From positions 19,080 through 67,102 of the forward strand of contig CAYHZA010000005.1 of assembly GCA_964361095.1 (NCBI GenBank): a stretch of 48,023 nucleotides of DNA, in the 5' to 3' direction. Position numbers and translations under genes: made by a program. How positions within the stretch are numbered: position 1 is the first letter of the stretch; each line of letters begins with the position of its first letter. Positions 1 to 48,023 of this stretch are shown here, one piece after another. The notes below the pieces were generated by a model. That model did not search any database and had not been told where the DNA came from. It was given only the letters and a program-made list of their open reading frames with translations. The stretch comes from an uncultured Candidatus Saccharibacteria bacterium. Lineage in GTDB: Bacteria; Patescibacteriota; Minisyncoccia; UBA6257; 2-01-FULL-56-20.

Positions 1-181
1 GGCAAAGGAGGTACTGAGTACACCAGTGCGAATGTGCCGACGTGCGAAGGCAAAGGAGGTACTGAGTACACCAGTGCGAATGTGCCGACGTGCGAAGGCA
101 AAGTACATTCGCCGTATTCGGCTCAGTATCTTCCTCACTCGCGTTCGTCGAAAGGTACTGAGTACACCAGTGCGAATGTAC
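1..181. repeat. 48-bp tandem duplication plus hairpin element
   Basis: 1-48 is identical to 49-96. AGGTACTGAGTACACCAGTGCGAATGT occurs at 9-35, 57-83 and 153-179. 103-112 pairs with 172-181 and 122-132 pairs with 152-162. Confidence 0.9.
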
Positions 182-612
182 GACAACGAGGAGTAAGTTT
201 GATCGAGGTGATCGCGGTGGTTCTTATCATGGGGCTTATCTTTACGTGGGGGTTGGGCATCGGGCTTAATTTATATCGTAGGGTAACGTTGAACGGTGAA
301 CGCGACGGTCTCGTTATGGTTTTACGGAGCGCGCGGACGAGGGCGCTCGAAAATCGCAATCAATCCGATCACGGAGTTTATGTGGCGACCACGACATTTG
401 TTTTGTTCCAGGGTCCGTCGTACGCGAGCCGAACCACGACGTATGACGAATGGTTTCCGCGCACGACGGGCGTTGCGGTAAACGGCGTAACGAGTACGGT
501 GTTTCTGAGTTTAAGCGGCAACGGGACGGCATCCGGAACGATTACCTTTTCCAACGGATATCAAAGTTCCACTCTTGTTTCTTTAAATTATGAAGGAAGA
601 ATTAACTGGTAA
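1..612 (+). CDS. Type IV pilin-like protein (FimT/GspH-like); start uncertain, frame is open from the window edge
   Basis: QRG|VSLIEVIAVVLIMGLIF prepilin cleavage/N-methylation motif followed by a hydrophobic helix. Frame 1 has no stop from position 1, and its N-terminal part is repeat-derived. Confidence 0.8.
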   Translation, partial: GKGGTEYTSANVPTCEGKGGTEYTSANVPTCEGKVHSPYSAQYLPHSRSSKGTEYTSANVRQRGVSLIEVIAVVLIMGLIFTWGLGIGLNLYRRVTLNGERDGLVMVLRSARTRALENRNQSDHGVYVATTTFVLFQGPSYASRTTTYDEWFPRTTGVAVNGVTSTVFLSLSGNGTASGTITFSNGYQSSTLVSLNYEGRINW

Positions 613-1969
613 AAGAATCGGAATTTCGGGACAAGGAGTTCTCGAGATCTTAATAGCGCTCGCTATTTTGACGATCACGTTGTCGGCGGCAATACTGGTC
701 GTTTATGGCGGTCAGTCTTTACTCTTGGATACGCGGCTGGGTAATCAGGCCTTAAACATCGCGCGTGAAAAACTTGAGAACGCCGAAGATATCGGGCGAA
801 ATGATTTTAACAGTTTAGCGAGCACTTCTTCCGCGTCCGGTATTTTTTCCGGTACGCTTACGGTGACGGCAGTCAATACGAGCACGAAGCAGGTAATAAG
901 CCGCGTGAGTTGGAGCGTTGATCCGTTGCGGGTACAAAAGGTGGAGTTGAAAACTTTGGTGACGAACTGGGTGCCGCCGGTGCCGCTCTTTGGTGACTGG
1001 CAAAATCCGTTATCCAAAGGAACGATAGATTTGGGGCCGGGAAATTCCGGAACAGGGGTTCGTGTGAGAAACAGAATTGTCTATATAACGTCAACAGCCT
1101 CCGATTCCAAAAAGCCTGATTTTTATGTTATTGACGCTACGGATCCGGGAAATCCGACCATTATTTTCAGTACAAGCACCGGTTCCGGTGCGGATGCCGT
1201 AGCTATAGGCGGCAATTATGCCTATATCGCGAATCATGATTCAAGCGGACAGTTGCAGATTATAAATGTTGCAAATCCCGCAAGCTCCTATCTCGTAAAA
1301 ACCTATCAAATTCCAGGGCTTGCGAATAGCGCGTATATCAAAAAACTCACGGTGAGCAACAACATCGCCTATGTGGTCACCGAAAAAAATGCCGGTCCGG
1401 AGTTTTATACGATAGACGTAAGTAATCCCGCAACCCCCGTGCTTCTCGGCACCTTCGAGATAAACGACAATGCGAACGGAATACGCGTTGACGGTACGAC
1501 GGCGTATGTCGCGGTTGCAAACTCGAGCGCGGAGATGAAAACGATCAATGTCTCAAACCTCTCCGCGCCGTCTCTTATGAGCAATTTCAATGCCACGGGG
1601 ACTCTCTCTGGTTACAGCTTGTCGCTTATTCCCGCGAGCTCAACGATGTTTTTGGGTCGCGCGCAAGGGACCGGACCGGAACTTGTCGTCGTAAATGTTT
1701 CAAATCCCGCGGGGATGACGTTAATCAGTAACACCGAAATTGGAGCGAACATTCTCGGCCTGAAGGCCGTAAACTACCTCGTATTTCTTTTGACCGACGA
1801 CGCAAACAATGAATTTAAGGTTTATAATATTTCCAATCTTTCAAATATCGTATTTTGGTCAGAGTTGAATTTCCCACAAGCGCCCAATGATATTGATTAC
1901 GAACGGAATACTCTTTACGTCGCCGTGCGGAGCAACGACGCGCTCCGCATTATTACCTCAACGCGATGA
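590..1969 (+). CDS. Pilin-like N-terminus fused to an LVIVD-repeat beta-propeller (putative pilus adhesin)
   Basis: GQG|VLEILIALAIL prepilin motif. Repeated units FYVIDATDP, LQIINVANP, FYTIDVSNP, LVVVNVSNP. Confidence 0.8.
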   Translation: MKEELTGKRIGISGQGVLEILIALAILTITLSAAILVVYGGQSLLLDTRLGNQALNIAREKLENAEDIGRNDFNSLASTSSASGIFSGTLTVTAVNTSTKQVISRVSWSVDPLRVQKVELKTLVTNWVPPVPLFGDWQNPLSKGTIDLGPGNSGTGVRVRNRIVYITSTASDSKKPDFYVIDATDPGNPTIIFSTSTGSGADAVAIGGNYAYIANHDSSGQLQIINVANPASSYLVKTYQIPGLANSAYIKKLTVSNNIAYVVTEKNAGPEFYTIDVSNPATPVLLGTFEINDNANGIRVDGTTAYVAVANSSAEMKTINVSNLSAPSLMSNFNATGTLSGYSLSLIPASSTMFLGRAQGTGPELVVVNVSNPAGMTLISNTEIGANILGLKAVNYLVFLLTDDANNEFKVYNISNLSNIVFWSELNFPQAPNDIDYERNTLYVAVRSNDALRIITSTR

Positions 1970-2466
1970 AGACGTTACGGGGATTTACGCTTATTGAGAC
2001 ATTGATCTATATTGGTCTTTTTGCCGTGATTATGAGTTTGACGGTCGTGATGCTCTACCAGATCATCGCAAACCAAGACCGGAATCGCGGCGCTATCGAG
2101 GTGGAAGAGGAGGCGAATTTTGTGATGGGAAAAATAAAGTGGGGTTTCTCCGCCATGCGGGTCATTAACCAGCCGACCACAAGCAGTACGGGAAATATCC
2201 TGTCGCTTGATAAGTGGAATTTTAGCCAAAATCCGTTGGTTTTCGGACTTTCCTCGGGAACAGTGACGCTCGCGCGCGGAACAAGCTCCGCGGTCGCGCT
2301 CACGAGCGACAGAGTATTTGTCGATGAGCTTACTTTTTATAACCGCCCCTCGACCAATAACTATCCACCTTCCATTGTTATTACGATGGGGATTCGATCC
2401 GCGTTGTCCTCCTCTACGATCGCTTCGACAACCCTGCGAAACGCGATTTATTTAAGATCTTTTTAG
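1966..2466 (+). CDS. Type IV minor pilin (PilW-like)
   Basis: RG|FTLIETLIYIGLF motif; ATGA overlap with the upstream gene. Confidence 0.85.
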   Translation: MKTLRGFTLIETLIYIGLFAVIMSLTVVMLYQIIANQDRNRGAIEVEEEANFVMGKIKWGFSAMRVINQPTTSSTGNILSLDKWNFSQNPLVFGLSSGTVTLARGTSSAVALTSDRVFVDELTFYNRPSTNNYPPSIVITMGIRSALSSSTIASTTLRNAIYLRSF

Positions 2467-2467
2467 T

Positions 2468-2863
2468 ATGAAAAGAATTATTTCCACAAAAAAAGGATAT
2501 ATCGCCATTACTTCGGCTGTCATGATGATGGGGATTATTATTTTTATCGTGTTTACAATCGGGTTCACTTCGTTTTTAAGCAGAGCGAATCTTTCGCATT
2601 CGTATTACAAAGATAAAACACTCGGCTTGGCTGAGGGATGTCTTCAGGTGGCGCTTTACAAGCTCACCCAATCAAGCACGTATTCCGGCGCGGAAACGAT
2701 TCCGGTTGATACGGAGACGTGTCGCGTTGTCTCGGTCGTCGCGAGCACGACGAGGAAAATTATCGTGACGCAAGGTGAATATCAAAAGGCTTATACGAAC
2801 CTTCGGATTACGATTGACGAGGCGGATTTTGCCCTGTTGAATTGGGAAGAGTTGACTCAGTAG
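2468..2863 (+). CDS. PilX-like minor pilin
   Basis: KKG|YIAITSAVMMMGII lacks Glu5, as PilX/GspK do; GLAEGCLQVAL motif; C-terminal WEE. Confidence 0.7.
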   Translation: MKRIISTKKGYIAITSAVMMMGIIIFIVFTIGFTSFLSRANLSHSYYKDKTLGLAEGCLQVALYKLTQSSTYSGAETIPVDTETCRVVSVVASTTRKIIVTQGEYQKAYTNLRITIDEADFALLNWEELTQ

Positions 2864-2879
2864 AATAGTGGAGTATCCT

Positions 2880-2923
2880 TGTGGATAACTCTTATGACAG
2901 ATTTCTGTCCCTTATGCTATAAT
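2880..2923 (+). promoter_or_regulatory. DnaA-box consensus and extended -10 promoter upstream of the major pilin
   Basis: TGTGGATAA at 2880-2888 (reverse complement TTATCCACA); TGCTATAAT at 2915-2923. Confidence 0.55.
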
Positions 2924-2964
2924 GGTTATAACTTAAAAGGTCGAAAGAATTCTTTCATGTATTA

Positions 2965-3411
2965 ATGAAAAAACAAAGCGGTTTTACCCTCATTGAATTA
3001 TTGGTGGTAATCGGCATTATCGCGATTTTGGCTGGCGTGGTGATCGTGGCGTTGAACCCGGCTCGGCAGTTTGCCCAAGCCAGGAATTCAACCCGACAGG
3101 CGAATGTAACGACCATTTTGAACGCTATTGGCCACAACTCGGTGGAAAATAACGGCAATTTCACCTGCGTTGGCGCCGGTCCGGTTTCGACAAGCACGGT
3201 ACTGGTTATGGGTTCCAGCACCTATAATATCGCGCCTTGTATCGTACCGACCTACGTTTCTATTATGCCCGTAGATCCCACGACCGGAAGTTTTGTGGAC
3301 ACTACGAACTATAATAGTGGCTATACCATCATAAGAGATGCTACGACCGGTCGTTTGACGGTTGCTGCCCCGGCTGGAGAGCTTGGCGTAATTATCTCTC
3401 AGACTCAGTAA
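2965..3411 (+). CDS. Type IV major pilin-like protein
   Basis: SG|FTLIELLVVIGIIAILAGVVIVALNP; a Cys pair; own promoter and terminator. Confidence 0.9.
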   Translation: MKKQSGFTLIELLVVIGIIAILAGVVIVALNPARQFAQARNSTRQANVTTILNAIGHNSVENNGNFTCVGAGPVSTSTVLVMGSSTYNIAPCIVPTYVSIMPVDPTTGSFVDTTNYNSGYTIIRDATTGRLTVAAPAGELGVIISQTQ

Positions 3412-3428
3412 CTTTGACCTCTTGGTCA

Positions 3429-3469
3429 TTAAAAATCCCCTTCGGCTTTTACGCTAAGGGGATTTTTAA
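3429..3469. terminator. Bidirectional intrinsic terminator between pilin and dnaX
   Basis: TTAAAAATCCCCTT...AAGGGGATTTTTAA inverted repeat between convergent genes. Confidence 0.8.
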
Positions 3470-3477
3470 TTCGCCGA

Positions 3478-4590
3478 TTATTCCGTTTTCTTCAGGTGCT
3501 CTATCAGCGCCACTTCGAGCGGTACCGCCGCGAAGGGACTGTAGCGCATTTCACTGTAGCCGCGGATCAAAGCTTTGATCAAGGGAATAGTCTTCTCGGG
3601 GGAAACTTTTTCGGAAAGTTCCTTGAGGCGTTTCAGCTCATCGTTCGTCATTTCTAAATGGAGAAACGTTTCAACTGAAGGGCTTAATTTATATGAAAGA
3701 ATCTTCCTTAGGTAGTGTATGAGATCTTTGGTAAGTTGGATTATGTTATGACCCTCCTCATTAATTTCAGCGAGATAATGAATGGCGCGGGTAAGATCGC
3801 CGTTTATGATGTGTTCGGCAAGCGCGTCAACTTTTTTGAATCCGACTCTTCCGGTCAGACGTTCCGCGACGGAGAGCGTTATCGCGGACTCAAGTGAACC
3901 CAGTTGATCGAGCAATGATTCCGCGTCGCGGAGGCTTCCTTCGCTTGCGGCGGCGATGAGTTCGAGCGCCGCGCCGTCGATCGTTATGCCCTCCGCCTTC
4001 GCAATCAAGGATAATTTTTCGATGATCTTTACTTTCGGCAGTTTTTTAAAGAGAAAGCGCTGGGTTCTCGAGGTGATCGTCGCGGGAAGTTTTTCGTATT
4101 CGGTGGTGGCAAGGATAAGAACGGCATGTCGTGGAGGCTCCTCGAGTGTCTTCAGGAGCGCGTTGAAGGCGGCGCCGGTCAACATATGTACTTCGTCGAT
4201 GATGTAGACCTTGTACGGCGCGCTCGTGGGCACCGAGCCGATGCTCTCTTTAAGATTCCTTATCTCGTCAATGCCGCGATTCGAGGCGGCGTCGATTTCG
4301 ATAAGGTCAAAGGCGTTTCCCTCGTCAACCTCGCGGCACGTTCTGCATTCTCCGCACGGCTCTCCTTTGTCGTGGAATGCCTTGTCGGCATGCCGGCGTT
4401 CGCAGTTTAGGAGTTTCACGACAAGCCGTGCCGTCGTTGTCTTCCCCGTCCCTCGCGGCCCGTAAAAAAGATAGGCGTGGCCTATGCGATCCTGCTTTGC
4501 GGCGTTTTGGAGGATCTGAATGGTCGCTTCCTGCCCGAGAAGTTCCTCTAATTTTTTCGGTCGGTATTTGCGATAAAATGCCAGTGCCAT
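3478..4590 (-). CDS. dnaX: DNA polymerase III subunit gamma/tau (short form)
   Basis: Start reassigned to MALAFYRKYRP. GPRGTGKTT Walker A, EIDAASNRG, IIDEVHML, AFNALLKTLEEPP. Confidence 0.95.
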   Translation of the reverse strand: MALAFYRKYRPKKLEELLGQEATIQILQNAAKQDRIGHAYLFYGPRGTGKTTTARLVVKLLNCERRHADKAFHDKGEPCGECRTCREVDEGNAFDLIEIDAASNRGIDEIRNLKESIGSVPTSAPYKVYIIDEVHMLTGAAFNALLKTLEEPPRHAVLILATTEYEKLPATITSRTQRFLFKKLPKVKIIEKLSLIAKAEGITIDGAALELIAAASEGSLRDAESLLDQLGSLESAITLSVAERLTGRVGFKKVDALAEHIINGDLTRAIHYLAEINEEGHNIIQLTKDLIHYLRKILSYKLSPSVETFLHLEMTNDELKRLKELSEKVSPEKTIPLIKALIRGYSEMRYSPFAAVPLEVALIEHLKKTE

Positions 4591-4693
4591 AAGCGTGGTA
4601 AGGTGTCTTTGAAGTATAGGGAAAACGATTGCCCAGAGCAAACTTTCGGAGTATGATAGACCTAATATTTTTTCTTTACGATAATAAGTTTTT

Positions 4694-6049
4694 ATGAAAG
4701 TCGCGCTTGTGGTTTTGGGAGTCGGAATAGTGGTCGGTGCCTTTTTTTTATTGAACGGAGAGGGAGTTTTGACGTTTGCTCCTGACGGATCGGTGAATGG
4801 TTCGTTCGAGAAAAGCGTGGAGAGCACCAGCACCTTGTCGATTTCCTCGGGAGTGGGAAATAGTTCCGGTACACTTCCCAAGGGAGGAGTGAACACGACT
4901 TCAACGTTAAAAAATCAGGACATAGAAAAACAGTTGCCGCTTACGTCCTCACCGCTTGAAATTAAGGCGATTTACGCGACCAACTGGACCGCCGGTTCGC
5001 CGCAGAGGATCAAGCGGTTGATCGATTTTGTGGATAAGACGGAGTTGAACGCGATCGTAATCGATATCAAAGATTATTCGGGCTTTCTTGGCTACCGAAC
5101 CGGTATTGCGGACGCAAAGGCAATCGGCGCGGAAAAAGATATCCGCATACTGCGACCGAACGCGCTTATAAAAGAACTTCACGATCACGGCATCTACGTG
5201 ATCGGCCGCATCGCTGTTTTTGAAGATTCTCTTTTGGCAAACGCGCGTCCGGGATGGGCGTTGCAAAACAAGGTGACCGGTGGAATTTGGAAAGATCATA
5301 AAGGACTCGCGTGGCTCGATCCCTCGGTCTCCGACGTATGGGATTATAATATCGCAATCACCAAAGACGCGCTTTCGCGCGGGTTCGACGAGATTAACTT
5401 CGACTACATTCGTTTCGCCTCCGACGGCGATTTGGCGAATATCGGATATCCCGGCTGGGACCAGAAAACTTCCAAAGCAACAGTGATCAAAAAGTTTTTT
5501 AAATATCTTCGCGAGAATCTCCCGGGCGCGAAAATTTCCGCCGATTTCTTCGGTCTCACGACGATAAACTATGACGACCTTGGCATAGGGCAGGTGCTCG
5601 AGTCCGCGTATCAGTATTTCGATTTCGTCGCTCCCATGGTCTACCCGTCCCATTACGCTCCCGGGTTTCTCGGATATAAGAGTCCCGCGAATTTTCCCTA
5701 TGAGGTTGTGAAGTATTCTCTGGAGAATGCCGTGAAACGACTCAAGAATTACGGCATTCCGAGGGTGTCGAACGCGTCATCTACCGCGAGTTCGACCGAT
5801 GCAAACGCGACGAGCGCCGTTCTTTCCGAGAATATTCCGAAAACGAACGCGAAACTTCGACCGTGGCTTCAGGATTTTAATCTGGGAGCCACGTACGATG
5901 CCCCAATGGTTCGAAAGCAAATTCAAGCGACGTACGATTCGGCGACTGGAACGCCGCATCTTATGAATGGCTGGATGCTGTGGAATCCCTCGAATGAATA
6001 TACCGCGGGCGCGCTTGACCTTCAGACCCCAAGTTCTTCGCATGATTAA
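4694..6049 (+). CDS. Putative glycoside hydrolase (DUF4015-like), membrane-anchored
   Basis: N-terminal TM; ELNAIVIDIKD, GFDEINFDYIRF, PMVYPSHY, LRPWLQDF, WMLWNPSNEY. Confidence 0.75.
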   Translation: MKVALVVLGVGIVVGAFFLLNGEGVLTFAPDGSVNGSFEKSVESTSTLSISSGVGNSSGTLPKGGVNTTSTLKNQDIEKQLPLTSSPLEIKAIYATNWTAGSPQRIKRLIDFVDKTELNAIVIDIKDYSGFLGYRTGIADAKAIGAEKDIRILRPNALIKELHDHGIYVIGRIAVFEDSLLANARPGWALQNKVTGGIWKDHKGLAWLDPSVSDVWDYNIAITKDALSRGFDEINFDYIRFASDGDLANIGYPGWDQKTSKATVIKKFFKYLRENLPGAKISADFFGLTTINYDDLGIGQVLESAYQYFDFVAPMVYPSHYAPGFLGYKSPANFPYEVVKYSLENAVKRLKNYGIPRVSNASSTASSTDANATSAVLSENIPKTNAKLRPWLQDFNLGATYDAPMVRKQIQATYDSATGTPHLMNGWMLWNPSNEYTAGALDLQTPSSSHD

Positions 6050-6060
6050 TCAGAACCCCT

Positions 6061-6819
6061 ATGGCTTTTGACCTCGCGCTCGAACAATTCAGCGGTCCCA
6101 TCCATAAGCTTCTTGAACTTGTGGAAGAAAGAAAATTGGAGATTACCGAGATCAGTTTGGCGAAGGTAACGAACGATTTTTTGGCATATTTAAAAACTTT
6201 GGAAAAAATAGAAACGCCGCTTCTCGCGGATTTTGTGGTGGTCGCGAGCCGCCTCGTGCTTATTAAATCAAAATCGCTTCTTCCCGAACTTGCTTTGACC
6301 GACGAGGAACAGGGAGAGATCAAAGACCTCGAGAATCGTCTCATACTTTTTCGTGAATTTAAACCGGCGATGAAAGACATCGCTTCGTTGTGGGATAAGG
6401 GAGGAAGGCAATACGCGCGCCCTTATCTTTTAGTACGGGAGCTTACTGCCTTAGATCAAACCGATTTTTCGGGCGAGGGAGTGAAGATGTTTTATCCCGG
6501 CGCATCAGTTACGAACGATGCGCTGTTTGAATCACTAAGAAAGATATTTTCTGTTTTCCAAAAACTGGAGACCGAGGAGCAAACCGTTAAGGAAAAAATC
6601 ATTACGGTTGAGGAAAAAATACAGGAAATTATACGCCGCGTAAGCGAACTCGGCAGTACGAGTTTCAGGCATCTTTCCGAAACAAAATCCCGCTCGGAAA
6701 TCATAACGCTTTTTTTGGCGGTGCTTCATCTGGCTCGGGAACAGTTGATTTTTTTGGAGCAAAAGAGCTATTTTTCTGATATACTCATCAATGCGGTTGA
6801 GGCGGAAAAGCCCCTGTGA
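6061..6819 (+). CDS. scpA: Segregation and condensation protein A
   Basis: FSGPIHKLLELV, LIKSKSLLP, FLAVLHL; adjacent to scpB. Confidence 0.92.
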   Translation: MAFDLALEQFSGPIHKLLELVEERKLEITEISLAKVTNDFLAYLKTLEKIETPLLADFVVVASRLVLIKSKSLLPELALTDEEQGEIKDLENRLILFREFKPAMKDIASLWDKGGRQYARPYLLVRELTALDQTDFSGEGVKMFYPGASVTNDALFESLRKIFSVFQKLETEEQTVKEKIITVEEKIQEIIRRVSELGSTSFRHLSETKSRSEIITLFLAVLHLAREQLIFLEQKSYFSDILINAVEAEKPL

Positions 6820-7379
6820 CCATGGAAGAAGACAAAAACAAAGAAAAACTTTCATCCCTCGAAGCTCTGCTTTTTATCTATGGTGAGCCTATCGCGGAGA
6901 CGAAGATCCAAAAAACACTTGGATTGAAAAAAGCCGAAACGGAAGCGCTTATAGCTGCGTTTAAGGAGGAGCTTGCTCGTCCGGATCGGGGATTAACGCT
7001 TGTCGTGACATCAGGGAAGGTACAGTTGGTAACGAAGGTTCAATTTAACACATTGCTTGAATCGTTTGCCAAAGAAGAATTAGGAGGGGAGCTTACGCCC
7101 GCGAGCCTCGAAACGCTCTCGATTATCGCCTATCTTGGACCTGTAAACAGGGCGAAGATAGATTACCTTCGCGGGGTAAATTCCGCATTTACCGTGCGGA
7201 ATCTGCTTCTTCGGGGACTTATTGAACGCGAAACAAACCCCGACGATTCGCATAGTTATCTTTATGCGCCAAGCGTGGAGCTCATCCGCCATCTCGGTCT
7301 TTCGAATCGCGAAAGCTTGCCCGACTATCAAAAATTTCAATCTCTTTTGAAAATAGGAGAAGAGCACAATGCGGGATAA
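6816..7379 (+). CDS. scpB: SMC-Scp complex subunit ScpB
   Basis: LEALLF, LETLSIIAY, IDYLRGVNS. The start may be the ATG at 6822. Confidence 0.93.
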   Translation: MTMEEDKNKEKLSSLEALLFIYGEPIAETKIQKTLGLKKAETEALIAAFKEELARPDRGLTLVVTSGKVQLVTKVQFNTLLESFAKEELGGELTPASLETLSIIAYLGPVNRAKIDYLRGVNSAFTVRNLLLRGLIERETNPDDSHSYLYAPSVELIRHLGLSNRESLPDYQKFQSLLKIGEEHNAG

Positions 7380-8424
7380 CATCCAAAAATTTCTGCTTCT
7401 GGGTGTTTTGCTTTTTTCTGTTTTTTTCTTACATCGTAATTTCGCGCTTCCCGTGAGCCAGGATAAAAAATCCGTGCCCGTGAGCGTAATCTATACAAAG
7501 GCGTCGGAAGAAAAAAAAGTATCTCCCGCGGCGCCTCGGCCGATCCCCTTGCCTTCTTTCGAAAAACAGACCGCGTTCCTTTCGAAATCGATTGTTGTCC
7601 GGTCGGACGAATCCGTTCCCGCCCTGCGTTCTCCGGAGAGCGTGCCCAGTGAAACGTTCTATCCGACGCGCGCGATACCCGCAAAGCCCGACGTTCATGC
7701 GGAAGCGGCGCTTGTCGCGGATCTTGAAACGGGAGAGAATTATTTTTCGTTCGAGTCGGGAAAACGTTGGCCAATCGCTTCGCTTACGAAACTTATGACG
7801 GCGGCGGTGGCGATGAAGACGATCGACATGGGGCAGGTGATTACGCTTACCGATATTGATTTTCATCCGGAACTCGGCGGAAGTGCGCTTCGTTCGGGAG
7901 AGGAATATACGGCGTCCGATCTTTTGGAGATGATGTTGCTTGTTTCAAGCAACGAAGCGGCGGAGGCGCTTTCTAACGTGCAGGGACGTACCGAGTTTGT
8001 GCGCGCGATGAACGAGCAAGCGTTTCTTTGGGGACTTCATGAAACGTTTTATAGCGAGCCGACGGGACTTCTTTCGGCGAATCAGGCGACGCCCGATGAT
8101 CTGCGGAAGCTTGCTGCGGCATTGCACCGGTTCTATCCGCGCATTTTCGATATCACCCGCTTGCCGCAGGCAACCGTTACCGAACTTCGTTCGGGCGAAT
8201 CGAAAACGATTTCAAGTATTAATCTTTTTGCCGGAAGAGGGGATTTTTTGGGCGGAAAGACGGGCTACATCGACGAATCGAACGGGAATCTACTTTCGCT
8301 TTTTTCGCATAATGGTCGCCCGATAATCGTCGTAGTTTTGGGCACCAATGATCGGTTCGGTGAAACGGAAAAACTGATACGATGGTTCAAAAATGACTTC
8401 ACTTCTCACACAACAAGCCGTTAG
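7369..8424 (+). CDS. D-alanyl-D-alanine carboxypeptidase (peptidase S11)
   Basis: N-terminal TM; SxxK (ASLTK), SxN (SSN) and KTG motifs. Confidence 0.88.
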   Translation: MRDNIQKFLLLGVLLFSVFFLHRNFALPVSQDKKSVPVSVIYTKASEEKKVSPAAPRPIPLPSFEKQTAFLSKSIVVRSDESVPALRSPESVPSETFYPTRAIPAKPDVHAEAALVADLETGENYFSFESGKRWPIASLTKLMTAAVAMKTIDMGQVITLTDIDFHPELGGSALRSGEEYTASDLLEMMLLVSSNEAAEALSNVQGRTEFVRAMNEQAFLWGLHETFYSEPTGLLSANQATPDDLRKLAAALHRFYPRIFDITRLPQATVTELRSGESKTISSINLFAGRGDFLGGKTGYIDESNGNLLSLFSHNGRPIIVVVLGTNDRFGETEKLIRWFKNDFTSHTTSR

Positions 8425-9448
8425 GATTATTATCCTTACCACGCTTTCTTTTTTGGTCGCGCTCGCGGCAACTCCTTTTTGGCTTCGATTTCTTTCGAAG
8501 AACCGGATGGCGAAACAGATCCGTACCGCGAGGGAAGCTCCTGTTTACAATAAATTCCACGAAAAAAAAGCGGGGACGCCGACCGGCGGGGGCATTATTA
8601 TCTGGTCCACGGTTATCGGACTCGCGCTCATCTTTGGAATTTTAAGCTATTTTTTTGACGGCTTTTGGAAGTATCTCAATTTTATAAATCGCGCCGAGAC
8701 ATACTTGCCACTCGCGGCGCTCCTCATAGCCGCTCTCCTTGGGCTCCTTGATGATTGGCTTGGAATGATGAAAATCGGGGGGGCGAACGGCGGCGGCGTG
8801 AAGATCCGCTATAAGCTTGCACTGTATACGGTAGCCGCTTTAATCGGGGCGTGGTGGTTCTACTTCCGTCTCGACTGGGACGTACTTCGTATTCCGTTTT
8901 TCGGCGATTTTCAGATTGGCTTATGGTATATCCCCATTTTCCTTTTTATTATCGTAGCGAGTGCGTTTTCGGCGAATGAGACCGACGGTTTGGACGGACT
9001 TTTGGGAGGCGTGGCGCTTTTTTCTTTCGTGGCGCTCACGACCGTCGCGTTCGCCCTCGGCCGCTATGACCTCGCGGCATTCGGGGGAGTGATGATCGGA
9101 AGTCTCTTGGCGTTTCTGTGGTTCAATATTTATCCGGCAAAGTTTTTTATGGGAGACACCGGTTCGATGTCTTTGGGAATCACAATTGGAGTGATTTCCA
9201 TGCTCACAAACACCACGCTCCTTCTGCCTTTTTTCGCGATTATTTTAGTCATCGAATCACTTTCGGTATTAGTTCAGATCGTAAGCAAAAAAATTTGGGG
9301 CAAGAAAATTTTTCTCTCGACGCCTATCCACCACCATTTTGAAGCTCTCGGTTGGCCCGAATCGCAGGTGACGATGCGTTTTTGGATTATTTCCGCCATT
9401 TCAAGCGCGTTCGGATTGGTGCTCTTTTTCCTCGCGCGGGCTTTTTAA
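8393..9448 (+). CDS. mraY: Phospho-N-acetylmuramoyl-pentapeptide transferase
   Basis: KKAGTPTGGG, NETDGLDGL, FMGDTGS, PIHHHFE; polytopic membrane protein. Confidence 0.95.
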   Translation: MTSLLTQQAVRIIILTTLSFLVALAATPFWLRFLSKNRMAKQIRTAREAPVYNKFHEKKAGTPTGGGIIIWSTVIGLALIFGILSYFFDGFWKYLNFINRAETYLPLAALLIAALLGLLDDWLGMMKIGGANGGGVKIRYKLALYTVAALIGAWWFYFRLDWDVLRIPFFGDFQIGLWYIPIFLFIIVASAFSANETDGLDGLLGGVALFSFVALTTVAFALGRYDLAAFGGVMIGSLLAFLWFNIYPAKFFMGDTGSMSLGITIGVISMLTNTTLLLPFFAIILVIESLSVLVQIVSKKIWGKKIFLSTPIHHHFEALGWPESQVTMRFWIISAISSAFGLVLFFLARAF

Positions 9449-9516
9449 AAGGCGGTATTCAAATTCGATGCTTTTTGTCATAGGCAATTTTTTGTGATAT
9501 TCTCTAATTACATTTT

Positions 9517-9679
9517 ATGCGCCAATCACAGCTTTTTACCCCCACACCTAATCGAGATTGCGAAGTGATTGCTATTTTCAATTTTACCAGCTCATATCCT
9601 GCGCAGCCTTAAATGTTACAAATTCGATGAATGGATCCAGAAAGCTGATTATCTCAATTAGGTGTGGGGGTTTACGAAA
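9517..9679 (+). pseudogene. Vestigial proS 5' end (MRQSQLFTK) split by a MITE
   Basis: Removing the MITE and one TTTA copy gives ATG CGC CAA TCA CAG CTT TTT ACG AAA, versus MRQSELFTK for the live gene at 9701. Confidence 0.75.
9539..9670. mobile_element. 132-bp MITE-like element
   Basis: 20-bp TIRs with 1 mismatch (CCCCCACACCTAATCGAGAT / ATCTCAATTAGGTGTGGGGG), flanked by a TTTA direct repeat at 9535-9538 and 9671-9674. Confidence 0.8.
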
Positions 9680-9700
9680 GGCTCGCTTATATATTTTCTC

Positions 9701-10945
9701 ATGAGACAGTCTGAATTATTCACGAAATCCGAGCGTGCGTTTCCCAAAGACGAGGTTTCTTTGAACGCGAAACTTTTGACGCGAGCGGGGTATATCCGAA
9801 AACTTTCGGCGGGCATTTACGCGTATTTGCCGCTCGGTTTACGGGTCATTCAGAACATCGCGCGGGTTATCCGCGAAGAGATGGATGCCGTCGGCGGACA
9901 GGAATTATTCCTTTCGGCGCTCGTTCCGAAAAAATATTTGGAAGCGACGGGGCGCGCGGATTTGGAAGTGGGATTCGAGGTGCGTGGAAAGGGAGACGAA
10001 CGCGCCAATTTTATTTTGGGGTGGAGCCACGAAGATGTCTTGACCGCTCTCGCCTCCAAGTTCGTGGAATCCTACAAAGACCTTCCGTTTGCGGCTTATC
10101 AGATACAGACGAAATTCCGGAATGAGGCTCGTCCGCAGAGCGGACTGCTTCGGGGCAGGGAGTTCTTGATGAAAGATCTCTACAGCTTCCATGCGTCCGA
10201 AGATGACCTCTATCGCTACTATGATGAAGTAAAAAGGGCTTATGAGCGCATATTCTCGCGCCTGGGTCTTACGACGGTATATACGCTCGCGGCGGGCGGC
10301 GATTTTACCATTAATAATACGCATGAATTTCAGGTAGTCGCCGACGTGGGTGAGGATACTATTTTTGTTTGCGAGGCGTGCGGCTACGCGGAAAATGCGG
10401 AGATCTCGAAACTTGAAAACGGAGATAAATGTCCGAAGTGCGAGGGGAAGGTAAAAAGCGCGCGAGCCATCGAAGTAGGAAATATTTTTCCTTTGGGGAC
10501 GCGGTATTCGGAGCCGCTCGGACTTTTGTATACGGGCGAGGACGGAAAGAAAAAACCGGTAGTGATGGGTTCTTACGGAATCGGTATCGGAAGAGTGATG
10601 GGCACGATTACCGAAATTATGAGTGATGAAAAGGGACTCGTTTGGCCGGAGACGGTGGCGCCGTTTCGGGTGCATCTTTTGGAATTGGGAGGCGCGTCCG
10701 CGGAGAAACTTTATAACGATTTACAAAAAGCAAACGTTACAGTACTCTATGACGACAGAGATATCTCGGCCGGCGAGAAACTTAACGATGCGGACTTGCT
10801 TGGTATCCCCTGGCGGGCGGTGGTAAGCCCGAAGACCGGCGATAAGGTGGAGTTGAAGAAGAGGAGCGAGAAAGAGGCGCACATGATAGAAGCGGGGGTT
10901 TTCTTGGAGCGGATGTCTCGCGGAGAAAAGCGGGAGAATATATAA
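9701..10945 (+). CDS. proS: Proline--tRNA ligase (short form without INS editing domain)
   Basis: MRQSELF, LLTRAGYI, QTKFRNEARPQSGLLRGREFLMKDLYSF, IEVGNIF, MGSYGIG. Confidence 0.95.
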   Translation: MRQSELFTKSERAFPKDEVSLNAKLLTRAGYIRKLSAGIYAYLPLGLRVIQNIARVIREEMDAVGGQELFLSALVPKKYLEATGRADLEVGFEVRGKGDERANFILGWSHEDVLTALASKFVESYKDLPFAAYQIQTKFRNEARPQSGLLRGREFLMKDLYSFHASEDDLYRYYDEVKRAYERIFSRLGLTTVYTLAAGGDFTINNTHEFQVVADVGEDTIFVCEACGYAENAEISKLENGDKCPKCEGKVKSARAIEVGNIFPLGTRYSEPLGLLYTGEDGKKKPVVMGSYGIGIGRVMGTITEIMSDEKGLVWPETVAPFRVHLLELGGASAEKLYNDLQKANVTVLYDDRDISAGEKLNDADLLGIPWRAVVSPKTGDKVELKKRSEKEAHMIEAGVFLERMSRGEKRENI

Positions 10946-10965
10946 GATACAATCAAATTACTATC

Positions 10966-12009
10966 GTGAAAATTTTTGATCATTTTTTTAAAGACGTAGG
11001 CATTGATCTGGGAACCGCAAATTCATTGATCTACCTGAAGAGTCGGGGCATTGTGGTCAACGAGCCTTCGTTTGCGGCAATCAATACGAAAACGAACCAA
11101 ATTCTCGCGGTAGGCGATGAGGCGAAAAAGATGTCGAATCGAACTCCCGGGCACATCAGCGTTATTCGTCCGCTGGTAAGCGGCGTGATTTCCGATTTCG
11201 AGATGACACAGGAAATGCTTCGGCAATTTTTGAAACGAGTGAGTCAGGGACCCATCTCAAGTTTCAGAAGGGGAATCTTGGCGATTCCGGACAACCTTAC
11301 CGAGGTTGAACGAAAATCGATCGAGGATGTCGTTTTAAACGCCGGTTGCGGAAAAGTATATCTTGTTCAGGCTCCGGTTGCCGCGGCGATGGGGGCAAAT
11401 TTACCCATCGAAGTTCCTACGGCAAGTCTTATTGTTGATATCGGGGGAGGAACAACGGATATCGCGGTAATTTCTATGGGGGGACCGGTGGTTTCGCGAA
11501 CCTTAAAGATTGCGGGTGATAAATTCAATGATGATATCGTGCGCTATGTTCGCGAGGAATTCGGGTTGATCATCGGCGAACCGACGGCCGAACTCGCGAA
11601 AATTTCCGTAGGTTCGGCTATGCCGCTTGATGAACGCCTAGAGATTCCTTTGCGCGGGCGTGATTTTTCGACCGGCTTGCCCAAGGAGGTCATCATAAAA
11701 AATAACCATATCCGTTCGGCGCTCGCGAAATCGCTCGACGCGATTACCGATTCGATCAAGGAAGTGATCGCGCTTACTCCTCCGGAGCTTGTAGGCGACA
11801 TGATAAAAGAGGGTATTCATATTTGCGGGGGCGGAGCGCTTTTGCGCGGGATTGACCGCTTGATCGAAAAGGAAACTTCGATTACGACGACCATCGCCGA
11901 AGATCCTTTGACGTGTGTGACGCGGGGATTAGGCAGGATTGTTGATAATTTTGACCTTTACAAGAAATACCTCGATAACCCCCTGCGACCCCTTACAATA
12001 AATTTGTAA
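10966..12009 (+). CDS. mreB: Rod shape-determining protein MreB
   Basis: GIDLGTAN, IVDIGGGTTDIAVIS, GGGALLRG. Confidence 0.96.
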   Translation: MKIFDHFFKDVGIDLGTANSLIYLKSRGIVVNEPSFAAINTKTNQILAVGDEAKKMSNRTPGHISVIRPLVSGVISDFEMTQEMLRQFLKRVSQGPISSFRRGILAIPDNLTEVERKSIEDVVLNAGCGKVYLVQAPVAAAMGANLPIEVPTASLIVDIGGGTTDIAVISMGGPVVSRTLKIAGDKFNDDIVRYVREEFGLIIGEPTAELAKISVGSAMPLDERLEIPLRGRDFSTGLPKEVIIKNNHIRSALAKSLDAITDSIKEVIALTPPELVGDMIKEGIHICGGGALLRGIDRLIEKETSITTTIAEDPLTCVTRGLGRIVDNFDLYKKYLDNPLRPLTINL

Positions 12010-12076
12010 GGCTGTTCTTTTTTTTGTCTTTTGGCTTTTCAACCGGCTTCGGCGTAAGATTATAAAAACATCCCCT

Positions 12077-12754
12077 ATGACGCGTCGCGGTAACGTTATT
12101 TTTATTGTTTTTTCTTGTATTCTGCTTTTTCTTATTTTTTGGCAACCCAAGGCAGGGTGGTCTTTTCGTGAATTTCTTTTAGGTAACACGATTCAAAGAT
12201 CAAGAAATCCTAACGGCATTTTGCTCGAAAACGACGCATTGAGGGCGGAGCTCGCGAAGTTACAGGATATTAAAAATAAAATCGAGGTATGGTCACCGGA
12301 ATATTTTGCCGTTCCGGTTTACGTCGGGCGATATCCCTTTAATTTAAGAAGCGAACTCACGCTTGCCGCAGGCAGGAACGAAGGACTTCGCGCGAATCAG
12401 CCTGTATTTTTGAATAAAGTTTTTATCGGATTGATTAAGGATGTTTTCGAAGATAAAGCGACGGTAAAAACTATTTTCGATGCGTCATGGAAATCGGCAG
12501 TGCGCATCGGCGCTTCCGGCATTGAGGGGCTCCTCGTGGGAGGGAATCAGCCGACCGTAACGTTGATCGACAAACAGGCGGACGTAAAAGAAGGCGATAT
12601 TGTGTACGCCGCCTTTCCTGGTACTCCTTATGGGGCGGCAATCGGGGAAATTAAGAGTGCCCGCCTTTCTCAAAACCAACTTTTTCAAGAGGCAGAAATT
12701 GATTTTTCCTATCAAATCAACGAGGTACGCGCCGTTTTGATCCCTAAACCGTAA
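12077..12754 (+). CDS. mreC: Rod shape-determining protein MreC
   Basis: TM, then coiled coil (LENDALRAEL), then beta domain; directly follows mreB. Confidence 0.85.
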   Translation: MTRRGNVIFIVFSCILLFLIFWQPKAGWSFREFLLGNTIQRSRNPNGILLENDALRAELAKLQDIKNKIEVWSPEYFAVPVYVGRYPFNLRSELTLAAGRNEGLRANQPVFLNKVFIGLIKDVFEDKATVKTIFDASWKSAVRIGASGIEGLLVGGNQPTVTLIDKQADVKEGDIVYAAFPGTPYGAAIGEIKSARLSQNQLFQEAEIDFSYQINEVRAVLIPKP

Positions 12755-12768
12755 GCTTTTTAAGGAGT

Positions 12769-13239
12769 ATGCGTTCTACAAGAAATAATGTATTCGGAAA
12801 ACTGGCGCTCGTGATCGGCATCGCTTTTCTGGCTTTTTTTCTGACGTTACGCTATGAAACACTCTTCGGAACACGGCCGGATTTTTTACTCGCGACGTTG
12901 GTAGCCGCCTCTTTTTTCCTCACGTTTCCGGCCTTTGTCGTTGTTGTCCTTTTCGAGATTTTTCTCATTAATTGGGTTCCTGTCCTCACGCCGGAAATCA
13001 TTGTCTTCGGAGTACTACCCCCTGTGATTTTTTTCTTCAGAAAGATTATATTTCCGTTTGACGGATGGATGTGGAATCTTGTCGCAACGTTCCTATGCAT
13101 CGTTCTTTTCTATGGCATTACCGGTTTTGGGATTGCGCTCGAAAATGTTTCTTCATTTTTCGGGAATACCGCGGTGAGCCTTATGTTCGGAGCTCTTATA
13201 TTTCGGTTATTCGGTTATTTTTATGAAGAGATAAGATGA
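12769..13239 (+). CDS. mreD: MreD-like membrane protein
   Basis: Highly hydrophobic, RPDFLL motif, located between mreC and PBP2. Confidence 0.6.
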   Translation: MRSTRNNVFGKLALVIGIAFLAFFLTLRYETLFGTRPDFLLATLVAASFFLTFPAFVVVVLFEIFLINWVPVLTPEIIVFGVLPPVIFFFRKIIFPFDGWMWNLVATFLCIVLFYGITGFGIALENVSSFFGNTAVSLMFGALIFRLFGYFYEEIR

Positions 13240-15164
13240 TGATAAAGTTTAGAAATTTTTTTAGGTTTTTCAAACACAAGCTTCCTTTTGTGAAAAAATC
13301 TCATCGTGAACTTTTTATCGAAGAAACGCTCGGCGAAGCGTTCGGAGAATATGCGGAATTGGTTGAAGTTCCTCTCGCGAAGCGGACGATTATCGTTTCG
13401 GGCATTATCTTTTTTCTGGTGGGGAGTTTGGTAGCGGGGCGTATTCTTATGATCGCGAGTCAGGCGGGGGCGTACACAAAACAGTCGGCCATCAATGCCG
13501 CGGAGCGACAAGAACTTATCGCGCCGCGCGGACTGATCCACGACCGCTTCGGGAAAATTCTTGCGGAGAACAAGCCGAGCTTTCTTTTGTATCTTGATGT
13601 GAAGGAATTTTTGAAGCATCCGGAACTCACAACGGACGTTTTTGAAGCAGTACAAAAAAACGCGGGATTAAGCGCGGAAGAGATAGGGAATCTTCTAAAA
13701 AACGCGGAGTTGACCCAACGTTCCGGAAAGATACTCCTCGTAAACGATCTCTCGCAATCGGCGCTCATTGCTCTGAAGAGTCTGAATCTTTCGCCGTTGT
13801 ATATTGAAGATGGATTTAAGCGTTATTATCCCTACGGCAAAACGTTCGCTTCGGTTATCGGATATACCGCCGCGGTAAGCGGAAAAGATTTGGAAAAAGA
13901 CCCTACGCTCGGTGATCAAGCCCAAATTGGCCGTACCGGCATTGAGGCATTTTATGACAAGGTCTTGCGGGGCACGACCGGCGTCATACGGCAGTTCAGA
14001 AATGCCCATGGCGAGGCCGTGGGCGATGCGGAAGTAAAAGAACCGGAGATCGGGGCGCCTCTTCGTCTTACGCTTGACGCGGAGTTTCAAGAGTATTTCT
14101 CTAAGCGTTTTACGGAAGGATTGCGGGTGCTCGGGCGTACAACAGGAGTCGGCATTGCCATAAATCCGCAAACGGGAGAAATTTTAGCGCTTCTGAACTT
14201 TCCTGGTTTTGACCATAATATTTTTTCCGGTTCGGGACATAACGACGAGAAAAAGGAACTTCTCAATTCCCCGTTGCGTCCGCTTTTTAACAGGGCAATT
14301 TCCGGTTTTTATAACCCCGGTTCCACAATAAAACCGTTGGTTGGCGTTGCGGCTCTTAAAGAAGGAGTTATTCGCCCCGATCGAACGATTTTTTCTCCCG
14401 GTTATCTCGACGTTCCGAACCCGTATGATCCGGAGAAACCGACGCGCTTTCTCGATTGGCGCTATCAGGGCGATGTGAACATCACCTCCGCAATCGCTCA
14501 ATCAAGCAACGTTTATTTTTATACAGTAGGGGGAGGTTTTGGAGACATAAAGGGCTTAGGCATTAGTCGTTTGGTGGAATGGTGGAAAAAGTTCGGATTG
14601 GGAAGTTCAACCGGGGTTGATTTGCCCGGCGAAGCGGATGGATTTTTGCCGAACCCCCAAGAAAAAGAAAAAAAGACCGGTCGGCCGTGGCTTTTGGGGG
14701 ACACATTTAACGTCTCGATAGGCCAAGGTGATCTTCTTCTCACGCCGCTTCAGATTATAAACTACATAAGCGGGATAAGTACTGGCGGGATTATACGCCG
14801 TCCATTTTTGAATGCCAATGAGAGAATACCTGAAGTGCTTGCAGACCTTACATTGCTCGCACCGGAAATTAAAGAGGTTCAAAAGGGAATGCGCTCTGCG
14901 GTAGAGGCTCCCTTGGGCACTGCGTATCTTTTAAAGAATCTTCCCTTTCGTGTCGCCGCAAAGACCGGTAGCGCGCAGATCCAGAATAATACGCAGGAAA
15001 ATGCGTTTTTTGTCGGATATGCTCCGGCGGGCGCGGATGAAAAACCACAAATAGCAATTTTGGTGCTTATCGAACGATCTCGTGAGGGAAGTTTAAACAC
15101 CTTGCCGATCGCCAAAGACACGCTCAATTGGTATTATGAACATAGGGTAAAAAATGAAAAATAG
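13236..15164 (+). CDS. mrdA: Penicillin-binding protein 2 (class B transpeptidase)
   Basis: APRGLIHDRFG, PGSTIKP (SxxK), SSN, SIGQG, KTGSAQ. Confidence 0.9.
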   Translation: MMIKFRNFFRFFKHKLPFVKKSHRELFIEETLGEAFGEYAELVEVPLAKRTIIVSGIIFFLVGSLVAGRILMIASQAGAYTKQSAINAAERQELIAPRGLIHDRFGKILAENKPSFLLYLDVKEFLKHPELTTDVFEAVQKNAGLSAEEIGNLLKNAELTQRSGKILLVNDLSQSALIALKSLNLSPLYIEDGFKRYYPYGKTFASVIGYTAAVSGKDLEKDPTLGDQAQIGRTGIEAFYDKVLRGTTGVIRQFRNAHGEAVGDAEVKEPEIGAPLRLTLDAEFQEYFSKRFTEGLRVLGRTTGVGIAINPQTGEILALLNFPGFDHNIFSGSGHNDEKKELLNSPLRPLFNRAISGFYNPGSTIKPLVGVAALKEGVIRPDRTIFSPGYLDVPNPYDPEKPTRFLDWRYQGDVNITSAIAQSSNVYFYTVGGGFGDIKGLGISRLVEWWKKFGLGSSTGVDLPGEADGFLPNPQEKEKKTGRPWLLGDTFNVSIGQGDLLLTPLQIINYISGISTGGIIRRPFLNANERIPEVLADLTLLAPEIKEVQKGMRSAVEAPLGTAYLLKNLPFRVAAKTGSAQIQNNTQENAFFVGYAPAGADEKPQIAILVLIERSREGSLNTLPIAKDTLNWYYEHRVKNEK

Positions 15165-16167
15165 AAAAAATAGCGACATGAGCGATTTACGTCAAGATCC
15201 GGTATCAAAAGATTGGATTATTATAGCTCCCGGCCGAGCGCAACGTCCGCATGTATTGGTTGCCGAGAAGAAAAAAAAGAGGTACTCCTCGCCGCAAGCT
15301 GCGTGTCCCTTTGAGGATCTCGAAAAAAGCGGAAATTGGCCGCCGATTTTAAGTTATCCAAACGAAAAAAAATGGGAAGCGGTGGTAATCCCGAATAAAT
15401 ATCCGGCGCTCGTGCACCGCGAGGCATGTCCCGTGTTTTACAAGCGTGGCCCTTATGAGCTTACTTCAGGAATCGGACACCATGATTTACTTGTAACCCG
15501 TAACCATACCAAAAATATCGCCGATCTTCCGATTAAAAAAGCAGTCGAAACATTCCAATTGCTTCAAAAAAGATATCGGATTTTATCCGAAGATAAGTGT
15601 TTGGTGTATGCCTCATCATTTTTTAACTGGGGTCCTTCGGCAGGGGCTTCAGTAACCCACCCTCACTATCAAGTGCTTACGTTGCCCATTATCCCTCCCC
15701 ATATTCAACATTCGCTCGACGGTTCGCGCGATTATTTTAGGAAGCATCATAAGTGTGTTCATTGCGCGGTGATTCGTTACGAGATTAAAGAAAAAAGCCG
15801 CGTAATCGGGGAGAATCGCCACGCGGTTGCCGTGAATCCTTTTGTCTCACAAAATCCTTTTGAAATTCGAATTTTCCCCAAACGACACCTTCCTTTTTTC
15901 GAGAAAACCTCGACGGCCGATATCCAAGGTATTGTGGCATTGTTGCAACAGTCGATACGTCAGATCCGAAAGCACTTAAAAGATCCCGATTTCAACTTTT
16001 TCATCCATACCGCTCCGATAAAAAAACAAAATCTTTACCGCTACTATCATTGGCATATCGAATTGGTTCCCAAAGTTTCGATTCCTGCAGGATTTGAACT
16101 TTCGACCGGAGTCGAAATCAATGCTGTTGATCCCAATGACGCGGCCGCCCTGTTCCGAAAGAAATGA
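15154..16167 (+). CDS. galT: Galactose-1-phosphate uridylyltransferase family protein
   Basis: LRQDP..W.IIAP.R..RP, CPF, NKYPAL, GASVTHPHYQ, YHWHIE. Confidence 0.88.
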   Translation: MKNRKNSDMSDLRQDPVSKDWIIIAPGRAQRPHVLVAEKKKKRYSSPQAACPFEDLEKSGNWPPILSYPNEKKWEAVVIPNKYPALVHREACPVFYKRGPYELTSGIGHHDLLVTRNHTKNIADLPIKKAVETFQLLQKRYRILSEDKCLVYASSFFNWGPSAGASVTHPHYQVLTLPIIPPHIQHSLDGSRDYFRKHHKCVHCAVIRYEIKEKSRVIGENRHAVAVNPFVSQNPFEIRIFPKRHLPFFEKTSTADIQGIVALLQQSIRQIRKHLKDPDFNFFIHTAPIKKQNLYRYYHWHIELVPKVSIPAGFELSTGVEINAVDPNDAAALFRKK

Positions 16168-16517
16168 AATTTGAAAAATTCGCCGCATATCGGTTTGTCG
16201 GGTCAATATTCGGAGTAAGCGCCGGATTTGTTATAAGCGGTTTTTTGTGGGCTTTTTTCGCGCTGAGGGGTGTCTCGCAACCTCTGGTGATCCACTTTAC
16301 CCATGTCTATGATTATCCCGAAATTAACCAGATCGGTACCGTATGGGATTTGGGGGTTATTGCCGCAGTAGGGATGCTTATCGTGCTTGTAAACGGCGTT
16401 ATTACCCTGGAACTCGAAAAAAAAGATTGGTTTTTGGGGAAACTTTTGGCGATCGGCACCCTCTGCATGAGCATCTTGATTTTTGCCGCCTTTAAGGTTA
16501 TTATAGACGTCAATTAG
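16164..16517 (+). CDS. Hypothetical membrane protein (3 TM)
   Basis: Three hydrophobic segments; ATGA coupling to galT. Confidence 0.75.
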   Translation: MKFEKFAAYRFVGSIFGVSAGFVISGFLWAFFALRGVSQPLVIHFTHVYDYPEINQIGTVWDLGVIAAVGMLIVLVNGVITLELEKKDWFLGKLLAIGTLCMSILIFAAFKVIIDVN

Positions 16518-16542
16518 TCGGACAAGCCAAAGCCATAAAGAA

Positions 16543-16854
16543 ATGGAAAAATTTGCCGTTATAGAATCGGGAGGAAAGCAATATATAGTGACCGACGGAG
16601 AAAATATACGAATCGAAAAAATAACCCCGGAAGCAGGGGAAGATTTTTCTTTCGATAAAGTATTACTTCGGGTAAACGGAGAAAAGATCGAACTGGGAAC
16701 ACCCTATGTTGAAGGAGCAAAGGTAAAAAGTAAGATCGTGCGACAGGGACGCGACGAAAAAAAGATCATTTTTCGCTATCATTCCAAAACCCGCTATCGA
16801 AAAAAGAAGGGTCACCGCCAGCCTTTTACCGAGGTTCAGATTGTAAGCGTTTAA
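16543..16854 (+). CDS. rplU: 50S ribosomal protein L21
   Basis: FAVIESGGKQY, GHRQPFTEV. Confidence 0.97.
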   Translation: MEKFAVIESGGKQYIVTDGENIRIEKITPEAGEDFSFDKVLLRVNGEKIELGTPYVEGAKVKSKIVRQGRDEKKIIFRYHSKTRYRKKKGHRQPFTEVQIVSV

Positions 16855-16889
16855 GGTTATCCCCACCGGACTGATGTCCAAGGAGAACT

Positions 16890-16930
16890 ATCTGCTCTAT
16901 ACTTTTATAAAGGAAGAGCAGATTTTTTTT
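16890..16930 (+). terminator. Intrinsic terminator after rplU
   Basis: ATCTGCTCT...AGAGCAGAT followed by a T-run. Confidence 0.6.
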
Positions 16931-16982
16931 CTCGCATTATTGCTGCGAAAAGCAAGGAATCGCGAATTGGTATACTAAAAGC

Positions 16983-17384
16983 ATGCCCGATCAATTTTCT
17001 CCCGAATTTAAACATGAGACGCTTGAAGCTGATTTACATCGGCTTGCAAATGAGGTAAAGGAGTACCGCAAGGAGTCGGGTAACGAGAACGTTACCGACC
17101 GGGAGCTTTTGAAGCAATCGATCCAAAGGCTTTATCCCACGCTCCCTCAAAAACAAAATTCGCCGCCTGACGATGCACAAAGTCCCTTGCCGGAATATGC
17201 CGCGAACGCATCTTCGGAAACAAAGCTTGAGATTGAATACCTTTTGGACATGGCGTTCCATCAGGGCATAGAAAAAGCGAATGCGTCGGCAAAAGGATCC
17301 AATCCGTTTGTTCTTGACGCGTTCCATGACGCCTTGGCGGGGAAACTGTATCCGGAACTTGAACGAAGAGGGCTTCTTAAATGA
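16983..17384 (+). CDS. Hypothetical protein
   Basis: ORF preceded by TGGTATACT extended -10; LDAFHDAL motif; coupled to the next gene. Confidence 0.75.
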   Translation: MPDQFSPEFKHETLEADLHRLANEVKEYRKESGNENVTDRELLKQSIQRLYPTLPQKQNSPPDDAQSPLPEYAANASSETKLEIEYLLDMAFHQGIEKANASAKGSNPFVLDAFHDALAGKLYPELERRGLLK

Positions 17385-19750
17385 TTTTTAATTTTATCTT
17401 TGGAGCGGTGATCGGCGGTGGGCTTGTCGCGGGTATTTATTTTTTGTTCCGCCGCGCGATCCGCAAGGCGCTTTTTTCGTCTCTGGAGATGCGGCTTTTT
17501 TTGATAAAAATTCCGAAAGAAATTACGCAAAACACGAATGCGAAAGAAGATTTTAAATCGGAGATCGGACGGTTTGAACAGCTTTTGAGCAATCTTTCGT
17601 CATTAAAGCACACTTTTGTATTCGAGGCGGCGGTGCCCCATATCGGAGAGGAGATTCATTTTTATCTCGCGGTTCCCGCGCGATACGGAGAGACGGCGGC
17701 AAAACAGGTGCAGGGATTGTGGAATGGAGCGAGTGTTGAACCAGCTCCACAAGATTACAATATTTTTAACGCCCAAGGCACGACCGTGGCGGCCTACCTT
17801 ACGGAAAAAGAAAGTTATGCTTTGCCGGTGCGGACGTACGCTGAATTGGGAGCGGATTCGTTTAATTCTATCGTTTCGGGTCTCACGAAGGTGAATGAGG
17901 TTGGCGAAGGAGCGGCGATACAGATCGTTGTGCGCCCCGCTCGAAGAGACGTGAAGAAAAAGATCATAGGGCACCTTAGAGCATTGAAGAAAGGCGAGGC
18001 GCTCAGCAAAGTTTTGGGCCATGAATTTCCGCTTAAATTTTCCGAAATTCACGAAGCGTTGAATCCCCAAAAAGAAGTTGATGAAAAGAAAGAACGGGTC
18101 GTTGAAGAAGAAGCCGTAAAGGCACTTGAGGCGAAGATCGCGAAGCCGCTTTTTGAGGTGAATATTCGCCTTCTTACGTCTGCCGGATCTCCTTTCCAAG
18201 CGAATGATCTGCTCGAAGGGCTTGCGGCGGGATTCACCCAGCTTTCGGCTCCCGTGCGAAATGAATTTAGGATAGTAAAACCCCGAAATCCGCAGAAACT
18301 TATTTATCAGTTTGCGTTTCGAAACTTTGATCCGAAGCAGTCGATGATTCTTTCGAGTGAGGAGATTGCGAGTTGCTACCATTTGCCGACATCGCTGACC
18401 GAAACACCGAAAATAAAGTGGTTAAAATCGAAGGAAGCGCCACCGCCCGTTAACTTGCCTTCGGCGGGGGTTTTGATCGGAGAGAGTTCTTTTCGCGGAC
18501 AGACCAAACCGATCTACATTACCGACGAGGATCGACGGAGGCATATTTATGTTGTCGGCCAAACCGGAACGGGTAAGTCGACGCTTTTGGGAAATATGAT
18601 CATTGACGACATCAAAAAAGGGAAGGGGGTCGCGATCATCGATCCGCACGGTGATTTGGCCGAGAGCGCGCTGGGTCTTGTGCCGCAGAATCGCTTGGAA
18701 GATGTTATTTATTTTGATCCTTCGGATCTGTGGAAACCGCTGGGACTCAATATGCTTGACTATAATTTCGAACGGCCCGAAGAAAAGACGTTTATCGTAA
18801 ATGAGATGCAGGGGATTTTTAACAAGCTTTTTCCGCCGGAGACAATGGGCCCCATGTTCGAACAGTATATGCGAAACGCGCTGTTGCTTCTTATGGAAGA
18901 CATGCCAAACGAACCGGCGACCTTGATCGAGGTCCCGCGCGTTTTTACCGATCCCGAATATCGAAAGAGAAAACTGGCGAGGATTCACAATCCCACGCTC
19001 ATTGATTTTTGGGAGAAGGAAGCGGTAAAGGCGGGCGGTGACGCGTCGCTCGCGAATATGACGCCGTACATTACCTCAAAATTCAATAACTTCATCTCGA
19101 ACGATTATATGCGGCCGATCATTGGCCAGCCGAAGTCCGCGTTTAACTTTCGCGCGGTGATGGACGAGGGTAAAATTCTTCTCGTTAATTTATCAAAAGG
19201 AAGGATCGGCGACATTAACGCGGGGCTTTTGGGGATGGTTATTGCCGGGAAGTTACTTATGTCCGCCCTCTCGCGCGTTGATATCGCGGACGCGAATAAA
19301 CGGCGTGACTTTAATCTTTACATCGACGAGTTCCAGAATTTCACCACCGATTCCATTGCAACGATTCTCTCGGAGGCGAGAAAGTATCGGTTGAACCTTA
19401 CGATGGCGCATCAGTTTATTGCTCAGCTTACCGAAAAGATTCGGGACGCGGTATTCGGCAATGTCGGTTCGCAGATTGTTTTTCGCGTGGGAGTGCAGGA
19501 CGCGGAATTTTTGGTAAAACAATTCGAACCGGTGTTCAGCCAGAATGATTTGATAAGCATTGATAATTTCAACGCCTACGCGAAAATTTTGGTTAACGGA
19601 GAGACGACAAAGCCATTCAATATAAAGACGGTAATGTCCAAGCCGGGTAGTGGAGAGTTGAGAAACATGCTCAAGGAATACTCGAGGATGAAATATGGCG
19701 CCGACCGGCAGGAAGTTGAGGATCAAATTTATAAGAGACTTCGGGAATAA
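17381..19750 (+). CDS. VirD4/TraD/TrwB-like (HerA/FtsK superfamily) membrane-anchored ATPase
   Basis: N-terminal TM; RRRHIYVVGQTGTGKS Walker A; IIDPHGD; YIDEFQNF Walker B; LSEARKY; AHQFIAQL. Confidence 0.88.
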   Translation: MIFNFIFGAVIGGGLVAGIYFLFRRAIRKALFSSLEMRLFLIKIPKEITQNTNAKEDFKSEIGRFEQLLSNLSSLKHTFVFEAAVPHIGEEIHFYLAVPARYGETAAKQVQGLWNGASVEPAPQDYNIFNAQGTTVAAYLTEKESYALPVRTYAELGADSFNSIVSGLTKVNEVGEGAAIQIVVRPARRDVKKKIIGHLRALKKGEALSKVLGHEFPLKFSEIHEALNPQKEVDEKKERVVEEEAVKALEAKIAKPLFEVNIRLLTSAGSPFQANDLLEGLAAGFTQLSAPVRNEFRIVKPRNPQKLIYQFAFRNFDPKQSMILSSEEIASCYHLPTSLTETPKIKWLKSKEAPPPVNLPSAGVLIGESSFRGQTKPIYITDEDRRRHIYVVGQTGTGKSTLLGNMIIDDIKKGKGVAIIDPHGDLAESALGLVPQNRLEDVIYFDPSDLWKPLGLNMLDYNFERPEEKTFIVNEMQGIFNKLFPPETMGPMFEQYMRNALLLLMEDMPNEPATLIEVPRVFTDPEYRKRKLARIHNPTLIDFWEKEAVKAGGDASLANMTPYITSKFNNFISNDYMRPIIGQPKSAFNFRAVMDEGKILLVNLSKGRIGDINAGLLGMVIAGKLLMSALSRVDIADANKRRDFNLYIDEFQNFTTDSIATILSEARKYRLNLTMAHQFIAQLTEKIRDAVFGNVGSQIVFRVGVQDAEFLVKQFEPVFSQNDLISIDNFNAYAKILVNGETTKPFNIKTVMSKPGSGELRNMLKEYSRMKYGADRQEVEDQIYKRLRE

Positions 19751-19816
19751 GGAGCACTCGCCTTTTGCTTTTCAGAATCACGGTTCTATTAAAAAACAGA
19801 TAACAATTTTGTGAGT

Positions 19817-19947
19817 TTTTGATTTTTGAGAAGCTTTCGGAGCTCTGACGGGCTTGGTCTCTGATCTTCGATCGGAGCCGTCGGAGCGAGAAGCAGGCGC
19901 GCGGTCCTCGCTGGAAGGAACGCGACGCCGGTTCTCAAAAATTAAAA
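19817..19947. repeat. Structured intergenic element with terminal inverted repeats and nested hairpins
   Basis: TTTTGATTTTTGAGAA (19817-19832) matches TTCTCAAAAATTAAAA (19932-19947) at 15/16 as an inverted repeat. Internal stem GCTCTGACGG...CCGTCGGAGC. Confidence 0.65.
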
Positions 19948-19959
19948 GCGAACATATCC

Positions 19960-21237
19960 CTACCCCAATCGGTCGTTCTTGATAAATATTTTGAGTCCCT
20001 TGAGCCAAGTTTTTATTGCTTGGGAAAATGGCATGATTGAAACGAGATAGTTTAATTCAACTATCCCCTTGAGGATCCATCCCAAGAATCCGCTTACGAC
20101 GAAAGGCCCGATTTTCGCGATGGCGTATTTGCCGCCCACGGGAATGATATAAGGATAGTCCATGGGGTTATAGGTAGTATGGCGGACGCGAGGTACCTTT
20201 TTTTCTTCAAAGAGAATATCTTCGAGAATATTATGCGCCGCGATCGTGGCCTGGGAGAGCGCGGCGCGCGCGACTCCGGGAATAGCTTTTTTGGTTATGG
20301 GATCGTAGAAACAAACATTATCGCCGATCGCGTAGATTCGGGCGTGGAGTTTGAGGTTTGATGTCTGGGGGAGACACTCCATACCGCCGATAACTTTTAC
20401 GTGATTGCGAAGTTCTTCTTGTATCGGCAGGCGCGAAAGGATATCGGGAGCTTTGACGCCGCCCGTCCAGACAAGAACGTCATAGGGGACTTCTCTTCCC
20501 GATTGAAGAACAACGCTACCTTTTTTTGCGGTTGCGATTCTCTCCGGGGCTATGATTTTGACCGCGAGTTTTTGAAGCCGTTTTTCGGCAACTGAGATGA
20601 TTTTCGGTCCAAAACTTGAGAGGATCGTTGGTTGCGCCTCAATAATGGTTACATTGAGCCTGCATTTTTTGAATGTTTCTTCGAGTTCTCCGCACCACAT
20701 TTTTAATTCTCCCGCGAGTTCCACGCCGGTTGGCCCTCCTCCGCCGATAAGGATCTTAATGACATTCTTTCCTTCAAGAGCGAGATTCCACACAGCATTG
20801 CGTATGCGGATGGCATCGGAGAATGTTTTGAAAGAAAGCGCGTTTCCTCGCACTCCCGGAATATCAAAAAAATTGGCTTCGGAGCCAAGAGCCAGTACCA
20901 CATAATCACAGGTAATTTTATGTTTTTTATTAAGGAATAAGTCTCCCTCAATAAGATCGATCGCGGTAATTTCTCCTTGGGTAAAGCGGATAGGGTAATG
21001 CTTGAGAATGGTGTCGATCTTATACGCCGCGACTTCGTGGAGTGTTGGGAGATCCGCCGTTTCTTTTGAAGTTGTCGCGACTTCATAGAGGAGGGGCGTG
21101 TACGTGTGGTGATCGTTCCGGTCAACGAGCACGATCTCGTATTTTTCTCGGATGTCGAGCCGCCGAAGTTTTTTCGAGAGTATGATCGCCGTTCGCAGGC
21201 CGCCGAATCCGGCGCCTAAAATTACTATCTTTTTCAT
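19960..21237 (-). CDS. NAD(P)/FAD-dependent oxidoreductase (type II NADH dehydrogenase family)
   Basis: Start reassigned to MKKIVILGAGFGG. PLLYEVAT, GGGPTGVELAGE, IYAIGD. Confidence 0.9.
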   Translation of the reverse strand: MKKIVILGAGFGGLRTAIILSKKLRRLDIREKYEIVLVDRNDHHTYTPLLYEVATTSKETADLPTLHEVAAYKIDTILKHYPIRFTQGEITAIDLIEGDLFLNKKHKITCDYVVLALGSEANFFDIPGVRGNALSFKTFSDAIRIRNAVWNLALEGKNVIKILIGGGGPTGVELAGELKMWCGELEETFKKCRLNVTIIEAQPTILSSFGPKIISVAEKRLQKLAVKIIAPERIATAKKGSVVLQSGREVPYDVLVWTGGVKAPDILSRLPIQEELRNHVKVIGGMECLPQTSNLKLHARIYAIGDNVCFYDPITKKAIPGVARAALSQATIAAHNILEDILFEEKKVPRVRHTTYNPMDYPYIIPVGGKYAIAKIGPFVVSGFLGWILKGIVELNYLVSIMPFSQAIKTWLKGLKIFIKNDRLG

Positions 21238-21286
21238 GGTATGATTATACCAGTCGTGAGCGATTATCGGTAATAATGAAGTTTTT

Positions 21287-22393
21287 TTGATTTTTGTGAT
21301 CAATTTTTTAAGCAAGACAAAAAATAATAAACTCCGAGGAACCGCGATCGTGCGGCTCGATTTTAATACGGAAGACGAATGGCGAATGCGCGCCACGATT
21401 CCCACGATTCAATTCCTAAGGGAGACCGGAGTAAAGGTTGTGATCTTGAGCCACCGAGGACGGCCCAAGGGGGTCGATCACGCGTTAAGTTTGAAACAGA
21501 ACGCTAATGACCTTGAGTGTTTTCTTCGGCATAGGGTTGTCTTTGTGCCGCACTTTCGATTTCCCGAGATCAGAGAAATGATTCGCAGATCGGCCTCGGG
21601 TTCGGTGTTTCTTTTGGAAAATTTGAGGTTTTTACCCGGAGAGGAAAAAAATGATCCACGCCTCGCGAAACAACTTGCTTCGCTCGGCAATTTCTACGTC
21701 AATGATGCGTTTCCCGTTTCGCATCGTGCGGCGGCTTCCGTTTCGGCGATAACGAATTTTTTACCGAGTTATGGGGGATTGATTTTAGAGACAGAAATTT
21801 TGCATCTCTCGCGCGTTATGTATCGCCCCAAACGCCCGTTGCTTGTTATTTTGGGAGGGGCGAAGGCAAAGGATAAGCTACCCATGCTCCAGCATTTTAA
21901 AAACACCGCGGACCAGCTTATTGTCGGAGGAGCAACAAGTAATACGATCTTGAAGGCGCGTGGGATAAACATCGGCAACTCGATTCATGATGTTATTCCT
22001 CGGGAAATGATTAAGGAGATCATTCGTTATAAACATCTCATGTTGCCGATAGATTACGTGATCCATAAAAAAACTCTTCTTGATATCGGGAAGAAGACCC
22101 GTGCCGTAATTGCGAGTGAAATAAAAAAAGCGCGGACGATTATTTGGAATGGCCCCTTTGGACTTATCGAAAAAAAGGCTTTTTGCGGCGGTACGCTCGC
22201 CATTGCGAAGGCAATCGCCGCGAATCGGAATGCCTACTCAGTCGCGGGTGGGGGAGAAACAGTGATGTTTCTTAAGAAGTATCGCCTCGATAAAAAATTC
22301 AGTTTTATCTCAACCGGCGGCGGGGCGATGTTTTCGTTTTTAGCGGGTCAGAAATTGCCGGGAATTGAAGCGTTAAAAAATTCAAAAAAATGA
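21287..22393 (+). CDS. pgk: Phosphoglycerate kinase
   Basis: VRLDFN, LSHRGRP, LLENLRF, YVNDAF, GGAK, IWNGPFG, ISTGGGA. The start may be the GTG at 21296. Confidence 0.93.
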   Translation: MIFVINFLSKTKNNKLRGTAIVRLDFNTEDEWRMRATIPTIQFLRETGVKVVILSHRGRPKGVDHALSLKQNANDLECFLRHRVVFVPHFRFPEIREMIRRSASGSVFLLENLRFLPGEEKNDPRLAKQLASLGNFYVNDAFPVSHRAAASVSAITNFLPSYGGLILETEILHLSRVMYRPKRPLLVILGGAKAKDKLPMLQHFKNTADQLIVGGATSNTILKARGINIGNSIHDVIPREMIKEIIRYKHLMLPIDYVIHKKTLLDIGKKTRAVIASEIKKARTIIWNGPFGLIEKKAFCGGTLAIAKAIAANRNAYSVAGGGETVMFLKKYRLDKKFSFISTGGGAMFSFLAGQKLPGIEALKNSKK

Positions 22394-22548
22394 CCCAAGA
22401 AATCAAGACGTGCCAAAACTGCAAAAATCAGTTTACGACTCCGACGTTCCAGTCGGAGCCCCGACCCCCCTTGGGCGTCGGGGTCGAACCGGATCCACAG
22501 CCCCAGTTTCGACAAACTGGAGCTGGGCTCCGCTTTGTTTTAAACTAA
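22390..22548 (+). pseudogene. 5' stub of a homolog of the downstream Cys-rich gene, with an in-frame 45-bp hairpin insert
   Basis: MTQEIKTCQNCKNQFT...EPD resembles MFSTETKICQNCKVSFVID. Its ATG overlaps the pgk stop. Insert at 22439-22483. Confidence 0.75.
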
Positions 22549-22552
22549 TTCT

Positions 22553-24343
22553 ATGTTTTCTACCGAAACTAAAATTTGCCAAAATTGTAAAGTCTCCTTT
22601 GTAATAGACGCTTCGGATTTTGCGTTTTATGAGCGCATACAAGTCCCGCCGCCCACGTTTTGCTGGCTTTGTCGTGCTCAACGACGAATGGCGTTTCGCA
22701 ATGAACGTATTCTCTACAAGAGGAAAAGTGATTTTAGCGACAAGGATATTTTTAGCATGTATTCACTCGAATCAGGCTATAAGGTTTACGAGAAAGAAAT
22801 TTGGCTTACCGACCAATGGAATCCACTAGAATATGGGCAAGAATATGATTTTAGCCGACCGTTTTTTGAGCAGTTTGACGAATTGCTCCATAAAGTCCCG
22901 TTGAAAAATCTGAATGTCGTGAATGGAGTGAACAGCGACTATAGCAACAACTTTACCGAACCCAAAAATTGCTACCTATGCTTCAATGGCAATCAGTCCG
23001 AGGACTGCATGTACAGCCACGGAATTACTTTCTGTCGTGATTGTGTAGACGTTTCCCATCTTTCAAAATGTGAGAGTTGCTATGACAGTTTTTGGCTGAC
23101 TTCCTGTACGACGAACGTCGGTTGCAACAATTGTGAAAGTTCTTTTAATCTATGGTTTTCAAAAAACTGCGCTGGTTGTTCGGATTGCGTAGGATGTGTT
23201 GGTCTGCGAAAAAAGCAATACCACATTTTCAATCAGCCTTATTCCAAGGAAGATTATCAGGCAAAACTTAAAGAATTAAATCTTGGCTCATATGGTGAGT
23301 ATCAAAAGGTTAGAGCACAAGCTCATGATTTTTGGTCGAAGTTCCCAAACAAGTTCATCGAGGGTCTTCACAACACGCGGGTAAGCGGAAACTATATTGA
23401 TCATTCCAAAGATGTTAAAAATTCTTTTTTGGTGCGCGAAGGAGAGCATCTCAAGTTTTGTCAGTACATTCAGGAACTGCCAGGTTGTAAGGACTGTTAT
23501 GATTGGTCAATTTGGGGCGATAATGGGCAGTTGATGTACGAGTGTCACGCCTGCGGCATCGGAACTCAAAACGTCCGATTTTGCCTCTTTACCCAGGAGG
23601 ATTCCCACGATATTGAATACTCTATGGTTTGCAGCGGCTCAAGTTATCTATTCGGCTGCGTGGGTTTGCGCAAGAAGCAGTATTGCATTTTGAACAAGCA
23701 ATACAGCAAAGAAGAATACGAAAAATTACTGCCGAAAATTCGAGAGCATATGAGCTCCATGCCGTATAAAGATCAACAGGGGCGATTGTATCAATATGGC
23801 GAATTTTTCCCGATAGAGTTGAGTCCAGTGGGGTATAACGAATCTATGGCTCAAGAATACTTTCCGTTGGATAAGCAAACGGCTACGGCTCAAGGTTATA
23901 AATGGCGTGAGCCCGCCGATCGTAAGTACGCTCCAACGATCAACGCAGCCGATTTACCAGACCATATAAAAGATGTTTCCGATTCGATTACGAAAGACGT
24001 GATTGCGTGTGCGCATGCGGGCGTGGAGTGTAACCAACTGTGTGTAGATGCTTTCCGAATTACCCAAGATGAGCTTAATTTTTATCGTAAATTAGGTTTG
24101 CCACTGCCGCGACTTTGCCACAACTGCCGCACGTTCGAACGGCTTAAGCAACGCACTGGCTTAAAATTGTATCCGAGAAAATGCCAATGCGAAGGAGTGC
24201 AATCTCAAAACAGCACTTACAAAAATACTGTTGCTCATTTTCACGGCGAAGCTCATTGTCCCAACGAATTCGAAACCTCCTACGCTCCCGACCGCCCCGA
24301 GATCGTCTACTGTGAACAGTGTTATCAAGCTGAAGTAGTATAA
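22553..24343 (+). CDS. Large Cys-rich hypothetical protein (terminal CxxC zinc ribbons, central Cys-rich short repeats)
   Basis: CQNC, PPPTFCWLCR, many CxxC units, PLPRLCHNCR, YCEQCY. Confidence 0.85.
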   Translation: MFSTETKICQNCKVSFVIDASDFAFYERIQVPPPTFCWLCRAQRRMAFRNERILYKRKSDFSDKDIFSMYSLESGYKVYEKEIWLTDQWNPLEYGQEYDFSRPFFEQFDELLHKVPLKNLNVVNGVNSDYSNNFTEPKNCYLCFNGNQSEDCMYSHGITFCRDCVDVSHLSKCESCYDSFWLTSCTTNVGCNNCESSFNLWFSKNCAGCSDCVGCVGLRKKQYHIFNQPYSKEDYQAKLKELNLGSYGEYQKVRAQAHDFWSKFPNKFIEGLHNTRVSGNYIDHSKDVKNSFLVREGEHLKFCQYIQELPGCKDCYDWSIWGDNGQLMYECHACGIGTQNVRFCLFTQEDSHDIEYSMVCSGSSYLFGCVGLRKKQYCILNKQYSKEEYEKLLPKIREHMSSMPYKDQQGRLYQYGEFFPIELSPVGYNESMAQEYFPLDKQTATAQGYKWREPADRKYAPTINAADLPDHIKDVSDSITKDVIACAHAGVECNQLCVDAFRITQDELNFYRKLGLPLPRLCHNCRTFERLKQRTGLKLYPRKCQCEGVQSQNSTYKNTVAHFHGEAHCPNEFETSYAPDRPEIVYCEQCYQAEVV

Positions 24344-24351
24344 GAGCACGA

Positions 24352-24495
24352 TTCATCCTGCCTGCTCTGAGTTTATCGAAGGGAGTGAGCGAAGCGAGTC
24401 GAAGGGTGAGCAGTGTTATCAAGCGGAAGTTGTATAAATATCGAGTAGAAGGTTCCGACGTTTCAGTCGGAGTCCTGACCTTGCGGCGTCGGGGT
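24352..24495. repeat. REP-like hairpin cluster surrounding a duplicated gene 3' end
   Basis: Nested ...TCGAAGGG units at 24352-24406. 24406-24437 copies 24312-24343 at 29/32. Double hairpin at 24453-24495 resembles 22439-22483. Confidence 0.75.
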
Positions 24496-24565
24496 AGAAA
24501 TCAGGCAGTAGATAGTAGAAAAACAGGAATTTGTCTAATTTATTGCGGTATGCTATTCTCAATAC

Positions 24566-24766
24566 ATGGCAAGCAACATTGCAACCATTTCTAAAAAAGT
24601 AAGCAACGGCGAAGAACTTGTGGTAATCCGCCGGAAAGATTTTGACGCTTTTAAGAGGTGGCAGGATGAAGTGCAGGACGCACTCCACAAAGTCAAGCGG
24701 GGGCGGATGGAGTACCGGCGTGGCAGAACTGCCATAGCTTCCTCGCCGCGCGAATTTCGGAAATAA
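24566..24766 (+). CDS. Putative type II antitoxin
   Basis: 66-aa ORF immediately upstream of a RelE-like toxin; ELVVIRRKDF. Confidence 0.7.
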   Translation: MASNIATISKKVSNGEELVVIRRKDFDAFKRWQDEVQDALHKVKRGRMEYRRGRTAIASSPREFRK

Positions 24767-24768
24767 CC

Positions 24769-25041
24769 GTGAACCGCGCGTCGAAGTTCGTCGTTCATTA
24801 CACCTCGGATTTCCAAAAGGCATATAAGCGGTTGCCCCGCCGTATTCAAAATGCCGTAGATCGCAAAGATAAGATCTTCCGGCGCGATCCATTTCATCCG
24901 AGCTTGCAAACGCATAAACTTCACGGCAACCTCAAAGAGTTGTGGTCATTTTGGATAACGCGGGATTACCGCGTCCTTTTTGAATTTATGGAAGATGGCG
25001 CAATTTTATACGATGTCGGAACTCACGAGATTTATCGATAG
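24769..25041 (+). CDS. RelE/YafQ-family mRNA interferase toxin
   Basis: F.KAYKRLP, PSLQTHKLHG, WSFWITRDYRVLF, DVGTHEIY. Confidence 0.85.
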   Translation: MNRASKFVVHYTSDFQKAYKRLPRRIQNAVDRKDKIFRRDPFHPSLQTHKLHGNLKELWSFWITRDYRVLFEFMEDGAILYDVGTHEIYR

Positions 25042-25142
25042 AAATGGATAAAAAATTAATTTCCAAACTTTTAACTGTCATTTTGATTTTTGCCTGCCCG
25101 CCAAAATCCGCCAGCTGGCGGAGAAGGCGGGATTTTTAATTT

Positions 25143-26069
25143 ATGTTGTACGACATCTATTTCCACAACGATTTTGATGGCCGCGCGTCGGCGGCGGTGA
25201 TGCGCTATTTTTTGGTGCGACAAGGGGATACGATAGGGAACTATATTCCGGTAAATTTTGACATCGGACCGCGATGGGCAGGCCTCAAATTTCCCAACCC
25301 CGCGATTATCGTTGATTTTATCTATCACCCGAAAGCAACGTGGTGGTTCGATCATCATCGCACCTCTTTCACGCGCGCCGATTGGCAAAAAGCGTTCCGC
25401 AAGAGTCGTTTTCTGGTATGGGACAAGGACTATCCTTCGTGCTGCCATCTTGTCATTGATTATTTGAAAAAGAATTTTGGCTTTACAATACCAAAGCACC
25501 TTAAAGAATTGGCTCGGTGGCTTGACGTCGTTGATGCCGCGCAATTTAAGTCGGCTCGCCAGACCATCGAGATAAAAGAACCGGCGCTTCAGCTTGCCGC
25601 TTTTATCGACCGATTCGGCAAGGGGAAAGAATCGCTCGCGTGGCTTATCGAACTTTTGAGTGAACAATCAATTGAGGACGTCATGAAAGACGCTCGGATA
25701 AAAAAAATGATCGGTACGATAAAAGCCGATCAAAAAAAATCTTTGGCGTTTTATCGTAAAGAGCTTGCGATCTCCGGAAAGGTTGCCTTTATGGATTTTA
25801 CCGCCGCTCGGGTTCCCGAGCTTCGGTTCGCGCCCTTCTTTCTTTATCCAAAGCTCACCTACGGCATGGTGCTTAAAAAAAGCGTGAAGAGTTATCATTT
25901 GACGCTCGGCATCAATCCGTGGCGGCGCTTCGCGTCTCGTCTCGACATCAGCGCGCTCCTTAAGAAATACGGCGGGGGAGGGCATCGTTATGTGGGCGGA
26001 GTTCAAATCGAAACACGGGCGAAGGCGGAAAAAATAATCAACGAATTGCTGGTATTTCTAAATACATGA
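25143..26069 (+). CDS. DHH/DHHA1 family phosphoesterase
   Basis: HNDFDG, IVDF, FDHH, GGGGH. Confidence 0.85.
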   Translation: MLYDIYFHNDFDGRASAAVMRYFLVRQGDTIGNYIPVNFDIGPRWAGLKFPNPAIIVDFIYHPKATWWFDHHRTSFTRADWQKAFRKSRFLVWDKDYPSCCHLVIDYLKKNFGFTIPKHLKELARWLDVVDAAQFKSARQTIEIKEPALQLAAFIDRFGKGKESLAWLIELLSEQSIEDVMKDARIKKMIGTIKADQKKSLAFYRKELAISGKVAFMDFTAARVPELRFAPFFLYPKLTYGMVLKKSVKSYHLTLGINPWRRFASRLDISALLKKYGGGGHRYVGGVQIETRAKAEKIINELLVFLNT

Positions 26070-26494
26070 AAGAGAAATCATTATTCGGAAGCGGAAAGCT
26101 TATTATTTATACCGATGGCGGTTCAAGAGGAAATCCTGGTTCTTCCGCCGCAGGTTTTGTAGTGGGGGACAAAGAATACGGCGAATATTTAGGAATTCAA
26201 ACGAATAACTACGCGGAATATATGGCGCTTATTCTTGCTCTAAAAAAAGCAAAAGCGCTCTTGGGAAAAACGAAAGCAAAACAAATGGAAGTCGAAGTCC
26301 GAATGGATTCCGAACTTATCGTGCGACATATGAACGGAATATATAGAATTATGGAGCCGGATCTAAAACCGCTTTTCGTGGATGTGTGGAATTTGCGGAT
26401 GGATTTTAAAAAAATAGAATTTAAGCACATTCCCCGCGAGCAGAATAAACGCGCGGATAGGATGGTGAATGAGGCGCTTGACGCGAAACAGTAA
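26066..26494 (+). CDS. rnhA: Ribonuclease HI family protein
   Basis: YTDGGSRGNPG, TNNYAEY, DSELIV, HIPREQNKRAD. Confidence 0.9.
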   Translation: MKEKSLFGSGKLIIYTDGGSRGNPGSSAAGFVVGDKEYGEYLGIQTNNYAEYMALILALKKAKALLGKTKAKQMEVEVRMDSELIVRHMNGIYRIMEPDLKPLFVDVWNLRMDFKKIEFKHIPREQNKRADRMVNEALDAKQ

Positions 26495-26505
26495 ATAAAA
26501 ACTAT

Positions 26506-27489
26506 ATGCCAATTTTTCCTAAAAAACTTGAGACAGGTGATCTAATACGTGTTATAGCTCCATCTCAGTCTCTTTCGATTATTGCTTCGGGATCGCGCTC
26601 TGTCGCGGATCGTCGTTTTGGAGAAATGGGGCTTAATCTCACGTTCGGAAAACATGTGGATGAAAGCGATCTTTTTTATTCATCGAGTATTGAAGCCCGT
26701 ATAAAAGATTTTCACGAAGCTTTCAATGATGAAACAGTAAAAGCCATTTTTGCGGTTATCGGCGGTTTTAATGCGAACCAATTGCTAAGATATATCGATT
26801 GGGAGCTTCTAAAACAAAACCCAAAAATATTTTGTGGGTATTCGGATACTACGGCGCTACAAAACGCTCTATTCGCAAAAACCGGCCTGGTCACGTATTC
26901 GGGACCTGCGTATTCGACTTTTGGACAAGAGCTTTATTTTGATTATACTTCCGAGTATTTTAAGAAGTGTATTTTTTCTAACGATTCGTTTGAAATAAAT
27001 CCTTCCGAAAAATGGACTGATGACCGATGGTGGGAAAATCAGCTTGATAGAAATCCTATTACCAACTCTGGTTGGTTGGTCGCACACGAAGGTGAAGCCG
27101 AGGGGACGATTTTAGGAGGTAATCTCTGTACCTTAAACTTGCTTCAAGGAACAGAATACTTTCCCGATCTTAATGATTCGATTCTTTTTCTCGAGGATGA
27201 TGAGGTTTCAAAATCCGTTGATTTTGATCGAGATCTACAGTCGCTTATTCATCAGCCAAGTTTTACGGGCGTGAGGGGATTTGTAATCGGAAGGTTTCAA
27301 AAAACAAGCAATATGACAGATGAAATGCTCGCTAATATCATAGCGAGTAAAAAAGAATTATCGAATCTTCCGATTATTGCAAATGTTGATTTTGGACACA
27401 CCAGTCCGATGATTACATTTCCTATCGGTGGTACCGCGCACCTGCGCGCAAAGAAAGACAATTCATTGCTTAAGATTTTGAAGCATTAA
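26506..27489 (+). CDS. Peptidase S66 (LD-carboxypeptidase/MccF-like)
   Basis: IAPS, GYSDTT (Ser), GGNL, FLED (Glu), DFGHT (His). Confidence 0.88.
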   Translation: MPIFPKKLETGDLIRVIAPSQSLSIIASGSRSVADRRFGEMGLNLTFGKHVDESDLFYSSSIEARIKDFHEAFNDETVKAIFAVIGGFNANQLLRYIDWELLKQNPKIFCGYSDTTALQNALFAKTGLVTYSGPAYSTFGQELYFDYTSEYFKKCIFSNDSFEINPSEKWTDDRWWENQLDRNPITNSGWLVAHEGEAEGTILGGNLCTLNLLQGTEYFPDLNDSILFLEDDEVSKSVDFDRDLQSLIHQPSFTGVRGFVIGRFQKTSNMTDEMLANIIASKKELSNLPIIANVDFGHTSPMITFPIGGTAHLRAKKDNSLLKILKH

Positions 27490-27491
27490 AA

Positions 27492-27929
27492 AACCGGCAG
27501 CGCGTAAGCCGGATTCTGTTCCGCCAGTTGGCGGAGGGTAATAATTTATCTGGGTCCCAGAGCACATAGGAATTATGTGCTCGGCCGCGCTCATAAGTTT
27601 TATGAGCGCTGGCTTGATTACTCGCGGACTCAAGCGGCACTCCCGATCGCTTTCGCGATTTAAGGCACGACCTTGCACCCAGTAAGGATTTAGCCGTTTC
27701 ACTTCCGCTTTGTATCCCTATAGCGGAATTGGACCTTCTACGTTGGGATGGGGTCCCTCCGACCCTTTCGCGTCGGAGCGTCACTGCTCGCACCTCTATC
27801 CTTGCGGACGACGGCTGTTAGCCGCTACCTTTTTACCAAGCACATAAATCATGTGCTATGGTGGTGTCCGGACTTTCCTCCGAGCACATAAATTCTTTAT
27901 GTGCTCGGCTATTACCTGCGCTACCGATT
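27492..27929 (-). ncRNA. rnpB: RNase P RNA
   Basis: Minus strand has GAGGAAAGTCCGGACAC (27864-27880) and ACAGAATCCGGCTTAC near 27503-27518. The ends 27493-27503 and 27918-27928 pair as P1. Confidence 0.95.
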
Positions 27930-28109
27930 TTTCAAAATAAGTATAACTAATTTTTGCGAATTGTCAAATTTTAGAATCCCGCTTACGAATTGCCCCAAAC
28001 CCCGCCCACAAGGCGGGGTTTATGGTATGATAAAGATAGAGTGTCTTTATAGAAAATCCCTCTAAGGAATTTTCTAAAGGTCGAAAATAATAATAAAAAT
28101 ATTATTTTT

Positions 28110-28331
28110 ATGAAAAATCTTCACAAACTTACCTTCATACTTCTTATTATCGGAGGTTTGAATTGGCTCTTGATAGGTCTCGGCGGATCGGATTGGAATC
28201 TTATAGAGAAGTTAGCCGGACAAGGAACCCCTATCTCGATGATTATATATATTTTAGTTGGCCTGTCGGCAGTTGTCGAAATTGTAAAGCACAAGAGCAA
28301 CTGTAAGTGGTGCGGAACGTCCGCGATGTAG
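28110..28331 (+). CDS. DUF378 family small membrane protein
   Basis: LLIIGGLNWLLIG, IIYILVGLSA. Confidence 0.85.
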   Translation: MKNLHKLTFILLIIGGLNWLLIGLGGSDWNLIEKLAGQGTPISMIIYILVGLSAVVEIVKHKSNCKWCGTSAM

Positions 28332-28350
28332 GTTATATATTTTTATAGTG

Positions 28351-28386
28351 AAAAAACCGCCGAATCCATTATGGACCGGCGGTTTT
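28351..28386. terminator. Bidirectional terminator
   Basis: AAAACCGCC...GGCGGTTTT between convergent genes. Confidence 0.7.
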
Positions 28387-28418
28387 CTGTTTTTGCAGGA
28401 GGAGTATCTGCGATGGAT

Positions 28419-28796
28419 TTAGGCTATCGTTCCCTCGAGGATTTCGTACTGCCACCCATGGACGAGTTTACAGTGATATGATTTCGGCAACACGGTTCCC
28501 CAAAGAGCTACTTCGAATTCTCCGCGATACCACTCGCCCTCGCTGTTGCGGTAAACCATTCCGCTCGCGCAGACGGCATGGCGCGTGCGAAGGCTGTCTC
28601 GGAAGACGAACGCGAACTTTACGTAGCGCTGAGAGATGCCGTTGTCCGAGGGATTCCCATAGTATTCACAGGACATGTTAATCCACGGCCTTATGAGGAT
28701 ATCGCGTTCCTCCTGCATGCTCTCGAAAATCGATCGGAGCATCCACGCCGCCGCGGTTACGGACTCGAGAATTTTTACTTTATACGACTGACTCAT
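28419..28796 (-). CDS. Hypothetical protein
   Basis: Strong SD (AAGGAGG) and a consensus promoter upstream; no recognisable motif. Confidence 0.65.
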   Translation of the reverse strand: MSQSYKVKILESVTAAAWMLRSIFESMQEERDILIRPWINMSCEYYGNPSDNGISQRYVKFAFVFRDSLRTRHAVCASGMVYRNSEGEWYRGEFEVALWGTVLPKSYHCKLVHGWQYEILEGTIA

Positions 28797-28859
28797 TGCT
28801 TCCTCCTTGAGATGCGGGACACGAAGAAGATCAAATTAGGTTGAGATGTTCTATGTAAC

Positions 28860-28887
28860 ATTATAGCATAAATATACTCTCTGTCAA
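28860..28887 (-). promoter_or_regulatory. Consensus sigma70 promoter
   Basis: TTGACA-16nt-TATAAT with an extended TG. Confidence 0.75.
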
Positions 28888-28907
28888 TATTTGTTATACT
28901 GAAGTCC

Positions 28908-29519
28908 ATGCGCAAGGCATTATCTGCTGGATTTTTCGATAAACCAACGGTTTCTGTGGCAAGGAGCCTTCTTGGTAAGTTCTTGGTTTGTAAAGTTCCC
29001 CCGACGCGTGGACGGTCGGGGCGTCGCTCACACGTTATCGCGGCGATGATTACCGAGGTTGAGGCATACGACGGATTTCGCGATAAGGCCTCGCATGCCG
29101 CGCGCGGAAAAACAAAAAGAAACACTCCTATGTTTGGTCAGCCCGGATATTGGTATGTGTATTTTACCTATGGAATCCACTGGATGTTGAATGTTGTAAC
29201 CGGGAAAGTTGGATACCCCGCGGCGGTTTTGATTCGCGGTCTTCACGGCATAAACGGTCCGGCGCGCCTTACGAAGAAGCTGAACGTTGATGGCAGATTT
29301 AATAATTTGCCCGCGAATCGCAAGACCGGACTTTGGATTGAAGATAGGGGATATAAGTTAAGGAACGGCAAAATTTACCCTCCTTCGCCAAGGCTTCGGA
29401 AGGGTGATTCTCCAGGACGGAGAATCAAAAAATCCCCGCGAGTCGGAGTTTCGTATGCCGGAAAATATTGGGCCGGACGGCACTATCGGTTTTCTATCAA
29501 GGAGTCGAGTTCGGCTTAG
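28908..29519 (+). CDS. 3-methyladenine DNA glycosylase (MPG/AAG family)
   Basis: VARSLLGKFL, ITEVEAYDG, YVYFTYGIHWMLNVV, AVLIRG, GPARLTK, PRVGV. Confidence 0.92.
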   Translation: MRKALSAGFFDKPTVSVARSLLGKFLVCKVPPTRGRSGRRSHVIAAMITEVEAYDGFRDKASHAARGKTKRNTPMFGQPGYWYVYFTYGIHWMLNVVTGKVGYPAAVLIRGLHGINGPARLTKKLNVDGRFNNLPANRKTGLWIEDRGYKLRNGKIYPPSPRLRKGDSPGRRIKKSPRVGVSYAGKYWAGRHYRFSIKESSSA

Positions 29520-29989
29520 TCTATTTTTTTAATCTTCACGTCCCGCAAAAGATAGAGAAGTCCCGCGAGGATGATAGTTGCGGTAACGGCGAATTGCGCG
29601 AGTCCGATGCCGCAGAGAATCCCGATCGCCGCGGCGACCCAAATCAATGCCGCGGTGGTTACTCCGTGCGCGTGTTCTTGATTTTTAATGATAATTCCTC
29701 CGCCCAAGAAACCGATGCCGACAACGATATTCGCGATGACACCCAGGAAGCCGCTGTTTCGCGCAATGATTTCCGGGATTTGTTCCGGCGAGGTGCTTAT
29801 GATGTAGGGGAGAAGAATTGCGATCATCGAAAATATCGCCGCTCCGGCCGAGACGAGCATCGTCGTTCGGATTCCAGCTTCTTTTTTCCCCACTGCTTCC
29901 CGCTCAATACCGATCAAAGCCCCCAAGAGAAGGGCCAAAGCAAGCCGCAAAACCATTTGTGAAAAGTCGAGCATGTACGTTATACTCAT
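29516..29989 (-). CDS. MgtC/SapB family membrane protein
   Basis: LIGIERE, AGIRT, GIGFLGGGII, GVTTAALIWV. The start may be the ATG at 29974. Confidence 0.92.
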   Translation of the reverse strand: MSITYMLDFSQMVLRLALALLLGALIGIEREAVGKKEAGIRTTMLVSAGAAIFSMIAILLPYIISTSPEQIPEIIARNSGFLGVIANIVVGIGFLGGGIIIKNQEHAHGVTTAALIWVAAAIGILCGIGLAQFAVTATIILAGLLYLLRDVKIKKID

Positions 29990-30006
29990 TGTACCATATC
30001 AAAATT

Positions 30007-31452
30007 ATGAGCGAGCGAAATGTAACCGGTAATATTTCACGACTTGAAGGAGATGAGGTGACATTGTGCGGATGGGTGCATGCCCGCCGCGATCACGGCA
30101 AAATTATTTTTATAGACCTACGCGACCGCGAGGGATTGGTGCAGGTTGTTCTTACTTCCGCGATCGAAGGAGCGGCGGATTTGCGTTTGGAATTCGTCGT
30201 CAAAATCAAAGGTTTGGTCAAAAAACGCCCCGCGTCAATGGTGAACGAGAAGTTGCCGAACGGGCATGTTGAGGTGGAGGCGAAGACGCTCGAGATTCTT
30301 AACGTGTCCCGCGAGTTGCCGATTCCGGTTGATACGGACGGTACGGAAATCAGCGAAGAGGTGCGTATGAAGTATCGTTACCTTGACTTGCGGCGCGAGC
30401 GTCTCAAAAAAAATCTTATCGTTCGCCACAATGTAATCTGGTATATGCGGGATTTTTTGAGCAACAAAGGATTCATTGAAATTGAAACTCCGATACTGAC
30501 AAAATCGACTCCCGAGGGGGCCCGGGATTATCTTGTTCCCTCGCGCATCCAAAAAGGAGATTTTTACGCGCTCCCGCAGTCGCCCCAACAGTACAAACAG
30601 CTCCTGATGGTCGCGGGTATGGAGAAGTATTTCCAGGTTGCGCGTTGTTTTCGAGACGAAGACACCCGCGGCGACCGCCAACCGGAATTTACCCAGCTCG
30701 ATATCGAGATGAGTTTTATAACACAGGAAGAGATCTTGAATCTTGTTGAAGAGTTGTTTTTGGGAATGGTCACGAAACTTTTTCCCGAAAAGCACGTGAG
30801 CGGTTTAGTGGACGGAAGAATTCCGCGGATGAAGTACAAGGACGCGATGGCAAAATACGGTTCCGACAAGCCGGATCTTCGAGAGGATAAAACCGATCCT
30901 CACGAGCTTGCGTTCGTACTGATAACCGATTTCCCGATGTTCGAGAAAAAGGACGACGGAACGCTTGGCGCCGTGCATCATCCGTTTACGCTTCCTACGA
31001 CCGATACTTCGATTGATCCCTCCCTTTTAAATCGCGAGACCGAAGAGTACAAAAAAGTAATGGAAATGCTCGAATCGGAAGAGAAATCGCTTGAGCTCTT
31101 GGCGTATCAGTACGACCTTGTGTTGAATGGATACGAAATCGGCGGCGGCTCGATTAGAACGTACGACTCGGAACTTCTTGCCAAGGTGTTTGAGCGGTTG
31201 GGCAATAAACGCAAGGATATCGAAGAAAAATTTGGGCACATATTAAGCGCGTTTCAGTATGGCGTGCCCCCGCACGGAGGCATTGCGCCCGGCATCGATA
31301 GATTTATAATGATTCTCCAGAACGAACCGAACATCCGCGAGGTCATCGCGTTTCCGAAGACGGGCGACGGCCGCGATCCGATGATGGGAGCGCCGAGTCC
31401 GGTTGACCCGAAACAGCTTGATGAGTTAGGATTGAGTATAAAGAAAAAATAA
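30007..31452 (+). CDS. aspS: Aspartate--tRNA ligase (GAD insert largely absent; probably non-discriminating)
   Basis: Start reassigned to MSERN. GWVHARRDHG, KSTPEGARDY, LPQSPQQYKQLLM, RQPEFTQLD, PPHGGIAPGIDR. Confidence 0.96.
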   Translation: MSERNVTGNISRLEGDEVTLCGWVHARRDHGKIIFIDLRDREGLVQVVLTSAIEGAADLRLEFVVKIKGLVKKRPASMVNEKLPNGHVEVEAKTLEILNVSRELPIPVDTDGTEISEEVRMKYRYLDLRRERLKKNLIVRHNVIWYMRDFLSNKGFIEIETPILTKSTPEGARDYLVPSRIQKGDFYALPQSPQQYKQLLMVAGMEKYFQVARCFRDEDTRGDRQPEFTQLDIEMSFITQEEILNLVEELFLGMVTKLFPEKHVSGLVDGRIPRMKYKDAMAKYGSDKPDLREDKTDPHELAFVLITDFPMFEKKDDGTLGAVHHPFTLPTTDTSIDPSLLNRETEEYKKVMEMLESEEKSLELLAYQYDLVLNGYEIGGGSIRTYDSELLAKVFERLGNKRKDIEEKFGHILSAFQYGVPPHGGIAPGIDRFIMILQNEPNIREVIAFPKTGDGRDPMMGAPSPVDPKQLDELGLSIKKK

Positions 31453-31453
31453 A

Positions 31454-31951
31454 ATGACCGAAAGAACTTTAATTTTATTGAAACCCGACGCGCTTGAGCG
31501 CGGTATTACGGGTGAGATTATGACCAGATTCGAACGAGTCGGGGCAAAGATTATTGGGCTCAAACTTCTTGTTTCTGAAAAAGACACCGCGGGCGAGCAT
31601 TACACCGACGATCTCGCGAAAAGGCGCGGAGAGAAAGTTCGCGAGCTTATGATCTCAATGCTTACTTCGGGTCCCATTATCGCTCTCGCTCTTCAGGGAG
31701 TCGAAATTGTTGATGTTGTTCGAAAAATGGTTGGCGCGACGGAACCGAAGAGTGCTTTGCCGGGAACGATCCGCGGTGATTATGCCCACGTTTCTTTCAA
31801 GCACGCTGACGAGCATGGCATTGGAGTTTTTAATTTGATCCATGCCTCCGGCAGCAAAGAAGAAGCAGAAGCTGAGATCAAAATATGGTTCAAGCCCGAG
31901 GAGTTGATCTCTCACGCGCCCCTCTATACCAAATTTACGATTAAGGAATAA
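31454..31951 (+). CDS. ndk: Nucleoside diphosphate kinase
   Basis: ERTLILLKPDA, PGTIRGD, NLIHAS. Confidence 0.95.
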   Translation: MTERTLILLKPDALERGITGEIMTRFERVGAKIIGLKLLVSEKDTAGEHYTDDLAKRRGEKVRELMISMLTSGPIIALALQGVEIVDVVRKMVGATEPKSALPGTIRGDYAHVSFKHADEHGIGVFNLIHASGSKEEAEAEIKIWFKPEELISHAPLYTKFTIKE

Positions 31952-31961
31952 TTACTCCTGC

Positions 31962-32687
31962 TTACGGAGTTTGTTTCTGAAAAGCTTTTACGATCGGCTC
32001 CATTTCGCCGTCCATTATTTTCTCTATATTGCCCCACTTTTTTCCGATGCGGTGATCGGTGATTCTGTCTTGAGGGAAATTATACGTTCTTATTTTTTCC
32101 GAACGGTCGTTCGTGCCTATCTGTTCGCGTCGCGTGGCGCCTCGTTCCGCCGCCGCGCCTTTGATGTTCGCCTCGTAAAGTTTCGCGCGCAAGACATCCA
32201 TCGCTTTTTCGCGGTTCGAATGCTGTGAGCGTTCGGATCGCGATCCAACGACGATGCCCGTCGGCTTGTGGAGAATGCGCACCGCGGTTTCAACTTTGTT
32301 CACGTTCTGCCCGCCGGGACCTCCGGCGCGCGAAAAAGTAACCTCAAGATCCCGATCGTTGATTTGCACTTCTTTGGCTTCAATTTCGGGCATGATGGCA
32401 ACGGAAGCCGTTGACGTATGTACTCTGCCGGCTTTTTCCGTCTTCGGAATGCGCTGTACGCGATGGACTCCCGATTCGTTTTTAAGAGTATCAAACACCC
32501 CTTCTCCCGCTATTTCCGCGACGAGCGTTTTGTAGCCGTCGAGCGTTGTTTGGTTAGAGTCGAGGATCGAAAATCCCCAGCCGCGTTTTCCGGCATATCG
32601 CTGATACATGCGCGCGAGATCTCCCGCGAAAATCGCGGCTTCGTCGCCACCCGCTCCCGCCCTTATTTCCAAGATGACTTTATTCAT
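31962..32687 (-). CDS. prfA: Peptide chain release factor 1-like protein lacking N-terminal domain 1
   Basis: [22 protein letters not shown] (PxT), [26 protein letters not shown]. Confidence 0.85.
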
Positions 32688-32767
32688 ATCAGTTCACGCA
32701 CGCCCGTATCTTAAAAAGAAGCTTTTCGGGCGTATTTTCCTTTTGGGACAAATATTGTATCATAAGA

Positions 32768-33160
32768 GTGATGAACAAGCCACCGCTTATTTTAATTGTT
32801 GACGACGAGCCGGATTTTCGCGAGATTTTTTCGGCAAAACTTTCTTCCGAGGGATTCAATGTGGATACCGCGAACGATGGCGAAGAGGGAATTCAAAAGG
32901 CGAAAAAATTACGTCCGGACTTGGTGCTTATGGATGTCCAAATGCCGGGCATAAGCGGTGTTGAGGCTTTGATACGGATTAAAGAAGACCCGAAACTGGA
33001 AGATATCCCGATACTTTTTCTGACCGCCTTGGGAGATCCGCGGGCGGAACTTCAGGAGATCAATCGGCGTCTCTCAAGAGAGCTTGGAGCGGTAGGGTAT
33101 GTAAAAAAGACCGAAGATTTGAATGTGCTCGTCGAGTATATTAGAAATTTTCTGCAATGA
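32768..33160 (+). CDS. Single-domain response regulator (receiver only)
   Basis: ILIVDDE, PDLVLMDVQMP, FLT, K. Confidence 0.9.
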   Translation: MMNKPPLILIVDDEPDFREIFSAKLSSEGFNVDTANDGEEGIQKAKKLRPDLVLMDVQMPGISGVEALIRIKEDPKLEDIPILFLTALGDPRAELQEINRRLSRELGAVGYVKKTEDLNVLVEYIRNFLQ

Positions 33161-33570
33161 GCGAAACGCAGAAACGGGAAAAACAGGTTATCCTCATCGT
33201 TGACGATGAAGAGAATTTTCGTGAAATTATGTCCGCGAAACTGAACGCGGTGGGATTTGACGCGGCAACGGCGGCGAATTGGAAAGAAGCCATAAAAAAT
33301 GCGCGCGAATTGACCCCCGACCTTATTCTTATGGATATCCACATGCCCGACGCGACGGGCACGGATCTCGCGCTCGCCATTAAACAAGACCCCGCGACGA
33401 AAGATATCAAGATCGCATTTCTGACGAGCCTTAAGGATCCCTGGCCGGCGATGACAGGGGATCGCGAGCGCGTCGCGAAAGAGCTGGGCATGGAAGATTT
33501 TTTGGACAAGACCGAGGATCTCGACGTGACGGTGGAAAAGATAAAAGCTATTCTTGCCCGTCCGCGATAA
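33157..33570 (+). CDS. Single-domain response regulator (receiver only)
   Basis: ILIVDDE, PDLILMDIHMP, FLTS, K. Confidence 0.9.
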   Translation: MSETQKREKQVILIVDDEENFREIMSAKLNAVGFDAATAANWKEAIKNARELTPDLILMDIHMPDATGTDLALAIKQDPATKDIKIAFLTSLKDPWPAMTGDRERVAKELGMEDFLDKTEDLDVTVEKIKAILARPR

Positions 33571-33595
33571 CGCTCCGCGCCAAAAAATAATTTCG

Positions 33596-33919
33596 ATGAA
33601 TGTTTTAACGAAAAAATTTCAAAAACGCACGGAAGATTTTATCTGCGAACATTGCGGTGAAAAGATTTTTGGCAACGGCTACACGAACCACTGTCCGCAG
33701 TGCCTCTGGAGCAAACACGTGGACATATATCCAGGTGATCGCGCGAATGCGTGCGAAGGGCTTATGGAGCCGATTAGTTTTGAGCTCAAAAACGGAAAGA
33801 CGGTAATCCACTTTGTGTGTAGCCGTTGCGGGATAAAAAAAGTTAATAAGACCGCGAAGAACGATAATCCGTCCCTTGTCGCGGAACTTTCAAGTCGGCC
33901 GTTTACTACATCAAAATAA
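33596..33919 (+). CDS. RNHCP domain protein
   Basis: FICEHCG, YTNHCPQCLWSKHVD..PGDRA..C.GLMEP, CSRCG. Confidence 0.88.
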   Translation: MNVLTKKFQKRTEDFICEHCGEKIFGNGYTNHCPQCLWSKHVDIYPGDRANACEGLMEPISFELKNGKTVIHFVCSRCGIKKVNKTAKNDNPSLVAELSSRPFTTSK

Positions 33920-33922
33920 ACC

Positions 33923-34972
33923 ATGAAAGGAATAACGGAATTTCGGGAATTTGATGATCATGAACTGCTCACTTGTTTCAGCGACAAGAAGAGCGGTCTA
34001 CGCGGATTTATCGCCATTCATAATACGAACTTGGGTCCGGCAACGGGAGGAACCCGTTATTGGCACTATCGTTCCGAACGCGATGCCTTGCACGACGTGT
34101 TGCGTCTCTCCAAGGCGATGACCTATAAGTGCGCGCTTGCCCGTGTGCCGCACGGCGGCGGGAAGGGGGTGATTATGGCAAATTCGAATCATCATTCAAA
34201 AAAAGAATTTCTGGAAGCATACGCGAAGCGAATCAATTTATTGAACGGGAGTTTCTATACGGGAGAAGATGTCGGGCTTACAAAAGAATACGTAGAAACA
34301 TTGGCGCGGCATTCGCGTTTTATTATTGGCCGAGAGCGCTTTGCCGGAAATCCAAGTCCGTGGGCGGCAAAAGGAGTTTTCTACGCGATGGAAGCCGCGC
34401 TTGAGGCGGTGTTCGGATCTCCGGAGATTCAAGGGCATACGTTTGCGATTCGTGGAGTAGGGAAAGTGGGAGAAATGCTATGCAATCTTCTCTATGATCG
34501 AGGGGGCGAAATAACCATTGCCGATATTAATAGCGATAGGATAAAATCGGTAAAAAGAAAATTTCCCCGAGTTTCCGTGGTAAGTCCCGCTGAAATTCAC
34601 AAACAACGGGTCGATGTGTACGCTCCCTGCGCACTAGGAGATGAATTCAACAAAAAAACGATTCCCCAACTCCGTTCGCAGATCATTTGCGGAGGAGCGA
34701 ATAACCAGCTTAGCTCTTCGGAAGACGGGAATCGCCTGCATAGCTGGGGAATACTCTATATTCCCGACTATTTGGCAAACGCGGGCGGTCTTATTAATGT
34801 GGTCGCGGAGATTGATTCGGGGGGTTACAGCCGGCGCAAAGTTGAAAGAAAAGTAAAAGGCATTAAAAATATGGCAAAGAAAATCATTGAACTTTCCGTA
34901 AAAAAGAATCAGCCTACGAGCGAAGTTGCGGATCGTTTGGCGGAGGAGATATTTTTAAAAAAGAAGCCGTAA
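33923..34972 (+). CDS. Leu/Phe/Val dehydrogenase family protein
   Basis: IAIHNT.LGPA.GGTR, MTYK, GGGKGVI, TGEDVG, GVGKVG, GGANNQL, PDYLANAGGLI. Confidence 0.92.
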   Translation: MKGITEFREFDDHELLTCFSDKKSGLRGFIAIHNTNLGPATGGTRYWHYRSERDALHDVLRLSKAMTYKCALARVPHGGGKGVIMANSNHHSKKEFLEAYAKRINLLNGSFYTGEDVGLTKEYVETLARHSRFIIGRERFAGNPSPWAAKGVFYAMEAALEAVFGSPEIQGHTFAIRGVGKVGEMLCNLLYDRGGEITIADINSDRIKSVKRKFPRVSVVSPAEIHKQRVDVYAPCALGDEFNKKTIPQLRSQIICGGANNQLSSSEDGNRLHSWGILYIPDYLANAGGLINVVAEIDSGGYSRRKVERKVKGIKNMAKKIIELSVKKNQPTSEVADRLAEEIFLKKKP

Positions 34973-34985
34973 GATTTGATTGTAA

Positions 34986-35555
34986 ATGTACAAGGATCGA
35001 AAGAAAATTAAGAAAAAGATTGTTGTTGATAATAAATGGCTGACTGTTTGGAAGGAAGCGGTACAATTGCCAAATGGCAAAGTGATACCGGATTACTATT
35101 TTGTTAAGAGATCTGATGTTGTGATAATAGTTCCCGTGTTTAATCAGAAAAAGGTATTGGTTCTTCGACAGTGGAGGCCGGTGCCGAAGAATTATATATA
35201 TAATTTACCCATGGGGCTTTTGGAAAAAAACGAAAGCTCACCTCGTAAGAGCGCCGAGAGGGAATTATATGAAGAAACAGGATTGCTACCAAAAAAAATG
35301 ATAGAACTGGGAAAATTTTGGAGAGCTCCGGCGTATTTAACGACAAAAGTCCATATATTTTTAGCTCTCTGTGGCCACAGTGGTGGTCCAAGAAAGAACA
35401 ACGTCGATAATTCCGAGATTTTTGAGAAAAAAATTTTTAGTTTTGACGAAGCGAGGAAAAAAATAACAGATTTAAGCTCTTTAGCTGCTCTTCTTCTCGC
35501 GGAAAGGATAATAAAAAAACTCCCCAGTAGACGTACTACTCGGGAGGGAAAATAG
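34986..35555 (+). CDS. NUDIX hydrolase (ADP-ribose pyrophosphatase-like)
   Basis: GLLEKNESSPRKSAERELYEETGL Nudix box; RQWR. Confidence 0.85.
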   Translation: MYKDRKKIKKKIVVDNKWLTVWKEAVQLPNGKVIPDYYFVKRSDVVIIVPVFNQKKVLVLRQWRPVPKNYIYNLPMGLLEKNESSPRKSAERELYEETGLLPKKMIELGKFWRAPAYLTTKVHIFLALCGHSGGPRKNNVDNSEIFEKKIFSFDEARKKITDLSSLAALLLAERIIKKLPSRRTTREGK

Positions 35556-36243
35556 TTTCATACAGCTTGACTGTCCGTGGGCAGTAAGATGGATCGTTTT
35601 TATGGAGACACTGCATCCATTGATAAAGGATTCTTAAGTCGTTGGCGGTGTCAATGTCAAATAACATGTTGGCGCACCGCCATCTTATTTTTTGGTTCCG
35701 CAGACGGTTGAGGATTTTAGTCAATGCATCTGATTTCTGAGATTCTATGCCTGACCAAATATCCACTGGCTTCTTAGAACCATAGGGGCACATGCCTCCA
35801 TCCATAGTTGGATGGAAAACAAAGTCTACTCGGCTTAGTAGTTGAAGTAACGAAAGATACTGCGAGGGGGTATAGTAGGGGATATCTGATGCACACTGAA
35901 CGACACATTGGAAACGAGGCAAAAGAATTTCCCATACATCACGTACGCTTGCCGCGTGACCTTCATGTCTATCGATGTGGAACTCGATACGTGAAGTTTC
36001 TACTGTTTCTTTCTCCAAAATCTCGCGATAGTCATCTGCGCTTGCGTCGCGCGAACCAACTACGATCGTCGGTATATCTTTTCTTTTGGAAAACTTATCA
36101 ACCAGATCTGCAAACATCGCTATAGAAAAGAGTCTGCTGTTTTCCATTCCCATTGCAGAACCGAGGCGAGTTTTCACTTGACCGGTTTGAGGGTACCTTA
36201 ACCGCACAACGAAACATCCCATTTCTTTTTTCTCTCGAGGCAT
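35536..36243 (-). CDS. DUF2064/CofC-like nucleotide-diphospho-sugar transferase fold protein
   Basis: P..GQVKTRL, SDIP, PTMDGG, DIDTANDL. Confidence 0.75.
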   Translation of the reverse strand: MPREKKEMGCFVVRLRYPQTGQVKTRLGSAMGMENSRLFSIAMFADLVDKFSKRKDIPTIVVGSRDASADDYREILEKETVETSRIEFHIDRHEGHAASVRDVWEILLPRFQCVVQCASDIPYYTPSQYLSLLQLLSRVDFVFHPTMDGGMCPYGSKKPVDIWSGIESQKSDALTKILNRLRNQKIRWRCANMLFDIDTANDLRILYQWMQCLHKNDPSYCPRTVKLYETIFPPE

Positions 36244-36409
36244 CTATCATTCCTCCCTTTACTGAAGCCGTGATAGTTGTCTTTCAAATGTTGCTTTTTA
36301 GAATTTCTCATTTTTTGAACATAAAATCAAGTATCTTTCTTCTGTATGTAGGAAAGTTAGTAAATTTGCTACAATAAGCATATAAGAGCGCGATTCAGAA
36401 GAGAAAGAC

Positions 36410-37915
36410 ATGGAACAATTCAAGTATTCAGCGGAACAAATTCTAAACTTCATTCGCACCAAGAAGGATGCGTTTTGGAGTCGCGAACGTGAAGCACGAC
36501 CGCTTAAATTGTTTCATGAAGCCGCTCGCCGCGTGCCGGCGTATAAGGATTTTTTAAAGAAAAACAAAGTAAATCCGGCAAAGATTAAAACGTTCAAGGA
36601 TTTCCAATTCGTTCCGCCGATTAGTAAGAAAAATTATCTGCGGCAGTATCCTTTGGAAAAACTGGTATGGGACGGAACGCTCAAAAAGCCCTTGGTTTTT
36701 ACTTCTACCTCGGGCTCCACGGGTGAGCCCTTCTATTTTCCGAGAAGCGAAAAATTGGACTGGGAGTATTCTATTTTAGCGGAGCTGTTTCTGGGAAATT
36801 CTTCTCTTAAAAAAACCGGACCGACACTGGTTATCGTCGGGCTGGGAATGGGTGCGTGGATTGGAGGGCTTATTACATATAAAGCGTTTGAAATCGCAAG
36901 CGGGCGTGGAAATTTTCCGATTTCTATTATTACCCCCGGAATTAATAAAGGTGAAATATTTCATGCCTTGAGGCAGTTGTCTCCGCATTACCAGCAGACA
37001 ATTTTAATCGGGTACCCTCCGTTTATTAAAGACATTATCGATGAAGCTGTTAGCGAGGAAAAAATTAATTTAAAAAAACTGAATTTAAGGATTGTAACCG
37101 CCGCTGAAGCATTTACCGAAAAATTCCGGGATTATTTAATCAATAAGACAGGGATTAAAAGTCCGTACTTAGATACATTGAACATTTATGGCACTGCCGA
37201 TATCGGTGCAATGGCATGGGAAACACCCTCTGCCATCCTTATTCGTCGGCTTGCGCTTAAAGATCAAAAAATATTCCGCGAAATATTTTCACCCATTTCA
37301 AAAACTCCAACACTTGCTCAATACAATTCATTTTTTATCACTTTCGAGGCGCCAAATGGGGAGATTCTTCTGAGCGGCAATAACACCATTCCTTTGGTGC
37401 GCTATGCGATAGGGGATCATGGTGGAGTTTTTGATTTTGGAGACGTTATCCAGAAATTAAGCAAGCATGGAGTTGATATTAAGCAAGAAATCAAAAAAGC
37501 TGGGATTGTGCGGGGCGTATATGAATTGCCCTATGTGTATGTGTATGAGCGCGCCGATTTTTCTACCAAACTATACGGCGCGATAATCTATCCGGAGCAT
37601 ATTCGAGAAGGACTCAGTCATCCATCGATTGAAAACATGATGACTGGGAAGTTTACAATGCTTACGCAGTTCGATAAACATCACAACGAATATTTAGAGA
37701 TTCACTTTGAGCTAAGGCCGAAAAATAAGCCTTCCCATAAATTGAGCAAAATACTGGAGGACATCGTTGTCGAAAGCTTACTACAGCATAATGCCGAATA
37801 TAGGAACAACTACAGTTCTATGCCGCATCGAGTCCGCCCACGGATTATTTTGTGGAATTACGAGCATCCGCTTCATTTTAAAAAAGGTATCAAGCAAAAA
37901 TGGGTTAAAAAATAA
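36410..37915 (+). CDS. Phenylacetate-CoA ligase/CoF390 synthetase-like adenylating enzyme
   Basis: RVPAY, STSGSTGEP, GYPPF, YGTAD, PLVRYAIGD. Confidence 0.88.
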   Translation: MEQFKYSAEQILNFIRTKKDAFWSREREARPLKLFHEAARRVPAYKDFLKKNKVNPAKIKTFKDFQFVPPISKKNYLRQYPLEKLVWDGTLKKPLVFTSTSGSTGEPFYFPRSEKLDWEYSILAELFLGNSSLKKTGPTLVIVGLGMGAWIGGLITYKAFEIASGRGNFPISIITPGINKGEIFHALRQLSPHYQQTILIGYPPFIKDIIDEAVSEEKINLKKLNLRIVTAAEAFTEKFRDYLINKTGIKSPYLDTLNIYGTADIGAMAWETPSAILIRRLALKDQKIFREIFSPISKTPTLAQYNSFFITFEAPNGEILLSGNNTIPLVRYAIGDHGGVFDFGDVIQKLSKHGVDIKQEIKKAGIVRGVYELPYVYVYERADFSTKLYGAIIYPEHIREGLSHPSIENMMTGKFTMLTQFDKHHNEYLEIHFELRPKNKPSHKLSKILEDIVVESLLQHNAEYRNNYSSMPHRVRPRIILWNYEHPLHFKKGIKQKWVKK

Positions 37916-37921
37916 ACCGAT

Positions 37922-39130
37922 ATGAAAAATGCAATTGACAAAGTATTAGAAAGAATAATCGCGCAGAAATCAAAAGTTGTAGCGGAATCGAAGCCACTCA
38001 TTTTGGACTTAAGTAAAACAAAAGACAAGCATACGATATCGAAGTTATTATCTAGCAGAAAGGTTCAACAAGTTATTGATGATTATAAGGAACAGTTGCA
38101 TGAGCTTTTTGCCGTTAAAAATCCAACATTGGTTTACGCTCAAAATTTCGCCGATAAGTTTGCCGAATATTTTAGTAATTTAGAGAAGCAAAAGCCGCTG
38201 TCGGAATACGGTCGTTGGGTTTATTTCCCGTGGCTTGGCGTAGTAACTCATATTTTAGAAGATAAGGATTTCCAATTAGTGAGAACGGCCCGGAATAAAA
38301 ATCTTATTACCAAAGAAGAGCAAGAAAGGTTTTACAATGCCGTAATCGGCATAGGCGGATTAAGCGTAGGCAATAGCGTCGCAATGGCGATTGTTTTACA
38401 AGGCGGAGGAAGGCATATTCGGCTTGCGGATTTTGATCGTCTTGCGCTTTCGAATACGAATAGAGTTAATGCCGGTATCCAAAATCTGGGACTTTTGAAG
38501 GTTGAAATAACGGCACGTCAGATATACACCTTGAATCCTTATGCGAAAGTTGAACTTTTTACGGAAGGATTAACCACAAAAAACATAAGAAAATTTTTTG
38601 TCGGTCCGCCCAAGTTGGATATTGTCGTGGATGAATTGGATAATATCGCGATTAAATTTCTTATTCGAGAAGAGGCAAAGCGCCATCGTTTAGCAGTTGT
38701 TATGGCTGCTGATAATGGAGATAATGCGGTGGTCGACATTGAGAGATACGATAAAAATCCGAAGCAGAAGTTTTTTCATGGGCGGCTGGGTAATGTAAAT
38801 TATAAGGGATTAACAGGTTTAGATAAGTTTGGAATCGGAAAAACTATCACAAAACATATTGGTCCGGAGAACGTAACCGAGCGGATGAAAGAGTCGCTTT
38901 TGGAAATGGGGAAAACAATTGTTTCATGGCCGCAACTTGGGGGAGCCGCGCTACTTAATGGTTCGGCGGTTGCCTATTGCGTCCGCAAGATTCTCAATGG
39001 ACAGCAGATTGAAAGCAATCGTGCGATTATCTCTTTGGACGAGCAGTTGCTACCGACGTATCATTCGTCCATCGAAAAAAAGAAACGCCTGAAGGCGGTT
39101 AACACATTCAAGAAAGTTTTTGGGTTATAG
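37922..39130 (+). CDS. ThiF family adenylyltransferase (Rv1355c/MoeY N-terminal-like)
   Basis: RWVYFPW, RTARN, IGGLSVG, LADFDRLALSNTNR, VVDELD, SWPQLG. Confidence 0.85.
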   Translation: MKNAIDKVLERIIAQKSKVVAESKPLILDLSKTKDKHTISKLLSSRKVQQVIDDYKEQLHELFAVKNPTLVYAQNFADKFAEYFSNLEKQKPLSEYGRWVYFPWLGVVTHILEDKDFQLVRTARNKNLITKEEQERFYNAVIGIGGLSVGNSVAMAIVLQGGGRHIRLADFDRLALSNTNRVNAGIQNLGLLKVEITARQIYTLNPYAKVELFTEGLTTKNIRKFFVGPPKLDIVVDELDNIAIKFLIREEAKRHRLAVVMAADNGDNAVVDIERYDKNPKQKFFHGRLGNVNYKGLTGLDKFGIGKTITKHIGPENVTERMKESLLEMGKTIVSWPQLGGAALLNGSAVAYCVRKILNGQQIESNRAIISLDEQLLPTYHSSIEKKKRLKAVNTFKKVFGL

Positions 39131-39333
39131 ATGAATCGAAATTATCGGCGCAAGTGGTTCTCAAGAAAGATTGCGTTTTTAAAGTTTGTAAGAAAGATGA
39201 TGAAACGATAATAGAAGCGTCGTGAGTGCTATTTGACGCTTTTATGACAGTCTAAGCTTTTTCTTCTTGGTTTTTTATTCTTTTTTGTATATAAAAATGC
39301 GACCTCGTAGTATAAGTATTACTCAGTCGCATT

Positions 39334-39834
39334 TTACTTCTTGTTTTCCTTTCGATTGCGCTCCTCGATCCGTTTTCTTGTTTCTTCGAGTGGTCGCACG
39401 TGCCATCGTGAACGTTCTTCGTCGGTTATCGAGGGGTCAACTTCATGAAGATGCCACAGTCCATCCAGAGTATCTCGTCTCATCTGCGTTCCATAAAGCT
39501 GTGGCTTTCCTTGAGACATAAGTGCTCGATCTTTTGCGGCTGCAGCAAGCCATAGCGGATCAACCTCATCCTTTTCTGGTCGATATCCCATTTCTGCGGC
39601 TTTTTTTGCGAGCTCGTGTGATTTTTCATAATGTTCCGTGGTTTTACCGTGGATGAGTATCAATGCAGCACGAAGATGGTCTGCGGGTGTGCGTATTGCC
39701 CTGGCATTAAGAAGATCCAGGATGCGCGTGAGGCGTTGTTCATCTCTTTGGGCAAAAAGTTGACTGTTCTTTTCGAAGAGTTTTTCGTGTCTGTCATGCT
39801 GGTCTTCGAGGTATAGTCTTTTAAGTTCGTCCAT
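39334..39834 (-). CDS. DUF6624-like hypothetical protein
   Basis: EDQHDR, AALILIHG, AAAKDR....GKPQLYGTQ. Confidence 0.7.
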   Translation of the reverse strand: MDELKRLYLEDQHDRHEKLFEKNSQLFAQRDEQRLTRILDLLNARAIRTPADHLRAALILIHGKTTEHYEKSHELAKKAAEMGYRPEKDEVDPLWLAAAAKDRALMSQGKPQLYGTQMRRDTLDGLWHLHEVDPSITDEERSRWHVRPLEETRKRIEERNRKENKK

Positions 39835-39992
39835 TATGTGCCTCGCTTGTCTTCAAGGGGTAGGTTGATGTTAATGAGCTTTGTTTCTGCTGTTGGTAGT
39901 TTGATGATTTTGTTGAAATTGTCAAGCTCTCGTAATGGTTCAATAGCTTCGAATCATTACGGGAGAATATATAGAAAATCAAAGTAATCAAA

Positions 39993-40028
39993 AGGGGGTT
40001 GAGTCTGTATCACGTAACTCAACCCCCT
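39993..40028 (-). terminator. Terminator of the ATP-grasp gene
   Basis: AGGGGGTTGAGT...ACTCAACCCCCT stem with a T-run on the minus strand. Confidence 0.7.
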
Positions 40029-40032
40029 GAGT

Positions 40033-41022
40033 TTATAGCGGAGGATTGGATAAAAGTTCTGCTATTGCACGGGAAATTGGCATTCCTGTTAGTTCTTCGA
40101 TCCAGCCCCACTGCCCACTGGGATTTATCTCGAGGAAGACATACTGACCTTCAGGAGTCAGAATCATGTCAATTGCCCCGAAGCTTAAGTCCCATGATTT
40201 CATCAGTTTCAAAAGAGCGTCTCGAACTTCATTTGGTAAATCGAATTGCTCGTGCCGGACGTTCCCAAAATCATATCGCCGCCAGTCGTCTTGAGTTCTT
40301 GTGCTATCCTGTGAATGTATCGCGCACGTAAAAACATTGTTGCCAACAATCGTAATACGCAGTTCAAGTTTCTTGGGGATGTATTCTTGCGCAAAGACAG
40401 GAGCGATTCGAATGCTCTCAAAATGCGTTCGTAGCTCATCCTCGGAGACTCGGTTAGTGTAGAGTGTGTAGATCTCGCCCGAGGCGGAGTCAACGAAAAG
40501 ATGTCCCTTGAGCATCTTAACCGCAATTGATCCTCCGCATGCGCGGCAAAATTCCAGAAGGTTTTTGGGGTCGTTGGTGATGATAGTTCTGGGAACAAGA
40601 AGACCATGGCGTGAGGCGCATTTCAACTGAAAAAACTTGTTATGCTCTAATAGTCGATTTGCGACGACAGGCTTATTCATCCAGAATGTCTCAAGGGTCG
40701 TATAGAGTGACCACAATGCAGCTGTGGATTCCTCTTTGACTAACTTGAAGTATCCTTCCGGAAGAACTGATAGGTTTTCGGGAGAGCGGGTTCCCCGATA
40801 CCAGCAGCTTTTTATCTCCATTAGAGAAATTATGGGGTTATCGGCAATCCTCAGCATGCCATCAAGGTTCTTGTCGCTAAGCTCTAGATTCACTTGCGAA
40901 TCGCGGGGAAACGTTTCCGTGTTGAACTTGAGATATTTTTGATCCATTTGCTCGAAGCACGCTATTACCGGGTTGACGCTAACATCGGGAGCGCTTGTTA
41001 AAATCAGAACTGCATCTTTCAC
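40033..41022 (-). CDS. ATP-grasp RiPP maturase (MvdC/MvdD graspetide synthetase-like)
   Basis: VLILT..D, FNTETFP, WMNKP, NKFFQL, VPRTIITND, QEYIPKKLELRITIVG, DWR, FGAIDMI, FLEINPSGQWGWIE; SD AAGGAGG. Confidence 0.92.
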   Translation of the reverse strand: MKDAVLILTSAPDVSVNPVIACFEQMDQKYLKFNTETFPRDSQVNLELSDKNLDGMLRIADNPIISLMEIKSCWYRGTRSPENLSVLPEGYFKLVKEESTAALWSLYTTLETFWMNKPVVANRLLEHNKFFQLKCASRHGLLVPRTIITNDPKNLLEFCRACGGSIAVKMLKGHLFVDSASGEIYTLYTNRVSEDELRTHFESIRIAPVFAQEYIPKKLELRITIVGNNVFTCAIHSQDSTRTQDDWRRYDFGNVRHEQFDLPNEVRDALLKLMKSWDLSFGAIDMILTPEGQYVFLEINPSGQWGWIEELTGMPISRAIAELLSNPPL

Positions 41023-41114
41023 CGAGGTTCCTCCTTCCGCTTAGTTGCTTATTGTGTTTTTAAGGTGCTGTGTCTAAAGTTAAGGTAAGCGCTATTCTAT
41101 ATATAAGTCAAGAT

Positions 41115-41873
41115 ATGGAGCAAAAAAAGTCCACGCAAGAAATTCCCCAAAGAACGAAGCAGCACCTCTTTAAGGTTCTTCAAGCTGCCGATGCAAAACG
41201 AAAATATCGTTGGGCAATTGATGTCTATGAGCACTATCGTAAAGTCTATTCCTTCGACGACGCGCTTGACTACAGGTTGGCGTTACTCTATGACCACTTG
41301 GTAATATTCAAAATAGAAAAACTATTAGATAAAACAAAAAAGCAGAAATTTTTAAAAAAATACCTTAAGAAAGCAGAGAACATTTATCGTGCAATAGTAA
41401 AAAGAAATCCAGATTACCACCTCGCATTCCACGGCTTGAGCCGTGTGTACCAAGCTCGCGCGCAATATCGAAAGGCAATCATGTACGCAAAAAGAGCATA
41501 TGCCCTTCTTAAAAAACTTCCAAAAAAGAGACGTGGTGTACTTGGTATAGGCAATGTGTTCTTATTGGCAGGCGACCACAAGAATGCCGAAAAATGGTTT
41601 AAAAAAGAATTGAACGATCTAGGTAAAAATCACCTGGGAGCGAATGCTAATGTAATGATGTTTTATCTTCAAACAAACAATCTTAAAAAAGGTTTGCCAT
41701 ACGCCCTCAAGACAGAAAAACTTCTTACAAGCGAACTTGCAAAGCCGATCTATCGAGGGGTCAATACAGGTTCAAGCAATAAAACGATCGGGTTGTTGAG
41801 AAAAAGGATTGATAAAATTAAGCAATTTAATTCTCACATGAAAAATAAACAGCCCACCGTTGGTGGGCTGTAG
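41115..41873 (+). CDS. TPR-repeat protein
   Basis: AENIYRAIVKRNPDYHLAFHGLSRVYQARAQYRKAIMYAKRA and IGNVFLLAGDHKNAEKWFKK TPR patterns. ATG at 41115 preferred over GTG at 41070. Confidence 0.8.
   Translation: MEQKKSTQEIPQRTKQHLFKVLQAADAKRKYRWAIDVYEHYRKVYSFDDALDYRLALLYDHLVIFKIEKLLDKTKKQKFLKKYLKKAENIYRAIVKRNPDYHLAFHGLSRVYQARAQYRKAIMYAKRAYALLKKLPKKRRGVLGIGNVFLLAGDHKNAEKWFKKELNDLGKNHLGANANVMMFYLQTNNLKKGLPYALKTEKLLTSELAKPIYRGVNTGSSNKTIGLLRKRIDKIKQFNSHMKNKQPTVGGL
41842..41871 (-). terminator. Terminator of precursor 1
   Basis: ACAGCCCACC-GTT-GGTGGGCTGT perfect stem with a T-rich tail on the minus strand, just past the precursor stop. Confidence 0.75.
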
Positions 41874-41886
41874 GAATACAGTTCCT

Positions 41887-42087
41887 TCAGTCGCTGCAGT
41901 CGTAGTCCAAGACGTCGTTGCCTCCTGTCGAGTTGATCTGGGTTGCAGTCGCCGAAGGCGATTCTTGGCCGACCCTTTGTATTCCCGGTTTTTCCAGGAA
42001 GTTTGCGATGAAGGGTTTCGGTCCGACGTGGTTGACTGAAAGCTCAATGAGAGCTTCTGGAGGAGCAGTTGTCATGGTTCGCATCAC
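41887..42087 (-). CDS. Graspetide (omega-ester peptide) precursor candidate
   Basis: SD GGAGGTG 6 nt before the GTG at 42087 (ATG follows at 42084). Leader KPFIANFLE resembles microviridin PFFARFL. Core SPSATATQINSTGGNDVLDYDCSD has Ser/Thr followed by Asp. Confidence 0.82.
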   Translation of the reverse strand: MMRTMTTAPPEALIELSVNHVGPKPFIANFLEKPGIQRVGQESPSATATQINSTGGNDVLDYDCSD

Positions 42088-42092
42088 TTTTT

Positions 42093-42166
42093 TCACCTCC
42101 TTTCTTTTGAATTTTTAAATTACTAACTAATTTCATAATGACAAGGTTTTTATGTTTTGTCAACTT
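42093..42166 (-). promoter_or_regulatory. 74-bp promoter+RBS cassette, copy 1
   Basis: TTGACA-17nt-CATTAT ... AAAGGAGGTGA; 70/74 identical to 44986-45059. Confidence 0.85.
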
Positions 42167-42205
42167 GCCATCTATTTCTGTAGCTTGATTCTGCTATAAT
42201 AAAAG

Positions 42206-42254
42206 TATGATTCCTCGCGAAGATATTCAGAAAATTCTTGAAGCGCAAGTATAG
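42206..42254 (+). pseudogene. Gene 5' stub MIPREDIQKILEA, copy 1
   Basis: Preceded by TGCTATAAT; 42206-42236 matches 46038-46068 at 29/31, both differences synonymous. Confidence 0.65.
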
Positions 42255-42337
42255 AAAAACGCTTGACAAATTTGCTTTAATGAGTTATTTTATGGGAAGT
42301 ATCTTGGTATAAATAAGGTCAAGAAAAGGAGAAACCG

Positions 42338-42478
42338 ATGCGGTGTCAACATGGTTCTCCGGAGGAATGCCGCTTCAGAAATTGCGAAGGGTCGCTCGCG
42401 GCCCCCGGTTCATGGAAAGATTTCTTCAAAAGACTTATTGAATTCCTCAAGTCTTATTTTAAAAGAATTAACTCATAG
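42338..42478 (+). CDS. Small 46-aa peptide (not in ORF track)
   Basis: AAGGAG SD and TTGACA near 42264. MRCQHGSPEECRFRNCEGSLAAPGSWKDFFKRLIEFLKSYFKRINS. Confidence 0.5.
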   Translation: MRCQHGSPEECRFRNCEGSLAAPGSWKDFFKRLIEFLKSYFKRINS

Positions 42479-42550
42479 CTGGACGACAAGTCCAGCTATT
42501 GTTTTTAAAATATAACATCCGCTTGCTATATATGTTCAAAACTTTCGAGC

Positions 42551-42588
42551 AAAAAAATGAGCTAAACGAATTTCTGTTTAGCTCATTT
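42551..42588 (-). terminator. Terminator of the radical SAM gene
   Basis: AAATGAGCTAAAC...GTTTAGCTCATTT 13-bp stem with a T-run on the minus strand. Confidence 0.8.
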
Positions 42589-42606
42589 GAATTCTGACAG
42601 GTTGGT

Positions 42607-43887
42607 TTAGGTTGGCGTTTCCTCAAGAGAACCCCATTCTCCAAGATATGGACTGTAGAGGCACTCTGTGGGTTTCGCCACGAAGCTTCCCGACTTATCC
42701 ATGTTTTTTGCTTTTGGCCTGCAATCGAAGCAGGCGTATCGGTACTCGCAATCCCTGCAAATTTCGATATGGTCCTTAGAGAGTTGTCTGATTCTTTGCG
42801 CACGTCCTTTCTTAAGGATGTTTTCCAGGCTTGTTTCCAGTACGTTGCCGTAGGACATATCTCGTTCCATAATACAGGGATATACATCGCCACTCGGTCC
42901 TACGCACACCTTCTTTGAAAAACAGTTGTGTCCATAGTGCCGTTGAGTAAAAATCTCTTTCGTGCACTTTGGAAAAACTGGTCTAGTGAGATACGTGGAG
43001 GAGATTAGCTTGGTAGGTACGAGATCATTGTTGCAACCCCGGCCACTGGGTCTTACCAGATCTACCCCTACGCGTGGAATCCCCAATTCCGTGAGAAAAC
43101 ATTTCGTCTCCTCAAGGTTGTCTTGATTGTGAATCATACCAACAATTCCGGCTCGCACCTCTAGCCCAGCGGCAAGCATCCTTTTGACGTTGCTTACCGT
43201 GTGAGCGTGACTATTTTTCCCGAGGGTGATTCGTTCATGAATTGCCGGATCGTCACCGTAGAAAGAAACTGCCACGTTGACTTTGTGCTCTTTCAATGCA
43301 TCCAGCATTCTGTCGGTGAGGATAGTTGCGTTTGTAAAAACCTCTACAAACGCGAAAGATCGCTTCCTCGCATATTTGATCAATCGGATGAGATTTTCAC
43401 CCAGTATCAGTGGTTCTCCACCGATAAATTGAAGTTTTTTACACCCGAGATCGGAGACCTGATCAATGACCGAAAGCCAATCTTGGATTGACATCCGATC
43501 TTTTCCGATCAGCGAGGGATTACTTCCCGCATAGCAGTGCACACACTTCAGATTACATCCGGCGGTGAGCTCAAGCCAAATGAAGCTCAGGAGTTTCTGG
43601 TCCTTATTGATGTCGACTTTCTGGATTTTTTCTCCTGCTTCGAGATATCTCCCTAACTTGGACTCAGCCAGTTTGTTCAAATACTCAATCGACTCACCCC
43701 TGTTCAGTTCAGGGTTTTCTGTGAATATGGCCTTGGGAGACAACCCTTGTTCACAGAGTTCCAGAAGTTTTCTGGCCTCCTGATCGATGGAGTATACGTT
43801 ACCGTCCTCCAAATTATAGATCGCGGCACGTTTAGCTCCGGTAACCAAAAACACATTTTCAGCAAGTCCGAACTTTCTGCTTTCCAT
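42607..43887 (-). CDS. Radical SAM/SPASM peptide maturase with N-terminal RRE-like domain
   Basis: CNLKCVHC, IGGEPL, FTNAT; SPASM C...GDVYPC...CRDCEYRYACFDCR...C; about 90-aa PqqD-like N-terminus; SD AAGGAG. Confidence 0.92.
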   Translation of the reverse strand: MESRKFGLAENVFLVTGAKRAAIYNLEDGNVYSIDQEARKLLELCEQGLSPKAIFTENPELNRGESIEYLNKLAESKLGRYLEAGEKIQKVDINKDQKLLSFIWLELTAGCNLKCVHCYAGSNPSLIGKDRMSIQDWLSVIDQVSDLGCKKLQFIGGEPLILGENLIRLIKYARKRSFAFVEVFTNATILTDRMLDALKEHKVNVAVSFYGDDPAIHERITLGKNSHAHTVSNVKRMLAAGLEVRAGIVGMIHNQDNLEETKCFLTELGIPRVGVDLVRPSGRGCNNDLVPTKLISSTYLTRPVFPKCTKEIFTQRHYGHNCFSKKVCVGPSGDVYPCIMERDMSYGNVLETSLENILKKGRAQRIRQLSKDHIEICRDCEYRYACFDCRPKAKNMDKSGSFVAKPTECLYSPYLGEWGSLEETPT

Positions 43888-43978
43888 ACACGCTCCTTAA
43901 TTAAGTCAAAGGTCTTGCTGTATAATCCTTTATAAGTGCTGTATTGTCAAGAAAGTAGTCATGATATAAACTATTAAT

Positions 43979-44788
43979 ATGATTCGTCTTTCATTTATAG
44001 TTGATAAAAGTTTTATATTGCAACACATACTGAAAAGTTTTTCGGACTGGCGTAGTGTCAAAGTTTTAAAACATAAACTCTGGAAACGAAATCAAAAACT
44101 TTACTATATCCTTGCGCAAAATATTGAACCTTTGACGTTCGCTGATAACTTTTCAGAGGAACTTAAAAGGGCCGTTAAGGATTCTCTATCTGACCTTTCT
44201 TTTATTTATAAGAACCCTTTGTTTAGAAAAATACTAAAAGAAACTGAGAAGTATAGATTATTTGTCAATGAGCAGTGGGAAAAGAATTATAATTTATCGC
44301 TGATGCATATGCGGGATATTACAAAGTTGCCGCTTGATACCGTGCAGTTAAATCTTGAGGTATATATTTCTCACCCGAAGCTATCCAGGGGCAGATCGTA
44401 TCCGGAACAGCGTGTCATCGCATGGGCTCATAGTGAGGATTGGAAGAACTATTCAACAGTATATCTTTGGCATGAAATTATGCATCACATTGCGTATAGC
44501 CGAAAAGGAAGCTCTCATCTTATGCATGCATTAATTGAATTAGCGTGCGATAACGAATTGCGGGTTAGACTTAATGGAAGAGGCGGATATTTCAGGGAGG
44601 GCGAATTCGATGTCGGTCATAACTATTTAGTGAAGTTAGAAAGAAAGATAACAGAAGAATGGAAAAAATATTTAAACGATCCCCGTACTAATGTTTATCA
44701 ATTAGAGAGAAAATTACGTTCCAAATTCTCAGAGGAGTTTTTAGTGTCGCGACAATCAGCGCTTAACGAGTGGGCTGAATGGCACTAA
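43979..44788 (+). CDS. HExxH motif protein (putative zinc metallopeptidase)
   Basis: VYLWHEIMHH with downstream HALIEL. Confidence 0.65.
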   Translation: MIRLSFIVDKSFILQHILKSFSDWRSVKVLKHKLWKRNQKLYYILAQNIEPLTFADNFSEELKRAVKDSLSDLSFIYKNPLFRKILKETEKYRLFVNEQWEKNYNLSLMHMRDITKLPLDTVQLNLEVYISHPKLSRGRSYPEQRVIAWAHSEDWKNYSTVYLWHEIMHHIAYSRKGSSHLMHALIELACDNELRVRLNGRGGYFREGEFDVGHNYLVKLERKITEEWKKYLNDPRTNVYQLERKLRSKFSEEFLVSRQSALNEWAEWH

Positions 44789-44817
44789 AAAATACGGCAT
44801 CCAAAGTGGATGCCGTA
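44787..44817 (-). terminator. Terminator of precursor 2
   Basis: TACGGCATCCA-CTT-TGGATGCCGTA-TTTTTT on the minus strand. Confidence 0.85.
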
Positions 44818-44836
44818 GCAGTTTTGCGAGTTTGAT

Positions 44837-44980
44837 CTATGACGGCATGCACGCCGGTTGGCAGTCGGGTCCGCACTGAGGAATGCATTCCGTGCTTTCG
44901 GGCGCAACTTGTTCTCCGTCTGGAGCGTTGTCACTCGACTGAAGTTTCTGGTTTCCCTGAGTGACCTTTGTAAGTTCCAA
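44837..44980 (-). CDS. Cys-rich RiPP precursor candidate, 47 aa (not in ORF track)
   Basis: SD GGAGGTG 6 nt before TTG. MELTKVTQGNQKLQSSDNAPDGEQVAPESTECIPQCGPDCQPACMPS. Own promoter and terminator. Confidence 0.82.
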   Translation of the reverse strand: MELTKVTQGNQKLQSSDNAPDGEQVAPESTECIPQCGPDCQPACMPS

Positions 44981-44985
44981 GTTTC

Positions 44986-45059
44986 TCACCTCCTTTCTTT
45001 TGAATTTGTAAATTACTAACTAGTTCCATAATGGCAAGGTTTTTATGTTTTGTCAACTT
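44986..45059 (-). promoter_or_regulatory. 74-bp promoter+RBS cassette, copy 2
   Basis: 70/74 identical to 42093-42166; TTGACA-17-CATTAT; AAAGGAGGTGA. Confidence 0.85.
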
Positions 45060-45062
45060 TTT

Positions 45063-45102
45063 ACCCGCCGAAGCCTTGGGCGAAGGAGTGGCGGAGGCGG
45101 GT
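45063..45102. repeat. REP-like palindrome
   Basis: ACCCGCC...GGCGGGT; the core CCGAAGCCTTGG(G)CGAAGGAG also occurs inverted at 29377-29405. Confidence 0.7.
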
Positions 45103-45165
45103 GCCGTCGGGGAGTAACTCACAGCCGTGGAAATCCTCCTTAATTTCTGGTATAATGTAAGTACC

Positions 45166-45405
45166 ATGGCAATTGATCAAAGGTTAAAGAAATACTTTTG
45201 GGATACGGATTTCAATGCCCTAGACAGAAAGAAGCACAAGCGTTATATCATTGAGCGTATTTTAGAGATGGGGGATGAGCCGGCGGCGGCGTGGATGAGG
45301 CAAACATTTTCCAAGGACGACATTATAAAGGTGCTCAATGCAACGAGAAATATATCGAAGCGGAGCATGCATTTTTGGCATCTCGTTCTCGACCGTTCTG
45401 TATGA
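45166..45405 (+). CDS. DUF6922-like putative antitoxin
   Basis: YFWDTD..LD..KH..YIIERILEMGD...FW; TGGTATAAT upstream. Confidence 0.8.
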   Translation: MAIDQRLKKYFWDTDFNALDRKKHKRYIIERILEMGDEPAAAWMRQTFSKDDIIKVLNATRNISKRSMHFWHLVLDRSV

Positions 45406-46025
45406 AAATACACGCTGAAGCGCTTCCAAAAGATACAGAGCGTCTTCTGCCTTCGCTTGCAGAGATGCCCTCTGTCAAAAACTTTTATCTTGCGGGTGGC
45501 ACCGCGCTCGCTTTGCAGATCGGGCATAGAATATCCGGCGATTTGGATTTCTTTTCGGAAGAAGCTTTTGACGAATCCTTGTTGATTCAAAAACTGTCTG
45601 GGTCCTATGAATTTCAGATAGAGAAGAAGTCAGAACAAACCGTACTTAGTATAATTAGCGGCGTCAAAGTATCTTTCCTCGGGTATCCCTATCCGCTCTT
45701 GGTTCCCGCTAATGAGGCACTCGGTGTACGCGTTGCGGATATTCGCGATATCGCCTGTATGAAAATTGACGCGGCGTCAAACCGCGGCACCAAGCGCGAT
45801 TTTATTGATCTGTACTGTATTATCCGCGCCGCGTTTTCCCTTTCGGACATCCTGCAGTTTTTTGAAAAGAAATATTCTATACTGCACTACAACATGATGC
45901 ACATCAAAAAGAGTTTGGTTTATTTTGAAGACGCCGAAGGCGACCCCATGCCGCAGATGCTTCAGCCGGTTTCATGGGAGGAGGTAAAATCATTCCTGGA
46001 ACGCGAGGCGTTGCGTCTTTCATAG
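45402..46025 (+). CDS. AbiEii/AbiGii family nucleotidyltransferase toxin
   Basis: FYLAGGTALALQIGHRISGDLDFF, MKIDA..RGTKRDFIDLY, SLVYFEDAE; ATGA coupling. Confidence 0.9.
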   Translation: MKIHAEALPKDTERLLPSLAEMPSVKNFYLAGGTALALQIGHRISGDLDFFSEEAFDESLLIQKLSGSYEFQIEKKSEQTVLSIISGVKVSFLGYPYPLLVPANEALGVRVADIRDIACMKIDAASNRGTKRDFIDLYCIIRAAFSLSDILQFFEKKYSILHYNMMHIKKSLVYFEDAEGDPMPQMLQPVSWEEVKSFLEREALRLS

Positions 46026-46037
46026 GCGGCGTCTTAA

Positions 46038-46077
46038 TATGATCCCTCGCGAAGATATTCAAAAAATTAGCAACTAG
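46038..46077 (+). pseudogene. Gene 5' stub MIPREDIQKI, copy 2
   Basis: Direct repeat of 42206-42236. Confidence 0.65.
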
Positions 46078-46820
46078 CCGAGCAAATTCTTAATCTGCCT
46101 CAAATTATTTAAATAAATGCAATCATATTTCTTTTTAATCTTCGTTTTTTTTCGATAAATAATTGCCGCACCGCAGCCAACTTTTCGAGCCCCCATAATG
46201 TCCGTGGGATAACTATCGCCAACGCATAAGATTTGACTTGGTTTCAGCGAAAATTTATTTGCAATGAGCAAGTACAACTTGGGATTTGGCTTACTGATGC
46301 CAATGTCGCAAGAAATTGTAATGTAATCGAAATACCTATTTAGGCGGAAATAATTGATTATTCGTTTTGTAGATTTGTAACTATTAGTCGCTAGGGCAAG
46401 TTTTATTTTCCGCTTTTTCAAGAATGGTAATATTTTTATTGCATCGCTATACATTTTGTGTATTCGAGGATTGCCATAAAACTGATTGGAGATTTCGCGA
46501 TTTATTGATCTTGCTACTTTTCTGTCCTGCAACCCCAGTTTTTTCAGCACTAAATAATGAAAATCAAACCACCAATTTTCAATATTTATCCTTTTGTAAT
46601 GCCTCAACGAGGATCGAGTAATTTTCTTATTACCATACTCCTTCCACGTTTCGTTAAAAGACCTATTTATCATTCGTGGATGAAGATCGAATCCATACTT
46701 TTTGAGTACACTTTGATAAAAAATCCCACGAGAAGGGAAGGGTCGCACGATTGTGTAGTGAAGGTCGAAAATGACTGCTTTATAGCCTACCTGTGAATTT
46801 TCTCTAAATATTCTCCCCAT
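46074..46820 (-). CDS. HAD-superfamily hydrolase (class IA)
   Basis: AVIFDLHYTI, LATN, KPNP, VGDSYPTDIMGA. Confidence 0.85.
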   Translation of the reverse strand: MGRIFRENSQVGYKAVIFDLHYTIVRPFPSRGIFYQSVLKKYGFDLHPRMINRSFNETWKEYGNKKITRSSLRHYKRINIENWWFDFHYLVLKKLGLQDRKVARSINREISNQFYGNPRIHKMYSDAIKILPFLKKRKIKLALATNSYKSTKRIINYFRLNRYFDYITISCDIGISKPNPKLYLLIANKFSLKPSQILCVGDSYPTDIMGARKVGCGAAIIYRKKTKIKKKYDCIYLNNLRQIKNLLG

Positions 46821-46958
46821 GTCGTGAGAGATTTATAACCGTAAATTTATAAAATATCAAGTTGACGAATGTGGTAAAGTTAAGTATGTTGGGGGTAGCT
46901 ACCGAATGATTATTTGGCTCTAAATTCGATTGAAAACAGAAAATGGGGGGTTTATGAT

Positions 46959-47801
46959 ATGGTCGTCAACGATGATTTTGTAGTGATCCTGATTAAGCTT
47001 GATGCGCTGGAACGAGGGATAGAGTCAGAGATCCTCGAAGGCCTTGAAGGAGAAGGATTGAGCGTCAGCGAAGTCGGCACGATTCAATTCGACCTCGAAT
47101 TCGTAAAAAAATTTTATCAGTGGGCGGAGGTTAAGCATCTCAAAGAGATGGAGAAATATATGTGCGTGACGCCTTTGCCGGTTTTGATCGCGAAAGGCAT
47201 CAATGCCATCGGCAAAGCGATGTTCGTCAAGGAACAGTTGCGTGCCAAATACTCCAACAACCCACTGAAGAATCTTTTCCACTGTTCAAGTTCGCGAGAA
47301 GACGCACGACGGGAGTATGATTTGGTAATGGGAAGATATACGCCCGGAGAAGCAAAACAAGGAAGAACGCCCAATCAGGTTGAGGCCATCGTTTTCAAGG
47401 TACTTGAGAGCGGTGAGGTGCTTTTCCTGATGCTCAAGCGGATTCCGAATCGAGGTGGTTTTTGGCAGCCAGTAACAGGAAATGTAGAAAGAGGGGAATC
47501 CTTCGAAGCCGCAGCACTGCGCGAGGTTCGAGAGGAACTCGGAATCGAACGGGTGCTTGAGCTTATCGATACGGGTTACTCGTATAAATTCACTGACAAT
47601 AATCTCGATCAGTTCGAACGGGTGTTCGGCGTAAGGGTTCTGGATGGTACGCCAGTCAAGCTCTCTTCGGAACACACGGAATATCAATGGGTTTCGAAAG
47701 ATGACGCGCTGAACACTTACTTGAAGTATCCTGGGAATAAAGAAGGGCTAAGGCGGTTGGATGCGAAGGTCGCCGAGGCCGGAAAGCGAGGGATGCAGTG
47801 A
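46959..47801 (+). CDS. NDK-like domain fused to a NudB-like NUDIX hydrolase
   Basis: ILIKLDALERG and NLFHCS (NDK-like); GFWQPVTGNVERGESFEAAALREVREELG Nudix box. The ORF track start is TTG at 46914. Confidence 0.8.
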   Translation: MVVNDDFVVILIKLDALERGIESEILEGLEGEGLSVSEVGTIQFDLEFVKKFYQWAEVKHLKEMEKYMCVTPLPVLIAKGINAIGKAMFVKEQLRAKYSNNPLKNLFHCSSSREDARREYDLVMGRYTPGEAKQGRTPNQVEAIVFKVLESGEVLFLMLKRIPNRGGFWQPVTGNVERGESFEAAALREVREELGIERVLELIDTGYSYKFTDNNLDQFERVFGVRVLDGTPVKLSSEHTEYQWVSKDDALNTYLKYPGNKEGLRRLDAKVAEAGKRGMQ

Positions 47802-48023
47802 GCGTCTACAACGAACTTAGAGAATACTTCGAAAAAAATCTGTTAACCATTGACGGTCTCCGGGCATATCTTGGGATGTCATCCGTCGTTTCCGTGGTAC
47901 TCGACCGAGAACAGGTGTATGACCTTATGGTTCTTATGCCGGATGTCACGTTTGAGGGTGATTTCAAGACCCAGTTCGGCGAGTGTTTTATCATCAACGA
48001 CAAAGATCACTCGCCGCCGGTAT
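47798..48023 (+). CDS. Hypothetical protein, truncated by the window end
   Basis: GTGA overlap with the previous stop; frame open to the end (MSVYNELREYFEKNLL...). Confidence 0.6.
   Translation, partial: MSVYNELREYFEKNLLTIDGLRAYLGMSSVVSVVLDREQVYDLMVLMPDVTFEGDFKTQFGECFIINDKDHSPPV

Follow-up and report, generated by a model that had tools for sequence, protein, structure and literature searches.

In the locus described here, two autonomous RiPP modules are probably juxtaposed within a rearranged stretch of lower GC on a Parcubacteria-type chromosome. In the analysed stretch of 48,023 nucleotides (the window), gene calls and family searches place both modules side by side at positions 39993-45059 and in the same gene order. 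Module 1 consists of genes for an ATP-grasp ligase (minus strand), a TPR protein (plus) and a precursor (minus), module 2 of genes for an RRE-radical-SAM-SPASM enzyme (minus), an HExxH protein (plus) and another precursor (minus). This twin layout had been proposed by an earlier reading of the DNA letters alone (the sequence-only reading), and gene calls confirm both the layout and the positions of the genes. The source is a groundwater bacterium of Parcubacteria type (CPR). Its genome of 0.82 Mb at 98.7% completeness agrees with the reduced, CPR-like host supposed earlier, as do the names of records with homologs (Parcubacteria, Paceibacterota, Harrisonbacteria, Patescibacteria). Gene content, families, repeats, cross-genome synteny, gene fusions and assembly integrity were observed directly.

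ATP-grasp ligase, TPR protein and precursor 1

The ATP-grasp protein (329 aa, 40033-41022, minus strand) is a peptide ligase of the MvdC/MvdD (graspetide) type, as had been proposed. It matches PF21068, the MvdD pre-ATP-grasp domain, with 45.3 bits (cut-off 27), TIGR04184 and TIGR04185 with E 2.4e-69 and 2.6e-69, both under the equivalog cut-offs, and TIGR04192 with 138.8 against a cut-off of 230. Solved PDB chains matched are 5ig9 (E 2.7e-49), deposited just as "ATP grasp ligase", 7m4s (9.3e-45) and 7mgv (1e-37). The ligase was found in 19 of 301 genomes of the order.

The TPR protein (252 aa, 41115-41873, plus strand) scores 30.9 for TPR_12 (cut-off 30.1), and its family comprises 16 clusters in a large database. 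Precursor 1 (65-66 aa, 41887-42087, minus strand) has a leader with PFIANFL and a Thr/Ser- and Asp-rich C-terminal core with a single Cys, ending in DYDCSD.

The closest ATP-grasp clade, at 46-50% identity, comes from genomes G038, G045, G118 and G130. In all four, the ligase gene is divergent from a gene for a TPR homolog (35-42% identity) and followed by a convergent precursor; counting this locus, the order holds in 5/5. Precursors found at this position have in common a leader with P-F-x-x-x-F/L and a tail with GDY..DD, and G130 encodes two of them in tandem. The TPR protein thus appears to be a conserved partner, or clade-specific accessory, of this ATP-grasp clade. We infer that the PFIANFL leader would bind the MvdD-type pre-ATP-grasp domain, and that the ligase would form ATP-dependent side-chain esters, Thr/Ser to Asp, in the core.

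The sequence-only reading took the locus for an undescribed system, unexpected in CPR. This is not supported, since Makarova et al. 2022 (PMC8939145) already describe CPR graspetide clusters with TPR proteins, SPASM enzymes and zincin peptidases. Leaders of module 1 fit the Phhx(1,2)h motif given there for CPR graspetides, and the TPR association matches as well; module 1 thus belongs to the CPR type of graspetide cluster described in 2022.

Radical SAM enzyme, HExxH protein and precursor 2

The maturase of module 2 (426 aa, 42607-43887, minus strand) contains Radical_SAM (80.9 bits) and SPASM (43.2 bits) domains, with C111, C115 and C118 invariant or nearly so. An N-terminal RRE-like domain, visible in the predicted model only, spans residues 6-81 and folds into four strands and then three helices. 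In Foldseek, the top ranks for the model are taken by CteB, SuiB and SkfB; CteB, a maturase of sactipeptides, comes first with E 1.6e-17 across 423 columns. The earlier assignment as an RRE-radical-SAM/SPASM peptide maturase is thereby borne out. The best NCBIfam match is TIGR04193, the SPASM maturase of grasp-with-spasm (110.3 bits, cut-off 175, residues 312-419 only). Since this enzyme and the ATP-grasp ligase both fall below every NCBIfam equivalog cut-off, neither is placed in a named subfamily.

Precursor 2 (44837-44980, minus strand; 47 codons from TTG 44980) combines an N-terminal ELTKVT with the core CIPQCGPDCQPACMPS, which consists of four C-x-P-x units. We infer that the RRE would hold the ELTKVT leader while the enzyme cross-links or otherwise modifies the C-x-P-x units, Cys-to-carbon thioethers being the most likely product.

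The HExxH protein (269 aa, 43979-44788, plus strand) represents an unnamed family; profile search gave no family match in Pfam or NCBIfam. Alignment reveals H165, E166, H169, H183, D191, E193 and R195 as invariant, and all of 61 sequences keep HExxH together with a downstream N-E. An HExxH followed about 23 residues on by an invariant N-E is the metal-site spacing of gluzincins (thermolysin, M1 enzymes). The predicted model is confident (pLDDT 94.6), and the structures closest to it are catalytic domains of M1 aminopeptidases and thermolysin (Z 7.5-6.2 over some 165 residues, rmsd 3.9-4.1). All structural matches have Z < 8, a moderate level that can reflect a common arrangement, and Foldseek returned nothing at E <= 0.001. 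The model suggests a zincin-like fold, only moderately like gluzincin peptidases. As a gluzincin-like metalloenzyme, the protein would be the constant partner of the precursor 2 peptide family and would trim its leader.

An unlikely alternative, which would leave the rest of the model standing, is that the HExxH protein is not a peptidase but, like ChlH, BpmH or PflC, an Fe(II)/alpha-ketoglutarate oxygenase that hydroxylates the core or cleaves it oxidatively, the invariant Asp or Gln of C-x-P-x being possible sites. Parts of PMC12636437 report that HExxH proteins adjoining or fused to radical SAM enzymes in RiPP clusters proved to be alpha-ketoglutarate oxygenases of zincin-like fold, a family defined there as IPR026337. 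The solved HExxH domain of ChlB (8s5f) is indeed among our structural matches (Z 4.5, 153 residues, rmsd 4.8), and Arg195, His183 and Asp191 are invariant outside the metal motif. However, classical gluzincin peptidases rank above 8s5f, and the spacing from HExxH to N-E is of gluzincin type. Moreover, TIGR04267 (mod_HExxH), which we take to correspond to IPR026337, does not match the HExxH protein at E <= 0.01 and has no match in this genome even at E <= 10.

A census took in 87 HExxH loci, from 7 species genomes and 80 metagenome contigs. Fetched flanks contain a radical SAM homolog in 49 of them. An ELxKVT-type precursor with Cys/Pro-rich core is found in 24 loci, always on the opposite strand (24/24), where the distance between its stop and that of the HExxH gene is -3 to +66 nt. 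Peptides of a second type (..CC[KR]PGPCSPK) occur in 11 loci. No typed peptide was found in 46 of the 87 loci, many of which lie on short contigs, with filters built from peptides already seen.

Relationship between the two modules

Since no ATP-grasp gene was seen in flanks of the HExxH loci (0/87), and since G038 (100% complete) has module 1 with no SPASM domain match in its genome, each module appears autonomous. The earlier reading went further and proposed a reusable layout with interchangeable enzyme/peptide pairs. Reuse of the layout holds within each family, as seen in the five ATP-grasp loci and in the 24 precursors converging on the HExxH gene. The idea of interchangeable pairs is supported only in part: the middle genes, each classed on its own, are of different classes (TPR repeat protein versus predicted zincin-like fold), each module also occurs alone, and the shared cassette is found only here. 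In four of the 87 loci, a SagB-YcaO/DUF2268/convergent-precursor module bringing its own precursor lies beside the HExxH gene, which fits modular islands.

The cassette precedes each precursor, as had been noticed (42089-42166 and 44982-45059, both minus strand), but measures 78 nt, not 74. The two copies are 94% identical and comprise promoter, 5' UTR and Shine-Dalgarno sequence: promoter-like TTGACA-17-CATTAT with TG extension, about 45 nt, then AAGGAGGTGA. Likeness stops one base ahead of the start codons. In the register of the cassette, precursors start at GTG 42087 (ATG 42084 is the next codon) and TTG 44980, each 8 nt past GGAGG; the first GTG in the ORF list falls inside the Shine-Dalgarno sequence in both cases, and precursor 2 homologs have ATG at the residue matching TTG 44980. 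Genome search found just these two copies in 822,488 bases (E 2.3e-35 and 9.7e-29). The proposed search in other genomes, run on genomes of the family, matched only stretches of 18-42 nt around the ribosome-binding site, so the full cassette appears specific to this genome.

Both precursors and both maturases possess their own terminators, all on the minus strand and in agreement with the earlier claim. They are located at 41849-41871 for precursor 1 (10 pairs, 7 GC, then TTATTTTT; located within the final codons of the gene for the TPR protein), 44793-44817 for precursor 2 (11 pairs, then TTTTTT), 42555-42588 for the radical SAM gene (13 pairs) and 39994-40028 for the ATP-grasp gene (13-bp stem, U-rich tail, -22.6 kcal/mol, z -4.69). 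The last one was found by a folding test, in which 0/200 shuffles folded equally well, and is absent from the terminator-scan listing that gave the other three. Since the precursors are short monocistronic genes, each between a copy of the duplicated strong cassette and its own terminator, they would be expressed together and above the level of their enzymes.

Maturase and middle gene start 93 nt apart in module 1 (41022 to 41115) and 92 nt apart in module 2 (43887 to 43979), exactly as stated before. Homologous loci have start-to-start distances anywhere between 28 and 121 nt, so the near-equality is no family constant. The two divergent intergenic regions (41023-41114, with a TGCTGTGT box at 41066, and 43888-43978, with TGCTGTAT boxes at 43916 and 43937) are weakly alike. 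Their global alignment score of 4, versus -11.2 +/- 4.9 in shuffles, was attained by 0/500 shuffles and by 2/500 and 1/500 random window pieces.

Independence of the modules may nevertheless be doubted because of the Cys in the precursor 1 core, the TIGR04193 match and genome G291. In Haft's grasp-with-spasm systems, an ATP-grasp and a radical SAM enzyme reportedly act on the same peptide(s). A hybrid pathway of this kind, with the cassette serving one product set, would for example place a radical SAM thioether at the precursor 1 Cys or let the ATP-grasp ligase esterify precursor 2. Besides the TIGR04193 and TIGR04192 matches, it could draw on the Cys that a G118 precursor also has, on the co-expression implied by the cassettes, and on G291, where a radical SAM/Cys-peptide/HExxH set directly adjoins an ATP-grasp gene and no separate graspetide precursor was found. 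SPASM enzymes and zincin peptidases are also reported in CPR ATP-grasp loci in parts of PMC8939145. On the contrary, both profile matches are below cut-off, ATP-grasp genes are missing from the flanks of all 87 HExxH loci, and the four closest ATP-grasp/TPR loci lack radical SAM and HExxH genes in the stretches fetched. The G038 precursor, in a genome free of SPASM matches, has no Cys, and each module encodes a separate precursor with a distinct leader motif. We therefore consider one hybrid pathway improbable and retain two autonomous modules.

Precursor 2 family and chromosomal setting

Comparison of 17 distinct peptides and the window's own reveals a conserved N-terminal motif and a hypervariable core; among 15 sequences, E2, V6, T7 and two Cys do not vary, and the core motif is tandemly duplicated in two loci (L028, L035). 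Six of the 87 loci encode radical SAM proteins with Cys/Pro-rich C-terminal tails, and in five of these fused proteins alignment to the window enzyme begins only at residue 88-100, that is without RRE. One genome (G021, 96% complete and searched but for 1000 bases) retains the HExxH gene with an intact precursor and yielded no SPASM protein; retention of the pair thus does not always require the radical SAM step.

The latter case, the C-x3-C-x3-C-x3-C pattern of precursor 2 and the fused tails, which begin at the position of the CxxCx5CxxC SPASM motif in the window enzyme, would suit a small Cys-rich peptide that binds metal or Fe-S, acts together with the radical SAM enzyme, is no RiPP substrate and, in fused forms, stands in for the second half of the SPASM domain. 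This seems very unlikely, since a conserved leader-like motif with a hypervariable core is a precursor signature, cores are duplicated in tandem, and stand-alone enzymes retain a full SPASM domain plus RRE. We thus keep precursor 2 as a putative RiPP precursor.

Housekeeping genes fill window positions 1-35000, and GC is 0.41-0.44 from 36 kb on versus 0.43-0.50 before. The locus is preceded by genes for a PaaK-like adenylate-forming protein (36410-37915, plus strand) and a ThiF/E1-like protein (37922-39130, plus; ThiF 67.2 bits). The latter scores 338.6 bits with NF005901 (below the cut-off of 476) over profile positions 6-346 of 722, its match to the Rv1355c-type ThiF+nitroreductase family being confined to the N-terminal half. 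In G011, such a PaaK-like/ThiF pair and a nitroreductase piece adjoin the radical SAM/HExxH module. The N-terminus of this piece is resembled by a relic of a nitroreductase 5' end (42206-42236, plus; 15 codons, then stop), repeated over its 31 nt at 46038-46068 (plus). A helical protein of 166 aa (39334-39834, minus; weak DUF6624 match, E 0.0036) has homologs in fetched flanks of 3/87 HExxH loci, abutting the HExxH gene in L045 and L079 and about 4.2 kb off in L052. Between the modules lies a stand-alone small gene region (42263-42499, plus) that has a promoter-like site, a Shine-Dalgarno sequence and a terminator to itself; a tblastn search of 11 fetched loci with its ORF of 46 aa (42338-42478, plus) gave no match with E under 0.49. 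On the other side of the locus, a DUF6922 protein and an AbiEii-type nucleotidyltransferase (45127-46025, plus) form a toxin-antitoxin-like pair.

The locus is present in assemblies from two studies, and a check for chimerism, suggested by the sequence-only reading, found the region not chimeric. A single contig of 12,985 nt, in two runs of the source study, covers 39000-45039 with 0 differences, including both modules and cassette copy 1. That the 78-nt repeat produced the twin arrangement as an artefact of assembly or binning is scarcely credible: contigs of three of four runs (X1, X2, X4) do stop at 45039, inside cassette copy 2, but the following contig overlaps at 45017 and continues beyond, second-study contigs 41068-42388 and 42646-45039 (0 differences) are bridged by piece 42407-42661, and housekeeping genes share the contig.

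RiPPs were already known from CPR. Of the two modules, the second is the more interesting: it belongs to an unnamed family that is widespread, mostly in CPR, and unstudied.

Organization of the twin locus

Window positions 39993-45059 contain six genes in two sets, whose order and orientation are equal. Module 1 consists of an ATP-grasp ligase (40033-41022, minus strand; Pfam MvdD pre-ATP-grasp domain PF21068, 45.3 bits, cut-off 27; RimK, 28.6 bits), a TPR protein (41115-41873, plus strand; TPR_12, 30.9 bits, cut-off 30.1) and the small ORF of precursor 1 (41887-42087, minus strand). Module 2 consists of a radical SAM/SPASM enzyme (42607-43887, minus strand; Radical_SAM 80.9 bits, SPASM 43.2 bits), a 269-residue protein with HExxH motif (43979-44788, plus strand) and the small ORF of precursor 2 (44837-44980, minus strand). 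Neither of the precursors nor the HExxH protein matches any Pfam family. The twin arrangement, noticed previously in a sequence-only reading, was confirmed and lies far beyond chance; all four terminators claimed for precursors and maturases were found as well. Start-to-start distances of 93 and 92 nt between the divergent genes also hold as values, but their equality is no rule of the family, with distances in homologous loci ranging from 28 to 121 nt.

A weak similarity exists between the two divergent intergenic regions. Their alignment score was reached by none of 500 shuffles and equalled by just 2 of 500 and 1 of 500 random window pieces. These two 92-nt regions also harbour three (41066, 43916 and 43937) of the six TGCTKTRT boxes present in the window. 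Boxes and intergenic likeness together may represent a candidate shared operator. No Shine-Dalgarno sequence is recognisable before the TPR and HExxH genes (41097-41114 and 43944-43983, respectively), and both have a TATA-rich hexamer 7-13 nt 5' of their ATG; mRNAs of these middle genes may be short-leader or leaderless. A tRNA scan of the window detected none. The sole match in an Rfam scan of 39000-46500, RefA9 on the terminator at 41817-41871, was dismissed (28.8 bits, threshold 49).

Each precursor is preceded by a 78-nt cassette that comprises a predicted promoter, 5' UTR and Shine-Dalgarno sequence. Its two copies (42089-42166 and 44982-45059) share 94% identity, and no other copy exists in the 822,488-base genome. 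On the minus strand, the cassette reads TTGACA, 17 nt, CATTAT with TG extension, then approximately 45 A/T-rich bases, then AAGGAGGTGA. The likeness ends one base 5' of the start codons. In this register, precursor 1 starts with GTG at 42087 (the next codon being ATG at 42084) and precursor 2 with TTG at 44980, the distance from GGAGG to the start being 8 nt in both cases. All 17 distinct homologs of precursor 2 start at the equivalent residue, 11 of them with ATG.

The whole cassette is absent from 100 other genomes of the family, 13 of which contain partial matches of 18-42 nt around the ribosome-binding site. Since whole copies were found only in the host genome and elsewhere the matches are partial, the cassette probably arose by duplication within this genome, or by gene conversion. 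In its 3' part, these bacteria seem to reuse a context for strong ribosome binding, and the shared expression cassette as such appears to be a feature specific to the host genome. In the part of PMC8939145 considered here, which deals with clusters in members of the candidate phyla radiation (CPR), a shared promoter cassette is not mentioned. At a further locus (L138, contig G011:C3, approximately 1410-1661), a Cys-rich small ORF comes after the gene of another SPASM enzyme, and the ribosome-binding context of this ORF matches 24 nt of the cassette with 96% identity.

The host genome, 98.7% complete and 0.1% contaminated, is assembled into 16 contigs with a total of 0.82 Mb, genomes of relatives being 0.4-1.3 Mb in size. 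Records with named homologs are labelled Parcubacteria, Paceibacterota, Harrisonbacteria, Wolfebacteria or 'Patescibacteria group'. Housekeeping genes (DNA polymerase III clamp-loader subunit, MreB, PBP, two tRNA synthetases, PGK and release factor) occupy the left 35 kb of the window, and beyond 36 kb GC is down to 0.41-0.44. Chimerism, a possibility that had been raised together with the original observation, is excluded for this region. DNA of the window was found in groundwater metagenomes of two studies. A single contig of 12,985 nt spans 39000-45039 with zero differences; the second study provides contigs 41068-42388 and 42646-45039, likewise with zero differences, together with a bridging piece. 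In three of four runs contigs stop at 45039, within cassette copy 2, as is expected at a repeat.

Module 1 and CPR graspetides

The ATP-grasp protein matches maturase models of MvdD, MvdC and SAV_5884 type with E-values of 2.4e-69 to 2.3e-67, all below cut-offs. It is thus not an MvdC or MvdD equivalog (TIGR04185, 233.8 vs 425; TIGR04184, 233.9 vs 475). Among solved chains, 5ig9, 5ig8, AMdnB and CdnC are similar to it, with E-values from 2.7e-49 (5ig9) to 1e-37. Of these, 5ig9 and 5ig8 were deposited under the name 'ATP grasp ligase' and are presumably the microviridin ligases MdnC and MdnB. Similarity to the microviridin-type ligases, AMdnB and the chryseoviridin enzyme CdnC extends over full length and includes the pre-ATP-grasp domain, so that a ligase with MvdD-type pre-ATP-grasp domain, as in graspetide systems, is present. 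The leader of precursor 1 contains PFIANFL, resembling the microviridin leader helix PFFARFL, and its tail is rich in Thr/Ser and Asp and ends with DYDCSD. In contrast to microviridin clusters, module 1 has one ligase and no GNAT or ABC/C39 gene nearby, and the precursor core is devoid of Lys. Because of the single ligase and the core without Lys, only esters are predicted.

Of 301 genomes of the order, 19 encode the ligase. The four relatives closest to it (46-50% identity; genomes G038, G045, G118 and G130) are all accompanied by a divergent TPR homolog and by one or two convergent precursors with P-F-x-x-x-F/L leader and GDY..DD tail. These precursors were identified by position and motif, tblastn of 11 fetched loci having detected no relatives of precursor 1 by sequence. 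The expectation that a small ORF is conserved next to maturase homologs is thus borne out for module 1 in four of four closest relatives. Two more distant loci in genome G010 have the order precursor, ligase, TPR-like gene on one strand; here the TPR-like genes are weak tblastn matches (E = 0.014 and 0.39).

The host contig (G000:C5) carries a second ATP-grasp gene at 69310-70326 (minus strand), 2.2 kb past the window end and approximately 100 nt from the contig end. It is 50% identical to the first, and a partner or precursor upstream of it would fall off the contig. A second TPR homolog was not found in the host genome. On a 6.6-kb contig from Paceibacterota (locus L029, 97-3784), an HExxH gene is directly followed by a TPR homolog with 42% identity to that of the window; a 675-residue protein encoded before this HExxH gene is a putative prolyl oligopeptidase, as read from its N-terminal sequence. 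Neither maturase nor precursor was found on this contig.

Graspetide clusters of CPR bacteria were described in PMC8939145, of which a part was considered here. They include ATP-grasp branches 1 and 2, precursors with Phhx(1,2)h leader motif (the definition of which we adopt) and T...T...D...D core, TPR proteins 'of unclear role' and, in some loci, SPASM enzymes and zincin peptidases. Module 1 agrees with this description in its MvdC/D-type ATP-grasp enzyme, small CPR genome, TPR associate and adjacent precursor, whose PFIANFL fits the Phhx(1,2)h leader and whose core has the Thr/Ser...Asp pattern; SPASM and zincin genes also lie close by, as in some of the described loci. Module 1 is therefore a graspetide cluster of an already described CPR kind, with ester chemistry predicted. 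As such clusters had been described, the claims that the system is undescribed and unexpected in this lineage fail for module 1. Differences concern the SPASM and zincin genes, which are taken in that part of PMC8939145 as extra graspetide tailoring, and the precursors, which were not found there for most branch-2 loci, whereas the radical SAM/HExxH pair of the window has a precursor family of its own and mostly occurs without ATP-grasp.

Module 2 and the HExxH protein family

The radical SAM enzyme possesses the CxxxCxxC motif (C111, C115 and C118) and SPASM cysteines, all of them (nearly) invariant in 15 sequences. In its predicted model (mean pLDDT 82.5), strands at residues 6-34 and helices at 36-75 precede the barrel with pLDDT of 80-95. 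As modelled, this N-terminal domain has the layout of a RiPP recognition element (RRE), and the Pfam PqqD model does not match the enzyme. With Foldseek, CteB is aligned over the whole length (E = 1.6e-17) and heads the nearest solved structures, followed by SuiB, SkfB and TigE; a sequence search of solved structures retrieved only SkfB, CteB and anSME. Named NCBIfam subfamilies are not reached (StsB, 99.5 vs 625; PapB, 64.4 vs 340; AlbA, 72.2 vs 850). We regard the enzyme as a candidate sactipeptide/ranthipeptide-like maturase, for which thioethers between Cys sulfur and carbon are predicted from the Cys-rich core and the nearest folds. It shares RRE, radical SAM and SPASM domains and a short Cys-rich precursor with CteB, SkfB, AlbA and PapB. 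In contrast to these systems, its family combines a 7-residue N-terminal ELxKVT leader motif with a core of C-x-P-x units, has an HExxH protein without a name as constant partner, and includes some RRE-less enzyme-core fusions.

The HExxH family comprises 93 relatives (90% clusters) in a large database, all 'hypothetical' and Pfam-free; most of the named ones come from CPR. We scored features in fetched flanks of 87 HExxH loci, 7 from species genomes and 80 out of 218 metagenome matches. A radical SAM homolog is present in 49 of them and a TPR homolog in two. A small ORF with N-terminal (M)E-L/I-x-K-V-T and Cys/Pro-rich tail was found in 24 loci, in each case on the opposite strand and with its stop -3 to +66 nt from the HExxH stop, so that conservation of a small ORF applies to module 2 as well. 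Eleven loci have a second peptide type, ending with ..CC[KR]PGPCSPK, upstream of the radical SAM gene, and in six the radical SAM protein itself ends with a Cys/Pro-rich tail. None of these peptide types was found in 46 of the 87 loci, many of which are short contigs, with filters built from peptides already seen.

In the six fused loci (L028, L035, L057, L067, L082 and L096), radical SAM proteins of approximately 305-350 residues converge on the HExxH gene at a distance of 8-88 nt. In L028 and L035, a CVPQCGPDC.PACIPSP-like unit is present in the tail as two copies in tandem. Since fusion occurs in several diverged sequences, it provides good evidence, at the level of sequence, for cooperation between enzyme and Cys/Pro peptide. 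In five of the six fused proteins, likeness to the window enzyme begins at residue 88-100, i.e. without the RRE; loss of the RRE along with attachment of a core fits a substrate that is read in cis. A 'MELAKF' stretch of the fused proteins was considered as a leader remnant and dropped, because the window enzyme has its SPASM linker at the aligned position. It is possible that these are self-modifying enzyme-core fusions. Such fusions are known from borosins, e.g. OphMA, which the six loci resemble in joining a core-like tail to the C-terminus of the presumed maturase, a metallopeptidase-like gene adjoining; the enzyme is a methyltransferase in borosins and a radical SAM protein here, and the form found in the window is the split one.

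The HExxH protein was modelled confidently (pLDDT 94.6). Residues H165, E166, H169, H183, D191, E193 (in an N-E pair) and R195 are invariant in 61 sequences. HExxH with a downstream glutamate is the arrangement of gluzincins, and E193 would be a metal ligand according to the metal-ligand spacing of this group. Of the 61 aligned members, none attains a match to a Pfam family, Peptidase_MA_2 being touched by two of them (best E = 0.017). Foldseek against PDB returned nothing at E <= 0.001, with zincin peptidases in the top rows of its weak matches. With an exhaustive aligner, catalytic domains of M1 aminopeptidases come first (1z1w, Z 7.5, 166 residues, rmsd 3.9) and thermolysin reaches Z 6.2, values under 8 that may reflect a common arrangement. 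A search of all PDB sequences with the HExxH profile gave a glucosaminidase as best match (E = 0.26). For the complex of HExxH protein and precursor 2, prediction run without controls scored 0.00 against a mark of 0.32.

On the basis of these models, we favour a role as leader peptidase. A live rival is that the protein acts as an alpha-ketoglutarate (alpha-KG) oxygenase. This explanation is kept because alpha-KG HExxH enzymes were long misannotated as peptidases, according to the part of PMC12636437 considered here. Among such enzymes, ChlH, BpmH and PflC/PosC are HExxH proteins of zincin-like fold located beside a radical SAM maturase, as is predicted for the window protein. The window protein differs from them in that TIGR04267 does not match it at E <= 0.01, nor anything in the host genome at E <= 10. 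We take this model to correspond to IPR026337. Structurally, the alpha-KG HExxH domain of ChlB (8s5f; Z 4.5, 153 residues, rmsd 4.8) is among the matches and ranks below the true peptidases. The favoured reading remains that of a leader peptidase.

In the literature searched, PMC8939145 was the only directly relevant source. Within this scope, i.e. apart from its supplementary tables, which may list these genes, module 2 represents a variant form of radical SAM RiPP systems for which no earlier description was found. The original interpretation was therefore partly right: novelty stands for module 2 with this scope, while module 1 is of a described kind.

Independence of the modules and their surroundings

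An alternative to two separate pathways is a hybrid one, in which ATP-grasp ligase and radical SAM enzyme act on the same peptide or peptides. Grasp-with-spasm systems likewise unite an ATP-grasp and a SPASM maturase in one locus, and the best NCBIfam match of the radical SAM enzyme is a grasp-with-spasm maturase (TIGR04193), though it concerns only the SPASM end (residues 312-419) and is below cut-off (110.3 vs 175). Moreover, precursor 1 contains Cys, and in genome G291 an ATP-grasp gene lies directly by a set of radical SAM, Cys-peptide and HExxH genes, where no separate graspetide precursor was found. On the other hand, the match of the ATP-grasp ligase to TIGR04192 is also below cut-off (138.8 vs 230), and the window contains two precursors, each with its own leader motif and separate partner genes. 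Each module also occurs alone elsewhere: ATP-grasp is found in 0 of the 87 HExxH loci, and the same separation is seen in other genomes. We consider a hybrid pathway improbable.

A third module type adjoins the HExxH gene in L027 (G021:C1, 8069-11310) and L054/L056. It consists of a SagB-YcaO fusion (728 residues in G021), a gene resembling DUF2268 zinc peptidases and its own convergent Cys-rich precursor; fusion and DUF2268 gene together were scored in four of the 87 loci (two near-identical pairs). In genome G021 (96% complete), the YcaO module occupies the place which the radical SAM gene has in the window. No SPASM domain was seen in this genome, of which all but 1000 bases were searched, yet the HExxH gene and an intact ELTKVT precursor are kept. 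A simple exchange of radical SAM for YcaO chemistry on the same peptide is not indicated: since the YcaO operon has a DUF2268 gene and a precursor of its own, the swap is only positional, and YcaO may or may not act on the ELTKVT peptide. BLASTP of the radical SAM N-terminus against the SagB-YcaO fusion gave no significant match (best E = 0.44), and in hhalign the HExxH profile and the G021 DUF2268 protein are linked with a probability of 0.5%.

These arrangements fit islands built from compact modules. The idea of a reusable three-gene layout, proposed in the sequence-only reading, survives insofar as the convergent precursor is kept within each family; the arrangements do not, however, show a common scaffold, as accessories differ in kind (TPR repeat, HExxH, DUF2268) and orientations differ between families.

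Judged from its sequence, the region carries marks of rearrangement, as indicated by nitroreductase relics, a half ThiF gene and an inverted gene trio. Truncated nitroreductase 5' ends occur three times, at window positions 42206-42236 (15 codons) and 46038-46068 (10 codons) and at G000:C5:68499 of the host contig (28 codons). The former two constitute a 31-nt repeat (94% identity) that flanks module 2 together with a toxin-antitoxin pair. These relics look like recombination scars among ThiF-nitroreductase genes. The ThiF-like gene equals only the N-terminal half of the Rv1355c-type fusion. In genome G011 (L032), a PaaK-like/ThiF-like/nitroreductase trio lies by a radical SAM/HExxH module in opposite relative orientation.

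Several other genes surround the modules. Genes for a PaaK-like adenylate-forming enzyme and a ThiF/E1-like protein (36410-39130) adjoin them, a counterpart of this pair lies at 3276-5758 of L032, and locus L112 also carries a PaaK-like gene; the PaaK-like/ThiF-like pair may be a further peptide-modifying unit. Downstream of the ATP-grasp gene, a 166-residue protein is encoded (39334-39834, minus strand), homologs of which (up to 67% identity) occur in flanks of 3 of the 87 HExxH loci, abutting the HExxH gene in L045 and L079 and approximately 4.2 kb off in L052. Directly after cassette copy 2, the gene of a DUF6922 protein overlaps that of an AbiEii-type nucleotidyltransferase (45127-46025, plus strand), forming a toxin-antitoxin-like pair. 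Between the modules there is a stand-alone gene of 46 codons (42338-42478; unit 42263-42499, plus strand) with its own promoter-like site, AAGGAG Shine-Dalgarno sequence and terminator. Its product has three N-terminal Cys and a C-terminus resembling a cationic amphipathic helix; tblastn of 11 fetched loci gave nothing below E = 0.49.

Our broadest proposal, put forward tentatively as a whole, is that sets of HExxH protein, radical SAM enzyme and peptide with ELxKVT leader and Cys-Pro core form a distinct undescribed RiPP class widespread in CPR, with a new gluzincin-like family as defining partner and with RRE-less, self-modifying fusions released by protease. Islands would then arise by shuffling of compact modules of maturase, accessory and convergent precursor (ATP-grasp, radical SAM, YcaO), and the cassette would have been copied between unrelated precursors to co-express two chemistries.

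Module 1 adds one case to the known picture of CPR graspetides. Module 2 represents a coherent, mostly CPR peptide family that is apparently unnamed and has an easily recognised precursor rule, and natural enzyme-core fusions potentially lend themselves to heterologous study as a very compact system. The duplicated cassette, with its predicted promoter, is a clean natural example of one expression signal wired to unrelated precursor genes. The genomes of CPR bacteria are minimal, and these organisms live on other microbes; modified peptides are among their few candidate tools for coping with hosts and rivals.

Follow-up and report, generated by a model that had tools for sequence, protein, structure and literature searches.

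A putative graspetide precursor beside a probable second, Cys-rich peptide module in a groundwater Saccharibacteria-like bacterium

Introduction

The biosynthetic capacity of CPR bacteria is close to nil, and the occurrence in one of their genomes of a short open reading frame with a microviridin-like leader, flanked on one side by an ATP-grasp ligase and on the other by a radical SAM enzyme, raises the question of which enzyme acts on which peptide, and by what kind of bond. The locus lies in a window of 48,023 nucleotides, by which we mean the whole stretch of DNA analysed here, from the 822,488 bp, 98.7% complete genome of a groundwater CPR (Saccharibacteria-like) bacterium. The reading that best explains the sequence data, and a very probable one, is that the short gene, here called pep1, encodes the ribosomally made precursor of a graspetide (a macrocyclic RiPP with omega-ester links) in this CPR (Saccharibacteria-like) host.

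The pep1 gene carries its own expression signals

The gene pep1 (41887..42087, minus strand), recognised from its translation, the family alignment A1 and a RODEO row discussed below, translates to VMRTMTTAPPEALIELSVNHVGPKPFIANFLEKPGIQRVGQESPSATATQINSTGGNDVLDYDCSD followed by a stop, and comprises 66 codons from GTG 42087 or 65 from ATG 42084, plus the stop codon; residues are numbered here from ATG 42084 (65-aa form). The longest open reading frame begins at GTG 42096, which falls within the Shine-Dalgarno sequence GGAGG (42100-42096), and the true start is therefore GTG 42087 or ATG 42084. Upstream, the promoter scan and repeat family D1 define a promoter and 5'UTR block (copy 1, 42089..42166, minus strand) with a sigma-70 promoter, TTGACA-17-CATTAT with an extended -10, at 42163-42135. 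Downstream stands an intrinsic terminator (41849..41871, minus strand) with a 10-bp stem containing seven GC pairs and then a T run, which overlaps the 3' end of a convergent ORF encoding a TPR protein. The single match of a permissive Rfam search of 39000-45400, RF02844 on the terminator, scored 28.8 bits, below the 49-bit threshold, and was discarded. The region 41068-42388 was also found with 0 differences in contigs of a second study (X4 record 5), a match that bears on presence only.

The leader of pep1 contains KPFIANFLE at residues 23-31 (DNA 42018-41992), and the putative core consists of the last 24 residues, S42-D65 (DNA 41961-41890), with four Asp, a single Cys (C63, 41898-41896) and neither Lys nor Arg. 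The potential donors are Thr46, 48 and 53 and Ser42, 44, 52 and 64, and the potential acceptors Asp57, 60, 62 and 65. Translation thereby confirmed what the earlier note had read from the letters, namely KPFIANFLE followed by Ser/Thr donors, four Asp, one Cys and no Lys. Six-frame translation of the full 822-kb genome yields 4,632 ORFs of 40-110 aa, of which one, pep1, has the strict leader pattern PF-h-x-x-F-h-E and 574 have the loose pattern P-h-h-x(1,2)-h; in two ORFs the loose pattern goes together with a tail that is rich in Ser/Thr and acidic residues and free of Lys and Arg.

The ATP-grasp ligase and its neighbours

An ATP-grasp graspetide synthetase of 329 aa is encoded 0.87 kb from pep1 (40033..41022, minus strand). 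It is of the MvdD type, matching the MvdD pre-ATP-grasp domain PF21068 with 45.3 bits (cut-off 27) and RimK with 28.6 bits, and this supports the graspetide call made in the earlier note. Against NCBIfam models it scored 233.9 bits for MvdD, 233.8 for MvdC, 227.4 for SAV_5884 and 138.8 for GRASP_w_spasm, and is thus nearer to the first three than to the last; since all these scores are below the respective cut-offs, and the enzyme under every equivalog cut-off (475 for MvdD and 425 for MvdC), the substrate rules of the characterised enzymes are not transferable. End-to-end alignments were obtained with the solved graspetide synthetases 5ig9 (171 bits, the best match), 5ig8 (156 bits), 7m4s and 7mgv (CdnC); we take 5ig9 to be MdnC and 5ig8 to be MdnB, both named 'ATP grasp ligase' in the structure table. 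In the window ligase, the ATP-grasp motif E298-x-N300 is invariant across 13 relatives, as are 34 other columns. Of the 401 genomes of the class, 24 have a related ligase. In a tree of 49 tips the window ligase is sister to that of locus L039 (SH-like support 0.93), and both belong to a CPR clade linked to TPR genes (support 0.83). New here is the observation that the clade of a ligase goes together with its core type and with a conserved TPR partner gene.

The TPR-repeat protein (41070..41873, plus strand; 267 aa as listed, with a start that is probably further downstream; Pfam TPR_12 30.9 bits) is encoded convergently with pep1 and divergently from the ligase. Its AlphaFold model (pLDDT 87.9) is an all-helical solenoid, with TPR domains as the best Foldseek matches. 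Homologues at 50, 39, 33 and 25% identity adjoin related ligases, and in three related loci the TPR gene comes right after the ligase gene, overlapping it or separated by a gap of 2-51 nt. Downstream of the ligase, a distant DUF6624-like protein of 166 aa (39334..39834, minus strand) with its own promoter-like TTGACA scored 17.3 bits against Pfam DUF6624, below the cut-off of 27, and gave an Atlas structure match to a DUF6624 cluster with a TM of 0.71; clear DUF6624 proteins adjoin related ligases. Within 1.5 kb of the ligase, 10 of 31 loci have a TPR homologue and 12 of 31 a DUF6624 protein, and the window has both. The non-enzymatic TPR protein and the DUF6624-like protein are both genetically linked to the ligase and probably serve as partners or scaffolds.

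The PaaK-like and ThiF genes upstream (36410-39130) were also considered as tailoring enzymes of pep1. Their adjacency in G069 (57% and 39% identity) favoured such a role, but they were not found in five other ligase genomes, and the PaaK-like gene, present in 36 of the 401 class genomes, overlaps with the 24 ligase genomes in this genome (G000) and G069 only; the association was rejected. A sulfotransferase adjoins the G069 ligase. No homologue of it was found in this genome (best E 3.9), and Tyr sulfation of the DYD of pep1 is therefore not proposed.

A 50% identical ligase paralogue is encoded in the same genome (G000:C5:69310-70326), about 9 kb away and a short way beyond the window, where the contig ends and no precursor is assembled. 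The two microviridin ligases each install different rings. Both paralogues might likewise modify pep1, each forming different rings, or pep1 might belong to the second ligase alone. Such an arrangement would be in keeping with the placement of the paralogue in the same clade (support 0.94 for the window ligase with L039, L003 and L011), with a pep1 core offering four Asp and at least five Ser/Thr, and with the assembled genome, in which no second such precursor or TPR gene was found. However, the paralogue's own precursor may simply be unassembled at the contig end, the closest relative, G069, gave one ligase match, and the pep1 core has no Lys for a lactam step. We consider a role of the second ligase rather improbable, and prefer the assignment of pep1 to the ligase at 40033-41022.

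Relatives of pep1 and the proposed chemistry of its core

No Pfam or NCBIfam family matches pep1, and a single-sequence search of 5.8 billion proteins returned pep1 itself and nothing else. A profile of the small ORFs adjoining related ligases found 22 peptides among the 5.8 billion proteins and 32 representatives among 1.84 billion; the matched peptides are short and come from CPR lineages wherever the source is named. Homologous peptides adjoin homologous ligases in many CPR genomes, and these small ORFs have PFxLxFAE ... TxTGxxxDxDxxD in common (A1), with P24 invariant and E31 near-invariant in 13 relatives. The closest homologue, at L039 (ligase 54% identical), has GNDVLDYD in common with pep1 and terminates at DYD, without a Cys; donors T48, S52 and T53 and acceptors D57, D60 and D62 are conserved between the two peptides.

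In the scheme that we propose, P24-F-I-A-N-F-L-E31 would represent the Phhx(1,2)h ligase-recognition motif of the family and dock on the ATP-grasp ligase. With ATP, the ligase would phosphorylate Asp side chains in the C-terminal core, and Ser/Thr hydroxyls would then attack the phosphorylated Asp to form lactone rings. With the conserved donors and acceptors, up to three rings may arise in pep1, possibly nested around a T53-G-G-N-D57 turn, and C63-S64-D65 would be a lineage-specific extension. All links would be esters, since the core contains no Lys, which agrees with the ester-only cross-linking expected in the earlier note. In the MAFFT alignment of the core with the larger PFILNFLE subfamily, D57 and D60 pair with family Asp columns, while in a manual reading D60, D62 and D65 would pair instead; because the two alignments differ, the acceptor set and the ring pattern are ambiguous.

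A probable second peptide module around the radical SAM/SPASM enzyme

The radical SAM/SPASM peptide maturase (42607..43887, minus strand, 426 aa) has its own promoter (43950-43922) and terminator (42588-42555). It matches the Pfam families Radical_SAM (80.9 bits) and SPASM (43.2 bits), and scored 110.3 bits against TIGR04193 (cut-off 175), with a match that spans residues 312-419 only. Divergent from this gene, and convergent with a second precursor gene, pep2, lies a gene for a 269-aa protein with an HExxH motif, a putative zincin-type peptidase (43979..44788, plus strand). The HExxH protein has no Pfam or NCBIfam match, and its homologues adjoin rSAM homologues in 5 of 7 loci. Atlas searches gave leads only, to Peptidase_M78, DUF5700 and Peptidase_MA_2.

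Starting at TTG 44980, pep2 (44837..44980, minus strand) encodes 47 aa with a Cys/Pro-rich tail, ECIPQCGPDCQPACMPS, and is followed by an intrinsic terminator (44793..44817, minus strand) with an 11-bp stem and then a T run. Homologous Cys-rich peptides adjoin rSAM homologues, and C35, C39, P41, C43 and P45 are invariant in their alignment (A4), which makes it likely that the rSAM/SPASM enzyme acts on pep2. The enzyme, the HExxH protein and pep2 would constitute a second, separable RiPP module.

An alternative is that the two systems converge on pep1, giving a hybrid 'grasp-with-SPASM' product that the ligase cross-links and the rSAM/SPASM enzyme also modifies, as it might do by forming a thioether with C63. 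The rSAM gene shares the strand of pep1 and lies 0.5 kb upstream of it, pep1 and pep2 have a duplicated promoter in common, and in G375 a distant rSAM/SPASM gene (22% identical) directly follows a related ligase, at a locus that also has a 51-aa Cys-rich ORF with a PLFGAE leader-like motif. The earlier note had likewise given the lone Cys a special role, in a thioester or in cross-talk with the rSAM enzyme. The peptide families argue against this, as C63 is absent from the closest homologue, the L039 peptide ending at DYD, and Cys occurs in a minority of family members at varying core positions (others have Ala, Gly or Ser), and a separate precursor family, in which Cys/Pro columns are invariant, goes with the rSAM enzyme, as does an HExxH partner. 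The genomic distribution points in the same direction: rSAM homologues occur in 8 of the 401 class genomes, of which this genome (G000), G146 and G222 are in common with the 24 ligase genomes, the two genes being on different contigs in G146 and G222, and the four closest other ligase genomes (G069, G050, G057 and G375) gave no rSAM match at E <= 1e-30. Moreover, a promoter and a terminator of its own flank the rSAM gene, and neither enzyme reaches the cut-off of the corresponding model (ligase 138.8 bits against 230 for TIGR04192, rSAM 110.3 against 175 for TIGR04193). A grasp-with-SPASM system would carry the targets of both enzymes on one precursor; here there are two separate precursors, with the conserved Cys columns on pep2. 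A joint product is thus quite unlikely, and the data do not support a special role of the Cys, favouring instead two modules, each with its own precursor.

That pep1 is instead a small acidic protein or a chance ORF with a fortuitous motif resemblance, as its lack of family matches and of single-sequence relatives might suggest, is scarcely credible for a gene with a promoter, a Shine-Dalgarno sequence and a terminator, whose strict leader motif is unique in the genome and adjoins a ligase, and whose homologues adjoin ligase homologues across many CPR genomes.

Comparison with known graspetides

CPR graspetide loci were described in silico in 2022 (Biol Direct; PMC8939145): their leader has the motif Phhx(1,2)h, their core reads TxxxTx(6-10)Dx(1-4)D, and the neighbours listed there for 'branch 1/2' are TPR-repeat proteins, an uncharacterised 'cluster 23' protein, a SPASM enzyme and zincin peptidases. 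In the sections of that paper on CPR loci, the pep1 locus finds its counterpart in host, leader, core signature and TPR, SPASM and zincin neighbours; the core of pep1 fits as T48-QIN-S52-x7-D60-Y-D62, with Ser replacing the second Thr, and that of L039 fits exactly, as T-TLY-T-x7-D-Y-D. Our guess is that 'cluster 23' corresponds to DUF6624. The same sections do not mention the duplicated promoter or the separate Cys-rich precursor found here, and the four supplementary files of that study that were searched (Makarova; PMC8939145) held 0 occurrences of the pep1 peptide or of the motifs sought.

The exact 65-aa pep1 is a row of the RODEO supplement of Carter et al. (2026; PMC13097080), assigned to group 14 and to a 'Patescibacteria group bacterium'. 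The novelty claimed for the peptide in the earlier note was accordingly overstated, as it is in a published set and its core fits the 2022 CPR signature. Group 14 is described as always occurring with a SPASM protein (PMC13097080), but the group 14 rows in part 314 of the supplement are mostly from Bacteroidota, with MKK...GG-type leaders and no PFxxxF, unlike pep1, and peptides of relatives of the window ligase are filed there in group 13 (L004 type) and group 42 (L056 and L052 types). Because these leaders, the groups of the relatives and the ligase scores disagree with it, the group 14 label says little about the core. No characterised CPR or group 14 graspetide emerged from literature searches.

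Of the characterised classes, microviridins (group 1) have ligases, 5ig9 and 5ig8, with which the window ligase aligns over its full length, and as in that class an ATP-dependent formation of esters from Ser/Thr to Asp/Glu would be expected for pep1. The leader PFIANFL(E) resembles the microviridin PFFARFL(E), with the same residue at 5 of 7 positions of the shorter motif, although the broader Phhx(1,2)h pattern is common to many graspetide groups, PFFARFL being the microviridin form (PMC8939145, in the sections on leaders), and such a leader therefore does not mark a peptide as group 1. The TxKxPSD core is absent, the last 28 residues of pep1 containing neither Lys nor PSD, and no lactam is expected because there is no Lys; the earlier note's reading of a leader that resembles the microviridin one and of a non-microviridin core is supported. 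The ligase differs as well, with 234 bits against microviridin equivalog cut-offs of 475 and 425 and with a TPR partner gene as a feature of this locus.

The hairpin-type graspetides (plesiocin and thuringinin groups) are ester-only, with rings within rings formed from an N-terminal Thr/Ser cluster to a C-terminal acid cluster. The T53-G-G-N-D57 turn of pep1 and its flanking donors and acceptors would permit a similar nesting. From these groups pep1 departs in its leader, in the spacing of its core and in having Asp as the sole kind of acceptor, and PsnB (7drm) matches the window ligase weakly, with 28 bits. A further parallel is rosaritide with MirC (Carter et al., 2026; PMC13097080), a graspetide that depends on a partner protein. 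There, as at the TPR loci, the ligase gene is in strict linkage with a protein that has no catalytic role; that partner is PPIase-like, whereas here the putative partner is a TPR solenoid.

The duplicated promoter and the two peptides of the host

Both pep1 and pep2 are preceded by a copy of a 78-nt promoter and 5'UTR, copy 2 lying at 44982..45059 (minus strand) with TTGACA-17-CATTAT at 45056-45028. The copies are 94% identical and are the only two of repeat family D1 in the whole genome. A duplicated 78-nt promoter/5'UTR that appears to drive both precursors is new here, and through it the second module may be co-regulated with pep1.

Two modified-peptide modules take up about 6 kb of this 822-kb genome, and such peptides of CPR bacteria are candidate mediators of the epibiont-host relationship. 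The discovery value is small, since a public set of predictions already lists pep1 and the class has been on record since 2022. A first CPR graspetide structure would add a ring topology and test the need for TPR/DUF6624 partners. At its most far-reaching, the locus could be pictured as a two-peptide island of a CPR episymbiont with a reduced genome, in which a tri-lactone graspetide of unsolved topology, made by a ligase that needs its TPR/DUF6624-like partners, and a Cys/Pro-rich rSAM peptide are jointly switched on by the duplicated promoter/5'UTR and aimed, as a binary weapon or signal, at the host bacterium or at rival epibionts; we offer this picture tentatively and regard it as unlikely in its entirety.

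When an 86-nt promoter/UTR query was compared with relatives, matches in 25 of 101 genomes were confined to its 3' AT-rich and Shine-Dalgarno part (positions ~35-86), and they were rejected as a shared element since the matched part is a generic ribosome-binding region, which also accounts for the high-depth short matches at 42095-42138.

The pep1 precursor and its peptide family

The gene pep1 (window positions 41887-42087, minus strand) translates as VMRTMTTAPPEALIELSVNHVGPKPFIANFLEKPGIQRVGQESPSATATQINSTGGNDVLDYDCSD, followed by a stop codon. The longest listed reading frame begins with a GTG at 42096, which falls inside the Shine-Dalgarno sequence GGAGG (42100-42096), so the start is either GTG 42087 (8-nt spacing) or ATG 42084; residues are counted here from ATG 42084, giving a 65-aa form in which KPFIANFLE occupies residues 23-31. 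The tail composition described in the earlier note was borne out, since S42-D65 contains four Asp, one Cys (C63) and neither Lys nor Arg. With an extended -10 promoter (TTGACA-17-CATTAT, 42163-42135) and a terminator with a 10-bp stem (41871-41849), pep1 forms a transcription unit by itself.

To gauge chance occurrence, the 4,632 small ORFs of the entire genome (six frames, 40-110 aa) were scanned. The loose P-h-h-x(1,2)-h pattern was present in 574, its combination with a hydroxyl-/acid-rich tail free of Lys and Arg in two, and the strict leader pattern of the family in a single ORF, pep1 itself. The earlier assignment of pep1 as the precursor of a graspetide (an ATP-grasp-cross-linked RiPP) is real and correct, and beyond what chance would give.

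Small ORFs adjoining related ligases combine a P-F/L-x-h-x-F-h-E leader with a Thr/Ser cluster and, behind it, Asp residues. Among the 13 aligned sequences P24 is invariant and E31 nearly so (consensus PFxLxFAE ... TxTGxxxDxDxxD), and a family profile matched 22 peptides in 5.8 billion proteins and 32 representatives in 1.84 billion (E <= 0.001), including a large PFILNFLE...TTSGTWxDIDxxD subfamily. The peptide at L039, the ligase locus of the relative genome G069, has 61 aa and the C-terminus TTSGNDVLDYD, and shares the eight residues GNDVLDYD with pep1; it ends at DYD, without the C63-S64-D65 of pep1, and keeps the candidate donors T48, S52 and T53 as well as the candidate acceptors D57, D60 and D62. 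MAFFT aligned D57 and D60 with invariant Asp columns of the PFILNFLE subfamily, while a manual reading gave D60, D62 and D65. The conserved leader/core family co-varies with the ligase phylogeny.

In G069 a sulfotransferase (L039 2897-3817, minus strand; Sulfotransfer_3 47.9 bits, Sulfotransfer_1 43.8 bits) adjoins the ligase, and the peptide beside it ends in an acid-flanked Tyr motif, DVLDYD; no homologue of this sulfotransferase was found in the window's genome.

The ligase and a proposed route to the product

The ATP-grasp ligase (40033-41022, minus strand) carries the pre-ATP-grasp domain of MvdD (PF21068, 45.3 bits) together with an ATP-grasp domain of the RimK type. Its NCBIfam scores were 233.9 for MvdD, 233.8 for MvdC, 227.4 for SAV_5884 and 138.8 for GRASP_w_spasm, all four under the cut-offs, and the ranking by best E-value (SAV_5884, MvdD, MvdC, then GRASP_w_spasm) was the same across 13 related ligases. 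It aligned from end to end with graspetide synthetases of solved structure (5ig9, 171 bits; 7m4s, 156; 5ig8, 156; CdnC, 7mgv, 133), and 34 columns, including the ATP-grasp motif E298-x-N300, were invariant among 13 ligase relatives.

Matches to the ligase occurred in nine of 61 relatives (E <= 1e-5) and in 24 of the 401 genomes of the class (E <= 1e-40); in the genome contigs searched, the best match from outside the CPR, the candidate phyla lineage of the host, was 40% identical. A midpoint-rooted FastTree phylogeny of 49 ligases, from which the partial matches L006, L010, L015, L028, L036-L038 and L058 had been excluded beforehand, placed the window ligase as sister to its closest relative, L039 (54% identical; support 0.93), and this pair within {L003, L011} (0.94) and {L004, L040} (0.83). 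All of these ligases are from CPR genomes and all are linked to a TPR gene except L011, which lies at a contig end with its neighbours out of sight.

L011 is a second ligase of the same genome (G000:C5:69310-70326, minus strand). It shares 50% identity with the window ligase and lies where the contig ends, approximately 2.2 kb past the right edge of the window. No second precursor or TPR gene was found in the assembled genome, and this paralogue may act on the pep1 peptide too. An 84-aa ORF slightly beyond the window (G000:C5:67348-67602, plus strand) is nitroreductase-like by eye in its N-terminal part, and its 36 C-terminal residues match the C-terminus (residues 367-402) of a ThiF-like protein encoded in the window at 56% identity, which points to a partial duplication close to the second ligase.

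We infer that the pep1 leader would dock on the ligase, that the ligase would phosphorylate Asp residues of the core, and that Ser/Thr attack on the activated Asp would give lactones only. T48, S52 and T53 together with D57, D60 and D62 would allow up to three rings, and a nested hairpin around T53-G-G-N-D57 would be an attractive candidate topology.

Putative accessory proteins

Within 1.5 kb of the ligase, 10 of 31 loci carried a TPR gene, 12 a DUF6624 gene and four a Tiki-like gene. The convergent/divergent order of peptide, TPR and ligase genes was observed in the window (TPR gene at 41070-41873, plus strand) and at L039, L003, L004 and L040, and at L005, L012 and L041 the TPR gene follows 3' of the ligase on the same strand, the two genes overlapping or lying up to 51 nt apart. 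The structure model of the window's TPR protein (pLDDT 87.9) is an all-helical solenoid with no enzyme domain, and Foldseek matched it best to designed TPRs and to TPR domains that bind peptides, among them the one in O-GlcNAc transferase.

The 166-aa protein encoded at 39334-39834 (minus strand) is a distant relative of DUF6624, as seen from its Pfam score (17.3 bits, under the cut-off), a weak local BLASTP alignment (28 bits) with the clear DUF6624 protein of L056 and an Atlas structure match (TM 0.71). Some of its Atlas structural neighbours belong to Bacteroidota clusters of proteins of about 290-300 aa, mostly with TPR repeats, and the part aligned with these TPR-bearing neighbours covers the whole 166-aa query, which hints that the TPR and DUF6624-like proteins work together. 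By likeness to the partner-dependent graspetide systems described in the text of Carter et al. (PMC13097080), we propose that they could serve as a partner or scaffold for the ligase.

A second precursor, the rSAM module and the lone Cys

The 78-nt promoter block of pep1 (42089-42166, minus strand) has a copy at 44982-45059 (minus strand) that is 94% identical, these two being the only copies in the whole genome. The second copy drives pep2 (44837-44980, minus strand), a 47-aa ORF starting from TTG 44980 with the same 8-nt Shine-Dalgarno spacing as pep1 and ending in ECIPQCGPDCQPACMPS. Read on the minus strand downwards from 45059, pep2 is followed by genes for an HExxH protein (43979-44788, plus strand) and an rSAM/SPASM enzyme (42607-43887, minus strand), and then by the pep1 half of the island; in both halves the peptide gene is convergent with the middle gene, which is divergent from the enzyme gene.

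Homologues of the rSAM enzyme were found in eight of the 401 class genomes. At the seven loci outside the window's genome, an HExxH protein (239-266 aa) adjoins the rSAM gene in five and a Cys-rich peptide (47-88 aa, ORF-scan lengths) is present in four, and C35, C39, P41, C43 and P45 of pep2 are invariant in the alignment of such peptides. Because these genes recur together and the pep2 columns are invariant, the genes for the rSAM enzyme, the HExxH protein and the Cys-rich peptide make up a separate module. Of the 24 ligase genomes, only G000 (the window's own), G146 and G222 also hold an rSAM homologue, and in the latter two the genes are on different contigs.

The earlier note had envisaged that the lone Cys of pep1 might form a thioester or allow cross-talk with the neighbouring rSAM enzyme. 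A conserved role of C63 is disfavoured by the separability of the rSAM module, whose rSAM gene has its own promoter and terminator, together with the lack of C63 in the L039 peptide; in other family members Cys occurs at varying core positions, which elsewhere hold Ala, Gly or Ser. A native thioester is not indicated either, as the available text of PMC13097080 mentions thioesters solely as non-native products. One observation points the other way: in genome G375 (L040 2-1219, minus strand, and L077 2296-3288) a distant rSAM/SPASM gene (22% identical) comes after a related ligase gene in the same orientation, and beyond it lie a 51-aa Cys-rich ORF bearing a leader-like PLFGAE motif and the gene of a Peptidase_MA-like HExxH protein. 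This CPR genome may hold a genuine grasp-plus-SPASM hybrid, and such hybrids may thus exist in the ligase clade of pep1. Cross-talk in pep1 itself is improbable.

Relation to published graspetides

The text of PMC8939145 (2022) describes two branches of ATP-grasp enzymes that occur in CPR genomes alone. Their predicted precursors have the leader motif Phhx(1,2)h in common and cores that mostly fit TxxxTx(6-10)Dx(1-4)D, and the neighbouring genes encode TPR proteins, zincin peptidases, SPASM enzymes and proteins of a 'cluster 23'. The pep1 core fits this signature as T48-xxx-S52-x7-D60-x-D62, and the L039 peptide fits it exactly; pep1 itself was not found in the four supplement files searched. 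The exact 65-aa peptide is listed in PMC13097080 (Carter et al., 2026) as a RODEO-predicted graspetide of group 14 from a 'Patescibacteria group bacterium'. The novelty assumed in the earlier note is therefore overstated, pep1 being a further member of a kind known in silico and the peptide already catalogued.

In its available text, PMC13097080 says of group 14 only that a SPASM protein always co-occurs, and reports DUF6624 as frequent in groups 18, 20, 23 and 42 and many candidate phyla in groups 27 and 42. In its data set, relatives of the window ligase have peptides assigned to group 13 (L004 type) or group 42 (L056 and L052 types). The group 14 rows covered in its supplement are mostly Bacteroidota peptides with leaders quite different from that of pep1, so the group number does not describe the pep1 core. 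Literature searches turned up no graspetide of group 14 or of the CPR that had been characterised by experiment. Relative to the available portions of the published texts, the new points are the duplicated promoter that couples two different precursors, the separability of the graspetide and rSAM modules, the non-conserved Cys of pep1 and the tracking of core type by the TPR-linked ligase clade.

Genomic surroundings

The host genome, G000, comprises 822,488 bp (98.7% complete); the window spans G000:C5:19080-67102, and its DNA is present in groundwater metagenomes from two studies. Contigs of the second study gave many short, high-depth partial matches, diverging on both sides, at 39919-39956 (a TTGACA promoter region) and 42095-42138 (an AT-rich Shine-Dalgarno region), which are generic expression signals common to more abundant community members.

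The island is flanked upstream by housekeeping genes and a PaaK-like/ThiF pair and downstream by a DUF6922/AbiEii pair, and no exporter gene was in view around it. The downstream pair (45127-46025, plus strand), a DUF6922 protein (60.7 bits) whose gene overlaps that of an AbiEii-family nucleotidyltransferase toxin (60.1 bits), is type IV toxin-antitoxin-like. The upstream pair (36410-39130, plus strand) consists of a PaaK/F390-synthetase-like enzyme (501 aa) and a ThiF-like protein (402 aa) resembling the N-terminal half of Rv1355c. Such a pair also adjoins the graspetide module of G069 (L078 2831-6529; 57% and 39% identity), where a nitroreductase is encoded separately, and the PaaK-like gene occurs in 36 of the 401 class genomes, almost all of which lack the ligase; the pair is probably an independent, uncharacterised module.

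Elsewhere in the window, the match of a 241-aa release-factor ORF (31962-32687, minus strand) to the PCRF profile starts only at position 100; its N-terminal part seems to be in another frame or missing, which may reflect a programmed prfB frameshift or a truncation. A 295-aa protein (46914-47801, plus strand) joins a nucleoside-diphosphate-kinase domain (49 bits) to a NUDIX domain (64 bits), and a canonical NDK is also encoded at 31454-31951.

Follow-up and report, generated by a model that had tools for sequence, protein, structure and literature searches.

Two short genes on a contig of an uncultured Candidatus Saccharibacteria bacterium encode peptides with no sequence in common, and each is preceded by nearly the same stretch of DNA. 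What was copied, and what does the copy do? A first-pass annotation of the 48,023 nucleotides analyzed here (the window) had described a 74-bp cassette of promoter, 5' untranslated region, and RBS and had offered two readings, coregulation of the two genes or a recombination anchor for whole modules. The features discussed are collected in Table 1.

A nearly identical cassette precedes two unrelated peptide genes

A repeat search returned the two copies as a direct-repeat family of 78 nt, with 73 identical positions (94%) and a spacing of 2,893 nt. Alignment placed the 74-nt core of the annotation (42093 to 42166 and 44986 to 45059, 70/74 identical) within this repeat. As the annotation had it, identity runs from just upstream of TTGACA through the SD and then stops; one edge lies 3 nt upstream of TTGACA and the other at the start codon. 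A degenerate pattern of the core matched exactly two sites in the window and none in 100 dinucleotide shuffles, and the whole assembly (G000, 822,488 bases in 16 contigs) contained only these two copies, neither before a housekeeping gene. A metagenome contig of 12,985 nt spans 40900 to 45039 with no differences and thereby supports both copies and the intervening DNA. Contigs assembled from the metagenomes of two studies agree with this layout. The repeat is confirmed: nearly the same promoter, leader, and RBS stand before two unrelated antibiotic-type peptide genes. Both copies are on the minus strand, a direction left unstated in the annotation.

The anatomy of the repeat supports a complete promoter-leader-SD unit of sigma-70 type with an extended -10 element. 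In both copies the predicted promoter is TTGACA-17-CATTAT with TG before the -10, matching 10 of 12 hexamer positions in the same geometry, and such consensus matches occur in the region at close to background frequency (18 found, 15 expected). None of the five differences between the copies affects the -35, -10, or SD; they lie at the n of TGn, immediately past the -10, within the leader, and immediately past the SD. At the downstream edge, copy 1 reads GGAGGTGA-AAAAA-GTG and copy 2 reads GGAGGTGA-GAAAC-TTG. The start codon (GTG or TTG) is thus 5 nt past GGAGGTGA, beginning at the sixth nucleotide as had been noted, and for both ORFs homologues were found next to genes of homologous enzymes. 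The automatic ORF listing begins both ORFs at a GTG within the SD; the plausible starts are GTG 42087 (or ATG 42084) and TTG 44980. The leader is A/U-rich and unstructured (MFE of 0 for copy 1 and -2.3 kcal/mol for copy 2, no better than shuffles), and no riboswitch or RNA family in it reached an Rfam gathering score. RefA9 (E = 0.33), the lone Rfam match at E ≤ 1, falls on a terminator hairpin off both cassettes. Each copy heads a short one-gene unit closed by its own terminator. The consensus matches suggest that both promoters are active and that the two precursors are coexpressed.

Table 1. Positions of the features in the window
Feature	Position	Strand	Description
MvdD/MvdC-like ATP-grasp ligase (predicted)	40033..41022	-	PF21068, 45.3 bits (cut-off, 27)
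TPR protein	41070..41873	+	Conserved neighbor of this ATP-grasp clade (profile search and tblastn)
Predicted intrinsic terminator after precursor 1	41849..41871	-	10-bp stem, T-run
Precursor 1 (predicted)	41887..42087	-	66 aa from GTG 42087 (ATG at 42084); leader PFIANFLEKP; core rich in T/S and D/E (…TATQINSTGGNDVLDYDCSD)
Cassette copy 1	42089..42166	-	-35 TTGACA, 42158-42163; 17-nt spacer; TG and -10 CATTAT, 42135-42140; ~40-nt leader; SD GGAGGTGA, 42093-42100
NTR 5' stub A	42207..42254	+	MIPREDIQKILEAQV*; TATAAT, 42195-42200; start 43 nt from TTGACA of cassette 1
Third small gene	42338..42478	+	46 aa; 3 Cys and amphipathic C-terminal part; inside the 2.9-kb unit
Radical SAM/SPASM peptide maturase (predicted)	42607..43887	-	426 aa; PF04055, 80.9 bits; PF13186, 43.2 bits; both above cut-offs
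HExxH protein	43979..44788	+	269 aa; HEIMH…18 aa…ELACD
Predicted intrinsic terminator after precursor 2	44793..44817	-	11-bp stem, T6; hairpin serves the convergent HExxH gene as well
Precursor 2 (predicted)	44837..44980	-	47 aa from TTG 44980; leader MELTKVT…; core CIPQCGPDCQPACMPS, CxPx x4
Cassette copy 2	44982..45059	-	-35, 45051-45056; -10 CATTAT, 45028-45033; SD, 44986-44993
NTR stub B	45098..45135	+	GC-rich, frameshifted, …PSGSNSQPWK; weak PF00881 match, E = 0.12
DUF6922/AbiEii toxin-antitoxin pair	45166..46025	+	Between NTR stubs B and A'; PF21956, 60.7 bits; PF08843, 60.1 bits
NTR 5' stub A'	46039..46077	+	MIPREDIQKISN*; 29/31 identical to 42206-42236

The two peptides belong to separate modules

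Precursor 1 is predicted to be a graspetide precursor, with its ATP-grasp and TPR partners adjacent. It aligns with PF(L/I)xxF-bearing peptides adjoining ATP-grasp homologues at loci L050 and L023, and P28, F29, and F33 are invariant in this three-sequence alignment. Against the equivalog models TIGR04184 (233.9 bits; cut-off, 475) and TIGR04185 (~234 bits) the ATP-grasp protein scored below cut-off, so it belongs to the family but outside those subfamilies. By tblastn, a TPR homologue lies beside the ATP-grasp gene in 5 of 11 loci of relatives.

Precursor 2 has the features of a Cys/Pro-rich precursor of the radical SAM (rSAM)/SPASM and HExxH pair. Peptides with an ELxKVT leader and a CxP core adjoin rSAM and HExxH genes at L046, L048, and L049, and the core is present twice (70 to 82% identical) at L047. 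No relatives turned up among called proteins of 25 to 83 aa, a set in which short TTG-start ORFs are probably uncalled. In the rSAM translation, CxxxCxxC reads CNLKCVHC. No named maturase subfamily was found for this protein among the 81 NCBIfam families matched at E ≤ 0.01, the best 25 of the 81 all scoring below curated cut-offs; the best match, TIGR04193 (SPASM_w_grasp), was below cut-off and covered the C-terminal part only. The HExxH protein had no Pfam or NCBIfam match. Its gene adjoins an rSAM homologue in all 11 loci of relatives, and H165, E166, and H169 are invariant in 10 sequences. A family profile found no match among solved structures, and the Atlas gave weak peptidase leads (Peptidase_M78/MA). 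The protein is probably a zincin-type leader peptidase. The module as a whole (rSAM/SPASM, HExxH, and CxPx peptide) is conserved across 12 genomes of the order and corresponds to no family of the scanned libraries.

The peptides had been said to share no sequence, and they gave no BLASTP alignment at E ≤ 100; both are encoded by real RiPP precursor genes, which are unrelated to each other. The enzyme genes have predicted promoters other than the cassette, that of the rSAM gene being TTGACA-17-GATTAT (43950 to 43922), with a terminator at 42588 to 42555. Among the 12 genomes with the rSAM and HExxH pair, an ATP-grasp gene occurs also only in G000 and G300 and is absent from the other 10, and relatives carry the graspetide and rSAM modules separately, without this cassette. 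A functional link of the "grasp-with-spasm" kind was rejected as a membership, with scores below cut-off and modules that rarely co-occur; cross-processing between the two modules is possible.

The cassette itself appears to be lineage specific. BLAST against 60 relatives gave matches in 14, confined to the A-rich/SD part and dismissed as generic, and the longest match in 28 homologous loci totaling 133 kb was 24 nt. Exact searches of metagenome contigs with patterns from the leader (34 nt) and the promoter (22 nt) found nothing, nor did the 22-nt pattern in genome contigs; these blanks weigh little, as the sets may lack entries from this genome and a further cassette copy differs within the 34-nt pattern.

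A further copy and nitroreductase remnants beside the cassettes

Contigs of four runs from two studies contain at least one more copy of the cassette, equal in depth and preceding another ORF. It is known from contig ends, with the cassette, 45 nt, and a nitroreductase (NTR) start on one side and the other ORF on the opposite side; the two sides, on separate records, may belong to a single locus. Its loose ends were absent from the binned assembly, which thus lacks at least one locus. Contigs C5, C6, and C7 have a 55-nt element at their ends that proved unrelated to the cassette.

Every cassette copy abuts a 5' fragment of an NTR gene, a label taken from the longer copy at L033:2501-2584 (PF00881, 31.1 bits; cut-off, 23.5). 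At three places the NTR start is 43, 45, or 47 nt from TTGACA. Stub B possibly starts at 45063, right beside the -35 of cassette 2; read by eye over 10 codons, its only differences from the L033 copy are at third codon positions. The stubs at 42207, 45098, 46039, and C5:68501 have one orientation and lie between cargo blocks of ~3.4 to 3.8 kb. Because every copy abuts such a fragment, the duplicated unit is probably a bidirectional promoter block, of which the cassette looks like the leftward half, and not a stand-alone 74-bp element. The annotation's promoter-leader-SD unit before two precursors holds. A single block duplication fails to account for all copies, since copy 2 has neither the 43-nt spacer nor the NTR promoter, and the NTR stub next to it diverged anciently.

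The 2.9-kb unit between the direct repeats does contain precursor 2, HExxH, and rSAM, as listed in the annotation, and it also holds a third small gene (42338 to 42478) and an NTR stub. The third gene has its own predicted TTGACA promoter (42263 to 42291), an AAGGAG RBS, and a terminator at 42475 to 42499; tblastn found no match to it in the loci of relatives. The suggested excision or swapping between the copies found no backing: deletion, circle, and hybrid joints were absent from metagenome contigs of four runs, in which rare variants are dropped. Two apparent joints proved to be paralogous copies (the cassette with 45 nt and the NTR start, and an NTR stub at C5:68505) and not deletion or circle forms.

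Origin and role of the cassette

We favor, with some confidence, a recently copied leftward expression signal that serves the precursors of unrelated RiPP modules, its copies stemming from the duplications that built the island. Under this account, a groundwater bacterium whose small genome is CPR/Patescibacteria-like in size would have come to place the signal before at least two, and probably three, short one-gene units, and the copies would be young paralogues left by duplications and recombinations during island building. The rightward half of the bidirectional block would start the nitroreductase gene, and the stubs would mark the joints. Common transcription and translation initiation may give the precursors equal, and probably high, expression, uncoupled from that of the modifying enzymes under other promoters. 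As a side effect, the rSAM module between the direct repeats could be lost or amplified by RecA, which the assembly encodes. We infer this history from the edges and neighbors of the copies. Repeat-mediated shuffling with no selected function is also conceivable, since the genome has many other short dispersed repeats.

An unlikely alternative is that the cassette is retained, by itself or together with the NTR stub, as homology through which peptide genes or whole modules are inserted, swapped, or excised, with shared expression secondary. Its sharp edges at the -35 and the start codon before at least three different ORFs, the complete module bracketed by direct repeats, the uniformly oriented stubs between cargo blocks, and the presence of RecA all suit such an anchor, as do relatives in which direct repeats or gene fragments likewise flank RiPP modules (in G050, a repeat of 62 nt at 90% identity and a spacing of 2,180 nt; in G240, three repeat pairs spaced ~3,706 nt). 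However, the contigs, which drop rare forms, showed no rearranged joint, no relative has the same cassette before other cargo, and RecA acts poorly on homology as short as 74 nt. The single tyrosine recombinase (PF00589) of the assembly is encoded on contig C2, and none was found among the window ORFs scanned with Pfam.

A bolder version, which we regard as rather improbable, makes the cassette and NTR 5' stub a reusable docking point, with cargo inserted serially at the NTR 5' end, each insertion leaving a stub and the leftward peptide gene gaining the promoter, leader, and SD. If true, a minimal genome would have an integron-like "plug-in" platform for secondary metabolism that works with no recombinase. 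Its cargo would include RiPP modules, a toxin-antitoxin pair, and other small genes, and the cassette would be a probe for unknown precursor genes.

The 74 nt could instead be conserved as the target of a repressor, an alternative sigma factor, an sRNA, or an RNA-binding protein controlling a small precursor regulon. Near-identity does cover spacer and leader positions dispensable for a plain promoter, and copy 1 has a TGACAA/TTGTCA inverted repeat across the spacer. That repeat is broken in copy 2 (TTGCCA), however, the leader has neither structure nor an Rfam match, and 94% identity with sharp edges suits recent copying better than site-by-site constraint, which makes this reading improbable. 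A generic dispersed repeat (MITE- or REP-like) or an assembly artifact with no bearing on expression is largely refuted and very improbable: the genome does have ~140 short repeat pairs, which include several families rich in hairpins and some repeats located at contig ends, but the cassette lacks hairpins and terminal inverted repeats, its two copies in 822 kb stand exactly before precursor ORFs at equal SD-to-start spacing, and one contig spans both without differences, with the layout seen again in runs of the second study.

The copied expression signal that we prefer is a moderately unusual case in a much-rearranged gene island. It would show how, in a 0.8-Mb genome with few regulators, the substrates of two unrelated peptide pathways could be expressed alike and apart from their enzymes. 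RiPP precursor genes are hard to find, and a common promoter and leader could serve as a nucleotide probe in the same population, where contig ends hint at a third ORF. Stubs and repeats around the modules also offer a concrete, testable picture of module gain, duplication, and loss in CPR-type genomes.

Comparison with known systems

In the class II bacteriocin and RiPP regulons, such as Blp/Com of streptococci and Pln of lactobacilli, several small peptide genes per locus share upstream signals. These loci are mosaic, and shuffling via conserved 5' parts has been proposed. What they share is a response-regulator box upstream of the -35, in many cases together with a conserved leader peptide of the double-glycine type. 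In contrast, identity here begins at the -35 and spans the promoter core, leader, and SD, and the peptides are of different RiPP classes. Since identity stops 3 nt upstream of the -35, the two copies have no activator site in common like that of quorum-sensing bacteriocin promoters, and no regulator-binding repeats common to both copies were found upstream of the -35. Nor was the site-specific recombinase of an integron- or island-type array found among the window ORFs scanned, and the one PF00589 match is on contig C2 of an assembly that lacks at least one locus. The arrangement also resembles segmental duplication of a bidirectional promoter region, in which the promoter block and the adjoining 5' end of a neighboring gene are duplicated together, leaving truncated stubs. 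Unlike in a plain duplication, the leftward genes behind the copied promoter differ here, and one copy has a divergent homologue of the rightward gene attached.

The rSAM module resembles thioether maturases of the sactipeptide/ranthipeptide type (AlbA, StsB, PapB) in having an rSAM and SPASM enzyme beside a short Cys-rich precursor. The enzyme scores far under the cut-offs for StsB (99.5 versus 625) and PapB (64.4 versus 340), and thioether chemistry would here be a prediction from sequence. The CxPx-repeat core with its obligate HExxH partner matched no library family scanned.

The graspetide module has its nearest counterparts among the CPR clusters of Makarova et al. 2022 (PMC8939145), in whose main text the word "promoter" does not occur. 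In the clusters described there, "branch 1" (TPR proteins) combines an MvdD-like ATP-grasp with a TPR neighbor, as here. The CPR graspetide precursors of that account are short, with a Phhx(1,2)h leader signature and a core rich in T/S and D/E, as in precursor 1. Its "branch 2" places SPASM enzymes and zincin-type peptidases near some ATP-grasp genes, which is also the case here; unlike in the clusters described there, the SPASM and HExxH pair of this island has a putative Cys/Pro-rich precursor of its own.

The promoter-leader cassette and its two precursor units

Two precursor genes of unrelated pathways stand behind one promoter-leader-SD cassette (see table). The 74-nt core that the first-pass annotation had described is real and is contained in a 78-nt repeat, 73/78 identical at a spacing of 2893, which is the sole direct-repeat family for this element. 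Each copy reads AAG-TTGACA, a 17-nt spacer, TGn-CATTAT, a leader of ~40 nt, GGAGGTGA, 5 nt, and the start codon. On the upstream side the identity ends 3 nt before the -35, and on the downstream side at the start codon. The copies differ at five positions, all outside the -35, the -10, and the SD: at the n of TGn, within the leader, and immediately past both the -10 and the SD. Automatic ORF calls for both peptides start at a GTG within the SD; workable starts are GTG 42087 (or ATG 42084) for peptide 1 and TTG 44980 for peptide 2. Behind each cassette copy lie a single short ORF and a strong intrinsic terminator, which would make two one-gene units with predicted lengths of roughly ~290 and ~235 nt. 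The enzyme genes and the 46-aa gene 42338-42478 have separate promoters, also with perfect TTGACA, which makes the cassette a specific feature of the precursor units.

Coordinates of the features discussed (window positions unless a contig, C, or the locus L033 on contig C5, which holds the window, is named)
Feature	Position	Strand	Remark
Cassette copy 1	42089-42166	-	
Cassette copy 2	44982-45059	-	
Peptide 1	41887-42087	-	PFIANFLEKP, then T/S- and D/E-rich tail
Terminator after peptide 1	41871-41849	-	strong intrinsic
TPR gene	41070-41873		between peptide 1 and ATP-grasp
MvdD-like ATP-grasp, enzyme for peptide 1	40033-41022		PF21068 above cut-off; TIGR04184/5 below theirs
Second MvdD-like ATP-grasp	C5:69319-70302 (L033 3311-4327)	-	50% identical to first; very end of C5
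Peptide 2	44837-44980	-	MELTKVT…CIPQCGPDCQPACMPS
Terminator after peptide 2	44817-44793	-	strong intrinsic
HExxH gene	43979-44788		adjoins rSAM homolog in 11/11 loci
rSAM/SPASM gene	42607-43887		no NCBIfam subfamily above its cut-off
Nitroreductase start repeat	42206-42236 / 46038-46068	+	31 nt, 29/31 identical
Longer nitroreductase-start copy	C5:68483-68535, fragment to 68589 (L033 2484-2590)	+	
GC-rich, frameshifted stub (…PSGSNSQPWK)	45098-45135	+	directly upstream of cassette copy 2
GGTTCCAAGCTATTGAACC element	C5 70363-70429; C6 2-68; C7 69229-69294		immediately upstream of TTGACA -35

Two otherwise separate modules

Sequence comparison confirmed that peptides 1 and 2 have no sequence in common. 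PF(L/I)xxF peptides resembling peptide 1 adjoin ATP-grasp homologs in two relatives (loci L050 and L023), and its motif agrees with the signature Phhx(1,2)h that Makarova et al. 2022 (PMC8939145) give for graspetide leaders. The order precursor, TPR, ATP-grasp recurs in L050, and 5 of the 11 loci from relatives have a TPR match next to the ATP-grasp, counted within flanks of 1.5 kb only. For the second ATP-grasp, at the end of C5, no precursor was found; immediately upstream of the promoter of this gene, C5 breaks off in a repeat. The GGTTCCAAGCTATTGAACC element, at least 55 to 67 nt with two small palindromes (…GGTTCCAAGCTATTGAACC…), is found at three contig ends and is another repeated promoter-adjacent element and the cause of the assembly breaks.

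Peptides like peptide 2 adjoin the rSAM homolog in the four rSAM loci that were extended. ELxKVT-type leaders with CxP-rich cores are present in L046, L048, and L049, and L047 has two occurrences of the core CVPQCGPDCxPACIPSP, both in frame after a shortened remnant of the rSAM gene. In the HExxH protein H165, E166, and H169 are invariant, with ExxxD 18 residues further; it had no relative in Pfam, NCBIfam, or the PDB, and the Atlas gave only weak leads to M78/MA peptidases. From the motif we take it to be a predicted zincin-like leader peptidase; some HEXXH enzymes of RiPP pathways are oxygenases (PMC12636437). The three-part module of rSAM/SPASM, HExxH…ExxxD protein, and ELxKVT/CxP-core peptide (window 42607-44980, loci L035-L049) is conserved in 12 genomes of this order and has no counterpart among the families of the scanned libraries. 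This genome also has an orphan 46-aa gene (42338-42478, plus strand) that carries a consensus promoter, an RBS, and a terminator of its own. Its product has three Cys among residues 1 to 16, followed by a helix-like tail that is amphipathic and basic, and may be another peptide product or may serve the rSAM module as an immunity or helper protein.

Of 301 sampled genomes of the order, 20 encode the ATP-grasp and 12 the rSAM-HExxH pair, and only this genome and G300 have both modules; the cassette therefore joins two otherwise separate modules. When relatives were searched, 14 of 60 gave matches, but these were confined to the A-rich and SD part and the whole cassette was not recovered. The longest match in 28 homologous loci (133 kb) was 24 nt. 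In the sequences searched, the cassette belongs to neither module in the relatives.

A further cassette copy in the population

No third copy is present in the assembly, which is 98.7% complete with 822,488 bases on 16 contigs. Exact-pattern scans of public metagenome and genome collections gave 0 matches, blanks that carry little weight, as the further copy described below differs within the leader pattern. The stretch is present in 8 runs of two groundwater-type studies, none of them recorded as RNA, and Logan contigs of four (X1, plus X4, X6, and X7 from the second study) were compared with the window. One 12,985-nt contig of X1 spans 40900-45039 with 0 differences, and the second study has the same layout in pieces. 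Contigs end within copy 2, at 45017-45039, because a further cassette copy has words in common with it. In X1 a 3864-nt contig (depth 46.1; main contigs 42.3-43.6) carries 45017-45056 with one mismatch, 45 other letters, and the nitroreductase start 42207-42244 with four mismatches, and continues into a longer nitroreductase-like reading frame. This joint is found in all four runs at depths of 46.1, 7.0, 3.2, and 2.8, which track the genome's own. A 948-nt contig (depth 49.1) matches 44975-45039 with four mismatches and one gap before different sequence; manual translation in frame with the TTG of copy 2 gives MEAVIKGKEFSR…. The two contigs are likely the two sides of one locus. Neither flank of the further copy is present in the binned assembly. 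These contigs lead us to conclude that, on a contig left out of the binning, the population's genome carries at least one additional cassette copy in front of a different ORF.

Other features of the assembly were observed alongside. The end of C1 and the start of C5 (C1:105843-124779, C5:43-18979) are 100% identical over 18.9 kb, which most likely reflects double assembly of one region and inflates the assembly size accordingly; the window begins just past this duplicate, with a 48-nt tandem repeat (window 1-192). Several hairpin-rich dispersed repeat families (50-220 nt, 3-7 copies each) lie on C3, C4, C7, C8, C9, C10, and C11, a number unexpected for a 0.8-Mb genome. Read by eye only, C11:1-70 opens in the 3' end of a 16S-like sequence (…GTCGTAACAAGG…GGATCA) followed by letters that differ from the usual CCTCCTT anti-SD tail, and yet genes of this genome carry strong GGAGG sites.

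Nitroreductase stubs beside the cassettes

The cassettes sit in a patchwork of gene fragments and repeats. The copies at 42206, 46038, and C5:68483 all begin a nitroreductase gene (MIPRE(D/T)IQKI…), a label given because the 28-residue copy passes the PF00881 cut-off (31.1 bits against 23.5); it also matches positions 373-398 of the Rv1355c-family profile, and gene 37922-39130 is the ThiF half of a protein of that type. By reading, the stub at 45098-45135 differs from the other copy at third codon positions only and is hence an old homolog, not a recent copy. An 84-aa ORF (L033:1349-1603) joins a nitroreductase N terminus to a tail resembling the C terminus of the ThiF-like gene; counting it, five nitroreductase 5'-end fragments lie within ~8 kb, all on the plus strand. 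No intact nitroreductase gene was found in the assembly.

The distance from the leftward promoter's TTGACA to the nitroreductase start is 43 nt at copy 1, 45 nt at the further copy, and 47 nt in L033, where a diverged look-alike promoter (~2448-2453) precedes a GRDP-like gene. The cassette is therefore best read as the left-facing part of a bidirectional promoter block, several duplications of which each have a different gene on the left. The cargo blocks between stubs measure ~3.4-3.8 kb and hold the rSAM module with an AbiE toxin-antitoxin pair, followed by HAD/NDK-NUDIX and others. In L050 the graspetide module is bracketed by a 62-nt terminator-bearing direct repeat (3633-3694 / 5813-5874, 90% identical), and in L047 the rSAM-HExxH module is bracketed by three repeat pairs at ~3.7-kb spacing (1867-3494 versus 5573-7099); fragments of neighboring genes are also present there.

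Origin of the shared cassette

The cassette is probably a recently copied expression signal through which unrelated precursors would be transcribed and translated alike, apart from their enzymes. Copied onto precursor units, it would give precursors of unrelated pathways like expression as separate short mRNAs, independent of the modifying enzymes. Surviving recombinants would be those that keep a working promoter-leader-SD before an intact ORF, and the sharp borders at the -35 and the start codon are the pattern expected if only these survive.

That the repeats serve as an anchor for adding or swapping whole modules, the second idea of the first-pass annotation, agrees with their geometry and with the scars but is unlikely; none of the contigs of the four runs joins the copies with the 2.9 kb removed, and no recombinase was found near the cassettes in a Pfam scan of the window ORFs scanned and an assembly search (RecA is present). 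A shared regulator or RNA target is quite improbable: the shared part holds no site upstream of the -35, the leaders are unstructured (MFE 0 and -2.3 kcal/mol, not better than shuffles), and an Rfam search of them gave no family at gathering score. That the cassette is a generic repeat or an artefact is very improbable; the degenerate core pattern matches the window at just the two sites, with 0 matches in 100 shuffles.

CPR graspetide loci with TPR, SPASM, and zincin neighbors have been published, in an article whose main text lacks the word "promoter" (PMC8939145). A nonexhaustive literature search found no paper on a promoter-leader common to different RiPP classes. Shared upstream signals are known in principle for bacteriocin genes, as regulator boxes upstream of the -35, often with conserved leader peptides. 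Here, in contrast, the promoter core, untranslated leader, and SD are conserved, and this across two RiPP classes.

Follow-up and report, generated by a model that had tools for sequence, protein, structure and literature searches.

Analysis of the window, the whole 48,023-nt stretch of DNA considered here, identified a short unannotated gene, pepA, whose product would with a probability of about 0.78 serve as an independently transcribed RiPP-type precursor, recruited through an RRE-like domain to a neighbouring radical SAM/SPASM (rSAM/SPASM) enzyme which would modify its cysteines, prior to removal of the leader by a nearby 269-residue protein. In the sequence of events proposed, the leader MELTKVT would dock as a β-strand on the enzyme's N-terminal, RRE-like domain, and the enzyme would then alter the four Cys of a C-x-P-x core, the most likely product containing one ranthionine-type thioether per Cys directed to a nearby residue, either that at +3 (Q, D, A and S in pepA) or the Pro itself. 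The leader would most likely then be cut off by the 269-residue protein, a convergently encoded protein with a predicted zincin fold, and a second peptide, pepB, which shares the promoter module of pepA, would probably feed an ATP-grasp ligase of the same locus.

The pepA gene and the C-x-P peptide family

The gene pepA (44837..44980, minus strand) comprises a TTG start, 47 codons and a TAG stop, and encodes a peptide of precursor type. The earlier note had reported a small ORF with a strong Shine-Dalgarno sequence, a promoter and a terminator, giving no strand; each of these signals was located, and all lie on the minus strand. The translation reads (M/L)ELTKVTQGNQKLQSSDNAPDGEQVAPESTE, then CIPQ-CGPD-CQPA-CMPS, with a layout of leader (MELTKVT), variable linker and core (CIPQCGPDCQPACMPS) in which all four Cys have Pro at +2 and the Cys-Cys spacing is always four, exactly as the four CxPx units had previously been read. 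The Shine-Dalgarno sequence, AAAGGAGGTG (44996-44987, minus strand), positions GGAGG (44993-44989) 8 nt 5' of the TTG, and a promoter-like site (45056-45028, minus strand) of the form TTGACA-17-CATTAT, with TG ahead of the -10 hexamer, agrees with consensus at 10 of 12 positions. On the 3' side of pepA, a terminator-like hairpin (44793..44817, minus strand) of 11 pairs followed by a T-run has a folding energy of -19.8 kcal/mol (z -4.9), a value attained by none of 200 shuffles; the same hairpin also lies directly past the end of the convergent gene for the 269-residue protein. When all six frames of the window were scanned, three or more consecutive C.P. units were encountered at a single place, and 200 shuffles produced no such run. 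Searched against NCBIfam, the peptide matched 0 families at E ≤ 0.01, and no Pfam family covers C-x-P peptides either.

That pepA is a genuine gene was established by comparison with related genomes, the possibility of a chance ORF being ruled out by conservation together with the pattern of synonymous and non-synonymous differences. A six-frame search of 60 relatives (the genomes being labelled G, and the loci returned by separate locus searches L) recovered pepA at E ≤ 1e-4 in only two, G011 with E 2e-5 and G021 with E 9e-5, both among the 36 genomes of the same family; the 24 genomes belonging to other families within the order yielded no copy. Each of the two copies adjoins a homologue of the 269-residue protein gene and retains MELTKVT as well as C[I]PQCGPDCxPACxP. 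One other match, in G020 (E 0.15), lies in a high-GC pilin-like region and was judged to be due to chance. Protein collections returned 2 matches with the single pepA peptide and 9 with the peptide alignment, and 17 peptide matches at E ≤ 0.001 were obtained among 1.84 billion representative proteins; so few matches in such large collections indicate that gene callers rarely report C-x-P peptides. According to the source names of homologous proteins, the relatives of the organism fall within Patescibacteria/Parcubacteria.

Over the 22 leader and core codons, pepA and its counterpart in L020 differ at 14 synonymous and 3 non-synonymous positions, and equivalent comparisons with three further relatives gave synonymous/non-synonymous counts of 8/3, 10/3 and 10/3; for each relative one of the three non-synonymous differences is the exchange of TTG for ATG at the start. 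These codon comparisons show the leader and core to be under purifying selection. A Shine-Dalgarno sequence was additionally recorded directly 5' of the MEL start in L026, L037, L039, L066, L047 and L060.

Among 21 family sequences (17 stand-alone peptides plus four tails fused to enzymes, vide infra), 99 of the 105 Cys stand in C-x-P, while the residue at +1 is free. The regular Pro, which the earlier note had regarded as setting the peptide apart from the CX3D pattern, is consequently a property of the family as a whole. At +3, Asp (27), Ala (15) and Gln (10) were recorded in 97 units, Q and D together accounting for 37; in pepA itself Q or D occupies this position in only two of the four units, a point against the mechanism proposed above. 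The units are spaced 3-9 residues apart, most often 4, with three exceptions at 11, 16 and 21, the number of Cys per core ranges from 3 to over 10, and core length varies widely. Because the spacing varies, the family unit is C-x-P rather than a period-four repeat. Many of the frames found beside rSAM genes are long repeats, composed for instance of CWPRQQ or CPPSQCRP units. The C-x-P-repeat peptides are a large and widespread family for which there is no curated family model.

The rSAM/SPASM enzyme as probable partner of the peptide

The nearest gene on the same strand, as the earlier note had also recorded, is that of a 426-residue rSAM/SPASM enzyme (42607..43887, minus strand), which is separated from pepA by 950 nt and a single gene, the plus-strand ORF of the 269-residue protein, and possesses its own promoter-like (43950-43922, minus strand) and terminator-like (42588-42555, minus strand) signals. 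Both constituent domains were recognised by Pfam (PF04055, E 1.5e-22; PF13186, E 4.7e-11). The radical-SAM motif CX3CX2C takes the form CNLKCVHC, in which C115 and C118 do not vary among 23 sequences and C111 is found in 90% or more of them; of the eight Cys contributed by the SPASM domain (C322, C328, C338, C377, C380, C386, C389 and C409), five are invariant and a sixth, C409, is likewise kept by 90% or more of the same sequences. C328 is replaced by A, T, V or Y in the wider clade, so that many of its members would have an open cluster site. No NCBIfam model reached its cut-off with this enzyme or with eight of its relatives, including those from Pelosinus and Sporomusa. The best NCBIfam match, TIGR04193, scored 110.3 bits (E 1.3e-31), short of the cut-off of 175, and aligned with enzyme residues 312-419 only, equivalent to profile positions 232-333 of 342.

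The identification of pepA as the substrate of this enzyme was pursued by means of locus counts, a C-x-P-rich frame being defined as at least three C.P within 30 residues, with all frames scanned. One set of 80 loci was anchored on the 269-residue protein with alignment A1 as the query. A second was anchored on the rSAM enzyme with alignment A4, which holds closer relatives than the too diverse alignment A3; of 200 stretches confirmed by tblastn 80 were kept, and the clade was seen in all 80. In the rSAM-anchored set, a C-x-P-rich frame was present no more than 3 kb from the rSAM gene in 66 of the 80 loci: 47 of the frames follow that gene directly and 17 precede it, all of these on its own strand, and 2 lie elsewhere. 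The remaining 14 loci, which contained no such frame within 3 kb, constitute counter-evidence. A search for C-x-P small ORFs near rSAM homologues had been proposed beforehand as a check, and the motif is clearly not absent beside those homologues. In the set anchored on the 269-residue protein, a C-x-P-rich frame was recorded in 22 of the 31 loci with the rSAM gene versus 3 of the 49 loci without it (Fisher p 1e-9, a value overstated by the non-independence of related genomes), the three latter consisting of an IS-flanked locus, a locus with no more than a remnant of the rSAM gene, and the end of a contig. In terms of distance, 25 frames in this set lie within 1.5 kb of the 269-residue protein or rSAM genes (302,760 bp), compared with 3 elsewhere (417,480 bp).

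A homologue of the 269-residue protein was present in only 14 of the 80 rSAM-anchored loci, and the candidacy of that protein as the primary partner of pepA was rejected: across loci the C-x-P frames track the rSAM gene, which places the peptides with the rSAM enzyme and the 269-residue protein in an accessory role. Going by the titles of their records, the taxa represented in the rSAM-anchored set include cultured Negativicutes (Pelosinus, Sporomusa, Anaerospora, Lucifera, Propionispora and Dendrosporobacter), together with Clostridia, Latescibacterota, Krumholzibacteriota, Bacteroidetes and some archaea. As further counter-evidence, the peptide can persist without an intact enzyme, since G021 (96% complete), which keeps both the peptide and the 269-residue protein gene at a locus flanked by IS-type genes, yielded no rSAM with the query used, and in G011, which also keeps the peptide, the rSAM is split over two frames.

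Structural modelling pointed to the means by which the peptide would be recognised. The AlphaFold model of the enzyme (pLDDT 91.2) places three strands (residues 12-16, 21-25 and 30-34) followed by three helices (36-46, 51-57 and 63-75) ahead of the barrel, an N-terminal RRE-like domain occupying residues 1 to about 85. Foldseek returned CteB (5why_B) as the top match (E 1.7e-17 over 432 columns), followed by SuiB, SkfB and TigE, the alignments with CteB and SuiB being full-length, with the anaerobic sulfatase-maturating enzyme (anSME) 4k39_A (E 2.6e-12) ranked after all four; a profile search also returned an anSME, 4k37_A (E 1.6e-17). Models of the complex between pepA and the enzyme, for which alignments A3 and A2 served as input, scored 0.80, 0.78 and 0.81, as against 0.17 for the best of three controls. 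Of 80 solved complexes 58 reach the mark applied to such scores, as do 2 of 110 mismatched pairs. At least 42% of contacts were common to the runs, with a partner pLDDT of at least 39, and the interface comprised peptide residues 1-9 and enzyme residues 22-23, 29-35, 37-38, 41, 65-76 and 303-308. Residues 1-9, the only part of the peptide to be confidently placed, lie on the RRE-like domain, against its strand 29-35 and helix 65-76, structure prediction of the leader with the RRE having been suggested as a check in the earlier note. A leader lying on the strand and helix of an RRE is the usual arrangement, and as modelled the enzyme N-terminus is an RRE-like domain that receives MELTKVT; because complexes of CteB and SuiB with peptides have already been solved, the pass achieved by these models may mirror a known likeness.

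Further evidence was provided by natural fusions of enzyme and core. Loci L018, L033, L043 and L095 encode rSAMs of about 320-330 residues (322-328) which are devoid of the first ~100 residues and end in a C-x-P tail, and similar tails occur on truncated frames in L065 and L071. The L018 tail consists of two copies of CVPQCGPDC[VT]PACIPS, nearly identical to the pepA core, and a core the same as this tail is present in a stand-alone peptide, P0101. Within the fused enzymes the tail stands in for one half of the SPASM domain, that with CX2CX5CX2C, for which reason it could conceivably act as a cluster ligand instead of a substrate. This position of the tail is one argument for regarding pepA as a non-substrate peptide that binds metal or an iron-sulfur cluster (a mini-metallothionein, cluster donor or auxiliary ligand), as four regularly spaced thiols could do, and the retention of the peptide without a detectable rSAM in G021 would agree with such a role. 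Several observations render it improbable: core length, Cys number and spacing vary in a manner untypical of a cofactor site; the stand-alone peptides keep the leader that was modelled onto the RRE; and the enzymes that accompany stand-alone peptides already own a complete SPASM domain. Moreover, the RRE-like domain is absent from the four full-length fusions and present in all 19 other enzymes of alignment A3, in which the peptide is either separate or undetected. The proposal that the peptide is a sacti- or ranthipeptide-like substrate of the nearby rSAM/SPASM enzyme, originally drawn from the sequence of the window, has gained support from the locus counts, the RRE build, the leader-RRE model and the fusions, and pepA is very probably the substrate of its neighbouring enzyme.

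With regard to the outcome of that modification, thioether crosslinks of the ranthionine type are considered most likely by analogy, given that the structural relatives of the enzyme form crosslinks, that Q and D are frequent at +3 across the family, and that the CrpC enzyme discussed below offers a precedent. It is also worth entertaining, as a tentative extension, that C-x-P is a self-contained three-residue unit in each of which the rSAM enzyme closes a tiny thia-ring by joining the Cys sulfur either to the Pro or to the residue at +3. Were that so, each product would be a chain of micro-rings, from 3 to more than 10 in number, and the peptides would represent a new RiPP class with carriers as far apart as ultra-small Patescibacteria, cultured Negativicutes and some archaea; the fusions of enzyme and core would then be radical SAM proteins that modify themselves and need no RRE.

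An outcome of a different kind, less to be expected than either, is that pepA is an rSAM substrate from whose Cys the C-beta hydrogen is abstracted as by anSME, converting each Cys to a thioaldehyde, formylglycine or another non-crosslinked product and thereby generating a multi-aldehyde peptide. Oxidation is a live rival because the Pro at +2 recalls the anSME site and because of the eight SPASM Cys: anSME, likewise an rSAM/SPASM enzyme, oxidises rather than crosslinks the Cys of its target site (C/S)X(P/A)XR, and all its auxiliary clusters are Cys-ligated, as those of the window enzyme would be if fully ligated by these eight Cys, unlike CteB with its open auxiliary-cluster site (PMC7771511, in its accessible parts). 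The matches to 4k39_A and 4k37_A are likewise clear. However, all four pepA units have the C-x-P but none an Arg at +4; the anSME model TIGR03942 is not among the best 25 of 81 NCBIfam matches of the enzyme; CteB, SuiB and SkfB, which form crosslinks and bear an RRE, lead the structural matches; and the variation of C328 in the wider clade leaves an open cluster site in many of its members. Taken together, these points make oxidation unlikely in comparison with the crosslinking preferred here.

The 269-residue protein and the surrounding locus

The gene located between pepA and the rSAM gene (43979..44788, plus strand) encodes the 269-residue protein, which carries an HExxH motif and, judged by its model (pLDDT 93.5), would adopt a zincin fold of gluzincin-like type. 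Residues H165, E166, H169, H183, D191, E193, R195 and H214 are invariant among 34 sequences, and E187, 18 residues on, is conserved in at least 90% of them; gluzincins characteristically combine HExxH with a downstream Glu as ligands. The protein is recorded mainly in Patescibacteria. No NCBIfam family (E ≤ 0.01) or Pfam family was matched, and Foldseek returned nothing at E ≤ 0.001. By way of comparison, the top matches obtained with VIA-align were M1 aminopeptidases and thermolysin, with Z from 9.1 to 6.9 (1z1w_A: Z 9.1, rmsd 4.0 over 167 aligned residues; thermolysin 4m65_A: Z 7.2), values of Z in this range being such as can reflect a common arrangement. The uniform list of zincin matches and the HExxH motif make a metallopeptidase likeliest, and the modelled protein is probably the leader peptidase. 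A weaker alternative is that it is an α-KG-dependent HEXXH oxygenase, members of which (IPR026337) act in RiPP pathways (PMC12636437, in part). The invariance of R195, H183 and H214 would be compatible with that function, but the ChlB-HExxH-type structure 8s5f_A (Z 5.3, rmsd 4.5 over 144 aligned residues) ranked under the peptidases.

Preceding pepA is a 78-nt module (44982..45059, minus strand) that combines promoter, 5'UTR and Shine-Dalgarno sequence, a second copy of which (42089..42166, minus strand) precedes pepB (41887..42087, minus strand), a gene with a GTG start for a peptide of 66 residues. The two modules are 94% identical and are the sole copies in the genome assembly. Weak matches were returned from contigs C11, C1 and C2; that in C11, considered as a third copy, was rejected as merely a Shine-Dalgarno-like stretch ahead of an unrelated 72-residue ORF.

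The leader of pepB holds PFIANFL, and its C-terminus, with a single Cys, is rich in Thr/Ser and Asp, the core containing four of each (4 Thr/Ser and 4 Asp). PFIANF fits the Phhx(1,2)h motif of graspetide leaders as given in the accessible part of PMC8939145. With such a leader motif, a core of Thr/Ser and Asp/Glu and an ATP-grasp ligase of the MvdD type in the same locus, pepB is, on the strength of these sequence features, a candidate graspetide precursor. In the 60 relatives no homologue of pepB was found, the only matches (E 0.002 and E 0.17) lying inside long frames.

The ligase in question, an MvdD/MvdC-like ATP-grasp peptide ligase (40033..41022, minus strand; TIGR04184, PF21068, PF08443), scored 233.9 bits (E 2.4e-69) with TIGR04184, below the cut-off of 475. 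Between it and pepB lies the gene of a TPR-repeat protein (41070..41873, plus strand), a homologue of which adjoins the 269-residue protein gene in L019, and the same composite locus includes a PaaK-like ligase and a ThiF/E1-like protein (36410-39130). The common promoter module of pepA and pepB, and the occurrence of ThiF-like homologues near the rSAM or 269-residue protein genes in L022, L043 and L044 (3 of 80 loci), might be taken to mean that pepA is modified mainly by the ATP-grasp ligase, or by the PaaK-like ligase and ThiF/E1-like protein, in place of the rSAM enzyme. This is very improbable, since the pepA core, with no Thr, one C-terminal Ser and a single Asp, offers almost no sites for ester or amide crosslinks; furthermore, ATP-grasp homologues are scarce, being present at 2 of the 80 loci anchored on the 269-residue protein and at 3 of the 80 anchored on the rSAM, and it is the latter gene that the C-x-P frames track. 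The partner of the ATP-grasp ligase is probably pepB, not pepA.

The source genome comprises 822,488 bases in 16 contigs and is 98.7% complete, and DNA of the locus is present in groundwater metagenome runs. A genome of only 822 kb, at this level of completeness, would devote two promoters and about 5 kb to modified peptides.

Comparison with known systems

The ranthipeptide system CteB-CteA of the SCIFF type has a maturase with the same RRE, rSAM and SPASM build as the enzyme of the window, as has SuiB, CteB being also its top structural match. The precursors of SCIFF and of PapB-freyrasin are short, with a Cys-rich C-terminal core in which Cys recurs at every fourth residue, as in pepA. The pepA family nevertheless differs from ranthipeptides and SCIFF in that its unit is C-x-P, not CX3D, its leader consists of some seven conserved residues, and some of its members are fusions. 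Compared with PapB and freyrasin, the enzyme scored 64.4 bits with NF047865 against a cut-off of 340, and Asp at +4 is found in none of the four pepA units. As for SCIFF, the peptide matched no family, and no SCIFF maturase model was among the best 25 of 81 NCBIfam matches of the enzyme, the weakest of which had an E value of 1.6e-15.

A precedent for crosslinking is CrpC of Methanococcus voltae, an RRE-rSAM-SPASM enzyme that installs ranthionine on the C-X-X-Q/D repeats of CrpA, as demonstrated by mass spectrometry (PMC13692751, as far as its accessible text goes). The likeness resides in the Q or D present at +3 in two of the four pepA units and in 37 of 97 units of the family; the differences are that CrpA, a large protein, has repeats of 17 residues in which, on the same partial source, Pro at +2 is no hallmark, and that CrpC is there assigned to TIGR04463, a model outside the best 25 of 81 matches of the window enzyme. 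For its part, anSME acts on a single site, with Arg at +4, within a folded sulfatase, and it is a weaker structural match than CteB or SuiB; it is also not known to have an RRE.

Two further systems bear on the wider locus. The grasp-with-spasm system (TIGR04192/TIGR04193) is similar in that TIGR04193 is the best NCBIfam match for the SPASM half of the enzyme and an ATP-grasp ligase is present in the locus too; that match remained below cut-off, and the ligase is matched better by the models of MvdD and MvdC. Makarova et al. (2022) described Patescibacteria loci with an MvdD-like ATP-grasp ligase, TPR proteins and zincin peptidases, often accompanied by a SPASM rSAM enzyme, the precursors of which have a Phhx(1,2)h leader and may be missed small ORFs (PMC8939145, in part). 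The pepB gene, with its PFIANFL, and the ATP-grasp ligase fit these graspetide loci of the CPR; the accessible part of that article treats the SPASM enzyme as an additional modifier of graspetides and mentions no separate C-x-P peptide family.

A 'CXXX repeat peptide' system is reportedly due to Haft and Basu (2011), and the sole separation from it is the absence of the corresponding maturase model from the best 25 NCBIfam matches of the enzyme. Within the openly licensed PMC/bioRxiv literature, no description was found of a C-x-P motif or CXXX repeat associated with radical SAM, nor of a radical SAM precursor peptide from Pelosinus, and among the matches listed for radical SAM ranthipeptides of Patescibacteria there was nothing on C-x-P peptides.

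The combination of near-absolute Pro at +2 with enzyme-core fusions falls, as far as could be checked, outside the descriptions of sactipeptides, ranthipeptides and SCIFF. An rSAM/SPASM clade without a curated model, which includes cultivable strains of Pelosinus, Sporomusa, Anaerospora and Lucifera, gains in pepA a concrete candidate substrate. Four features of an RRE-dependent rSAM/SPASM maturase with a Cys-rich precursor were found, namely the CX3CX2C motif, the SPASM Cys, a leader-binding RRE (in silico) and a precursor gene beside the enzyme, and pepA and its enzyme are very probably of the rSAM/SPASM Cys-rich RiPP kind, with a so far uncatalogued family of C-x-P peptides.

Neighbouring genes and a second small ORF

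The 78-nt promoter/5′UTR/SD module of pepA, which encodes the 47-aa precursor-type peptide with a core of C-x-P units, has a second copy at window 42089-42166 (-), 94% identical and located in front of pepB, an unannotated small ORF of 66 aa with a GTG start (41887-42087 (-)). PepB ends in TATQINSTGGNDVLDYDCSD, and PFIANFL in its leader agrees, as a sequence match, with the graspetide signature Phhx(1,2)h; the ATP-grasp ligase encoded at window 40033-41022 probably takes this peptide as its substrate. Among 60 relatives no pepB homologues were found. In sequencing runs X1 and X4, extra contigs carried the promoter module (window 44975-45059) with different flanks at similar depth (49 vs 42 for X1 record 2; 7.7 vs 8.3 for X4 record 9), and at least one additional copy, absent from the assembly, is present in the samples, perhaps ahead of a third small gene.

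Immediately upstream of the pepA promoter lies an ORF with an AbiEii-type nucleotidyltransferase toxin domain (window 45291-46025 (+); PF08843, E 4e-16), the start of which is overlapped by a 92-aa ORF (45127-45405) that could be its antitoxin. Elsewhere in the window, a candidate adenylating enzyme, named by eye as PaaK/F390-synthetase-like (36410-37915 (+)), is followed on the same strand by a ThiF/E1-like gene (37922-39130 (+)) whose product aligns with the Rv1355c family model over the model's N-terminal half; together they may constitute an additional peptide-modifying module. ThiF-like homologues occur near rSAM or 269-aa genes at three loci recovered by the anchored searches (L022, L043 and L044), with a nitroreductase-like ORF alongside in L043 and L008/L022.

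Distribution of the HExxH family and of pepA loci

Neither Pfam nor NCBIfam holds a model for the 269-aa HExxH family (window 43979-44788 (+); alignment A1), which, by record title, is widespread in Patescibacteria and also present in records labelled as DPANN-type archaea and Bdellovibrionota. Because the rSAM was absent nearby in 49 of its 80 loci, the family probably serves further peptide systems besides the rSAM ones; at L046 the homologue is paired with an ATP-grasp.

Two same-family genomes carry a pepA homologue: in G011 (C23; L011 54-1369) the rSAM homologue is broken into two overlapping frames, by either a frameshift or an assembly error, and in G021 (C1; L012 5464-8653) two transposase-like ORFs flank the pepA/269-aa pair, no rSAM being found in that genome with the query used. 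About 4 kb from the latter pepA homologue lies one member of a separate family of small Cys-rich frames (L021:2411-2560 (+) and L028:7004-7219 (+)), which start MK(I/S)..PKKFSW and end in CSxGxCSGKC-like repeats.

Other peptides and C-x-P repeats beside rSAM enzymes

Upstream peptides of a different type, ending CQCCKPGPCSPK[LQ], stand beside rSAMs of a more distant subclade (28-31% identity) at L027:8019-8204 (-) and L029:3876-4037 (-). Four rSAMs, at L018:2560-3528 (-), L033:3916-4896 (-), L043:4635-5615 (+) and L095:6564-7550 (+), have neither an RRE-like region at the N-terminus nor the second cysteine motif of the SPASM domain, and bear C-x-P-rich C-terminal tails, which in L018 contains two cores in tandem. 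Either the four proteins are fusions of enzyme and substrate, or their tails were recruited as cluster ligands.

In cultured Negativicutes (Pelosinus, Sporomusa, Dendrosporobacter), frames of 100-200 aa, matched by none of the NCBIfam families, adjoin the homologous rSAM, lying just downstream of the match at L117, L119, L125, L126, L130, L131, L148, L153 and others; each combines an acidic N-terminal part with numerous C-x-P repeats, for example CWPRQQ units.
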